Virus record (IMG/VR): IMGVR_UViG_3300037851_000175
Coordinates: 1-40,296 of that record
Source: a virus
Lineage: Duplodnaviria > Caudoviricetes
Reading direction: 5' to 3' (one strand)
DNA length: 40,296 nt
Part shown: positions 1-40,296 of the stretch, piece by piece
Numbering within the stretch: the first letter of the stretch is position 1
How the letters are laid out: each line of letters starts with the position of its first letter
Notes under the pieces: generated by a model
What the model saw: only the letters and a program-made list of their open reading frames with translations
Databases searched by the model: none
Told to the model about the DNA's origin: nothing
Made by a program: the position numbers and the translations under genes

Positions 1-82
1 CCATCAAGGTCATTCTGCGCGTCAACATGGTGGTCCCAGTATGCGATACAGATGCACTGATCTGCTGTCGTGAAATGGGAAG

Positions 83-131
83 TGGTGGGCTCGGCAGAAC
101 TCGAATCTGCGACCTCTACCGTGTCAATGTA
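83..131 (-). tRNA. 3' half of tRNA-Val(GAC); phage attachment-site core (attR or attP), not a complete tRNA
   Basis: Reverse complement reads TACA-TTGACAC-GGTAGAGGTC-GCAGA-TTCGAGT-TCTGC-CGAGCCC-ACCA: anticodon loop GAC, T-arm, acceptor 3' strand and CCA. No D-arm or 5' acceptor strand upstream. Confidence 0.88.
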
Positions 132-192
132 ACCAAGGCCGATAACTCCGGCCTCTCGAACTGAAAACACAGTACTTATTCCAAGCCCAAAC

Positions 193-240
193 GGGTACGG
201 AAGGGTACGAAACGGACCCATCGGGAACGATTGGGTACGC
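193..240 (+). repeat. Helically phased GGGTACG direct repeats, putative Xis/Int arm-binding sites
   Basis: GGGTACG at 193, 203 and 233 and GGGAACG at 223 (10-bp register), 60-110 bp from the att core. Confidence 0.65.
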
Positions 241-259
241 AGAACGAGAGGCCGAACTC

Positions 260-652
260 ATGGCGCACATCACCGTAGATCCGCTGTTCGCGGGCATCCT
301 GGGCAACATCTTCCCCGCGACGGCAAACCACCCCACCCCCAAACCCCAACCACATCCCGACGGGGCGGACCTCGACCGCAAAGCGGCCGATGCGTTCGCG
401 CGGGCCGTCGAACTCATGGAGCGCGCCGAAGACCTCGTGTACGACGTGCGCGCGGAATGCGCCGAACTCGCGGGCCGCGACTCCATCCCGGAGATGACCG
501 ACGGCGACGCGATGAACATGGTGATCCACCACACGTCCGAGACGGGCGGGTGGCAGTACCTGCAGGCGCGCATCCGGCTCGCCAAGAACCTGGCCGCGAA
601 GATGCGCGACCAGGCCAAACTGAGCGCGGCGGCGCGGGAGGCGAGGCGATGA
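260..652 (+). CDS. Hypothetical phage early protein (130 aa)
   Basis: GAGAGG RBS, GC3-rich codons, ATGA overlap with the next gene. Confidence 0.75.
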   Translation: MAHITVDPLFAGILGNIFPATANHPTPKPQPHPDGADLDRKAADAFARAVELMERAEDLVYDVRAECAELAGRDSIPEMTDGDAMNMVIHHTSETGGWQYLQARIRLAKNLAAKMRDQAKLSAAAREARR

Positions 653-1476
653 GCAAGCCCCAACTCCACGTCTCCGGCTTGAACATGCTGCAGGGCTGCG
701 GAGAGCAGTACCGCCGCCGTTACATCGAAGGTGAGATCATCGCGCCCTCGGTCGCTCTCCACGTCGGGTCCGCCGTGGACCGGGCTGTGACGGACGATCT
801 CGAATCCAAGATCAAGACCGGCGCGCTGCTGCCGGACGAGCAGATCAAGGACATCGCGCGGGACGCTTTGCAGGCGAAGTGGGAAACCGATGGTGTCTCT
901 CTTGATGACGACGAGATCCCGGGCGAGGCCAAGGGCGAAGCGATCGACGTAGCGGTCAACCTGGCCGCGCTGCATCATCGCGACCTCGCGCCGACGATCA
1001 ACGCGACCGCAGTACAGCGGGCGTGGACGGTTGAAATTGACGGCTTCCCGGTGGACCTGGCCGGGACCATCGACATTCAAGAGGGCTCGGAACGGATCCG
1101 CGACACCAAGACCTCAAAGAAAAGCCCGAGCGTGGACGAGGCCGACAAGAGCCTCCAGTTGACGACCTACGCGCTCGCCGCTCATGTGCTCGATCGGCAG
1201 ATCCCGAAGGAACTGACGCTCGATTACCTCGTGAAACTCAAGACCCCGAAACTGCAGGTCGTTTCGACGACTCGCGAGGTTGCGGACTTCGACCCGTTCC
1301 TGGAGCGGCTCGCGATTGCGGCGAAGTCGCTGGAGAGCGGCGTGTTTGTGCCGGCCAGGACTGACGACTGGCGATGCACGGCAAGGTTCTGCGGCTACTT
1401 CCGTAGCTGCAAGTATGCGATGCGACCGAAAACCGTGGCCGTCTCCGCGACCGCCAACGGGAAGGAGAAGGAATAA
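649..1476 (+). CDS. PD-(D/E)XK RecB/Cas4-like exonuclease with probable Fe-S cluster
   Basis: Start MSKPQLHVSGLNMLQGC; LHVGSAVD, GTIDI...DTKTS, QLTTYALA motifs; one N-terminal Cys plus C-terminal CTARFCGYFRSC. Confidence 0.85.
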   Translation: MSKPQLHVSGLNMLQGCGEQYRRRYIEGEIIAPSVALHVGSAVDRAVTDDLESKIKTGALLPDEQIKDIARDALQAKWETDGVSLDDDEIPGEAKGEAIDVAVNLAALHHRDLAPTINATAVQRAWTVEIDGFPVDLAGTIDIQEGSERIRDTKTSKKSPSVDEADKSLQLTTYALAAHVLDRQIPKELTLDYLVKLKTPKLQVVSTTREVADFDPFLERLAIAAKSLESGVFVPARTDDWRCTARFCGYFRSCKYAMRPKTVAVSATANGKEKE

Positions 1477-1479
1477 GCC

Positions 1480-2562
1480 ATGGCAAGCACCGTGATAGAC
1501 CACGAGACCGTTGAGACGGCGGTGGAACTGAAACCGATGGAGCTGATCGAGCGAGCGCAGATCGACCAGCAAATCTCGACCGCGAAGAAGTACCCGCGTG
1601 ACTTGGCGCGGGTGAAGCGCAAGATGCTGGACTTCGCCACGCTCGACGAGGAGACGGCGGCGAGTTGCTTCTACACCCTTCCGCGCGAAGGGAAGATGAT
1701 CCAGGGCCCGTCCGTCCGGCTTGCTGAGATCGCGGTGGCGTGCTACGGAAACCTCCGCGCTGCAGCCCGCGAAGTCGATAACGACGGAAAGTTTATCCGA
1801 GCGCAGGGCGTGTGTCACGACCTAGAGGCGAACACCTGCGTGTCCGTCGAGGTCAAGCGCCGGATCACCAACAAGTCCGGCAAGACCTACGGCGACGACA
1901 TGCAGATGACGACGGGCAACGCGGCAAACTCGATCGCGTTTCGCAACGCAGTGTTCAAGGTGGTCCCCGGCGCACTGATTAAGCCAGTCTACGAGGCGGC
2001 GAAGAAGGTAGCCGTGGGCGATGCGTCCACACTCACGCAGCGGCGGGCAATGATGCTCTCGCGGTTCGCCCAGATGGGCGTGACGCAAGAGATGATCCTC
2101 GCCAAGTGCGACAAATCGAACGTCGAGAACATCGGCCTTGAGGACTTGGAGCTGTTCATCGGTCTCTTCACGGCCATCAAGGAGGGGGATACCACCGTCG
2201 ATGAGGCGTTCGCCCCGCCGGCAAAGGAAACCGCGAAGGTCAGCCTGGCCGACCTGAAACCCGGAACGGCGGAGAACAAGGGCCACGACGCGACGGGAGC
2301 CGAAGCGTTCAAGGCCCCCACCGATGAGACCACAGCGCCGCCCGCATCCACCGATACCAGCACGATCACTCAGCCTCAGCAGAAGCGCCTGTGGGCGATC
2401 GCTCGCGAGCACGGATGGCCCCAGGACGAACTGAAGGCGTTCCTGCGGGAGCGCGGCTACGAGCACACCAACGAGATCAAGCGGGCGGACTACGAGGGCA
2501 TTGTCAACGAGCTGCAGGGGACGGCGAAACCGAGTGGAGAGGAGACCCAAGCCAATGGCTGA
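1480..2562 (+). CDS. Conserved phage recombination-associated protein (putative single-strand annealing partner of the exonuclease)
   Basis: QIDQQISTAKKYPRD...CFYTLPREGKMIQGPSVRLAEI motif familiar from phage proteins next to exonucleases; AAGGA RBS; function inferred from synteny. Confidence 0.6.
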   Translation: MASTVIDHETVETAVELKPMELIERAQIDQQISTAKKYPRDLARVKRKMLDFATLDEETAASCFYTLPREGKMIQGPSVRLAEIAVACYGNLRAAAREVDNDGKFIRAQGVCHDLEANTCVSVEVKRRITNKSGKTYGDDMQMTTGNAANSIAFRNAVFKVVPGALIKPVYEAAKKVAVGDASTLTQRRAMMLSRFAQMGVTQEMILAKCDKSNVENIGLEDLELFIGLFTAIKEGDTTVDEAFAPPAKETAKVSLADLKPGTAENKGHDATGAEAFKAPTDETTAPPASTDTSTITQPQQKRLWAIAREHGWPQDELKAFLRERGYEHTNEIKRADYEGIVNELQGTAKPSGEETQANG

Positions 2563-3280
2563 CACCATCATTTTCCGCGGAGCCCGTATCCGCTACGTCG
2601 ATGTCCGGCGCGAGAAGGAGGGCGGGGTCTTCACCCGCCTCCACCTGGCCGCGGACTACTCGCCTCCGGTGCGCGAGGCGATGGACTGGGGCGACATGCC
2701 CGAGTGCGTGTCGAGCGCAAGACTCAACGGCGCGCTGACGGCGCAGAATCTCATCCTGCTGCCCAACGCGAAGGAACTGCGGCAGCACGAGATCCAGGTC
2801 GAATGCACCGAGGTCAATGACTTCGCGGTCCACTCGCTCAAGGACGACGAGGGCGAGTACGCCGGCACGGAGTTGCGGTTCATCGCGCGCTCGGTCCAGC
2901 CGGGCGTGGCCGCGATCCTCGAGAACTACCTCCGCGTCATTGGCAACGGAGATGGACAACTCAAGGTCTCCTACGTCAAGCAGGGCAAACTGTTCGGCGA
3001 GGACGAAAAGAAGGAGACCGCCGCGGCAACCGAGAACCTGCCGGACGTGGCTCCCGAGCAGGTGGCGCCGCTGGAACCGGAGATCGAGTCCGCCAACCTC
3101 GGCAGTCTCGCGCCGGCCGCCGTGGCGCACGGCAACACGGCGGAGATGCGCAAGGCGCGCCGGGCCCGGCAGCAGTCCGCGAAGCCGATCCCGAGTGCGG
3201 CCGATGCCCCCGAGTGGCGCACTCCTGACGAGATCGCGGCCGGCGTGCCGCATCACGTCGATACGGAGGCGCTGCAGTGA
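2555..3280 (+). CDS. Hypothetical protein ([14 protein letters not shown]...)
   Basis: GAGGAG RBS, GC3-rich codons, overlaps both neighbours. Confidence 0.75.
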
Positions 3281-3858
3281 GCTACGACATTCTCAACCGT
3301 TGGACTCGTGCTGTCGTATACCACAGCGAGACGGCAGCCAACCTTGCACAGGCCGTAGTTGAGGCGGCTCGCGTAAAAACGAACCTCAGCTGCGCGGACC
3401 TCAGCGGCGCGAACCTCCGCGGCGCGAACCTCCGCGGCGCGATCCTCGGCGGCGCGAACCTCGGCGGCGCGAACCTCCGCGACGCGAACCTCCGCGGCGC
3501 GGACCTCATCGGCGCGGACCTCCGCGGCGCGATCCTCGGCGGCGCGAACCTCGGCGGCGCGGACCTCCGCGGCGCGATCCTCGGCGGCGCGAACCTCCGC
3601 GGCGCGATCCTCCGCGACGCGAACCTCGGCGGCGCGGACCTCCGCGACGCGAACCTCCGCGGCGCGAACCTCGGCGGCGCGGACCTCCGCGACGCGAACC
3701 TCCGCGGCGCGGACCTCATCGGCGCGATCCTCCGCGGCGCGAACCTCGGCGGCGCGGACCTCCGCGACGCGAACCTCAGCGGCGCGAACCTCCGCGGCGC
3801 GAACCTCCGCGGCGCGGACCTCCGGCGGGTCAAGGCCGCGATGGAGGTGATGGCATGA
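3277..3858 (+). CDS. Pentapeptide repeat protein
   Basis: About 29 tandem A(N/D/I)L(R/G/S/I)(G/D) units encoded by near-identical 15-bp repeats (3391-3825). Confidence 0.93.
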
Positions 3859-3905
3859 GAGCTATTCGAGCCAAGCAGATCCGCCGGGCGAGGAGGGCGG
3901 CATGA
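3855..3905 (+). CDS. Putative 16-aa Arg-rich micro-[19 protein letters not shown]
   Basis: GGAGGTG RBS; ATGA overlaps with both flanking genes and exactly fills the gap. Confidence 0.5.
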
Positions 3906-4282
3906 ACTCCATCGAACCGAAGCTAAACAACACGTACGTCGTCACCGTGCAAGACGTGTACGGCATAGATTCGCCGTCGATTCCAGAGGGGTTCGAGGCT
4001 ATCGAGTTTCGAATCCCGACTGCGTCAGACCTCTACCTCTGCTCCATTGGAGATGGGGTTCGCAATGGCGCACTGGCCGGCTCTCCCCGCATCATCGTCC
4101 GCCGCAAGAAAACAACGCGAAAGCAATACGTTCTGACAGAAACGGGCGAGATGCGGAGGGCGAAGGCAGGTGAGTGGTACTGCGACGCAGGCGGGTTCTA
4201 CAGGTGGTACGGCGCAGACGACAGCGAGTATACCCACCGAATCCTTCGCTACCAAGAACGCGAGATCGAGGTAGACGCATGA
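3902..4282 (+). CDS. Hypothetical protein (126 aa, lower GC)
   Basis: AGGAGG RBS, ATGA overlaps at both ends. Confidence 0.7.
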   Translation: MNSIEPKLNNTYVVTVQDVYGIDSPSIPEGFEAIEFRIPTASDLYLCSIGDGVRNGALAGSPRIIVRRKKTTRKQYVLTETGEMRRAKAGEWYCDAGGFYRWYGADDSEYTHRILRYQEREIEVDA

Positions 4283-4503
4283 CTGCCCTCCTCTGTCTCG
4301 CCGGAGTCCTGGCGGTGTGGCTCTCCTGGTTGCACCGCCGCCGCTCACTCGCGGAGCGGTTCGTCCTGTGCCTGTTCTGGGTCGCCGTGCGCCTCAGCGC
4401 GGCGGCTCAGGCCTCCGATACCGCGCTCGTGCAGTATCGCCGGAGCCGCGAGGAGTTGCGCGGCAAAGAGCACGTCCCGGCGTGCATCTGGAGGGAAGCG
4501 TGA
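4279..4503 (+). CDS. Small putative membrane protein (MTALLCLAGVLAVWLSW...)
   Basis: GAGGT RBS, hydrophobic segments, coupled overlaps. Confidence 0.6.
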   Translation: MTALLCLAGVLAVWLSWLHRRRSLAERFVLCLFWVAVRLSAAAQASDTALVQYRRSREELRGKEHVPACIWREA

Positions 4504-4694
4504 CGAGCGACGAGTACGCGCGTGGAGTCCGGGCCGGTACGGCGGCCGTCGAGCAACGGGCCCAGGTCCTCGAGTTGTACCTGGACCGGGAGCGTAAGTG
4601 GTCCCGGTATCTGGCGTTGTGGATCTGGATCCTGGTCTGGGTCTGCGTCGCCCTCTTGGGGGCGCTGCTGTTCGCTTCATGGAGGTGCCGGTAA
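4500..4694 (+). CDS. Small protein with a C-terminal transmembrane helix
   Basis: GTG start in a GTGA overlap, GGAGG RBS, YLALWIWILVWVCVALLGALLF. Confidence 0.6.
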   Translation: MTSDEYARGVRAGTAAVEQRAQVLELYLDRERKWSRYLALWIWILVWVCVALLGALLFASWRCR

Positions 4695-4978
4695 TGATGC
4701 ACCTGAATTGCACCGACGAACCGCAACTCTGCCCGACCTGCGGGGCCGAGATCCCGGCGAACGACGATCACGAGTGCGCCATCACACCGGAGGATCTACG
4801 CGAGCAGCGGGACTTGTTGCTGGAGTTATTGCTAGACGGGGCAACGTTCAAGCTGCACTATCCGAGGCGCGGACTGTATCGGTGGTCGGTCACCATGCTC
4901 ATGGGCTACGAGCGATACGCGACGGCCGATAGCCCACTGAAAGCTGCCTTAAAGCTCTCGAGAAGGTTGCACCGATGA
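4694..4978 (+). CDS. Hypothetical protein with N-terminal CxxC motif
   Basis: GGAGGT RBS, TAATG overlap, LCPTCG...HEC. Confidence 0.6.
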   Translation: MMHLNCTDEPQLCPTCGAEIPANDDHECAITPEDLREQRDLLLELLLDGATFKLHYPRRGLYRWSVTMLMGYERYATADSPLKAALKLSRRLHR

Positions 4979-5175
4979 TCTGCACTCACTGCCACGAGGT
5001 ATCCGATCTGGTGTTTTGCCGCGTGGAGAACCAAGACCTCTGTCTGGAGTGCGGACAGCGGGCGTATCTCGCGTGGCTGCAGAAGCAGCCCTTCGCGCTG
5101 CACCCGTCCGCGTTCTGGTCGCCCGAAAAGCAGGAGCGCCAACTCGCGCGGATCTACAAGGTGGAGACCGTATGA
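4975..5175 (+). CDS. Small zinc-finger-like protein
   Basis: CTHC...C...CLEC; ATGA overlap. Confidence 0.6.
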   Translation: MICTHCHEVSDLVFCRVENQDLCLECGQRAYLAWLQKQPFALHPSAFWSPEKQERQLARIYKVETV

Positions 5176-5456
5176 CCCAACTCTCCCTCGACTACACATC
5201 CGCCGGCCGGGCGATCAGCGCCGAGGGCCACGAGCTGGTGGACGCGGCCCGGATGCGCGGGCGGGTCTACGATCTACTCCGCCAGGTCGGCCCAGCCACA
5301 GCGGACGGGCTCGCGGACTACATGGGGCTACCGCTCAACAGCGTGGCCCCTCGCCTCACCGAACTCGGCAAGGCGGGACTGGTACGCCGCACGGGCGACC
5401 GGCGTGAGACGCGCAGCGGTGGGAGCGCCGCGGTTCTGGAGGTGGTGCAACGATGA
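5172..5456 (+). CDS. Winged helix-turn-helix DNA-binding protein
   Basis: VYDLLRQVGPATADGLADYMGLPLNSVAPRLTELGKAGLVRRTGDRRETRSG. Confidence 0.8.
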   Translation: MTQLSLDYTSAGRAISAEGHELVDAARMRGRVYDLLRQVGPATADGLADYMGLPLNSVAPRLTELGKAGLVRRTGDRRETRSGGSAAVLEVVQR

Positions 5457-5800
5457 AGCCCGCCTCTCCCGCCAAGCTCGCCGAGCGCGACATCACCCGC
5501 ACGGTCAAGGAGTTCATGGAACTCCACGGCTGGCGCCCGGTGCGCATCAACGCCGGACCGTTCGGCAAGTCGGGGATGCCGGACTTCCTATTCCTGCACT
5601 ACGGCAACCGCTGGATTCTCTGGGTCGAGTTCAAGGCCCCCGGCCGGTCCCCAGCCTCGCATCAGCGCGCCTGGATCGACGCCGAGCGCAAGCGCGGCGC
5701 GGCGGTCGTGGTCGTGGACGACATTGACGAGTTCATCGCCTGGTACGAGCGGCAGTACGGGCGCGCAATCCAGCCGCGATTGTTTCAGGAGGCATTATAG
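5453..5800 (+). CDS. VRR-NUC domain nuclease (putative Holliday junction resolvase)
   Basis: ERDI...GMPDFLF...WVEFKAPG...HQRAW...GAAVVVVDDIDE. Confidence 0.88.
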   Translation: MKPASPAKLAERDITRTVKEFMELHGWRPVRINAGPFGKSGMPDFLFLHYGNRWILWVEFKAPGRSPASHQRAWIDAERKRGAAVVVVDDIDEFIAWYERQYGRAIQPRLFQEAL

Positions 5801-5802
5801 AC

Positions 5803-6372
5803 ATGGCTTTATTGAGGAAATCCACTCGATTCGAGATTTTCGCTCGCGACGGGTTCACCTGCCAGTACTGTGGCCGACGGCCCCCGGAAGTAGTCCTGGA
5901 GGTCGATCACGTCCATCCTCGCTCGCAAGGAGGTGGTAACGATCCACTCAACTTGCTTACTTCGTGCATGGACTGCAATCGAGGCAAGGGAGGAAAGCCC
6001 ATCCAGCGACTTGCGGAGAATGCCGCCGACGCCGATTTCGAGTACCTCAAGTCCGAACAGTCCAGGCTGGAAGTGGAGCGCTACCTAGAGTCGGTCGATA
6101 GGCGCAACGACGCGATGAGAAGGGCGATTGAAGCTCTTCGGCGGAAATGGGTTGCGGCTTTCGACGATCTGGTCGAATACAGTCCCACGGATAGGGAGTT
6201 TGAGTACTGGATCAACACTTACGGGCCCAACTTGGCTGAGCGCGCGATCCAAGCCTTAACCCCGGCGGTCATGCAGGGCAAACTCACTTGCCGTTCGGCG
6301 AATGGGGCGGAAAGAGCCGTCCGCTACGTTAGCGCGGTGATGCGGAATATGGTCGAGCGGGGGGATGTCTGA
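5803..6372 (+). CDS. HNH endonuclease with a C-terminal helical extension
   Basis: RFEIFARDGFTCQYCG...EVDHVHPRSQGG...NLLTSCMDCNRGK. Confidence 0.92.
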   Translation: MALLRKSTRFEIFARDGFTCQYCGRRPPEVVLEVDHVHPRSQGGGNDPLNLLTSCMDCNRGKGGKPIQRLAENAADADFEYLKSEQSRLEVERYLESVDRRNDAMRRAIEALRRKWVAAFDDLVEYSPTDREFEYWINTYGPNLAERAIQALTPAVMQGKLTCRSANGAERAVRYVSAVMRNMVERGDV

Positions 6373-7547
6373 TGAGGGCACGCAACATCAAGCCGTCGTT
6401 CTTTAAGGACGAAGATTTAGGGGAGCTTCCGTTTGAAGCGAGGCTACTGTTCGCTGGCTTGTGGTGTATGGCAGACAGGGCCGGGCGGCTGGAGGAAAGA
6501 CCGAAGCGCATCAAAGCCGAGATATTTCCCTTCGACGATATCTCGGCTTCGAGGGTTGGAGAGTTGCTTGGGATGCTGGCCGATCATGGCTTCATTCTCC
6601 GGTACTCAGTCGATGGCGAGAACTACGTTTTGGTGGTCAATTTCACTGAGCACCAGAACCCCCACGTCAACGAGAAAAAGAGCACGATTCCACCACCGCC
6701 GAGACGAGACAAAAACTCGACTGAAAAAACCTCCATTGATGATGCAGTGGTGCAGATTAGTGAACGTGTCGAGCACAACCTAGGCAAACAAGATCAAGAC
6801 GACAACGAAAATTCTTACCACCTGCAACAGTATGTAAAGAATTGCCTTACACATACCGAGCACTCTGGTGCGAGTACGGTACAAGCACAGTGCGACTCTG
6901 GTGCGAGTACGGTACAAGCACAGTGCGACTCTGGTGCGAGTACGGTACGAGCACCATACAAGCACCAGAGTAATCCTGCTGATTCTCTGATTCCTGATTC
7001 TCTGATTCCTGATCCCGGATTCCTGATCCCTGATTCCCAGAAGTGTGAGTGCATACTCCCGGAGTCTGTGGCGGAGCCCGGCGGTCGCTCGCACACGCCT
7101 CCCCCGCCCAAACCGCCGAAACCCGCGCCCGGCGCCGGAGGCCTGACGGCGCTCGCCGCGATCCCACTCCCGGCGCCCCTCACCCCCGAGCCTCCCGACC
7201 CCGAGCCCACGCTCGCCGAACTGCGCCGCATCTGGCCCAAGCACCGGGCCGGTCCGCCGCTCGAGCAGGAGCGGGCGCTGTCCGACGCCCTCGGTCCCCA
7301 CCCCACGGCCGAGCGGCTTGCGCTGATCGCCGACCGGGCCGCGGCGTACCTGCGCTCGCCGGACGTGGCCGACGGCGTGGTGTTCTCGCTGCCGCGCTGG
7401 CTGCGCTCCCGGCAGTGGGAAACCGACTGGGCTGCGGCGCAGGACTGTGGCGACAAGAGCCCGTGGCTGGTCGCCGAGTTGGCGAAGATCGAAGCCGAGA
7501 ACCAGGCGGCGGAACGGGCCAAGCAGGCCCGCCGGAGGGCGGTGTGA
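6372..7547 (+). CDS. Phage replication initiator (replisome organiser)
   Basis: N-terminal MRARNIKPSFFKDEDL...RLLFAGLWCMADRAGRLE..PKRIKAEIFPFD motif, internal iterons, Pro-rich linker, C-terminal WP(K)...RWLRSRQWE domain. Confidence 0.85.
   Translation: MRARNIKPSFFKDEDLGELPFEARLLFAGLWCMADRAGRLEERPKRIKAEIFPFDDISASRVGELLGMLADHGFILRYSVDGENYVLVVNFTEHQNPHVNEKKSTIPPPPRRDKNSTEKTSIDDAVVQISERVEHNLGKQDQDDNENSYHLQQYVKNCLTHTEHSGASTVQAQCDSGASTVQAQCDSGASTVRAPYKHQSNPADSLIPDSLIPDPGFLIPDSQKCECILPESVAEPGGRSHTPPPPKPPKPAPGAGGLTALAAIPLPAPLTPEPPDPEPTLAELRRIWPKHRAGPPLEQERALSDALGPHPTAERLALIADRAAAYLRSPDVADGVVFSLPRWLRSRQWETDWAAAQDCGDKSPWLVAELAKIEAENQAAERAKQARRRAV
6862..6954 (+). repeat. Three tandem 33-bp iterons (putative replication origin)
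   Basis: ACTCTGGTGCGAGTACGGTACAAGCACAGTGCG at 6862, 6895 and partially at 6928; each contains the dyad GTGCnnGTACnGTACnnGCAC; A-rich DNA upstream and CCTGATT-type repeats at about 6977-7038. Confidence 0.8.
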
Positions 7548-8017
7548 TCTCGAATCCGACCGCCGAGCGCAACGTTCGCCGCTTCGCCGCCCTGCGCGGC
7601 TACCCGAACCCGAAGGGCAAGCAGGAGGCCTGGCTCGAACTGGTCCGCACGCTGGCCGCGACCTCCGCCACCGACCGCCACGCCGAGTCTGCGGTCTCGC
7701 AGTGGCTCCAGGTCGAGAGCGAGTGTCCGACTCCCGCTCAGCTCCGGGCGCTGCTGACCTCAGCCACGGAGCCCGCATGGCAACCCACCCGGCAGCACGG
7801 GCGCTGCGAACTCTGCGGCGGCTCCGGCCGGCAAGCCGTGTTCGCAGTCATCACGCGCCGCGACGGCCGGCGCTCCGCGATCCAGTACCTCGCCAAGCCC
7901 CGCTCGGCCGACGCTCTTGCCGCCGAGACCGCGCGAATCCTGGCGACGCTCGGCCCGTCGCAGGAGTTGCACCACGGCGACTGGTCCCGGCCATGCGGAT
8001 GCGGAGCGGCGGCATGA
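7544..8017 (+). CDS. Putative helicase loader/inhibitor-like protein with Zn-binding motif
   Basis: GTG start in a GTGA overlap after the initiator, GGAGG RBS; ECPTPAQLR, CELCGGSG...PCGC. Confidence 0.6.
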   Translation: MISNPTAERNVRRFAALRGYPNPKGKQEAWLELVRTLAATSATDRHAESAVSQWLQVESECPTPAQLRALLTSATEPAWQPTRQHGRCELCGGSGRQAVFAVITRRDGRRSAIQYLAKPRSADALAAETARILATLGPSQELHHGDWSRPCGCGAAA

Positions 8018-8325
8018 TTCCCGAGATTTCGCTCCAGGTTGCCCCAGGACGCGCCGATGGGCGCAAAACGCAGTGTGCCCTAGGGCGCACCCAAACGGAC
8101 GAAACGTGTAGCTTAACGGAGGGCAAGGCGGGCCATCCTACAGCCGGACGAGATCGCGATTTTCTACCTGGCTCGTTCGTCTGCACCTGGTCCGACCTCC
8201 CCGGCGGCCGGCAACCGGTCCGCCGGATTCGCGGCTGGGCCCGTGGCTATTTCGAAGTCGTTCTCACCGAAAGCGGTCGGCTTATGTGCGTTCCTCGTGT
8301 CACGATTCGCAGCGCCGCGCGATAA
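8014..8325 (+). CDS. Hypothetical protein, last gene of the early operon
   Basis: ATGA overlap, GGAG RBS; composition only moderately protein-like. Confidence 0.5.
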   Translation: MIPEISLQVAPGRADGRKTQCALGRTQTDETCSLTEGKAGHPTAGRDRDFLPGSFVCTWSDLPGGRQPVRRIRGWARGYFEVVLTESGRLMCVPRVTIRSAAR

Positions 8326-8481
8326 GGGGTGGAGAGAGAGAGGAGAGGGGGTAGGGGGTGAGGAGAGTAAGAGGCGGGGTTTCCCGTTCTCTGCTACTCT
8401 CTTACACTTTTTCTCTCTCGAATTTCCGCTAATTGTCCGCGCATAGTTCGCATTTCCGCGCCCGCCCTTTCGAAAATCATC

Positions 8482-8510
8482 TTGACAGCGTTTTGTTTCC
8501 CGTGTACCTT
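8482..8510 (+). promoter_or_regulatory. Sigma70-type promoter for the late operon
   Basis: TTGACA (8482-8487), 17-bp spacer, TACCTT (8505-8510), in the only large intergenic gap. Confidence 0.7.
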
Positions 8511-8521
8511 CCACCGCCAGA

Positions 8522-8640
8522 GTCCCCGTATCGATGTCACTGCAACCGGTTACAGCTTAACCGCCCGCACACGCGATACGACCTGGGGTGGTTTGCCCAG
8601 CCACCCCGGGGCCTCCTCTCGGGGGAGAGCGAGGCGGGAC
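8522..8640 (+). ncRNA. Putative structured leader RNA (four-way junction)
   Basis: P1 8522-26/8636-40; P2 8527-33/8574-80 with inner stem 8547-52/8558-63; P3 8582-93/8599-8610; P4 8611-20/8625-35. Confidence 0.55.
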
Positions 8641-8707
8641 GGACCCCGGGCGGAGGTTGGCTGGCTCACTCAATCGGGCGGTTGAGGTCGTTAGGACTCG
8701 TAAAACC

Positions 8708-9262
8708 ATGGCGGCAAAGGGCACTTTCAAAATCGGGGAGGCCACAAAAAGCAAGATCGTCGCCGCGAAACTGGCCGGCAAACCCCAGTCGGTCATCGCG
8801 CACGAGGTCGGAGTCAGCGACGCGGCCGTCAGCGTCGTACTCAGCGATCCAACCACGCAGCAGCTCTTCCCTCAAATCCGCTATGTCCTGCGAGATCTGA
8901 TAGTTAAGGCCTCTCAACTGGTCTATCAGGACTGCGTCAAGATCCTCGAGACCGCGGACAAGCTCAACCACGAGCAGCGGCTCAAGCTCCACGATCACGT
9001 CCTGCGGGTGGTCACTCATGGCGAGATCGCCCCGCCGCAGGCTCCGGCTGTGGCCATTGGCGGAGACGGATCTCCCGTACCGACAGGCGGTTACAAGCTC
9101 GAGGAGCTGCTGATTTCCGTGCGCCGGGCGACCGCCGGACCTCCTGAGATGTCGCCCCAGCAGACAGGACAATCCCCTCATGGCAACGGCAACGGTCACG
9201 CGAACGGAAATGGCCATCCTCCCCTCCTCCCCGAGCCCGGCAACGGCCATCCCCGAAAGTGA
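8708..9262 (+). CDS. Putative terminase small subunit (N-terminal HTH)
   Basis: GKPQSVIAHEVGVSDAAVSVVL HTH, helical middle, disordered tail; first late gene, upstream of TerL. Confidence 0.65.
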   Translation: MAAKGTFKIGEATKSKIVAAKLAGKPQSVIAHEVGVSDAAVSVVLSDPTTQQLFPQIRYVLRDLIVKASQLVYQDCVKILETADKLNHEQRLKLHDHVLRVVTHGEIAPPQAPAVAIGGDGSPVPTGGYKLEELLISVRRATAGPPEMSPQQTGQSPHGNGNGHANGNGHPPLLPEPGNGHPRK

Positions 9263-9779
9263 GATTGACTGGGCGCGCTCCGTCGCCTTGTCGGTCTCAA
9301 CCCGGTACGGCCTCTGGCGAGACTACGGGTGGGACGAGGACGAGGCGATCCAGGTCGCGCGTATCGCCGCCTGGGAGTCCTGGCGGGTCTACGACCCAGG
9401 GCGCGGTCCCTACCGCACCTGGGCCTACCCTCGGATCCGCGGCGCCGTCATCGACACCGTCCGCCGGCGGGTGATGTCGCATGGAGACGCCGAGGCGATC
9501 GCGGCCAATCAACCGGACCTGGAGGCCTGGCCGGATGAGGCGGCGCACCAGGCTCGGATTCGGCGAGCGGTCGAGTGGGCGCTCATGCTGCTCTCTCCCC
9601 GGCACCGAGCGGTCCTGGCCGGCTACTACCTGCTCGGACTCAGCCAGGAGGAGATTGGCGGGCGGCTCGGCGTCGGCCGCTGCATGGTCCACAAGCTGCG
9701 AGGCGAGGCGCTGATGAGCCTGCGGGCTCTGTTCAGGGAGCGCGGCCTCGACGTACAGGACATCGGATGGCAGGCGTAG
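9210..9779 (+). CDS. Sigma70-family RNA polymerase sigma factor (regions 2 and 4 only); start uncertain
   Basis: Region 2 EAIQVARIAAWESWRVYDPGRGPYRTWAYPRIRGAVIDTVRR; region 4 LSPRHRAVLAGYYLLGLSQEEIGGRLGVGRCMVHKLRGEALMSLR. Confidence 0.87.
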   Translation: MAILPSSPSPATAIPESEIDWARSVALSVSTRYGLWRDYGWDEDEAIQVARIAAWESWRVYDPGRGPYRTWAYPRIRGAVIDTVRRRVMSHGDAEAIAANQPDLEAWPDEAAHQARIRRAVEWALMLLSPRHRAVLAGYYLLGLSQEEIGGRLGVGRCMVHKLRGEALMSLRALFRERGLDVQDIGWQA

Positions 9780-11503
9780 CCTCCCTCCCGATGGACCGCC
9801 AGCGCGCCGTGTTCCAGGTCTGGGCCGATCACATCCCGTTTGTGGCGGCGACCTCAATACGCGATAAGGGCGGCAACCAGGTCCCGCTGATCCTCTCACC
9901 TGGCCAGATCAAGCTCCACCAGGCCATCCAGCGGCAGGAGCAACGCGGCGAGCCGATCCGCGTGGTGGTCCTCAAGGCACGGCAGACGCACTTCTCGGTT
10001 GGCTGCACGGCGGAGTTGTGGCGCCGAGTGGCGTTTCTCCGCGGCCAGAAAGCACGCGTGTACGCCGATGTCAGCGACAATACGCGCAACCTCTACGGCT
10101 ACTGGGAGCAGATGATCTCCCACTACCGGATGGTCGAGGGGCTCGGCCAGCTCGCGCTCCTCGACAAGGGGCAGTGGACCAACGAACTTATCTCGTTCGA
10201 GGGCGGCGGGATGGTGGACTTCGGCAGTGCCGAGCGCGCCACCGGAGGACGCTCTCATGCGGTTCGCTACCTGCATCTGTCCGAGTTCGCGTTCTGGCGG
10301 GACGCCCGCACCCTCATGGTCGGCCTCATGGCATCGGTGCCGTACGAGCCCGAGACCATGGTCATTGTCGAAAGCACGGCCAACGGTTTGGGCGGTCCCT
10401 ACTACGACCTCTGGCGGCAGGCCTACGACCGGCAAGGCAAGGACGAGCACGCCTGGGCTCCCGTGTTCTTCGCTTGGCACGAGCACCCCGAGTACCGCAT
10501 CGCGGTCCAGGATCCGGACAAATTCCAGGCGTCGATGACCGATGAGGAGTGGACGCTCCAGCAGCGATACTCCCTGCATCTCGAGCAGCTCGCCTGGCGG
10601 CGCGTCAAGATCGCGACCGACTACAGCGGAGACCCGCGCGGGTTCGCGCAGGAGTTCCCCGGCAATCCCGAGGAGGCGTTCCTCACCTCCGGTTCGCCGC
10701 GGTTCTACCTGCCGGCCATCCAGCGTCTACCGCGGCGCGAGGATGCGGTCACCGGACACCTTGAGCGAGTCCAGGTCGGCACTCTGCAGCGGCTGCAATT
10801 CCTCAGCCAGGCCGACGGGCGCGGACCGCTCAAGGTCTACCGCCGGCCGGTGGAGGGCGAGGCGTACGTCCTCGGAATCGATGTGGCGGAGGGGATCGAC
10901 GCATCCGCCGGCAAGGGCTCGCGCGACTCTGACTTCTCGGTCGCGCACGTCCTCAACGCACACACCGGAGAGCAGGCAGCAGTGCTCCGGGGCCGGTTCG
11001 AGCCCGCCGTGTTCGCGCAGATGGTGTACGACCTCGGGCAGTGGTTTGGATGGGCGTGGATGGTGCCGGAGGCGAACGGGCCCGGCCTGGCGTTTCTGGG
11101 TGAGGTCATGCGCCTGCAGTATCCGATCACGCGCATCTATCACCGCAAGCGCGATCCCGATGATCGGCGTACGCCGTTGCTGCAGGAACTCGGCTGGAAG
11201 ACAACCTCGACCTCGCGGCCTGACCTGCTCTCGCGACTGGACCGGGCTTTGCTCGAGGGCGCTCTCCAGGTGTACGACCCCATCACCGTGGGCGAGCTGC
11301 AGACGTTCGTGGTGCTACCCAACGGCCGGGCCGAGGCCTCCGAGGGAGCGCACGACGATTGCGTCATCGCGCTGGCTCTGTGCGTGGTCGGCATCGACAC
11401 CATGCCGCGGCTCACCCTCGGTAAACAGGAGCGGCATCCATGGCGACCAGTGAAGTGGACCAGCGCCACACGCCGGACGCGCGTGGGAGAGGACGACGAC
11501 TGA
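9767..11503 (+). CDS. terL: Terminase large subunit
   Basis: Walker A VLKARQ, Walker B LHLSEFAFW, ESTANG, RNase H-like LGIDVAEG, SDFS, PEANGPG, HDDCVIALAL. Confidence 0.96.
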   Translation: MAGVASLPMDRQRAVFQVWADHIPFVAATSIRDKGGNQVPLILSPGQIKLHQAIQRQEQRGEPIRVVVLKARQTHFSVGCTAELWRRVAFLRGQKARVYADVSDNTRNLYGYWEQMISHYRMVEGLGQLALLDKGQWTNELISFEGGGMVDFGSAERATGGRSHAVRYLHLSEFAFWRDARTLMVGLMASVPYEPETMVIVESTANGLGGPYYDLWRQAYDRQGKDEHAWAPVFFAWHEHPEYRIAVQDPDKFQASMTDEEWTLQQRYSLHLEQLAWRRVKIATDYSGDPRGFAQEFPGNPEEAFLTSGSPRFYLPAIQRLPRREDAVTGHLERVQVGTLQRLQFLSQADGRGPLKVYRRPVEGEAYVLGIDVAEGIDASAGKGSRDSDFSVAHVLNAHTGEQAAVLRGRFEPAVFAQMVYDLGQWFGWAWMVPEANGPGLAFLGEVMRLQYPITRIYHRKRDPDDRRTPLLQELGWKTTSTSRPDLLSRLDRALLEGALQVYDPITVGELQTFVVLPNGRAEASEGAHDDCVIALALCVVGIDTMPRLTLGKQERHPWRPVKWTSATRRTRVGEDDD

Positions 11504-11504
11504 G

Positions 11505-13802
11505 ATGCAGCCCGAAGATACCACCAGCCCCATCGACCCCCGGCAGATCGAGCCCAACGGCGAGGCGATGCCCATCGAAGCGCAGCCCGAGCTGCCACGC
11601 GAGGAGCAAGACGGATTCAGCTACCGCGGCCTGGCGATGGGGGAGACCGAGCGGAAGCGCCTGGCGCGACACATCGAACAAGAGATCAACGTCGCAAACG
11701 CGGACCACCAGGAGCGGTTGCGGCGGTTCGCGAAGTACCGCGATATGTTCCGGCAGTGGACGCAGCCTCCGCGCAAGGGAGAGGAGCACGTCAGCCCGTA
11801 CCGCGTGCCGATCTTCCTTTGGACGCTGCTCGCGGCCTGGTCGCGCATGGTGGACGCCGTCACCGGCGAGGACTCCGAAGTGGTTGCTGAGCCCCGCGGC
11901 CCGAGCGACCAAAAGGTAGTCACCAAGATCGCGCGGTACTTCGACTGGCTGCTCGACATGAGCGGCTGGACGCGGACATGGCTGGTCTGGAGCTTGCGCG
12001 CGCTGATCTACGGCAGAGCGTTCGTGTACAGGCCGTGGGAACTCCGCGTCGATGGCGACGGAAACACGGTCTACGACGGGCCCTCGGTGCTGCCCCTGGA
12101 GCCCGAGCAGGTGATCCTGCCGGGCGTCAAGGCCGCGATCGACGTGCATACCGCGCCATGGGTGGCGCTGCAGTTCGAGCGGTCTCCCCAATCGCTGCTT
12201 GACGGTGAGCGCGCCGGCCGGTACTTCGGAGTCAAGGAGGACTTCGGGACGCTGGTGCGCCTGGCGCAGATGCACGGCTACCTGAGCAATCAGCCGATGT
12301 CGGACGCCATCGACCAGGAAGGCGAGCACACCGGCATCCAGATCAACTCGCAGTCGCAGTCCGGCGACACGCTATTCGTCCTCGAATGGTACGGGCGCTG
12401 GCGGTTGCCGCTCGATCCGGCCACCGAAGAGGACGTGCCGATCGACGACTTTGGCGCGCGGTCGATGGACGAAACCGATGTGCTGGTCCGGTGCCTGCCG
12501 GAGGACAACTACCGCGTGATTGGGGTGGAGCGGCTCAAGGACATCTACCCGAAGATGGAGCACATCCGGCCCATCAGCGAGTTGCGCTTAGTCCACGACG
12601 GCTCGCTCTGGCCTCCCGGCATGGGCGAGATGATCGAGACCAACGAGGATGAGCTGACCTCAATCTGGCGTCAGTTCATGGCCTCGGTCAAGCTGGCGTC
12701 GGCTCCGATCCTGCTCTACAAGCCCGCCTCCGGGCTGCGCCCTGAAGTGATCTCGCTCGAGCCCGGCACGGCGATCCCCTGCGAGGATCCCAATGGAGCC
12801 AAGTGGCTCACCGTGCAGCCCGACTACGCCGGTCTCATCAACGCGATGCAGTTTCTGATGTCGATCGTGGAGCGGCTGACCGGGATCAGCGACATGGCGC
12901 TCGGCCGCACCGTCGATCGCCCCAACGCGCCGCGGACCGCAACGGGCCAGGTCGCGATGTTGGAAGCGGGCAACACGCGGCTCAAGCTCGATCGAATCGC
13001 CTTCAGCGAAGACCTCTCCGTGTTCCTGTTCGACGTGTGGGAGATGGTCTGCAGCATGGGCGCGCCGGAGTTGTTCTTCCGCGTGACCGAGGAGGATGCC
13101 GGAGGGTTGCTCCAGACCTCGGGCGGGTTCGCCAAGATCACCGCGGAAGAGCGCGCCGGACGGTTCGACTTCCGCCTCAAGTTCGCCACATCGCCATGGG
13201 CGAAGGCCGCTCGCGACGAACGGACGCTGCAGCGGTATCAGTTGGACCTCGGCAATCCGCTCATTGCGACCAATCCGCAGGCGCTGTGGTCGATCACCAA
13301 CGAGGTTCACAAGGCGCTCGGCGACGAGAGTTTCGAACAGATGGTGCCGCCGCCGCCTGAACTGGACGTGCCGAAGAACGCGCGCCTCGAATGGGCGCTG
13401 ATGCAGCAGGGCGAAGAAGCCCCGGTGCATCCACTCGACAACGATCAACAGCATCTGATGGAGCACGAGCAACAGTTGGTCACCGCGCAGCAGGGCGAGT
13501 ACCGGGACGAGGACGCGGAGGTCAAGCTTCTGGTCCACATCCGGGCGCACCGCGAGCAGCTCGTGCAGAAGCAAGCGGCAATGCAGATCGCTGGACAGAT
13601 GATGCAAGCCATGGCAGCGGGGATGGGGGCGCAGGCGCAGGCAACGGCCCCAGAGGACGCCGAGCCCGGAGCGTCGCCGTCGATGGGTGGCGCTCCCCCC
13701 GCAGCCTCTCCCGTGCCGGGCCCGGCTACGCCACAGATGCCCGCCGTCGGCGAGACCATGCGGCAGAACATCGGAGCCCTGATGGGCGGAGGCGGGGCAT
13801 GA
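11505..13802 (+). CDS. Portal protein (P22-like)
   Basis: 765 aa directly after TerL; ERLTGISDMALG...RTATGQVAMLEAGNTR motif; Gln-rich C-terminal coiled region. Confidence 0.88.
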   Translation: MQPEDTTSPIDPRQIEPNGEAMPIEAQPELPREEQDGFSYRGLAMGETERKRLARHIEQEINVANADHQERLRRFAKYRDMFRQWTQPPRKGEEHVSPYRVPIFLWTLLAAWSRMVDAVTGEDSEVVAEPRGPSDQKVVTKIARYFDWLLDMSGWTRTWLVWSLRALIYGRAFVYRPWELRVDGDGNTVYDGPSVLPLEPEQVILPGVKAAIDVHTAPWVALQFERSPQSLLDGERAGRYFGVKEDFGTLVRLAQMHGYLSNQPMSDAIDQEGEHTGIQINSQSQSGDTLFVLEWYGRWRLPLDPATEEDVPIDDFGARSMDETDVLVRCLPEDNYRVIGVERLKDIYPKMEHIRPISELRLVHDGSLWPPGMGEMIETNEDELTSIWRQFMASVKLASAPILLYKPASGLRPEVISLEPGTAIPCEDPNGAKWLTVQPDYAGLINAMQFLMSIVERLTGISDMALGRTVDRPNAPRTATGQVAMLEAGNTRLKLDRIAFSEDLSVFLFDVWEMVCSMGAPELFFRVTEEDAGGLLQTSGGFAKITAEERAGRFDFRLKFATSPWAKAARDERTLQRYQLDLGNPLIATNPQALWSITNEVHKALGDESFEQMVPPPPELDVPKNARLEWALMQQGEEAPVHPLDNDQQHLMEHEQQLVTAQQGEYRDEDAEVKLLVHIRAHREQLVQKQAAMQIAGQMMQAMAAGMGAQAQATAPEDAEPGASPSMGGAPPAASPVPGPATPQMPAVGETMRQNIGALMGGGGA

Positions 13803-13882
13803 CCCCGTCCTGGTCGCTCTGGTGCGGCGCGGTCGCCGCGGTGCTGGTCCTGATCGCGAAGGCCTGGAGAGATAGCGAGTGA
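13799..13882 (+). CDS. Putative 27-aa single-TM micro-protein
   Basis: MTPSWSLWCGAVAAVLVLIAKAWRDSE; GGAGG RBS; ATGA/GTGA overlaps on both sides. Confidence 0.45.
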   Translation: MTPSWSLWCGAVAAVLVLIAKAWRDSE

Positions 13883-14016
13883 AGCCTGACCCGCCCATCA
13901 TTCGCGTGAACCGGTACGGCTATCCGGTCGAGCTGGCGACCGCCACCTACAAGAGCCCGTACCCGCCGCCTCCCAAACCAAAGCCTGCGAAGAAAGGCAA
14001 GCGCCATGCAGGCTGA
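13879..14016 (+). CDS. Putative 45-aa Pro/Lys-rich peptide
   Basis: GTG start, GGAGA RBS; VKPDPPIIRVNRYGYPVELATATYKSPYPPPPKPKPAKKGKRHAG; fills the gap. Confidence 0.45.
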   Translation: MKPDPPIIRVNRYGYPVELATATYKSPYPPPPKPKPAKKGKRHAG

Positions 14017-14272
14017 GCACATTTCCTTCGTCCAGGAGATCGCGGAGGAGTCCGACTCCATCCGCGAGTTGCTCCGGTCGCCGGGCTGGTTCCTGATGCG
14101 GCGCCGCGTGGAGGAACTGCTCGAACAGTCCAAGTTCTTGCTGGAGGAGACGCAGCCGGAGATGTCCACAGCCGAGGCGAGAGGTCGCATCCGTGCTTTG
14201 CGCCAGGTGCTGTTGCTGCCCGAGGTTCTGCTTCAGGAGCAACGCTCGCAACGGAAAGGGCGGAGCGCGTGA
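14006..14272 (+). CDS. Small post-portal head assembly protein
   Basis: LLRSPGWFLMRRRVEE...RGRIRALRQVLLLPE pattern typical of the gene after podoviral portals. Confidence 0.7.
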   Translation: MQAEHISFVQEIAEESDSIRELLRSPGWFLMRRRVEELLEQSKFLLEETQPEMSTAEARGRIRALRQVLLLPEVLLQEQRSQRKGRSA

Positions 14273-14634
14273 GCGAACACCCCACCGTCGTCATCGGCGA
14301 ACGCTGTATGCACTGCTGCAAGTTCTTCTCGCCTGCCAGCTTGCAGCGGTTCAGCGGCAACGTGGCGCTGTGCGAGCAGTGCGTAGACAATCACCGGCGC
14401 GCGCTGGAGGTCATGATTCGCGCCTCCATCGACCAGCCGGTGCAGACTCCCGAGTGCGCCTGGTGCCACGCCACGGTAAACGCCGACGCGCCCCACGGCG
14501 ACAAGAGGATGTATCTCGTGCATGAGCACGGGGTGATGGCGCTGATCTGCAGTATGTGCCTTCCGGCCTACGAGCAGCAGCGGCGCGAACGATTGCGGGG
14601 CACCCCGTACGGTCGCGAGAAAGGCCTGTGTTAA
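14269..14634 (+). CDS. Cys-rich zinc-finger protein
   Basis: Four CxxC motifs (CMHC, CEQC, CAWC, CSMC). Confidence 0.7.
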   Translation: MSEHPTVVIGERCMHCCKFFSPASLQRFSGNVALCEQCVDNHRRALEVMIRASIDQPVQTPECAWCHATVNADAPHGDKRMYLVHEHGVMALICSMCLPAYEQQRRERLRGTPYGREKGLC

Positions 14635-14641
14635 GGAGCGC

Positions 14642-15526
14642 ATGAGCGACACCTACATTCCCGGCGCCAAAGACGCCGTGGACATCCTGCCACTTCCGGG
14701 TGATGACATCGACGATGCCACGCCCAAGCCCGATCCGCAGCCCGGTGAGGGCGCGGACAAGGACAAACCGAAGGACAAGGACGGCGAGGGTGGCGAGCCC
14801 GAGCCGAAGCTGACCGCGCGCGAGCGCAAGGAACTCGACCGCCTGCGGGCCGAACTCGAGGAGACGCGATTCTCCGAGAAGCAACTCCGCAAGACGCTCG
14901 AGCAGGTCACCGCCAAGCCCGCCGAGCGCAAGGGCGGAAAGCCCGAGGGCGACGATGACGAGGAAGATCCGCTCGACGCGGGCGATCCGTCGAAGGACAT
15001 CGAAGAACTCACGACCAAGGGACTGAAAACCCTACAGAAGAAGGGGTTTCTGACGGCGAAGGACGCCAAGAAGCTCATTGCTTCAGTGGTCTCTGAGATG
15101 GAATCGAAGGTAGACGCGAAGGTTGAGGCGCGCGTGCAGGAGTTTGTGCGCAATGCCGACGGCGCGGCGAGCCTGCTCAACGAGTACCCCGAACTGCGCG
15201 ACGCGAAATCGGAGTTTTCGCAGGCGGTCAAGGCCGAATACGCGGCCCTGGTCGATGAGGACCCCGATTTGAAGGAATCGCGCACCGCGTGGAAGATGGC
15301 CGCTCGCCTGGTCGCCGCCAGGAACGGCAAGGACGGCCGCAGGGCCGACCCGGAAGACGATCGCCGGGACCGCATCCGCCGTCAGGCTCCCGAAGTGGAC
15401 TCTGGCCGGCCGAACGGGTCCGGTGGAACGCGCATCACATCCGAGGAGCGGGAGTTCATCTCGCGCCTGGGCGTCAAGGAGTCCGATTTTCTCCGCCAGA
15501 AGTCAGCCCTGGGAGGTAGACGATGA
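14642..15526 (+). CDS. Capsid scaffolding protein
   Basis: TAAGGAG RBS; acidic, disordered N-terminus, coiled coils, C-terminal ITSEEREFISRLGVKESDFLRQK; position before capsid genes. Confidence 0.8.
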   Translation: MSDTYIPGAKDAVDILPLPGDDIDDATPKPDPQPGEGADKDKPKDKDGEGGEPEPKLTARERKELDRLRAELEETRFSEKQLRKTLEQVTAKPAERKGGKPEGDDDEEDPLDAGDPSKDIEELTTKGLKTLQKKGFLTAKDAKKLIASVVSEMESKVDAKVEARVQEFVRNADGAASLLNEYPELRDAKSEFSQAVKAEYAALVDEDPDLKESRTAWKMAARLVAARNGKDGRRADPEDDRRDRIRRQAPEVDSGRPNGSGGTRITSEEREFISRLGVKESDFLRQKSALGGRR

Positions 15527-16257
15527 GTTTCCAGGAAATCAACCGGCGGCGGAGAGCCGAGGCGGAAGCCCGGAGAGCGTCACAGGAGACGATTCGCTCA
15601 TCCGGTGTTGGCGAGTCGAGGGTTTTTTCGGCTCCCGAGGGATCGTTCGAGGCCAAGCAGATGGATTGGTCGCAACTGACCATCAACCAAGCCCCGATTC
15701 CGCAGCATCTGTGGGGGCTGGTCCCCTACGAGATGACGGACCAGGGCGTGGCCGAGAAGAACGAGGGCAAGGAACCGGCGCGCGCGTCGGTACTGTCCGA
15801 TCCCATCGAGAAGCACGTCGCGGAGCGCAAGGACGCGGTCAAGAGCCGCGGCATGGCCTCATGGGAGGCGCCGGACGTGCGCAAGGAAGTCGCCGAGAAG
15901 CACGTCAAGCCCGGCTTCAAGGCGCGGTTGCTCAGTCCCCGCAAGGTGGAACTCGAGGGCACGCGCGGATGGGAGCCGGTGACGGACCGCAACGGCGATC
16001 CGGTCAAGGTGGGCAACTTGATTCTCGGGCAAATGCCCGAGGCGAAGGTCGCCCAGAGGAACAAGCATTATCGCGACCAGGCGAACGCTCGCCTGCAGCG
16101 CGAAGCAGAAGGCTACCAGGAGCAGCAAGCGCGGCTGTTGCGTGAGAGTGGAATCTCTCCCGATGCCGTGCGCCCCCGCAGCGGGGAAGACGGACTCCAG
16201 ATCGCACAGGGAAATGACGCTGGCTCCACGGATGTCCAGCAATTCTTTTCGACGTAA
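15523..16257 (+). CDS. Conserved head-module protein of unknown function
   Basis: RGWEPV...VGNLILGQMPE...QRNKHY motif seen between scaffold and capsid genes of related podoviruses. Confidence 0.7.
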   Translation: MSFQEINRRRRAEAEARRASQETIRSSGVGESRVFSAPEGSFEAKQMDWSQLTINQAPIPQHLWGLVPYEMTDQGVAEKNEGKEPARASVLSDPIEKHVAERKDAVKSRGMASWEAPDVRKEVAEKHVKPGFKARLLSPRKVELEGTRGWEPVTDRNGDPVKVGNLILGQMPEAKVAQRNKHYRDQANARLQREAEGYQEQQARLLRESGISPDAVRPRSGEDGLQIAQGNDAGSTDVQQFFST

Positions 16258-16269
16258 GGAGTCCACACT

Positions 16270-16791
16270 ATGGCGAACACCAACGCGCCCTTCGGCCTGC
16301 AGCCGACCGGGCGCAACCTCGCCGGTTCTTTCGCCCTGGAAATCGAGCACATGACGGTTGCGACCGCCGATGTGGTCTACCCGGGCGACGCAGTCAACCA
16401 GCTCGCGGACGGCACGATCGAGGCCGACTCCGCCACTCCCGGCACCACGCTCTACACCGGCGTCAGCCTCGGCTACAAGGCCGCGACGATCGCCAGCAAG
16501 ACCGTGCCGGTGGTAGTGGATCCTCTCGCGATCTTCATCGCGCAGGCCTCGACCTCACTGGCCAGCCCCGCCGACGCGGGTCTCAACGCCAACCTCGTGC
16601 TCACCGCGGGCGATTCCACGATTCTGCGCTCCAAGCACAGCATCGACGGAACGACCGAGGCTGTCACCAGCTCGCTGGACGTGAAGCTCAAGCGGCTCGC
16701 GCCCATCGTGGGCAACGAATCGGGCAACTACTCCATTTGGGAAGTTGTCTTCAACAAGCACCGCAACAACCCCGCGGTTGCCGGCGTGTAA
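16270..16791 (+). CDS. Capsid decoration/cement protein
   Basis: TAAGGAG RBS; MANTNAPFGLQP...VYPGDAV...VVVDPLAIFIAQ; beta-rich; immediately before MCP. Confidence 0.75.
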   Translation: MANTNAPFGLQPTGRNLAGSFALEIEHMTVATADVVYPGDAVNQLADGTIEADSATPGTTLYTGVSLGYKAATIASKTVPVVVDPLAIFIAQASTSLASPADAGLNANLVLTAGDSTILRSKHSIDGTTEAVTSSLDVKLKRLAPIVGNESGNYSIWEVVFNKHRNNPAVAGV

Positions 16792-16818
16792 CGGAGAAGG
16801 AGTCAAAGGAGAAACACC

Positions 16819-17736
16819 ATGCAGATCAGAGGCAATTTCAGCGACTTCTTCTTCGAAACGGCGCTTCCTGCCCTCCGCACCGTCATCGGCCGCGAATGGG
16901 CCGAGTATCCCGAGATGTACTCTCAGGTGCTCCGCGTCGAGTCTTCGGATCGCTCCATCGAACAGACCTCCCAGGTGTCCGGCGTTCGCCTGCTCTCGGA
17001 GATCGGTGAAGGCGAGTCCATCACCACCGACAACATCATCCAGGGGTTCGACAAGACGTTCCGCCACAGCAAGTTTGGCCTGGCGGTCCCGACCACCCAG
17101 GAAATGATCGACGATGACAAGTTCCGGCTTGTCACCGAAAGCCACCAGGGCCTCGCCCGCTCCACCAAGGAGACGATCGAGATTCAGGGCGCGTCGATCC
17201 TCAACAACGCGTTCTCCACGGTCACCGGCCCCGATGGCAAGGTGCTGTGCGCGAGCGATCACCCGCTCATCAAGAACGGCGGCACCCAGGCCAACCTGGC
17301 GAGCGTGTCCGCCGATCTCGACTTCGTCAGCCTCTCGTTGGCCCTGGCCGACATGGAACTGATGAAGGACTCGGCGGGACTGCTGCAGATCATCCCGGCG
17401 AAGCGCCTGGTGGTCGCCACAGCCAACCGGCTGATGGCGGCCGAGATCACCAAGTCCGCGGACCGGCCCGACACGGCCAACCGCGCGACCAACGCGCTGA
17501 AATACGCGCGCGATGGGATGCCGGAGGTCATGGTCTATCCGTACCTCACGGATCCCGACGCCTGGTTCTTGATGGCCCCGGCGAAACAGACCAAGCTCTA
17601 TTGGTTCTGGCGGAAGCGTCCGTACACCAAGAGCTGGTTCAACGATGAGCGCGAAGTCGGCTATGTCGGCACCCGCTACCGCGCCTCCTACGGCTTTGCC
17701 GACTGGCAAGGCGTGTGGGGGAATCCGGGGGCCTAG
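16819..17736 (+). CDS. Major capsid protein (HK97 fold, Mu gpT-like family)
   Basis: AAGGAG RBS; EIGEGESI, TQEMIDDD, GPDGKVLCASDHP, PYLTDPDAWFL, RYRASYGFADWQGVWGNPGA. Confidence 0.92.
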   Translation: MQIRGNFSDFFFETALPALRTVIGREWAEYPEMYSQVLRVESSDRSIEQTSQVSGVRLLSEIGEGESITTDNIIQGFDKTFRHSKFGLAVPTTQEMIDDDKFRLVTESHQGLARSTKETIEIQGASILNNAFSTVTGPDGKVLCASDHPLIKNGGTQANLASVSADLDFVSLSLALADMELMKDSAGLLQIIPAKRLVVATANRLMAAEITKSADRPDTANRATNALKYARDGMPEVMVYPYLTDPDAWFLMAPAKQTKLYWFWRKRPYTKSWFNDEREVGYVGTRYRASYGFADWQGVWGNPGA

Positions 17737-17767
17737 GGCTTCTCCGGCCGCAACACTGCCACCTGAC

Positions 17768-17797
17768 GCGGGGTGGCGCAAGTCACCCCGCACTTTT
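17768..17797 (+). terminator. Intrinsic terminator/attenuator after the capsid gene
   Basis: GCGGGGTGGC-GCAA-GTCACCCCGC hairpin with GNRA loop followed by ACTTTT. Confidence 0.7.
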
Positions 17798-17814
17798 CCA
17801 AGGAGACACCGAAC

Positions 17815-18141
17815 ATGGCCAAAGCAGCTCACCTTTCCGGCATCCACGTCAGCCCGTCGCCTGGCGGCGGCACCGATATCAAGCGCATCAAGAAATACTC
17901 CGTCACCGTCGATCTCACGTCCTGCACGGCCGCGACCACGAACGTGCAGACGGCCTCGGTCACCGGGCTCAAGTCGGGAGACCTCATCCTGGTCCAGCGT
18001 CCGTCCGGTCTCAACGCCGGGCTGAGCGTCGATGCGGCGTGCTACGCCGACGACACGCTCTCACTCATCATCAACAACGCAACGGCCGGCGCACTCGATC
18101 CTGCTTCGGCGGTTTTCGAGATCCTGGCGTTCAGCTTCTAA
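17815..18141 (+). CDS. Small virion (head fibre/decoration-like) protein
   Basis: AAGGAG RBS; beta-rich domain VTGLKSGD...PSGLNAGL...DDTLSL..NNATAGALDPASAVF. Confidence 0.7.
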   Translation: MAKAAHLSGIHVSPSPGGGTDIKRIKKYSVTVDLTSCTAATTNVQTASVTGLKSGDLILVQRPSGLNAGLSVDAACYADDTLSLIINNATAGALDPASAVFEILAFSF

Positions 18142-18157
18142 CGGAGGGCACGGCGCT

Positions 18158-18397
18158 ATGAACCAGACCGCCGAACGCTCCGCCACGAAGGCCTTTGCGA
18201 TCACGCCACACGACACCAACCGTCTCACGCAGCCGACGCGATTTCTCGCCGTCGGCGTGGCCGGAACCGTCACCGTGGATATGCTCGAGACCGGAACGTC
18301 GATTCAGTTCACGCTTCCCTCGGGTATTCATCCGTTACGCGTCACGAAAGTGTACGCGACGGGCACCGCGGCCACCGGCCTGGTCGGACTCGTCTAA
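18158..18397 (+). CDS. Head spike base protein (RcGTA Rcc01079-like)
   Basis: AFAITPHDTNRL..PTRFLAVGVAGTVTV...HPLRVTKVYATGTAATGLVGL matches the family pattern; GGAGG RBS. Confidence 0.8.
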   Translation: MNQTAERSATKAFAITPHDTNRLTQPTRFLAVGVAGTVTVDMLETGTSIQFTLPSGIHPLRVTKVYATGTAATGLVGLV

Positions 18398-18409
18398 GGA
18401 GGCTCGCCC

Positions 18410-19273
18410 GTGGCCAAGACTTGGGGCCAGATCCGGCTCGAACTGCATCAACAGTTCCCCACCATTCACCTCGACCTGCTCTCCTCCTGGATCCAGCAGG
18501 CGTACGAGGCGATCCTCGATTCGCGGCCGTGGGAGGCTCTCCGCGCGTTCGGAGTGTTGACCACGGTCGCACCGTATCAGGACGGCGCCGCGTCCTTCAC
18601 GAACGGAAGCTACACGGTCACGGGCAACGGGACGGCCTGGTCCGCGGCAATGGCTGGTCGGAAGATCCGGCCCCGCGAAGTGGATGACTACTACACCGTC
18701 ATGACCGTGGACTCGGCGACGCAGATCACGCTTGACCGTGCATACGCCGGAGATTCGCTCGCCGGCGCGGCATACGAGATCTTCCAGGACGAGTACCCGC
18801 TCGACATCACGGTCAAGTCGGTGCTGACGCTCAGCCCGCCGTACTGCGACCCGCAGGGGCCGTCCGCGGCGATCCGCGACACGCTGCGCTCCATCGTGAG
18901 CGTGCCGGCCATGTGGTGGCCGGTGGAGGACTATCCGTCTCTCCCTGTGGTGCGGAAGGTCCAGTTGTGGCCTATTCCCGACGCGGTGTACTCGATCCCC
19001 TACGAATACACGCTCGCGGTCTACGGCTTCGATGGCTCGAACACGCAGGACTCGCCCATGGCGTTCATTCATACGGCGGCGATCACCGACGCGGTGCGGG
19101 CAAAAGCGTACGCGCACCTCGGGCAGATGGGCCAAGCCGAGAGCGCGAAGGTAGAGATGCTCTCGGCGAGACAGGACATGGGTATGGCTGACACGGCGGA
19201 GCGCGGGCCGTCGGTGCTGCGGTTCGCTCCGTGGATGACGCGCCACGCATTCATGCGCGGGAGGAGAGGATGA
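18410..19273 (+). CDS. Head-tail adaptor/ring protein with an inserted beta domain
   Basis: TAAGGAGG RBS; KTWGQIR..., QLWPIPDAVYSIPYEY adaptor motif; insertion GAASFTNGSYTVTGNGTAW...VDSATQITLDRAYAG. Confidence 0.72.
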   Translation: MAKTWGQIRLELHQQFPTIHLDLLSSWIQQAYEAILDSRPWEALRAFGVLTTVAPYQDGAASFTNGSYTVTGNGTAWSAAMAGRKIRPREVDDYYTVMTVDSATQITLDRAYAGDSLAGAAYEIFQDEYPLDITVKSVLTLSPPYCDPQGPSAAIRDTLRSIVSVPAMWWPVEDYPSLPVVRKVQLWPIPDAVYSIPYEYTLAVYGFDGSNTQDSPMAFIHTAAITDAVRAKAYAHLGQMGQAESAKVEMLSARQDMGMADTAERGPSVLRFAPWMTRHAFMRGRRG

Positions 19274-21132
19274 AACATCTGATCGTACTTCTGTTGTTGG
19301 CGGCGGCGGCAGTCTCCGCGCAGCCGACGACCAACTCTGGCTCGGTCCCGCCTCCCAGCGCAATCAATCCGAACCTCACTCCGTATGTCGTCCGGGGCAC
19401 GACCCCTCCGCCGACCGGGGGCTGCGCCCAGTGGCTCAACGGCCGTCTCGTGACGACAGGACTCGCATGCGGCAGCGGTGGCGGTGGAACGGGCGCAGTG
19501 ACCAGCGTCTTTGGTCGCGCGGGAACCGTGGTCGCGCAAAGCGGGGACTACACGACCTCGCTCGTGACGGAAGGCACTTCGCTCTACTACACCGATGCCC
19601 GCGCTCGAGCGGCTATCAGCGGGGCGGCTCCTCTGCTGTGGAACTCCGGCGCCGGCCAGATGTCCTGTCCAACCTGTCTGGTGAGCGATGGAGCGTACAT
19701 CAATCCGACCTGGCTCTCCTCAATCACGAGCAGCAAGATTAGCGACCTGGCGGCGGGAGTCCGGGCTCAGATTTCCGCGGTCAGCCCCATTGAGTTCAAC
19801 TCGGGAACGGGCGTGATCTCGTGTCCGACTTGTGGGAGTGGCGGTGGGGGTGGGGCAGTCGATAGCGTATTTGGGCGGACGGGTACGGTGGTCCAGGTGG
19901 CCGGCGACTATAACACCGATCAGATCACGGAAGGCACCAATCAGTTTTTCACCCAGGCGAGAGCCCGCGGTGCGGTCAGTGCGACGTCTCCCCTGACCTA
20001 CAACTCCGGCACCGGCGCCTTCGGCATCCAGACGGCAAGCGGAAGCCTCACCGGCGCGCTGTCCTCGGCGGATTGGAGCACCTTCAACGCAAAGCAGGCG
20101 GCGCTTCTCCCGGCCGCTCCGATCTCGGTCAACGGCGCGAATATCTCCTGTCCGACCTGTCTTGTGGGAACGGAGAACTACGTCAACCCCTCGTGGCTGA
20201 GCGGCATCGACGCGGCGATCATCTCCGGGCTCGCGGCCTCGGCGACACTGGACACCACCAATGCCAGCAACATCACGTCGGGCACGCTCGGCGCTGGGCG
20301 ATTGCCGGCGATCCCCAACATCCAGGGGACGACGGTGGAGTCGGGGTCCTTCACGGGCGATGGGCAGTTCTACGCGTATAGCACCGGCACCACGCAGCTC
20401 CGGCGGTTTGGCTTCGGCAACTTGCTCACGGTCAGCGGAACGACGGTCAATGTGGCGACAGAGAGCGTTCCGCGCTACTCGACGGGGACCTCGGTTCCGG
20501 GCAGTTGCTCGGCCTACGGAGAGTTGTTCTTCGAAACGGACCTCGGCACCGGGCTCAAGATGTACTACTGCAACGGATCCACCTACGAGCAGATCCAGGG
20601 CACTGGCGGCGGGGGTGGCGGATCCACGGTGGGCGCGTGGAGCGGTACGGTCAACATCGGCAACCTCGTAGACGGAGCGTGCGGAGAGGCGACCTTCACC
20701 GCAACGGGCGTCCTGGCCGGTGCGATGCTGGCTCCGGGCTGGCCGTCTGGACTCGAGGCGGGGCTGTTGCCGTCGATGATCGCCTCGGCAGCGGACACGA
20801 TCAAGGTCCGACTGTGCAACCTGAGCGGAGCAGAGGTGGATCCGGCGTCTGCCACGTTCACGGCGCAGCTCGCGCAGGGATACCTCAACGCCTCCGCCTC
20901 GATCAACTTCGGCTCGATCAATGATGCGGCGTGCGCCACCAACACGCTCACGGTGACGGGAGCGGCGACAGGCGACAAGGTGTCTCCTGGCTGGCCGTCC
21001 GGCCTGGAGACCGGGCTCGTGGGCAGTATGCGAGTCACGGCGGCGGACACCGTGACGATTCAACTTTGCAATCTTTCCGGTAGTTCGGTAGATCCGGCGT
21101 CGGCGACGTTCGCCGCGGCGGTCATCAAGTAG
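19270..21132 (+). CDS. Fibre-like protein with N-terminal Sec signal peptide (620 aa)
   Basis: MKHLIVLLLLAAAAVSA/Q; two AV(T/D)SVFGRxGTVV...GDY...TEGT..(Y/F)T.ARAR fibre repeats; three SCPTC; two C-terminal PSGLE.GL...DPASATF domains. Confidence 0.8.
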   Translation: MKHLIVLLLLAAAAVSAQPTTNSGSVPPPSAINPNLTPYVVRGTTPPPTGGCAQWLNGRLVTTGLACGSGGGGTGAVTSVFGRAGTVVAQSGDYTTSLVTEGTSLYYTDARARAAISGAAPLLWNSGAGQMSCPTCLVSDGAYINPTWLSSITSSKISDLAAGVRAQISAVSPIEFNSGTGVISCPTCGSGGGGGAVDSVFGRTGTVVQVAGDYNTDQITEGTNQFFTQARARGAVSATSPLTYNSGTGAFGIQTASGSLTGALSSADWSTFNAKQAALLPAAPISVNGANISCPTCLVGTENYVNPSWLSGIDAAIISGLAASATLDTTNASNITSGTLGAGRLPAIPNIQGTTVESGSFTGDGQFYAYSTGTTQLRRFGFGNLLTVSGTTVNVATESVPRYSTGTSVPGSCSAYGELFFETDLGTGLKMYYCNGSTYEQIQGTGGGGGGSTVGAWSGTVNIGNLVDGACGEATFTATGVLAGAMLAPGWPSGLEAGLLPSMIASAADTIKVRLCNLSGAEVDPASATFTAQLAQGYLNASASINFGSINDAACATNTLTVTGAATGDKVSPGWPSGLETGLVGSMRVTAADTVTIQLCNLSGSSVDPASATFAAAVIK

Positions 21133-21141
21133 GAGAACTCA

Positions 21142-22317
21142 ATGCGAATTGGAATTTACAAGCCCGTTCTGGTCGTGATCGCGCTGGCCTTCCTGTTGGT
21201 CTGCGTGGCGCCGTTCGCGCTCACTCAATCCCCGCCGATCCGCGTCGGCGGAACCCCGGACTACTGCGCGGACGCAGGCTCCACTGATGCCTATGCGTGC
21301 AGCCTGAGCCCGGCGATCGCGGCCTATACCAATGGGGCAAGTTATCGCTTCAAGGCGAACACAGCGAACACAGGCGCCGCGACTCTGGCCCTCAACGGCC
21401 TGACAGCAACCGCCATCGTCAAGTACACCGGCGGCGTCGCTTCGGCTCTCGCGGACAATGACATCCGCGCGGGGCAGATCGTGACCGTGGTCTACGACGG
21501 AACCAACTTCCAACTGGCGTCGATGCTCGGCAATGGCGGGGCCGGTGGAACCACCTACACCTTCCGGCATCTGCTGTCGGAGTCCGGCGGCACCGTGGAC
21601 TACGACACCATCGACGCGCGGTACTTCATCCGGCGCGATGAGTGGGTGGGGAACTCCTGGGTGGCTGCGAATATCAACGGCACTGGATCCTCGGCCGTGG
21701 TGGCGGGATCGGTCACTCATCCCGGCGTGATGCGGTCCACCTCCGGCGCGACTTCCGGCAACATGAGCGGCTGGTACTCCTACAGTTCTTCGCTTGATTA
21801 CCACCCCGGGCAGATTTGGAACTCATCCATGCCGCCGTTCCGGTTTGTCGCGGTCTGGAAAATGAACTCCACCACACAGGTCCGGTTCTTTGTTGGAGGG
21901 CAGACCACCAACAACGTCGTGGAAGCCGCAAACCGTTGGGGAATGCGGTATGACCTTGGCGGCACCCAATGCAGTGGGGCGGATACAACGAACTGGACGT
22001 GGGTCTTCACGCAGAGCGCCGGTGGCTCGGGTTGCGTCGATACAGGAGTTGCGGCAGACACTAACTGGCACACCACCTACATGTGGCGCGACACTTCTGC
22101 AAATAACAAACTCTGGATGCAGTTGGACGACGGCACGCCAGTCTCGTTCTGCCCCTCTGGCTGCACGGTCAACAGCGTCACTCCCAGCGCGTCGAACACA
22201 TACACGCTGGTGATCGCCATGGGGACGAATGAAGCGGTCGCAAAGTCTGTGGATGTGGACTACACCGCTTACGATATCGGTCCGTTCAGCGGTGCAACTC
22301 GAACTAAGAGGCCTTAA
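21142..22317 (+). CDS. Fibre/lectin-like protein with signal peptide (391 aa)
   Basis: AGGAG RBS; MRIGIYKPVLVVIALAFLLVCVAPFALT/Q; tail-fibre-type domain FKANTANTGAATLALNGL; aromatic-rich beta-sandwich C-terminus (DTGVAADTNWHT). Confidence 0.78.
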   Translation: MRIGIYKPVLVVIALAFLLVCVAPFALTQSPPIRVGGTPDYCADAGSTDAYACSLSPAIAAYTNGASYRFKANTANTGAATLALNGLTATAIVKYTGGVASALADNDIRAGQIVTVVYDGTNFQLASMLGNGGAGGTTYTFRHLLSESGGTVDYDTIDARYFIRRDEWVGNSWVAANINGTGSSAVVAGSVTHPGVMRSTSGATSGNMSGWYSYSSSLDYHPGQIWNSSMPPFRFVAVWKMNSTTQVRFFVGGQTTNNVVEAANRWGMRYDLGGTQCSGADTTNWTWVFTQSAGGSGCVDTGVAADTNWHTTYMWRDTSANNKLWMQLDDGTPVSFCPSGCTVNSVTPSASNTYTLVIAMGTNEAVAKSVDVDYTAYDIGPFSGATRTKRP

Positions 22318-25300
22318 TGCGATTCCTTTTCCTCCTTCTCCTTGTCCTCCCCGTTGCGGCTCAGGTGACAGTGGAGGACTGGGCTTGTCAAGCTCCGACC
22401 TCCGCGACGGCAGGGAACCCTACGCTGGTAACGTGCCCTGCTCCGCTTGGACACGGCTTCAGCAACTTCCGAGCCACGGCGATCATCAAGGCGTGGCCGA
22501 CCTCCGGCACGGTGACGATTGGCTCGCGGACCTATCGCTTCGTCAACGATCTGACGGGCTGCGCGGCTGGTGATGTGCGCGTGCCGGTCTCGTCTGAGTT
22601 CAGCGACAACGCGAACACCACCCAAGCCAACCGCGGAGCGTTCCTGGCCGCGGCGATCATGGCAGAGTCCGAGGCCTGGGTTCAACAGCCGAACAACGTT
22701 CCAGTGCGCTGGCCGACCACGAATATCTTCTGTCCTGGAACCACTCCTCACCCCGATGTGAACGGGTATTTCACGTTCTCGAGCTACGAACCCATCGTGG
22801 CGGTTCAGGCGAAGGTCGGCGGCGCCGCGGGCGAGCTGGCGCTCTCGCAGACTGGCGGCTTTAGCCTCCAGTATTTTGACCGCACGACAACGCTGGCCAC
22901 GATGAAGCGCCATTGGCGTGTGCGGATCGAGGGAGCGTCCGGTGGCTGGGCTGGGATCGGATCTGCTGGGCGAATCGCAGAGGTCGGCGCAGATGCGAAT
23001 ACGGTTCGTGTTCTCTACAACTCCAGTACGGCAGGCTCCTGGACTGGGCAAGCGTGGGCGATGCGGCGGATCACTTGGGATGTGTCGGGGGTCCAATACT
23101 ACGCTCACCAGAACACGGGCGATTATCCAGGCCCGACAGAGTTGTTTCTCAACGGGCTGTATGGACTGCAGATTGACGGGTGCCAACCGTCCAATACGGA
23201 GCTCGAGTGCGGCCGCGCGTTCTTCTCCCCGGACAACCAAAAAGGCTACTACGACACCGCGTACATGACGGCATCCTCGTTCACGGTTTCCGGCGGCATC
23301 GGCACAATCACGCTGGCGTCCAACTGGGCGGGAACGCGGCCGACTCCGGCGGCAGTGGATGCCCGGTTCTATCTTCGCGGCTTCCAGAAGTACCACCTTC
23401 AGTACAACATCTCGACCTATGCCGACAACGGCAGCGGCACCACGCGGGTCACGACGACGGCGGCGCACAACTGCACGGCTGGTGTGGATCAGGTCCACAT
23501 CTCGGGCGCAACCGGAGCCAATGCGCCGGCAGGTACTTACGGGATCACCGTCATCAGCACGACGCAGGTAGACCTGACGGGGAAAGCGTACGCGGCCGGC
23601 TGGAGCGGCGGCATCCTGTCGTGTAACCCGCACGGTCGGCAGGCCCAGGATGAGGCCCAGTGGTACAAAGTCACAAGCGCAACGCAATTCAAGGCGTTCA
23701 AAACCTTGACGGCGGTGGGCAATACGTTCACGTTCGCGTCTCTTCTGGCTGATGGCACCTATACCGGAAGCTGTGTACCGGCCGGAAGTTGCCTCAAGAC
23801 GGGAGTGACGGGGCCAGTAGTGATCTCCTCGCCAAAGACCGCGCCCTATCTGTACATTGTTCCCCGCAGCACGACGGCTGGAAACGACTGGTTTTATCCC
23901 ATCGACACCCTCTGGTTTCACTCCAAGAATGTTGTTCCAGAGAAAACCAACCGCCAGATTTATTGGATCAAGTGGCCATTCCGAACCCGACAGGGTACGT
24001 CGTATAACGCAAACCTGGGGACCTTTGCGCTGACGTCCAGCTCGGGCTCGAGGGCGGCTGGGCGAGCGCATTTCTATCACTATCTCAGTAATGGCTCGGA
24101 ACAGGATGAGTGGGCCAAATACTACTTCACCGGGGCCGCGTCGCACCAGCAGGGCTCTAACGGAGCGTTCCCAAACAATCCAACCACCTTTCCCGGCCAT
24201 CCGTATAACGCTCAATGGATGGGGGGCAACGATCCGAATTGGCGGTATTACGACGGATCCACAATCACTTACCTGGATGCAACGGGTGGGCCGGGGCCTG
24301 GGATGCCGGAGAACTTCTACGGCTACACGACAACCTACTTCGGCAAGATTCAAGCGATGCGCGTTGACCGGGAGCCCGACGGGTTTGTCCGGAACATGAC
24401 GCTCCACTGGCGAACGCATCTCTGGAACGGCTCTAGCTATGACGCAAACACAGGAGTCAACGTCGGATTCGACGGGCTCCAGTACGATTTCGATACGGAG
24501 TATTATCTGCGGTACTCCACCACGGGCAGTTGTAAAACGCTCGGGTGGAGCAACTGCACGACGTCTCCTGGATTCGTGAAGATCGCGGACCCAGGCGGCG
24601 GATACAAGGCGGTGGTCTGGGCGTCTCCGACGATCACTCCGCGGCCCGATACCATTTGGGTTGGCATCCGCCCGAAGGTCAAGATCCTGAGCGCGAGTCC
24701 AGACGGTCAGCCTATGTGGTTCTACGTCCGCGATGACATAGGGATCGAGGCTGGCGATACCATCACGGTCAGCGGAGCTGGTGGAAACCGCGACGGAGTG
24801 AATCGAGTGGTGGCGGAGGCGACGCCTCGGCGGATCTGGTACATTGACGAGCCCACATCAGGCGGCTGGTCAACTGGAACGGGGGCAGTCCTCAATATTA
24901 CTGCCGCGTCCGCAACCTGCACGGCGAACCTGCGGCAGGCCCACGGCATTGTACCGGGGCAGTTCATCACCGTGAGCGGAACGACGAGCGCGGCCCTTGG
25001 AGCTGGCGATCATCTCTGGCTCAACATCAAGAAGTACACCGTTGCTTCGACGCCGACGGCAACCAGCTTCACCTTCGCGTGTCCTGGCGTGGCGGATGGC
25101 GTATTCTCGACGAACCTCAGCGGGTATCGCTTTGCGATCTGGGCATACCCGGGGCTCCGCATCAACACGACGGCGACCGGCGCTCCAGCGGTGAGCGGCG
25201 GCGTCCTGGAGGCAACCTCGGAAACTACTGCGTTTACGGAGATCATGCTTGAGCCCTACGACCAGGCCCCGGCGCCTCCGCCGAACGCACCAACAAATCT

Positions 25301-26309
25301 GGCCTGCTCTGGGGTCAGTACATCTCAGACCAACTGCACTTGGACGGATGCATCGACCGATGAAACCTCGTTCCAGTTTGAGCGCGGCATCGGCAGTTCG
25401 TACACCTTCCAGGCGACGCTGGCGGCGGGAACAGTCGCCTACAACTCCACCGGCCTGGCGGAAAACACCACCTACAATCACCGCGTGCGGGCGTGCAACG
25501 CCGGCGGTTGCTCGGACTGGGCCGGGCCCGTGGCGGCGGCAACGGATCCTGTCAATCCCGTCCCGAACGCTCCGTCGGCGCTGACAGTTAACCGCATCAG
25601 CGACACGATGGCGGCGATCTCCTGGACGGACAACTCCGACAACGAGGGCGGCTTCAACATCGAAGTCGTGGGTCAAAGCAACTGGACCGCCAACGGAAAC
25701 GAAACCTCGCTCCGTATCTTGGGGCTGAGTCCGGCGACGGAGTACACCTTCCGCATACAGGCCTGGAACGGGTCGGGCACCTCGGCCTGGGCGACGGCGA
25801 CGGCAACCACCGATCAGTCAGGAACGGCGCGGATCGTGCGTTCGTTCGTGGGTGGTGCCGAGATCGCGTACGCGGCCGGCGCTTTCTCGTCCTGCACCGG
25901 GTACGCGATCCATCCGCTCGGCACCGTGGAGTCCGTCACCAACGATGAGACGGGGTACAGCCGGCGCAGCCTGTTTCTGAGTGGGCTGCAACCGGGCCTG
26001 GATTACTCCTTGGTCGTGGACTGCGGCAGCACCAGCGCGAGCCTTCGCATGACGACGCCGGCGGCTGACTCCTCCACGCTCCAGATCGCAATCGGCGGCG
26101 TGGCTCCCGCTGGCGTCGATGCGCTCTCGGTGGACTACGGCGCAACCGGGAGCCTCGGGAGCACCGCGTCTACGAGCTGCACTCCGGGGGTCTCCTGCGT
26201 GGTCGGCATCTCTGCCACGAATGGGAGCATCCTATTCACGCGGCGCCGCTGGACCTACCAGGGAGCGACGGTCCAGACGAGTGCCGTAGAGAGGACGGTC
26301 GTTCAGTGA
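22317..26309 (+). CDS. Large multidomain adhesin/fibre-like protein with signal peptide, FCCH-like beta modules and two fibronectin type III domains (1330 aa)
   Basis: MRFLFLLLLVLPVAA/Q; FN3 motifs PNAPTNL...WTDASTDETSFQFER...GLAENTTYNHRVRACN and PNAPSAL...WTDNSDNEGGFNIE...GLSPATEYTFRIQAWN. Confidence 0.82.
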   Translation: MRFLFLLLLVLPVAAQVTVEDWACQAPTSATAGNPTLVTCPAPLGHGFSNFRATAIIKAWPTSGTVTIGSRTYRFVNDLTGCAAGDVRVPVSSEFSDNANTTQANRGAFLAAAIMAESEAWVQQPNNVPVRWPTTNIFCPGTTPHPDVNGYFTFSSYEPIVAVQAKVGGAAGELALSQTGGFSLQYFDRTTTLATMKRHWRVRIEGASGGWAGIGSAGRIAEVGADANTVRVLYNSSTAGSWTGQAWAMRRITWDVSGVQYYAHQNTGDYPGPTELFLNGLYGLQIDGCQPSNTELECGRAFFSPDNQKGYYDTAYMTASSFTVSGGIGTITLASNWAGTRPTPAAVDARFYLRGFQKYHLQYNISTYADNGSGTTRVTTTAAHNCTAGVDQVHISGATGANAPAGTYGITVISTTQVDLTGKAYAAGWSGGILSCNPHGRQAQDEAQWYKVTSATQFKAFKTLTAVGNTFTFASLLADGTYTGSCVPAGSCLKTGVTGPVVISSPKTAPYLYIVPRSTTAGNDWFYPIDTLWFHSKNVVPEKTNRQIYWIKWPFRTRQGTSYNANLGTFALTSSSGSRAAGRAHFYHYLSNGSEQDEWAKYYFTGAASHQQGSNGAFPNNPTTFPGHPYNAQWMGGNDPNWRYYDGSTITYLDATGGPGPGMPENFYGYTTTYFGKIQAMRVDREPDGFVRNMTLHWRTHLWNGSSYDANTGVNVGFDGLQYDFDTEYYLRYSTTGSCKTLGWSNCTTSPGFVKIADPGGGYKAVVWASPTITPRPDTIWVGIRPKVKILSASPDGQPMWFYVRDDIGIEAGDTITVSGAGGNRDGVNRVVAEATPRRIWYIDEPTSGGWSTGTGAVLNITAASATCTANLRQAHGIVPGQFITVSGTTSAALGAGDHLWLNIKKYTVASTPTATSFTFACPGVADGVFSTNLSGYRFAIWAYPGLRINTTATGAPAVSGGVLEATSETTAFTEIMLEPYDQAPAPPPNAPTNLACSGVSTSQTNCTWTDASTDETSFQFERGIGSSYTFQATLAAGTVAYNSTGLAENTTYNHRVRACNAGGCSDWAGPVAAATDPVNPVPNAPSALTVNRISDTMAAISWTDNSDNEGGFNIEVVGQSNWTANGNETSLRILGLSPATEYTFRIQAWNGSGTSAWATATATTDQSGTARIVRSFVGGAEIAYAAGAFSSCTGYAIHPLGTVESVTNDETGYSRRSLFLSGLQPGLDYSLVVDCGSTSASLRMTTPAADSSTLQIAIGGVAPAGVDALSVDYGATGSLGSTASTSCTPGVSCVVGISATNGSILFTRRRWTYQGATVQTSAVERTVVQ

Positions 26310-26989
26310 CGTTCGGCGAACTCAAGACCGAGGTTCTGCGTGAGGCCGGGGAGAACCCGGCCCTTCCGCGTTTCTGGACTGCGACCGAAGCGGGGAACGC
26401 CATCAACCGGGCTCAGTCCGTTGCGGCCTGGCTGACGCTGTGTTTCGAAGCGGACGGGACACTGGCCCATCCCGGCGGGTTTACCGCCGTCGCCCCGGGC
26501 GCCACCTTCGCCGATTGGATTCTGCCGCTTCGTGTCCGCGTCTCCGGCTTGCGTCTGATGCCGGGCAGTTTCGAACAGTTCCGCGCGGAGAACCCACTGT
26601 GGCCTTCGCTGCCAAGTGGCGTGGCTCGATACGCGATGGAAGGCTGGAACCAGATGTGGGTGTACCCTCGCCCCGCTGCCGCTATTACCTTGGAGGTCCG
26701 GCGCGCGCGGTCGCCCATCGTGATGACGCTGGACGCGAATGTGCCAGAACTGGCTGGCGAGTACCACGGCGCACTGGTCGATTATGCGGTCTTCGCTCTC
26801 CGGGCCAAGGAGGGCGCATCCGAGTTTGCGAAAGTCTTGCCGCGGCTCCGGCGGTTCCTCGAGGCGATGGCCTCGCTCGCCGGCCAGGTCCGGCGGCGCG
26901 CGATCGCGCAGAACTACGACGTGCTGCCGTCGGAATCCTTCGTTGAATCCCTGGAGAACCCACAGTGGCTATCGACTGCAGCCAAGTAA
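26306..26989 (+). CDS. Tail adaptor/ring protein (tail tubular A / P22 gp4-like role)
   Basis: MTFGELKTEVLREAGE...FWT..E...AINRAQ; WVYPRP; PELAGEYHGALVDYAVF. Confidence 0.78.
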   Translation: MTFGELKTEVLREAGENPALPRFWTATEAGNAINRAQSVAAWLTLCFEADGTLAHPGGFTAVAPGATFADWILPLRVRVSGLRLMPGSFEQFRAENPLWPSLPSGVARYAMEGWNQMWVYPRPAAAITLEVRRARSPIVMTLDANVPELAGEYHGALVDYAVFALRAKEGASEFAKVLPRLRRFLEAMASLAGQVRRRAIAQNYDVLPSESFVESLENPQWLSTAAK

Positions 26990-27588
26990 AAGCCGACCTG
27001 ACGACGCTCCTCCATGCGACCGGGGACAACGACCTGGTCTGGTGGAGCGGCGATGAACTGTACGATGCGATCGACAGCGCGGCGCAATCGCTCGCCGAAA
27101 GCACGCAACTGCTCGGAGCGTCGTACCTCCAAGGACTCCAGGACCAGGTGGGAGCGTACATCGTCGGCCTGCGGCCGCTGGCGTGCCGCGCCGTGATTGC
27201 CGACGGCCGGGCGATCGTCGAGTCCCCCGTGGAGGATCTGGAGGCGCTCAACCCGAATTGGCGCGAATGGGAGGATACGGTCCCCGAGCGGTTCGCCCTC
27301 GACGCCGAACAGCGCGGAACGTTGCGCGTTGTCCCCAAGGCGTCATCGGCTTCGACCGGCAAGGTGCTGCAGACGCTCTACCGCCAGGCGCCCCCCGAGA
27401 TCAACTCCGGGGCCACGGCTCTCGACTATCCCGGCGCACTGAGCGAGTGCTTGCTCTGGTCGGCGCTGGCCGGGGTGCTGAGCAAGGAGGGCAAGGGCGC
27501 GCGGCCGGAGATGGTGCAGGCGTGCCAGGGGATGGCGGATCTGATGACCGCGGCGGCGAAGGAATACTATGGCGTTCGCAAAACATAA
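26965..27588 (+). CDS. Second tail adaptor/ring paralogue
   Basis: WWSGDELYDAIDSA; LEALNPNWRE...PERF; LRVVP; YPGALSECLLWSAL, parallel to the upstream gene. Confidence 0.72.
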   Translation: MAIDCSQVKADLTTLLHATGDNDLVWWSGDELYDAIDSAAQSLAESTQLLGASYLQGLQDQVGAYIVGLRPLACRAVIADGRAIVESPVEDLEALNPNWREWEDTVPERFALDAEQRGTLRVVPKASSASTGKVLQTLYRQAPPEINSGATALDYPGALSECLLWSALAGVLSKEGKGARPEMVQACQGMADLMTAAAKEYYGVRKT

Positions 27589-30500
27589 CCAGCGCATCCT
27601 GTCCGGCTCGCTGAACCTGCTGCCTCCGCCCGATAAAGTGGAGCAGCCAGACTCGGTCGTGCTCCAGAACTGGCGCGTGGACCAGGCCGGGTGCCTGCGA
27701 TCGCGCAAGGGTTCCACGGTCCTCAACGGCGCGCTGCCGGGTAAGGTCCACTCCCTGTTCCGCGTCGGCACCACGCGCTATGTCGGGACCAGTACGGCGA
27801 TCCGCACCGGTTCCGACGCCTCGACCTCCCTCGACACCGGATACGACGGTAACCCCGTTTCCTTCGCAGCGTTCCAGAACTGCGTGTGGATCATGAACCG
27901 CGGACGCCAACGGGTGACCGGCGGTCTCCTGCCGTCCGGCACGCACCCGTGGCCCATCGTCGCCCCGGCAACCGCTCCATCGGTGGCGGCGGGAGCCGAG
28001 CAGTCCGCGGCGCTGGTGGAGTTCGACAGTGCCGAATCGTGGGGCTGCGTGAAGTTTCTGGACAACACGGCGGAGGTCAATCCATCCGGCGCTCTGCTGT
28101 ACGACACATCGAACAAGATCAGCGGCACTCATTCGGCGCACGTCGTCGCCAACCCGGCGGCGAAGTGGCAGCTTCGGAAGGACTCGATCTCGCCGGCAAA
28201 GGATCTACGATTCTCCGGCGTGGCGCGCGATGATGACCAACTGCGGCTGTGGTTCTACAATTCGGACCCGTCGAAAATCACCAGCATTGTGGTCGTGCTG
28301 TTCTGCGGAGCCGAGCCCCGCGGCACGGTGACGGCGTGGATCGACCCGGCCATCCTCAAGCAGACCACCTACCAGTGGAACGAACTGCGCATCTCGCGCC
28401 GCATCGACCCCAACTCGGTGGTGACGAGCGACCCCGGGTACAAGGAGCTGCTGGTCCAGATCCAGCAGGCTCGCGAGCGCGGCGACTCCGCGCAGGAGCA
28501 AGCTCTCGAGGATCAGCGCGCGAACCTCTGGGACACGCTGGTCCGGCGCCGCCCGCTGTTCCAGGACTCCTATGTCGGCGGCACGGCGTTCGATTGGTCG
28601 AACGTCAACGGCATGGTGGTCGAGGTCGTCAACACGGAGCCAATCGACTGGCACTGCGACGTCGCCGCGATGCTCGGCGGGGACGCCGGGTCTCTGGAGG
28701 GCGAGTATCAGTACGCGGTCTCCTACGGCAACGAAGAAGGGCACGAGTCGATGCTCGGCCCCTACTCCGCCGCGATCACCGTGCAGAAGAAACAGGTCAG
28801 CGTCACGAGCATTCCGGTCAGCGCCGATCCCCAGGTGACGGTGAAGTACCTGTACCGCGTCGGCGGACCGCTCGACAGGCCGCTCCGCATCAAGGAACTG
28901 CTCAACGCCACCACGAGCGTCACCGACGACATCTCGAACGACCAGGCGCAGAACCTCAACCTGGCCGCGCAACTGGACGTGGATCCTCCGCCGGCCGCGC
29001 GTGGAATGCTCGGTCCTGTGCAAGGGCGGCTCGTCGCCTGGTCCTCGACGGCTCACAAGAACAGGTTATGGTACACGCCCGTCGCGCAGCCGTGGAAGTG
29101 GCCGGGTTCAACCGATGAGTTCGAAGGCTACTGGTTCGACGTGGGCCAGGACTTCGAAGAGATCCTCGCGGTGACCGAGTACGCGGGCATCCTTCGCGTC
29201 TACAAGGAAAAGACCATCCATCGCATCGTGGGCAACCTGGACGATGCCACACCCGTGCAGACGGCAGCCAAAACCGCTCCGGTCGGATCGCGCGCCGTGT
29301 GCGCCGCGGCTGGCGGCTCGGACTACTTCGTCGGCCCTCGCGGCGTCTATCGCTTCGATGGCCAGATCGAGCGCAAGGTCTCGTGGAAGATCAACCCCAT
29401 CTTCGAAGGGGATTGGGCGGACATCGGGGGGACGTATGTTCCCCCCGTGAATCGCGCGGCGCAAGCCGAAATCGTCTGCGAGTACAAGGCCGGACAGTTG
29501 TGGGTCTCCTACCCGGAGACCGGCCAGACGACGCCGACGGTCACGCTCATCTACGACGAGGAGGGCGACCGCTGGAGCTGCCACAAGCTGGGGAACGGCA
29601 TTCCGGGCCCGGCGTTTACCGCGCTCTACTACGAGGGATCTAACGGCGATTACCTGGCGGGCACGAACGGCGGAGCCCTCTACAAGCTCGAGGACTCGCT
29701 CAACGACGCCGGCGCCGCCATCCCGCTGGTGTGGCAGTCGGCGATGTTCGCGCCGTGGGGGCCCGATGCGTCCGCCGTCCTGGGAGACCTGGTCGTGGAC
29801 GCGCAGACCGGCGTGGGCGCGCAGACTCCGGCAACGCTGACCGTCAAACTGATCCTGGACGACGGCACGGTCGTGACTCTCGGCACGATCTCCACGGTGA
29901 CGCGGCCCGCGCAACCCACGGTCTACAAGCTCAACGGCGGGCTCGGCTACGAACTGAAGCGGTTCGCGGTCCGGCTGGAGTGCAACACGTCGAATGCGGA
30001 AGTGCTCGTGCATGGCGTTCACATCCACTGGTATCCGCTCGCGCGCACCGGACAGACCTTCGATACGGGTGTCATCGAACTCGCGCCTGGGCGCGTCGCG
30101 CAACTCAAGCAGATTGACCTCGACTGGAAGGAGTCGGCAACGGTTAGTGCGCTGGTCCATTCGGATCTGCCCGGAGACGTCGTCGCGCAACGTTACAGCG
30201 GATCGCTCGGTCACGTCGATGGGCGGCGCTCTGAATCGCTGGTCTATCCGGCTGTGATCGAGGGACGGCGGCATCGCATCGTCCTACACAACACGGGGAC
30301 CATGCAAATCTTCCGGGCGCGCGCGCTCATCCGGCGCATCGGCGAGTGGATGGACGGGGCCAATGGAGAGTACTGGTCCTCTGGCCCGTTCTCGCCCTAC
30401 GGCATCCACGTTTGTCACCTGGTGGAGGAGATCGAACTCGACCTCGACACCGATGCGGCCGCAACGCTATCCATCCTGAGCGAGATCCCCGGATCGAACC

Positions 30501-30763
30501 AGGCGTCGCGGCAGTCCTGGACTGTCAACACGGAGACGACGACGACCGGCCGGCGCCCGTGGAACGAGCGCACAGTTCCGATTCGCGGCCAGATTCTGGA
30601 GGTCCGGTTGGCTCCCTCCGGCGTCTGCCGGCTGTTCGGCGGACGGATCAAGCTCCGCGGCCTGGGCGGAGCCTACGACTGGCAGTGGGTGCCGCTGCCG
30701 GGCATCCGGCAAAGCGACCAGGCGTTTGATTGGGTGGAGTTGGCAGTGGACATCACCAGATGA
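27569..30763 (+). CDS. Tail nozzle / DNA stabilisation protein (P22 gp10 / T7 gp12-like role)
   Basis: 1064 aa after the adaptors; GSLNL...LQNWRVDQAGCLRSRKG N-terminus; propeller-like blades (RLWYTP, LRVYKEKTIHRI, GVYRFDG, LIYDEEGDRWS). Confidence 0.8.
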   Translation: MAFAKHNQRILSGSLNLLPPPDKVEQPDSVVLQNWRVDQAGCLRSRKGSTVLNGALPGKVHSLFRVGTTRYVGTSTAIRTGSDASTSLDTGYDGNPVSFAAFQNCVWIMNRGRQRVTGGLLPSGTHPWPIVAPATAPSVAAGAEQSAALVEFDSAESWGCVKFLDNTAEVNPSGALLYDTSNKISGTHSAHVVANPAAKWQLRKDSISPAKDLRFSGVARDDDQLRLWFYNSDPSKITSIVVVLFCGAEPRGTVTAWIDPAILKQTTYQWNELRISRRIDPNSVVTSDPGYKELLVQIQQARERGDSAQEQALEDQRANLWDTLVRRRPLFQDSYVGGTAFDWSNVNGMVVEVVNTEPIDWHCDVAAMLGGDAGSLEGEYQYAVSYGNEEGHESMLGPYSAAITVQKKQVSVTSIPVSADPQVTVKYLYRVGGPLDRPLRIKELLNATTSVTDDISNDQAQNLNLAAQLDVDPPPAARGMLGPVQGRLVAWSSTAHKNRLWYTPVAQPWKWPGSTDEFEGYWFDVGQDFEEILAVTEYAGILRVYKEKTIHRIVGNLDDATPVQTAAKTAPVGSRAVCAAAGGSDYFVGPRGVYRFDGQIERKVSWKINPIFEGDWADIGGTYVPPVNRAAQAEIVCEYKAGQLWVSYPETGQTTPTVTLIYDEEGDRWSCHKLGNGIPGPAFTALYYEGSNGDYLAGTNGGALYKLEDSLNDAGAAIPLVWQSAMFAPWGPDASAVLGDLVVDAQTGVGAQTPATLTVKLILDDGTVVTLGTISTVTRPAQPTVYKLNGGLGYELKRFAVRLECNTSNAEVLVHGVHIHWYPLARTGQTFDTGVIELAPGRVAQLKQIDLDWKESATVSALVHSDLPGDVVAQRYSGSLGHVDGRRSESLVYPAVIEGRRHRIVLHNTGTMQIFRARALIRRIGEWMDGANGEYWSSGPFSPYGIHVCHLVEEIELDLDTDAAATLSILSEIPGSNQASRQSWTVNTETTTTGRRPWNERTVPIRGQILEVRLAPSGVCRLFGGRIKLRGLGGAYDWQWVPLPGIRQSDQAFDWVELAVDITR

Positions 30764-33099
30764 TTACCTACGATCCCATCCCGCAGGACCTGACCGACCA
30801 GAACGAGCTGGTGCGGCTCATCAACGAGCGACTGGAGGATATGTCGCGCCGGCATCCGGTCATCTCGGGCGACGTCGATATGCGCGGCTACCGCATCCGC
30901 AACCTTGGCGAGCCCGTGGACTCGACGGATGCCAGCCCGCTGCATCGCGCAAGCCGGGTGATTCGGCGCACGGCGCCAGTGGAAGCGGGCAACACCACTG
31001 TCATTAACAACCCAGTGGCCCCGGGCGTCGAGCCGACGCAGTTGACCTCCGGGGACATCTCCCTGACGATCACCTACACCTCGGACGCAACGGGAGCCCA
31101 GTACGCGAAGATTGCGGTGACCTACACTCCCACCGGCGAGGCCGGCACGCTTGTACAAGTGTGGGGTTATCAAGCGGCGAGCCCGCCTAGCGATCCAAAG
31201 GACTTCAAGGACCCGATGACGTTTCCGATGGGCGGCGTGATCGAGTGGTATGTGGATCGGCCGAAGGCGGGGACGGTGTGGCAGTACGCGTTCACGGTGA
31301 GTTCCGGGACGTACTGGAAGATTCCCGATGCCAATACGCCGGTCAAGACGGCTACGATCACCGCGTGGGGCGTGGCTCCGCAAGTGACAGGCTTCAGTGT
31401 CACGGTGGATTACTCGGACCGCGGCGGCGTGCCGTCTGGCCGGTTCGTCTATGCATGGACGGTTCCGGCCTCGGCGGAGTACCGCTACTGCGCTGTCGAG
31501 CGGATCGCCTGTGATGCGACCTACACTCCTCTGGTGGGTGCGGTCTGGACGCGCGTGGCCGGCGATGTGGTCCCCAAGCAGAACGACTGGTGGCCGCAGC
31601 CGACGGCGCGCGAATACTGGCAGTTCCGGGCGCGGTCAGCGAATATCGCGGAGGAACTCAACAGCACGGCACCACCGACAGTGAATGTGACGGTGGACCC
31701 GTCCTCCGGCATCGCCTCGGGGGACTCGCCCGCGGATCCGATCACCCAGGCGGGATTCTCTGCCACGGTGGTCCAGTACGCAGCGAAGCCGAGCGGCGAG
31801 CAGTTGGCGTTGATCCGGGTGAGCTACTCTCCTCCGGGCAACGCTGACCTGGTTGGCATCTGGGTATACGAGGGCGGCGACCCAGGCTCCAACTACAACG
31901 CCTACCAAAACGTCACCTACTACAACAACGGCGCCACAGCCGAGTTCTGGTGGCCGCGGCCGGTGGTGGGCGCGACGCTCTATATCCGCATGACCAGCGA
32001 CAAGAAAACGTATTTCGCCAAGGTCGATGCGAACACCCCAGTAACGTCGGTAACGTTGAGCGCGTGGGGCGTGGCTCCGCAGGTCACGTTCATCAACGTC
32101 ACGGTGAGCTACCAGACGGCGGCGGGGCTGCCGCAGGGTCGCTTCACCTACTCGTGGGGCAAGCCGGTTCATCCTGAGTTCCGGCAGGCGTACATCGAAC
32201 GGATCGCGTGCGACGCGGCATTCAACCCGCTGGGCGGTGCCGACTGGCAACGCGTCGCCGGAGAGCAGAACTCAGGCACGACGAGCGACTGGTGGCCGCG
32301 TCCGGCGAACAACGAGTACTGGAAGTTCCGCGCGCGGAGCGTCAACGATGCTGGCGTCACCAACGACACGGCTCCACCGACACAGAACGTCACCGTTTTG
32401 GGCGGGGCGAAGTTGAATCTGGGCTCAGACTGGGTAGACCCGAACTCGCTCGGCGCTGGGCTCGGTTGGGATCCGGTGACCGAGAAACTGATTATCCCGG
32501 CGGGAGCCGTGGTCGATCAGATGATCGGATCGCTGGCAGCAAACAAGATCCTGGCGGGCACGATCACGGCGGCGGTGAGTATGACGTCTCCCTCGCTGTC
32601 GATCACGGGCGGGTTGTTCACGATGGCGATGAACAGTTCCGTCGGGTTGACCGTGAACGCCAACGGAGAGCAACTGGGGATCAACTCCAACTTCATGTAC
32701 GTCCAGGGCTCCGGCGGCGTGTACGCGCGCTATGGTTCCCAACTGTTCTACGTCCAGAACTCTAGCTACTTGACCAGGGGATACGTCGATGTGTTCGGCG
32801 CGTACCTGGAGGTGGATTCCCCGTACAGCAGCGGCATTGTGGTCCGCTCCACGTCCACGGGAGATTCCATTTTCGGTAACGGGACGGGGGCGTATTTATC
32901 CTTCACCGGCTCGGGCTCCTACCTCAACGCGGGCGAGCTCCGGCTCGGCGGGTCCGTCGTCATCGACTCCAGCCGCAACGTCCGGTGGTTTGGCGTCTAC
33001 AACGAAACCATTGCCCTCGGGGGCATCACCATCAATCAGTGGATCGCGGCGTACAACTCGTCGGGTTCCTACATTGGGAAGATTCCGATCATTCCGTAA
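30760..33099 (+). CDS. Tail fibre/central spike with duplicated Ig/FN3-like modules
   Basis: N-terminal coiled anchor, two copies of DANTPV..AWGVAPQVT...ERIACDA...DWWP...EYW.FRARS.N...TAPPT.NVTV, then IGSLAANKILAGTITA and a Gly/Ser beta-rich tip. Confidence 0.78.
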   Translation: MITYDPIPQDLTDQNELVRLINERLEDMSRRHPVISGDVDMRGYRIRNLGEPVDSTDASPLHRASRVIRRTAPVEAGNTTVINNPVAPGVEPTQLTSGDISLTITYTSDATGAQYAKIAVTYTPTGEAGTLVQVWGYQAASPPSDPKDFKDPMTFPMGGVIEWYVDRPKAGTVWQYAFTVSSGTYWKIPDANTPVKTATITAWGVAPQVTGFSVTVDYSDRGGVPSGRFVYAWTVPASAEYRYCAVERIACDATYTPLVGAVWTRVAGDVVPKQNDWWPQPTAREYWQFRARSANIAEELNSTAPPTVNVTVDPSSGIASGDSPADPITQAGFSATVVQYAAKPSGEQLALIRVSYSPPGNADLVGIWVYEGGDPGSNYNAYQNVTYYNNGATAEFWWPRPVVGATLYIRMTSDKKTYFAKVDANTPVTSVTLSAWGVAPQVTFINVTVSYQTAAGLPQGRFTYSWGKPVHPEFRQAYIERIACDAAFNPLGGADWQRVAGEQNSGTTSDWWPRPANNEYWKFRARSVNDAGVTNDTAPPTQNVTVLGGAKLNLGSDWVDPNSLGAGLGWDPVTEKLIIPAGAVVDQMIGSLAANKILAGTITAAVSMTSPSLSITGGLFTMAMNSSVGLTVNANGEQLGINSNFMYVQGSGGVYARYGSQLFYVQNSSYLTRGYVDVFGAYLEVDSPYSSGIVVRSTSTGDSIFGNGTGAYLSFTGSGSYLNAGELRLGGSVVIDSSRNVRWFGVYNETIALGGITINQWIAAYNSSGSYIGKIPIIP

Positions 33100-33110
33100 G
33101 AGAGGAAAGA

Positions 33111-33377
33111 ATGAAACTCACCATCGACATTCCCGACCATGTGGCGCAGGCCGTCGAGGCGTCGCTGCCGCATGACAAGGTGCCCACGCAGATCGACGCC
33201 GACACCGTGCAGATCGGTCCCCGGCACAAGACCCTCGACTCGTGGGCCGTGGCCAAACTGATCGAGGCGGCTCAACCGGCGCTCGCGGAGTTCGATCCCC
33301 TCGCCAAGCAGTTGCGTCAAGAGATTGAGGAGAAGAAACTCCTACTGGCGGAGCGCGCGAAAGGGGTGACCCGGTGA
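33111..33377 (+). CDS. Small protein after the tail fibre (possible chaperone)
   Basis: GAGGA RBS, MKLTIDIPD..., C-terminal coiled coil. Confidence 0.65.
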   Translation: MKLTIDIPDHVAQAVEASLPHDKVPTQIDADTVQIGPRHKTLDSWAVAKLIEAAQPALAEFDPLAKQLRQEIEEKKLLLAERAKGVTR

Positions 33378-33589
33378 GTCCGGTCGCCCTCCTTCCTCAC
33401 GAGATTGCGTTGATCCGGCGTCTGGACCGCCAGGCGCAGCAAGCCATCTCCGCGGCGTCTGGTGCCGTCGAAATGGCGCTCGCGGCCCGCGGCCTGACCG
33501 GGCAACCGTACCGGCTGAGCGAAGACGGCACGATGCTGTTGCCCGTCCAGCAGGGCATGGCGACCCCTCCGGCGCAGCCTCCGCAGTAA
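33374..33589 (+). CDS. Hypothetical small protein
   Basis: GTGA overlap, helical composition. Confidence 0.55.
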   Translation: MSPVALLPHEIALIRRLDRQAQQAISAASGAVEMALAARGLTGQPYRLSEDGTMLLPVQQGMATPPAQPPQ

Positions 33590-33620
33590 ACGCGGCGCGG
33601 AGCCGGGGCGACAAGAGTAT

Positions 33621-34151
33621 GTGAGCGAAGCCACTGCCGCCGCCGTCGCCTCTCCCGTGCGTGTCGAGAGCGAGTTCCCCGATTGGGCGCTGCCCCGGCT
33701 GTGGATGTGGATCGAAGCGGCGAGGGACCGGCTGTGCGATGACTTCAGCCCGCGCGAGTATGACGACTTCGCGCGCGACTGGGACGAGCGGCGGTTGATT
33801 GAGAAGCGATGGGCGGTGTACCGCGATGACGAGATCGGCGGACTGGTGACGATCACGGAGCAGGTGCCGGGCATCGGAACGTCTCACGTCGTGTTCAAGC
33901 GGTCGTTCTGGGGGCATGATACGACGCTGGAGGCGATGCGCCAGGTGTACGAGCAGGCGTTTTCGGATGGCCTGCACCGTGTCTGGTCGATGGTCTACAC
34001 GGATAACGCCTCCATGATCGCGCTGGCCAAGCGGCTCGGGTTCGAGCGCGAGGGCCGGGTGCGGCGCGCGGCGCTGCGGAATGGGGAGTGGGTGGATATG
34101 TTCGTCCTGGGATTGCTGAAGGAGGATTACGAGAAATGCCTTTCGCGGTAA
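33621..34151 (+). CDS. GNAT (RimJ/RimL-like) acetyltransferase-fold protein
   Basis: KRSFWGH...VYTDNASMIALAKRLGFEREGRVRRAALRNGEWVDMFVLGLLKEDY; sits just before the ejection genes. Confidence 0.87.
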   Translation: MSEATAAAVASPVRVESEFPDWALPRLWMWIEAARDRLCDDFSPREYDDFARDWDERRLIEKRWAVYRDDEIGGLVTITEQVPGIGTSHVVFKRSFWGHDTTLEAMRQVYEQAFSDGLHRVWSMVYTDNASMIALAKRLGFEREGRVRRAALRNGEWVDMFVLGLLKEDYEKCLSR

Positions 34152-34771
34152 TGCTGCCGATCATGGCGGGACTGGGTGCGGCCAGTGGTGCGCTCGGAAA
34201 CCGCAAGTCCGCGAGGACTTCGACCTCCAAGGAAACGGTGGACAAGACCACCACGGAGAAATCAAGCGGGAAGAAGCGCAAGTACATGACGCCGGAGCAG
34301 GCGGCGGCGATGTCGCAGGTTTCGGGTCTTTCGAGCGAGATGATGACCGACCCGGCCAAGTACCTGGAGCCGCAACGGCAGTACGCGCGCACGCAGGCCA
34401 ACGCGAATTTCTCCGGCGTCGATGACATCATCCGGCAGAAGTTCGGCACCGGCGGCGGAGCGAGGGACGGCAGGGCGGGAGCGGCCGGCCGCGCGGCGGA
34501 ACTGGCCCGGCTCGGGGCGCTCACCGGGGTGGATGCCGACTTCGCCAAGCTGATCTCCGAGGAACGGTTCAAGGGCGCGAATCTCGGCATGGGACTGCTC
34601 GGTCTCGACATGGGCAGCGACATCGAAGGCGAGAGCACGCAGCGCACGCAGGGCACTTCCGAAGGCGAGCAGGTGCGCGCGGGTGACCCGTGGAGCGGAG
34701 CGATGGGCGGCGGCTTGAGCGGCATCATGGGCGCGCTGGCAGGGAAAGAGATGGGCGTGTTCACGACATAG
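34136..34771 (+). CDS. DNA ejection/pilot protein 1 (P22 gp7-like)
   Basis: AAGGAGG RBS; Gly/Ala hydrophobic termini, Ser/Thr-rich segment after the N-terminus. Confidence 0.72.
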   Translation: MPFAVMLPIMAGLGAASGALGNRKSARTSTSKETVDKTTTEKSSGKKRKYMTPEQAAAMSQVSGLSSEMMTDPAKYLEPQRQYARTQANANFSGVDDIIRQKFGTGGGARDGRAGAAGRAAELARLGALTGVDADFAKLISEERFKGANLGMGLLGLDMGSDIEGESTQRTQGTSEGEQVRAGDPWSGAMGGGLSGIMGALAGKEMGVFTT

Positions 34772-34795
34772 AAGAAGCCGTAGGAGGCGATCACG

Positions 34796-35926
34796 ATGGG
34801 CGGCTACAGCAACCCCTTCACTGACGAAATGTGGCGCGGCCTGGCGGCGCTCGGTGAGGCGCGGAGATTTCGTCTCGGCGAAGAGGACCGGCAGCGGCGG
34901 CGCCAGGTCGAGGACGCGGAGTTCATCTCGCGCACCGCGACGACGGCCAAGCCGGTGGACAAGTACGGCATGGTCGAGGAGCGGCTGACTCCCCAGGCTG
35001 CGGACGCCCGGCTCCAGATGATCGCGCCGGAGTTGGCCTACCAGCGCCCGATGGATACCGACCGCACGGCGGTTTATCGCACGTCGGACGGACGCACGAT
35101 CGCGCGCGAGATGATGACGCCGGATGATCTGTTCGCTCGTGAGCGGCGGAACGCGGCCCTGCTCCTCGCGGACAAGGAGGTCGCGGAGATCCGCTTGCGC
35201 AAGGCAACCGAGGACATCAAGACGAAGGCCGAGCTGGTCAAGCGCGAGAAGGAGTTGGAACTTGTCCAGAAGGGGTGGGTGTCCACGGAGATCGACGGCA
35301 AGAAGGTGCTGATCAGCCCTGAAGTATTTCAGCGGGAGGCGGCCTCTAAGCGCCAAGCGAAGCCAAAGCCCCGGTTTGGCGTGGAGACTGACCCCCAGGG
35401 CAACGTCAGCGGAACCATGGTGGAAGTGGGGGAGGACGGGAATCCAGTACTGAGGGTGACTCCCAAAGTGAAGGGCATTGGGAAACCGATGCGCCAGGCA
35501 ACCACGGCCAGTCAAGGCCTACTCCTGCAGGTCGCGGAGGCAGACAAGAACAAAGCCTGGAAGGGGGCACTGAGTGCTTACAAGATGGACTTGGCAAGCC
35601 TAAAGGACCCGGCCTTAGCGGAGGAGAAACTCGCCGCAACCCTGGAGAACATCCAGTCAACGTTTGAAAAAAAGATTCTAGAGATCACCGGAGAGCCGGT
35701 GGAGCCGTTCGACGTGCGCGGGGCGCTGGAGCAGCAGAAGTCCGGCCAGGCCGCGACCCCGGCCCAGGCGTCTCCCGCACCGAAGCAGACCGCGGCGAAG
35801 CCCGCCGCGTCGGCTGGAAAGGTCGTGTCCTATTCCGAGTTGGCCACCGTCGCCAACCGGGTGTACGGCGGCGACATGGAGAAGGCGAAGGCGGCGGCGA
35901 AAGCAGAAGGCTACGAGGTGCGCTGA
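34796..35926 (+). CDS. DNA ejection protein 2 (P22 gp20-like position)
   Basis: TAGGAGG RBS; charged helical protein ending KAAAKAEGYEVR; synteny. Confidence 0.68.
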   Translation: MGGYSNPFTDEMWRGLAALGEARRFRLGEEDRQRRRQVEDAEFISRTATTAKPVDKYGMVEERLTPQAADARLQMIAPELAYQRPMDTDRTAVYRTSDGRTIAREMMTPDDLFARERRNAALLLADKEVAEIRLRKATEDIKTKAELVKREKELELVQKGWVSTEIDGKKVLISPEVFQREAASKRQAKPKPRFGVETDPQGNVSGTMVEVGEDGNPVLRVTPKVKGIGKPMRQATTASQGLLLQVAEADKNKAWKGALSAYKMDLASLKDPALAEEKLAATLENIQSTFEKKILEITGEPVEPFDVRGALEQQKSGQAATPAQASPAPKQTAAKPAASAGKVVSYSELATVANRVYGGDMEKAKAAAKAEGYEVR

Positions 35927-38900
35927 TGGGTTCGTTCACGGCTGCGCTCGAGGAAGTGCGGGCCAGTCGGCCCGCGAGCCCCGGTACTTCCGATTCTCCT
36001 CCCTCCTTTGAGGCGGCATTGCAGGAAGTGCGCTCGAAAGCGTCCGGAGCGATCGACACCAAGGGATCGACCGTCTCTCCGATCGCACCTCCCGGCGTGC
36101 CGATTCCGCAGCCGAAGATGGAGGAGGTCTGGACCCCGCAGACACCGATGGTCAGGCTGTCAAAGCCGTCTTACACATCGCACCAATGGAGGAGCGCCGA
36201 CGATCTAAACCGAGGCCCGGTTACCCCAGATGAGCGCAACGCAGAGAATGCACTCAAGCCGACTTCGGACGGCGAGCGATTTCTCAAGGGAATGCTGGCG
36301 GGTGGAGTAGAGCAGGCCGAAGGGCTCACCAGCCTGGAAAACGTGGGCATCCTGGCAGCGATGGCGCTGGGTGGCAAGATCCCCAATGTGGGTCCGGCGC
36401 TATCGGCAGGCGCGTCGGGAGCGTTCTCCGTCCAGATGATGCGCGATGCGTTTGCGGCCGCTCCGCAGGCCATGGACGCGTGGAAGCGCGGCGACTACGA
36501 GGAGGCAGGTCGGCTGCTCTCGATGACGTTGGGCGGCTCCACGATGGCCGCATTGGGGCTCCGGCACGCAGGCAAGGGAGTCCGCCGCGCAACGGACGTG
36601 ATGACCTCTGAGCGCGCGGGCGTGATGCCCAAGGCGCAGGCCGAGGTCACGCCGAAGTTTATCGCAGGCAACCCGCAGACGCGCGAGGACAAGGTGGCCG
36701 GTGGTCGCGCCTCGCTGAGCGACGAGGATCTCTACGCACGATTCGGAAATGCGCCGTCTGCCCGTGTGCGCGCGGAGTTGGCCGACGTTATCTCTGTACG
36801 CAAGGGCATGGGCCAGTGGGGACCGGAAGGCGCCTCTCTGGAGCGGAAGGCGCGGGCGCAAGCGGCTTCGCAGGCCGAGCCTCGACTTTCGCGCGAGCAG
36901 CCAATCCAGGAAGCGGCTCCGGCAGCCCCGGAGTGGGAACTGAAGCCCCGCGAAAACCTCGCGGACGCTCAGCGTGAGGTCGAGTCGCGCACCAACGAAG
37001 CGGTTCGCCGCGATCCCGAATCGTATCTCCGGCGCTACGAAGAGGAACACGGATCCAGCCGGATCTACAACGCCGACAAGGCAGCCGAACTCTTCGACGA
37101 TTACAGAACCGACCGAACTTCAAATCGAGAAGCCGTCTCCCGCGCCAGTTCCAAGATTGCCTATGAGGCGTTTCAGCGCAGGTTAGCGACCGAGCCCGCC
37201 GAAGCGTCGCCTACCGTCGTTTTGACTGCGGGTGGGACGGGCTCTGGGAAAAGCACGGGAGTTCGCGAGATGGCGGACGCCGGAGCGATTGTCTACGACA
37301 GCACCCTGGCGGATACGGCGGGAGCGCATCGTCTCGTCGATAGCGTGCTCAACTCGGGTCGAGACGTGGTCGTAAAGTACACGTTTCGCGATCCGGTCGA
37401 AGCGTTCCGCTCGACAGTAGACCGGGCAAGTGGAGAGGGTGGCGGGCGAGTGGTCGATATCGCAACTCACGCCTCGACGCATGAGAAGGCGCCGCAAGCG
37501 GTAAAAAGTCTCTACGAGAGGTATCAAGGCGATCCACGCGTGCAGTTTACGTTTGAGGAGATCGGGGCTGAACGCGGACTCGCGAGGGGTGGCGTTGAGT
37601 TGCTCGACAAGGGAGCGTACACTGGGTCCAGGGAGGTTCTTCGTGGAAAACTCGACGAATGGTTCCAGCAAGGATCAGTCCCGGAACGAGTCTACCGGGC
37701 ACTTGCCCCGCAAGCTGACCGTGGAGGACGTGTACCGGATGTCGGCCTCGGCACACAAACTCCGTTCCGAGAACCCGGAGGAGTTCTTCCGCAGGTATCC
37801 CGATATGGACTTCCGCCTCAGCAAGCCCAGCAAGTAACCGAATCCCGCTCCCGCCTCACCGAGTTCTTCAAGGACGAGTCCGGCACCTTCCGGCCCGACG
37901 TGTTGCGCGACTTGGCGACGGTGGGCGTCGAGCACTTCAAGCGCGGAGTGGAGAAGTTCACCGACTGGTCGCGCGAGATGGTGCGCGAGTTCGGCGAGCG
38001 CGTCAAGCCGCACTTGCTCAAGGTATGGGTGGAAGCGAAGCGGCTGTGGCAGAGCGAGGCCGGGACGGGGACCTCTCCAGTAGAGAAAGCGGCCGCTGCC
38101 AACATGGCCGAAGCAACCGAGACGCAGGGCGTGAAGCAGCCCGCGAAGAAAACGGCGGTGGCGGCCGAGGAAAAAGAGCCGCTCGCCGCCTCGCCGAACT
38201 ACCTCCAATCCAAGGACCGCATCACCAAGAACCTCGACGTGTCGCCGGAAGTGAAGGCCGAGGTCCAGGCCGCGCTCGACGAGTACGCCACAACGGCCAA
38301 GCCGACGCTCAAGACCTACTCGTTCAAGGACGTCATGGACGAGGCGCGCAGCCTGGGCGGAAACGAGATGGTTCTCGCGCTCGACAAGTCGAAGTACGAC
38401 AAGTGGTCCACCGTTCCGGCCCCGGTGAAGCTCAAGATGCGCGAGATGGTGAACGGCCTGGGCGATCACATCCTCAAACTGGAGAAAGAGCAGAAGCGCG
38501 TCAAGTCGGAGGTCCGCGCCGAAGGCGATACGATGCTGGCCGAACTTGAGAAGCAGATCGACCAGGCGCGCAAGGATCAGCAGCAGTTGCTGGACGTGCT
38601 GATGCCGATGCGCTCGCAGGACGGGCGCAATCTGGCCTACTGGCGGATCCAGGCGGAGCAGTCGTTCGACACCGAGTTCTGGATGAGCCGGGCTCGCCGG
38701 GCGGCGGGTCTCAAGCCCGAGGCAACCGAATTGCCGAAAGACCTGGCGGACTCCATCAAGCGCATCACGGCCGAGGGGCAAGCGGCAGAGCAGGCGGCGC
38801 AGCAGCAAGCCAAGGCGCGAGCAAGGCGCGTGCAGAGGTTGACGGGAGAGGCGACCGAGGCCGCGCCTGTGGACATCGGCAACGATCCCAAGGTCAAGGC

Positions 38901-40296
38901 CAAGCGGCTGGAGCTGGCGAAGACGCTGGCCAAGGCGGAGCGGACCACCAAGCTACAGACCGCGCTCGCCATCTGGAAAGCCGGGCTGCTCACTGGTCTG
39001 AAGACGCACCTACGCAACATTCTCGGCAACGCCTCGTTTCAGGTGATGGAGGAAGTGCATCGCGTCCCCGCTGCGATGGTGGACATCGCGATCTCCACTA
39101 TGACCGGGCAGCGAACGGTACATGGCCTCAGCGTTCGCGACTTCGTTGGCTCAGTTGGCGAGGCCGCAACCAAAGGCGTCCGCGAAGCAAAGGAAATTCT
39201 CAAAACAGGAACCACGGCAGAGCAGACGGCCCACCTTGAGCTTACGAAGGAACTGAACTCCGGCAACGCTGAGGTTGACATGGCGGTCAATTCCGTTTTT
39301 CGCGCGCTGAAGGCGCAGGACGCTGTGTTTAAGCGGTATGCTTACGAGCGCGCACTCCGCGAACAGATGCGCCTGGCCAAGGTCACGACACCGACGGTCA
39401 CCATGCAGGCTGAGGCAATGGCCTACGCTGACTTTGCGACGTTCAACAACCCGAACCAGGTCGCGAGCGCATTTCAACGGTTCAAGTCTGGATTGTCGCC
39501 CACGAGCCGGGCGGTCACCGAGTTTGTCATCCCATTCGTGAATACGCCCACGAACGTCTTCGCTCGCATGGTGGACTACTCACCCGCTGGGTTTCTCAAG
39601 GGAGCGGTCGAGGCCGCAAAACTGCGAAAGTCCGAGGGCAAGTTCACCGCCAAGCAGCAGGCCGTGATCAGCCATGCAATTGGGCGCGGCCTGGTCGGAT
39701 CGGCGCTGATCCTGGCGGGCTACTACGCCCGGGAGAAGGGATGGGCCACCGGCGTAAAAGCTGGCAAGGAATCCATGAGCGGCGTCGAAGAAGCAGCGGG
39801 CCAGCAGCCCGGCAGCATCAAGATCAACGGCAAGTGGCAACAGGTTTCCGCACTCGCTCCGGGCGGCAACCTCTTTGTGCTTGGCGCGTCCATGGCGGAA
39901 GAGGCGGAAGTCCGCAAGACAAAGCCCTCGCCCGGCGAGACTGCGGGACGCATGGCGGGCCTGGCGACCCGCACCGTCCTGGACCAGCCGATGGTATCGG
40001 GCGTCAGTTCCACGCTCGACGCGCTGAAGGATCCGAACCGCAGTCTCGGGACCTTGGCCCGGCAATCCGCGTCCTCGCTCATCCCCGCCGTCGTCGGCAC
40101 TGCTGCGCAGATCGCAGACCCGACGCGCCGCGAGACGCGCGAGTCCATCGTGGACTCCATGCAATCGAAGATCCCCGGCGCCGCCTCGAAACTGCCGGAG
40201 CGCACGGACGTGCTCGGGCGGCCGCTCGACGCCTCGCGCGCCAACGCGGTCAACCCGTTCCAGCCGGCCGAGGACCGTTCCGACGCGGCCACGCGC
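35926..40296 (+). CDS. Giant ejection/polyvalent protein (at least 1457 aa, 3' truncated) containing a zeta-toxin-like P-loop kinase domain
   Basis: TGATG overlap; frame 1 appears open to the window end (translated by hand in large part); VVLTAGGTGSGKST at about 37216-37257; C-terminal IPFVNTPTNVF...DYSPAG...QPGSIKINGKW...SKIPG..KLPERTDVLGRP typical of large ejection proteins. Confidence 0.85.
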   Translation, partial: MGSFTAALEEVRASRPASPGTSDSPPSFEAALQEVRSKASGAIDTKGSTVSPIAPPGVPIPQPKMEEVWTPQTPMVRLSKPSYTSHQWRSADDLNRGPVTPDERNAENALKPTSDGERFLKGMLAGGVEQAEGLTSLENVGILAAMALGGKIPNVGPALSAGASGAFSVQMMRDAFAAAPQAMDAWKRGDYEEAGRLLSMTLGGSTMAALGLRHAGKGVRRATDVMTSERAGVMPKAQAEVTPKFIAGNPQTREDKVAGGRASLSDEDLYARFGNAPSARVRAELADVISVRKGMGQWGPEGASLERKARAQAASQAEPRLSREQPIQEAAPAAPEWELKPRENLADAQREVESRTNEAVRRDPESYLRRYEEEHGSSRIYNADKAAELFDDYRTDRTSNREAVSRASSKIAYEAFQRRLATEPAEASPTVVLTAGGTGSGKSTGVREMADAGAIVYDSTLADTAGAHRLVDSVLNSGRDVVVKYTFRDPVEAFRSTVDRASGEGGGRVVDIATHASTHEKAPQAVKSLYERYQGDPRVQFTFEEIGAERGLARGGVELLDKGAYTGSREVLRGKLDEWFQQGSVPERVYRALAPQADRGGRVPDVGLGTQTPFREPGGVLPQVSRYGLPPQQAQQVTESRSRLTEFFKDESGTFRPDVLRDLATVGVEHFKRGVEKFTDWSREMVREFGERVKPHLLKVWVEAKRLWQSEAGTGTSPVEKAAAANMAEATETQGVKQPAKKTAVAAEEKEPLAASPNYLQSKDRITKNLDVSPEVKAEVQAALDEYATTAKPTLKTYSFKDVMDEARSLGGNEMVLALDKSKYDKWSTVPAPVKLKMREMVNGLGDHILKLEKEQKRVKSEVRAEGDTMLAELEKQIDQARKDQQQLLDVLMPMRSQDGRNLAYWRIQAEQSFDTEFWMSRARRAAGLKPEATELPKDLADSIKRITAEGQAAEQAAQQQAKARARRVQRLTGEATEAAPVDIGNDPKVKAKRLELAKTLAKAERTTKLQTALAIWKAGLLTGLKTHLRNILGNASFQVMEEVHRVPAAMVDIAISTMTGQRTVHGLSVRDFVGSVGEAATKGVREAKEILKTGTTAEQTAHLELTKELNSGNAEVDMAVNSVFRALKAQDAVFKRYAYERALREQMRLAKVTTPTVTMQAEAMAYADFATFNNPNQVASAFQRFKSGLSPTSRAVTEFVIPFVNTPTNVFARMVDYSPAGFLKGAVEAAKLRKSEGKFTAKQQAVISHAIGRGLVGSALILAGYYAREKGWATGVKAGKESMSGVEEAAGQQPGSIKINGKWQQVSALAPGGNLFVLGASMAEEAEVRKTKPSPGETAGRMAGLATRTVLDQPMVSGVSSTLDALKDPNRSLGTLARQSASSLIPAVVGTAAQIADPTRRETRESIVDSMQSKIPGAASKLPERTDVLGRPLDASRANAVNPFQPAEDRSDAATR
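37643..37837 (+). CDS. Nested +1-frame 64-aa gene, candidate antitoxin/immunity protein
   Basis: AGGGAGGT (37630-37637) 5 nt before GTG; GC3-rich codons in this frame while the host frame is A/T3-rich; ...LPRKLTVEDVYRMSASAHKLRSENPEEFFRRYPDMDFRLSKPSK. Confidence 0.6.
   Translation: MENSTNGSSKDQSRNESTGHLPRKLTVEDVYRMSASAHKLRSENPEEFFRRYPDMDFRLSKPSK

Follow-up and report, generated by a model that had tools for sequence, protein, structure and literature searches.

Three consecutive genes in the late operon of a phage, here called A, B, and C, begin with Sec-type leaders, and judging from the sequences, their products are very probably exported and disulfide-folded. Exported fibre genes of this kind are present in most of the related phage loci and are a lineage-wide feature rather than a one-off system. 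Regarding the fate of the exported proteins, we lean toward the reading that A, B, and C are exported by Sec, disulfide-folded in the periplasm, and attached, as dispensable glycan-binding appendages, to completed particles at about the time of lysis. By the usual view, assembly of a tailed phage particle takes place entirely in the reducing cytoplasm. If our reading is true, exported and disulfide-folded receptor-binding parts would represent a second assembly compartment for tailed phages. Moreover, it would explain the borrowing of secreted host lectins by phages as attachment devices, and it would change the annotation of leader-bearing phage genes, which are currently dismissed as morons or mis-starts.

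Phage and gene organization

The window, i.e., the whole stretch of DNA that was analysed, corresponds to the complete virus record of 40,296 bases. The sequence was present in freshwater metagenome runs, and no RNA datasets were listed among the runs carrying the record. A single contig of 16.7 kb covered positions 15601-32351 with zero differences, and its run may be the source of the record. Based on the gene content, the phage reads as short-tailed, with a late gene set of terminase, SU10-type portal, capsid, adaptors, a nozzle-like gene, a leaderless fibre-like gene, and probable ejection genes. The 3' end of the contig is open, and a scan of 28 proteins revealed neither an integrase nor a lysis gene. 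As the capsid relatives found in species genomes were all titled Acidobacteria, Terriglobia, or Bryobacteraceae (10/10), the host is likely a member of the Acidobacteriota. Moreover, the lineage is probably temperate because related loci sit on Acidobacterial contigs of 69-396 kb. The features of the window that are referred to below are as follows.

16819..17736, + strand: major capsid protein, the basis of the lineage survey
17773..18141, + strand: post-capsid protein, leaderless, with the tip module of A but not its Cys pair; internal control
18158..18397, + strand: Rcc01079-type head-spike base, leaderless
18410..19273, + strand: adaptor-like virion gene directly 5' of A, leaderless
19270..21132, + strand: gene A, 620 aa, leader 1-17, 14 Cys; shaft repeats (SVFGR, TEGT..YT.ARAR, CxxC) in a trimer model, and two C-terminal beta-sandwich tip modules with one Cys pair each
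21142..22317, + strand: gene B, 391 aa, leader 1-28, 6 Cys; widespread phage-fibre module (37-135, including the pair Cys42/Cys53), followed by a Gly linker and a ConA/LamG-type lectin domain; candidate head-spike fibre
22317..26309, + strand: gene C, 1330 aa, leader 1-15, 22 Cys; beta-rich domains without a known family, two FN3 domains, and Cys-paired C-terminal domains
26306..27588, + strand: two SU10-adaptor/phrog_399 genes directly 3' of C, leaderless
27569..33099, + strand: nozzle-like gene and leaderless fibre-like gene (30760-33099), cytoplasmic tail parts

Further downstream, a GNAT acetyltransferase (33621-34151) lies between the tail and ejection genes, and a big, open-ended probable ejection protein (35926-40296) contains a P-loop-like stretch, TAGGTGSGKST, which was read by eye and possibly belongs to an injected kinase or zeta-like domain.

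The tight coupling of the three genes to the morphogenesis operon, as stated in the preliminary description, was confirmed. A overlaps the adaptor stop, the start of C lies inside the stop of B (TAATG), and the SU10-type adaptor gene overlaps the stop of C. Promoter and terminator scans remained at the chance level, with no excess around A, B, and C.

Leaders, start codons, and cysteines

The leaders of A, B, and C consist of a basic n-region and an h-region followed by VSA/Q, ALT/Q, and VAA/Q, respectively, and the small residues at -3 and -1 conform to the Sec/SPI type by both heuristic and eye. The best 11-residue hydropathy was 3.2-3.5 in these leaders vs 0.08-2.0 in the eight flanking virion genes tested. 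Accordingly, both earlier claims, that the leaders end before Gln and that the flanking virion genes have no signal peptides, were upheld. The rule used to call leaders was our own and required a basic n-region, a hydrophobic core of 9 residues, and small residues at -3 and -1; its calls were checked by eye, and it overlooks some genuine leaders. Apart from the leaders, no additional 19-residue membrane segment was found in A, B, and C (best hydropathy ≤1.35), and there was no C-terminal outer-membrane barrel, membrane helix, or lipobox that would anchor an autotransporter or adhesin.

Translation beginning downstream of the hydrophobic segment had been named as a concern. A purine-rich ribosome-binding site precedes each chosen ATG, and in-frame stops are located 12 nt upstream of B and of C. 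In the public annotation, C (P0390, 1265 aa) begins downstream of the leader, which speaks for the concern, whereas a near-full-length C homologue (P0393, 29%) aligns from residue 1 with a leader of its own and supports the longer form.

The mature cysteine counts of 14, 6, and 22 agreed on recounting, and the cysteines form local pairs 3-57 residues apart. Reading the CxxC motifs as heme c sites was ruled out, as no His follows CxxC. Even counts in three genes would arise by chance in 1 of 8 cases, and the leaderless neighbour at 26965 has a Cys density of 1.9%, equal to those of B and C. Thus, the significance of the cysteines must come from a survey of homologues.

Co-variation of leaders and cysteines in homologues

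In the B module, the Cys pair was present in 49 of 50 leader-bearing homologues and in 10 of 93 others; 8 of these 10 have a leader by eye, and after their reassignment, the pair remained in 2 of 85 others. The module (37-135) gave 12,595 matches at E 0.001, and these counts were taken from the best 150 together with other survey proteins. Similarly, the shaft CxxC of A was observed in 13 of 22 leader-bearing segments vs 2 of 238 other segments. Among the Met-starting homologues of A, those bearing a leader (n = 24, of which 23 had even counts) showed a median of 1.43 Cys per 100 aa, while the others (n = 88) showed a median of 0.11. Within the window itself, the leaderless protein at 17773 contains the C-terminal tip module of A (E 7e-9) without its Cys pair. 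When A was searched alone, four loci were retrieved, with leaderless module matches only.

The Cys pairs are largely confined to the leader-bearing versions of a module at the level of single alignment columns, and the pattern recurs in separate modules, although the survey rows are relatives of each other and the p-values overstate their independence. This column-level co-variation strongly supports the earlier proposal of export and periplasmic disulfide folding.

It also bears on the possibility that the leaders are mis-called starts or uncleaved hydrophobic docking peptides, with normal cytoplasmic assembly. The window contains a candidate partner for such peptides, as gene 18158 matches an Rcc01079-type base (6tb9, E 1e-6) in agreement with its first assignment. 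According to the available part of the RcGTA study (PMC7296036), the hydrophobic N-terminus IALGLGLGL of Rcc01080 (residues 2-10) docks on the Rcc01079 base, and together with the later start in the public call of C, this is the evidence for hydrophobic docking without export. However, genuine ligands of Rcc01079-type bases read M-x-LG(L/I)G, whereas the basic n-region, leucine-rich core, and Ala-X-Ala/Gln ends recur across unrelated sequences, and the column-specific Cys pairs track the leader. Non-export leaders are thus very improbable. Among other loci with such a base (n = 34), approximately one-third have a neighbouring downstream gene whose product begins with a docking repeat of the LG(L/I)G type, as judged by eye. 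No fibre with an (I/L)GLGL docking repeat was present on the coding strand of the window, whose 3' end is open.

Four leader-bearing fibre homologues (P0039, P0058, P0074, and P0092) are mostly Cys-poor and in this resemble the phi18:3 proteins described below; they may form a second class that is exported but has no disulfides. Another leader-bearing fibre-module gene was observed in an odd element (L230:8176-17435) beside a transglutaminase-like gene and many small genes without known function; the element is possibly a virus without a tail or another kind of mobile element.

Leader genes in related phage loci

A survey of homologous loci for retained signal peptides had been suggested. In total, 170 capsid loci were fetched, of which 57 were retained because their capsid was distinct and the sequence extended for at least 4 kb beyond it. 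A leader gene was present between the capsid and nozzle in 37 of these 57 capsid-deduplicated loci. Leader calls among the core genes amounted to 4 of 133, all of which were apparent mis-starts. Mature Cys counts were even in 44 of 60 complete leader genes (p 4e-4). The corresponding figures were 67 of 133 for core genes and 61 of 112 for the remaining accessory frames, among which are shadow frames and leaders that the rule missed. Gln occupied the +1 position in 49 of 60 leader genes, and the leader genes of the lineage were mosaics. Among the 28 loci extending as far as the nozzle, only 14 contain leader genes, so these genes are dispensable.

An N-terminal family beside the adaptor genes, with weak matches to PHROG tail-fibre and virion families, occurred with a leader in 11 rows, 10 of which had an extra Cys pair, and without a leader in 2 rows (L013 and L105), neither of which had the pair. 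The leaderless anchor family was present in 8 of 32 loci and the leader-bearing one in 7, with none sharing both and 17 having neither (p of approximately 0.10 for the exclusion, derived by hand). A, B, and C were in none of the N-terminal clusters of their relatives and lacked either adaptor-side anchor family. In a siphovirus-type prophage of an Acidobacteriota genome (L228:11674-12561), a leader-bearing gene with the B module lies right behind the capsid-slot gene. In the post-capsid slots (L007-L175), at least four interchangeable small leaderless families were observed where the window phage has the Rcc01079-type base; these are likely alternative vertex or decoration proteins.

Fibre folds and the proposed route to the particle

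The fibre nature of the proteins was supported by structural modelling. Residues 76-345 of A were modelled as an intertwined trimer with a score of 0.84, compared with 0.00 for the best control, with pLDDT ≥92 and at least 95% of contacts shared between runs. In calibration, 20 of 30 solved pairs passed the mark, as did 1 of 23 single chains; as this calibration was made on two copies, it is only roughly valid for the A trimer. In Foldseek, the tip modules of A matched phage tailspike-type proteins (rmsd 0.8-1.6 Å over approximately 83 residues) and small stand-alone phage proteins; there was also a weak match to KP32gp38 (E 1e-3). The C-terminal domain of B was a ConA-type lectin sandwich by fold match, as the lectin-like assignment had implied, and the FN3 domains described earlier were located in C as a pair; the rest of C had no family match. 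The lectin fold of B and the tip modules of A are putative distal receptor-binding domains. In contrast, the FCCH-like modules were not substantiated, as A, B, and C gave no Pfam match to FCCH at E 0.1 and the sole lead was an Atlas value of 0.78.

With respect to anchoring, PDB sequence searches returned no match for A, for B, or for either of the anchor alignments built from their relatives, and no N-terminal virion-anchor domain of A or B was matched in Pfam, PHROG, or PDB. The S74 fibre chaperone (PF13884) is found in many homologues of A that lack a leader, while A itself has neither this chaperone nor a recognised anchor. Accordingly, by the anchor test, A, B, and C are not members of a named fibre family; they would work like an optional head or side fibre.

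The leaders and even cysteines predict folding outside the cytoplasm and joining of the particle only around cell lysis. Along this route, A, B, and C would be transcribed late, exported by Sec, and presumably cleaved by signal peptidase I before Gln; the Cys pairs would then be oxidised by the host Dsb system, and A would trimerise in the periplasm. Upon failure of the inner membrane, the fibres could contact finished particles and dock through a mature N-terminal peptide or domain, for which PIRVGG of B on the Rcc01079-type base is a guess. The fibres would then bind the capsule or exopolysaccharide of the next Acidobacterial host. Given export, attachment to the particle is fairly likely in our estimation. 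Therefore, of the earlier proposal of exported fibres added at or after lysis, the part on export and disulfides stands through co-variation, and the part on addition to particles is plausible, with Cellulophaga phage phi18:3 as a cultured precedent.

The same genes could instead encode soluble lysis cargo, exported late and set free at lysis as lectin decoys or coat-loosening helpers that benefit the next infection with no particle binding. The late-operon position, the absence of an anchor, the optional and variable presence, and the lack of a recognised virion-binding domain in C agree with such cargo. However, no enzyme domain was found in A, B, and C, and the long trimeric shafts and N-terminal domains common to leaderless virion-slot genes suggest attachment, as does the phi18:3 precedent. 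We regard free cargo as improbable.

Exported cassettes and a GTA-like cluster in host genomes

Docking on particles must also be weighed against a cellular role, since the trimer of A is also compatible with cell-surface adhesins and similar exported cassettes occur in host chromosomes far from phage genes. A leader-bearing family sharing the modules of A was detected in 146 of 201 genomes of one family, titled Bryobacteraceae, and in 4 of 301 genomes phylum-wide; the host tallies include two genomes flagged as unpublished (G408 and G384), and none of the conclusions depends on either genome alone. Twenty host regions were read, which were picked for high score and long contigs and are non-random. 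Among them, 14 lay near polysaccharide genes and 14 had a partner of 1000-1450 aa, and several repeated the A-B-C size pattern. No phage structural Pfam was found in the 72 proteins scanned, i.e., 66 of 117 neighbours and 6 partners. One chromosome carried a trio of A-like, B-like, and large genes in the same order as in the phage (E 4e-11, 2e-16, and 0.016). Chromosomal cassettes of one to three exported, Cys-paired genes of the QTxIDLRTQ family (L262-L281, L229:9096-14794, and L231:323-1447) mostly adjoin polysaccharide genes, and one lies directly upstream of hfq-hflX.

Among the phage accessory proteins, 26 of 74 with a leader matched these host genes, in one case over 97% of the phage protein, vs 12 of 157 others. 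A, B, and C have modules in common with host genes but do not match over their full length. A resembles the first gene of the host cassette solely in its internal modules and its tip modules (60.7% over 84 aa), and the QTxIDLRTQ N-terminal domain of that gene is absent from A. C has a partial host homologue. A comparison of C with the C-terminal domain of the large third host gene gave an hhalign probability of 9.9% (E 0.003), with no HMM match for C, and its C-terminal 161 aa gave one weak match in 201 genomes of the phylum and none in five prophage hosts. The host domain was rejected as a general host sorting signal because 14 of 41 genomes contained it, usually as a single copy and in many cases beside the cassette.

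These observations, together with the probably temperate lineage, speak for a captured host-type surface cassette, whose exported products would bind the polysaccharides coating the host and function on the infected cell or the lysogen, never on the particle, for instance in adhesion, biofilm matrix, or receptor masking. Accordingly, the surface-adhesin alternative raised in the preliminary description has gained support from the three-gene exported cassettes, whereas A, B, and C have no membrane or lipoprotein anchor. Tight translational coupling on the same strand of a late operon with no excess of promoters or terminators also argues against it, as does the finding that the modules mostly occur in leaderless phage fibres. 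Overall, a purely cellular role appears rather unlikely, and docking on particles is retained as the preferred reading.

A GTA-like capsid gene was detected in 180 of the 201 family genomes, mostly as a single copy and with at least 72% identity in the listed rows. It belongs to a syntenic head-tail cluster of approximately 17 kb (L288:11012-L289:7270 in G284, and also L290-L297) with terminase, portal, capsid, tube, two DUF2460 genes, and a J-like hub, as annotated in one copy; no fibre, integrase, or lysis gene was evident in five of five copies. From its gene content, the cluster is a candidate for an undescribed gene transfer agent in a family dominant in soil and freshwater. The host cassettes could serve this near-universal, fibreless cluster, which counts against a purely surface role. 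Within the family, the cassette showed no association with the capsid and was present in 12 of 18 listed capsid-negative genomes, with two unpublished genomes left out. In the phylum sample, the two co-occurred in 3 of 301 genomes, and because all belong to one family, this match counts as a single case.

What is new here is the occurrence of related exported fibre genes in 146 of 201 Bryobacteraceae genomes and of the GTA-like capsid in 180 of 201, and these tallies support a surface role in the host or, alternatively, a route of particle decoration common to both. As surface or matrix proteins, the host cassette products would favour the cellular alternative; as the missing appendages of a GTA-like particle, they would extend our reading. 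Tentatively, Acidobacterial tailed phages and the domesticated Bryobacteraceae element might share a pool of Sec-exported, disulfide-stapled fibres that join finished particles at lysis, with hosts keeping copies beside receptor polysaccharide genes and phages swapping modules to track host coats.

Comparison with known systems

The closest precedent was found in phi18:3 (NC_021794, Pachyviridae), in which gp085-gp087 resemble A-C as three neighbouring leader-bearing genes with Gln at +1. The GenBank notes record MS/MS detection and a virion/tail annotation for these proteins and are silent on leader removal. Eight other MS-noted genes of this phage were tested, and all were leaderless. The phi18:3 proteomics reportedly appeared in a 2013 paper by Holmfeldt and colleagues. 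Unlike A-C, gp085-gp087 are Cys-poor (0, 1, and 3) and lie outside the head-tail block, and a search of the phage collection with A as the query revealed no homology to phi18:3. No discussion of their export was found in the accessible literature. The open-licence literature, with subscription papers outside its scope, likewise yielded no paper on exported fibres in tailed phages or on an Acidobacterial GTA, and the available parts of PMC5723332, PMC13288928, and PMC13412088 contained nothing about exported virion proteins.

In RcGTA, the head spike is a flexible capsule-binding fibre on a pentameric base, as described in the available part of PMC7296036, and the head-spike and tailspike genes adjoin capsule and polysaccharide-export genes on the host chromosome, as described in that of PMC5026251. 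The likeness lies in the base of the head spike (Rcc01079/Rcc01080), which is homologous to window gene 18158, and in the adjacency of the head-spike and tailspike (Rcc00171) genes to capsule genes, which resembles that of the Bryobacteraceae cassettes to polysaccharide genes. As Rcc01080 docks via residues 2-10, it has no cleaved leader, and an N-terminus of its kind was absent from the coding strand of the window.

The host cassettes can be likened, by description only, to Vibrio RbmA/RbmC/Bap1, which are secreted biofilm-matrix lectins encoded beside exopolysaccharide genes; both are exported, lectin-bearing, and located near polysaccharide genes. To our knowledge, the Vibrio proteins have no phage fibre repeats. 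Inovirus coat proteins and phage spanins are phage proteins that use Sec or Dsb. However, the former are membrane-anchored and assembled at the membrane, while the latter are lysis proteins outside the particle. Late addition to finished particles occurs spontaneously with the P22 tailspike. Finally, trimeric phage fibres and tailspikes, namely, S74-chaperone fibres and the C-terminal domains of KP32gp38, resemble A in shaft repeats, trimer model, and tip fold, but they have no leaders and almost no cysteine (0.11 Cys per 100 aa).

Follow-up and report, generated by a model that had tools for sequence, protein, structure and literature searches.

The best described relative of the locus reported here is the ng_epsilon1/ng_zeta1 pair of the N. 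gonorrhoeae plasmid pConj (PDB 6EPG/6EPH/6EPI). According to Rocker 2018 (PMC5923241), ng_zeta1 phosphorylates UDP-sugars at C4', contacts UDP-MurNAc through Lys59 and Asn75 and is lytic in E. coli, and its 61-residue partner ng_epsilon1, an extended helical chain, neutralises it, covers its ATP site and forms a stable heterodimer with it. Many zeta toxins have no known antitoxin, and the genes searched for one were those upstream (Chan 2023, PMC10532202). In EzeT of E. coli a streptococcal-type kinase carries its inhibitor at the N-terminus of the same chain (PMC10532202). Zeta-like kinases also occur in polyvalent and MuF proteins (Iyer 2017, PMC5512222), and MuF toxins are phage structural proteins in which a protein-terminal toxin domain is followed by a small immunity ORF (Jamet 2017, PMC5576092). 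An antitoxin translated from an internal start within the toxin gene is described for Rpn, where RpnS is an in-frame C-terminal tail of the toxin and the system serves host defence (Zhong 2023, PMC10327210). Finally, alternate-frame insertions have been engineered by design (Leonard 2024).

The window, by which I mean the whole stretch of 40,296 bases analysed (a virus record of 81% completeness), contains a giant ORF with an internal zeta-type kinase domain, and a likely antitoxin gene lies in the +1 frame across the end of that domain (Table 1). The locus shares with ng_epsilon1/ng_zeta1 the rewired kinase fold, the catalytic residues and a helical partner of ~60 residues. However, ng_epsilon1 is a separate upstream gene of a bicistronic pair, whereas the window partner lies downstream and out of frame, enclosed over its whole length by the toxin-bearing ORF, and the window kinase, unlike ng_zeta1, sits as a domain within a phage protein and differs at the positions of Lys59 and Asn75. 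A large multidomain protein among phage late genes is also what Iyer 2017 describes for zeta-kinase polyvalent proteins, but that account (PMC5512222) lists these kinases without an antitoxin or overlapping gene, and the word 'overlap' occurs 0 times in its main text. The internal start recalls Rpn; unlike RpnS, however, the inner ORF lies in +1 rather than in the toxin frame, is unrelated in sequence to the toxin and belongs to a phage or plasmid effector. MuF toxins present the same succession of structural protein, toxin domain and small immunity ORF, but the window protein runs on for 800+ residues through the putative immunity gene, and Pfam finds no MuF domain in the giant ORF, which sets it apart from the MuF polymorphic toxins. 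A literature search, its scope ending short of subscription journals and bioRxiv supplements, returned no account of antitoxins that are nested out of frame behind a zeta domain.

Table 1. Features of the window and of related plasmid loci (L numbers denote fetched loci).
Feature	Position	Strand	Basis or remark
Giant ORF hosting the module, predicted ejection/polyvalent virion protein	35926..40296	+	1457+ aa, runs off the window
GNAT gene and two genes (227, 376 aa), presumably the usual place of small/medium ejection proteins	33621..35926	+	Gene order
ng_zeta1-type P-loop kinase domain, main frame	36940..37722	+	Pfam, profile, model
Shine-Dalgarno site AGGGAGGT, inside the kinase coding sequence	37630..37637	+	5 nt before GTG 37643
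Nested ORF, 64 aa, likely antitoxin	37643..37837	+	+1 frame relative to the ORF from 35926 to the window end; TAA 37835-37837
Dual-coded stretch: last two kinase helices (main frame) and low-complexity peptide N-terminus (+1)	37643..37704	+	Model helices 230-243, 249-255; mixed codon signal
Conserved helical peptide core; main frame is a Gly/Pro/Gln-rich linker	37700..37816	+	Alignment A7, P0004 helices, GC3 switch
Nested +1 ORFs of plasmid ng_zeta1-like kinases	L161:3219-3482, L162:2599-2802, L165:2267-2494, L166:2171-2371		ng_epsilon1 homologues
Nested +1 ORFs of plasmid ng_zeta1-like kinases	L167:2168-2368, L168:2180-2383, L169:2180-2383		ng_epsilon1 homologues

Host protein and kinase domain

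Family searches identify terminase, SU10-type portal, capsid, adaptor and internal-virion genes in the window, and the giant ORF is the last of three genes downstream of these. A large multidomain protein of this length (1457+ aa) among virion genes is the layout of polyvalent and ejection proteins. On the part of the ORF inside the window Pfam returns Zeta_toxin only, as an internal match, and no further named polyvalent domain; polyvalent domains are present in 21 of the 45 homologues scanned, where LPD22, LPD38, ART-PolyVal, ddrB-ParB and MPTase occur. The C-terminal part resembles viral clusters (likeness 0.96) and an LPD38 cluster (0.94), which I treat as a lead only. From gene order, this lead and the polyvalent domains of the homologues, I predict that the giant protein is an ejection protein. 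The 227-aa and 376-aa genes beside the GNAT gene occupy the place that small and medium ejection proteins usually have in podophages, and neither has a family match supporting such a role. No sigma-70 promoter was found within 33000-40296. Elsewhere in the window the tandem genes 26306-26989 and 26965-27588 both match phrog_399 (adaptor-like), an apparent duplication.

The Pfam Zeta_toxin match covers residues 455-534 of the giant ORF (E 4e-10), and a profile of 58 kinase-family sequences has ng_zeta1 as its sole match in the PDB (6EPH, E 2e-27). The model of the domain (pLDDT 95) reaches a TM-score of 0.84 to 6eph_B and shows the rewired topology of ng_zeta1, in which the P-loop follows the catalytic Asp block, whereas its TM-scores to streptococcal zeta (1GVN/3Q8X) or AvrRxo1 are only 0.43-0.44. 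With TM-scores of 0.38-0.44 and no upstream gene for a three-helix-bundle antitoxin, the locus is neither a streptococcal epsilon/zeta nor a PezAT system. The equivalents of Asp56, Lys115, Arg175 and Arg181, mapped by hand, are D25, K83, R141 and R149 of window:37003-37710, and all four are invariant in the family alignment (A2). The window kinase is 16-18% identical to ng_zeta1 and sits on a long branch in the tree, and the equivalents of the UNAM-contacting Lys59 and Asn75, read by hand, are Ala and Arg, unlike those of ng_zeta1. The kinase keeps its catalytic residues and is a likely cell-wall toxin; with two contact residues changed, its phosphorylation of UDP-sugars and its lytic toxicity are putative. 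Its family is large, with 1,888 representatives at E 0.001, and large proteins predominate among the best 150. The GC3 of the kinase is 0.67 against 0.80-0.83 in the reference and the downstream main frame, which fits a later arrival of the kinase module.

The nested reading frame and its conservation

The initial annotation had reported a strong ribosome-binding site 5 nt before GTG 37643 and a +1-frame ORF from there to the TAA ending at 37837; both are as described, the site having a GGAGGT core and the ORF 64 codons. It had placed the ORF right behind the kinase, and this needs amending: the ORF does cross the kinase end, but it starts about 20 codons inside the kinase, and both frames are coding through the two final helices of that domain (model residues 230-255, about 37627-37704). 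Other starts in the nested frame are TTG 37553, TTG 37595, GTG 37730 and ATG 37739; GTG 37643 has the best Shine-Dalgarno sequence (SD) among them and matches the commonest start position in homologues (-68/-71 from the kinase anchor). It is one of 13 combinations of GGAGGT/AGGAGG and a start codon on the + strand of the window, and of the 30 SD-led ORFs that occupy an alternative frame within 20 window genes, the nested one alone has a clear gain in GC3 (+0.42; the next, +0.12). From 37700 to 37837 the nested frame has a GC3 of 0.87 (40/46) and a CAI of 0.71, whereas the main frame has a GC3 of 0.40 (18/45) and a CAI of 0.39. The genome reference GC3 is 0.80 and the main frame is back to 0.83 past the nested stop, which bears out the codon switch from about 37700, and the recovery after the stop, that had been claimed. 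The window peptide has no match in Pfam, PHROG or Atlas, and the RNA fold around the SD is no better than that of shuffles (z -1.4). A short helical segment at 37900-38050, after the nested stop, resembles by eye the post-linker segments in P0077 and L098.

Conservation was assessed in 147 sequences (146 fetched loci and the window), of which 139 have a kinase match and 125 were usable; 14 loci were dropped as cut, weak or frameshifted, and the rest form 67 lineages at 70% kinase identity. I scored +1 ORFs that start no more than 125 nt before the kinase end and reach 60+ nt past it. Such an ORF is present in all 46 lineages with an embedded kinase (45/45 without the window) and in 20 of the 21 with a stand-alone kinase, whereas the +2 frame has one in 0/67. 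An SD of 4+ bases precedes the nested start in 34/46 embedded and 19/21 stand-alone lineages. As controls, 50,648 anchors were placed in the same giant ORFs, and +1 is open at 23.7% of them and open with an SD at 5.5%; neither the lineages nor the control anchors are mutually independent, and the conservation figures are plain counts. GC3 is higher in the +1 than in the main frame in 46/46 embedded lineages as compared with 28% of controls. The one stand-alone lineage without such an ORF, L065, does have a comparable one immediately after its kinase stop, and L032 passes with a peptide that is without the family motif. In L073, which was left uncounted, the kinase frame shifts near its end (near locus position 3540-3600, likely a sequencing error) and the peptide is intact.

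Substitutions follow the same division. In four embedded pairs the ratio of synonymous to non-synonymous codon differences within the kinase is 175:73 in the main frame and 16:233 in +1, and behind the kinase it becomes 4:61 and 28:35; eight stand-alone pairs give 7:116 and 44:73 behind the kinase. Because synonymous change shifts to +1, the +1 frame is the constrained gene behind the kinase and the main frame a permissive linker, and the linker-like main frame of the initial annotation is better described as a permissive, secondary frame. The tests suggested there, namely retention of the RBS and ORF among homologous kinase modules and frame-specific GC3 and substitution patterns in homologues, thus both favour a selected gene. 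The lineage-wide layout and the selection switch therefore rule out, at the level of the family, a chance ORF or an assembly error, including the sequencing frameshift that might have produced the codon pattern. For this particular contig, none of the contigs from 4 sequencing runs spans the overlap. It is almost certain that the nested +1 frame is a real hidden gene. A back-translation from protein sequence alone, in which the linkers of P0015 and P0021 fit the window-type motif in +1 (38 matches among 181,879 positions), is weak because the motif was picked after those linkers had been viewed.

Peptide families and the link to ng_epsilon1

Plasmid relatives of ng_zeta1 were collected by kinase similarity, and 8 of the 96 records were examined. 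An SD-led +1 ORF is nested behind the kinase in all seven non-gonococcal loci, and it is unannotated in all six of the records that have annotation. One of these ORFs sits in a Moraxella ArdcN-MPTase-Toprim-zeta-KfrB polyvalent protein and has ng_epsilon1 as its best PDB match (E 0.74). A profile of the seven ORFs, built without epsilon1, likewise has ng_epsilon1 as its best PDB match (E 0.0023 among 177,635 sequences), scoring 22.2 bits where the best of 300 shuffles reached 7.8. This similarity is significant, and the nested ORFs of the plasmid relatives are homologues of ng_epsilon1. In N. gonorrhoeae itself (pEP5289) epsilon1 lies upstream of the kinase and there is no nested ORF, a single case of mutual exclusion.

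The window peptide has no match in the PDB. Its alignment to ng_epsilon1 gives z 0.7, with 445 of 2000 shuffles equally good, BLASTP returns no alignment of the two, and profile-profile comparison does not rise above shuffles. A profile of the majority type of nested peptide (A4) does not recover epsilon1 in the PDB either. Short peptides diverge fast. Because the window peptide lacks an ng_epsilon1 match and its kinase is distant, its identification as an antitoxin rests on position, co-travel, fusion and analogy.

Most nested peptides share a C-terminal helix with a Leu-Asn motif (the 'LN-helix', or majority type). The window type differs and has no significant similarity to it, and profile-profile comparison among the three peptide types gave links no stronger than column shuffles. 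Relatives of the window peptide do exist as genes of their own: P0001 is a called gene 80% identical to it, and P0165 and P0166 are two further small called genes of this type. P0004, P0014 and P0022 are in-frame fusions of the kinase with a window-type peptide (39% identity over 38 aa, E 4e-8), and P0024 is a more distant fusion of the same kind. In these four, available as protein sequences only, the shifted-frame product replaces the last kinase helices, and they represent either a C-terminal counterpart of EzeT or frameshifted copies. Like EzeT (PMC10532202), P0004, P0014 and P0022 would hold kinase and inhibitor in one chain, although in EzeT the inhibitor is N-terminal and in the fusions it is C-terminal. 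The P0004 model places helices at its residues 267-287 and 289-295, in the peptide part (pLDDT 72-93), and its pTM falls to 0.76; its alignment contained one misaligned peptide row, and the model is uninformative on docking.

A quick tree built from 52 kinases places all six window-type rows inside one 10-row group (SH-aLRT 89), and peptide type tracks kinase lineage. No window-type peptide locus was found among viral contigs or by single-sequence scans, and the window kinase as query had no match in plasmids or GenBank phages. Among 13 Bryobacteraceae loci, six contain no window-type peptide (0 of 6), five were without a match (+ strand only) and two are cut or broken.

Function of the peptide and wider occurrence

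Taken together, the conservation of the overlap, the selection switch, the epsilon1-homologous relatives and the fusions suggest that the nested ORF probably encodes the cognate antitoxin of the kinase. The initial annotation had proposed as much, and its proposal stands in that a selected ORF is tied to the kinase and has relatives matching ng_epsilon1, but not in any significant match of the window peptide itself. Its appeal to zeta antitoxins in general holds for the small helical partner; the system that fits, however, is ng_epsilon1/ng_zeta1, not the streptococcal three-helix epsilon.

I propose that ribosomes start at the internal SD on the late mRNA of the giant protein; given internal initiation on a common mRNA, peptide and giant protein would therefore be synthesised side by side. 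Like ng_epsilon1, the peptide would cover the active site of its kinase, using the helical core (about residues 20-58). Left unchecked, the kinase would phosphorylate a UDP-sugar or a nucleotide related to it and so damage the cell that makes it ahead of lysis. The claim that a pre-existing cassette was captured has gained support: the same overlap is found in stand-alone kinases (20/21 lineages) and plasmid proteins (7/7 non-gonococcal), and because stand-alone and embedded kinases share it, the cassette was apparently ready-made. In the ancestral stand-alone form an antitoxin gene would have overlapped the 3' end of the toxin gene, and the pair would later have been inserted into a large protein, where the stretch of toxin frame that crosses the antitoxin gene serves as a linker under loose constraint. 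Such read-through would thereby allow a toxic domain to sit mid-protein with its immunity gene kept.

The fate of the peptide on injection is a separate matter. That it stays behind, and that the kinase, once injected, works unopposed in the next host, I offer tentatively. The same reserve applies to a general design in phage and plasmid polyvalent proteins, in which toxic cargo would be paired with an out-of-frame antitoxin gene that doubles as a linker and whose peptide is left behind. If true, this design would let toxins be inserted mid-protein with the producer shielded by co-translation from one mRNA, would disarm the toxin in the donor alone, since injection leaves the peptide behind, would provide a large family of orphan zeta toxins (the 1,888 representatives) with the antitoxins they lack and may extend to other cargo domains.

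Of the other readings the one that survives best, though it is unlikely, is that a real peptide binds the kinase but travels along with it, as a packaged and injected complex or as a regulator of folding or activity. The kinase would then be no unchecked toxin in the recipient and may use another substrate, for example in counter-defence. The stability of the ng_epsilon1/zeta1 heterodimer, the altered substrate-contact residues of the window kinase and the natural fusions, which hold peptide and kinase covalently together, all agree with a travelling peptide, but the catalytic Asp, the P-loop Lys and both Arg are kept and the nested relatives are homologous to a proven antitoxin. I consider it quite improbable that the peptide comes from a genuine small gene whose function has nothing to do with the kinase and which hitch-hikes at the kinase end: its position is fixed in 66/67 lineages, it is found fused in frame to the kinase, the plasmid clade has epsilon1 homology and peptide type follows kinase lineage, and against these stand the lack of significant ng_epsilon1 similarity in the window peptide and the different peptide families of different kinase lineages. 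Programmed frameshifting into +1, which would yield a short self-inhibited kinase-peptide fusion like P0004, is slightly less probable again; fused proteins with the last kinase helices swapped for the +1 product do exist, but an SD and start codon at a fixed place (34/46, 19/21) and the stand-alone called genes P0001, P0165 and P0166 tell against it. A chance ORF, or paired compensating assembly frameshifts in the contig, is highly improbable, since for all that +1 is open at 24% of control positions in GC-rich genes, the layout is common to 46/46 embedded lineages, the main frame keeps homologous kinase helices through the overlap, selection switches frame and P0001 is an independent homologue.

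An antitoxin gene nested in the toxin-bearing ORF thus remains the preferred reading. It would be a new, gene-in-gene variant of the type II toxin-antitoxin pair and may explain many 'orphan' zeta toxins, for which the nested ORFs are directly testable antitoxin candidates. Nested partners are unannotated in all plasmid and phage records inspected, because gene callers omit small genes inside larger genes on the same strand. The layout answers how a cell could survive making a structural protein with a toxic domain in its interior, and it is a natural case of the alternate-frame insertion built by synthetic biologists. Linkers of polyvalent proteins may accordingly need to be re-read as genes.

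The search for similar nested ORFs behind other cargo, also suggested initially, gave a mixed outcome: some non-kinase modules have them, but the occurrence is patchy and clear in 3/10 distinct loci (one module). Because nested +1 ORFs also follow some non-kinase modules, nesting alone is no proof of an antitoxin. SD- or ATG-led +1 ORFs with a GC3 gain were seen in the giant proteins of L096 (near 3503), L129 (near 3455), L011 and L016, and further ones in L128 (near 6134), L113 and L020, in L122 (near 6392) and in L068. The modules that precede them I take, by eye from their motifs, to be ParB-like and methyltransferase-like; a ddrB-ParB domain match is present among the homologues scanned.

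Several neighbouring arrangements were also observed. In a Bryobacteraceae MAG (L094:286-2727) the kinase frame continues through the nested ORF into MurD ligase domains, which is either a cell-wall-precursor kinase joined to a cell-wall enzyme or chance read-through. Genes resembling terminase small subunits, by eye, lie directly after stand-alone kinase-peptide pairs in L024, L074, L083 and related loci. Finally, a phage protein annotated as 'thymidylate kinase' (L163:2069-4705, MW202577.1) ends in a zeta-type domain, and an unannotated 40-aa ORF of the Leu-Asn type (L163:4686-4808) overlaps the end of that domain.
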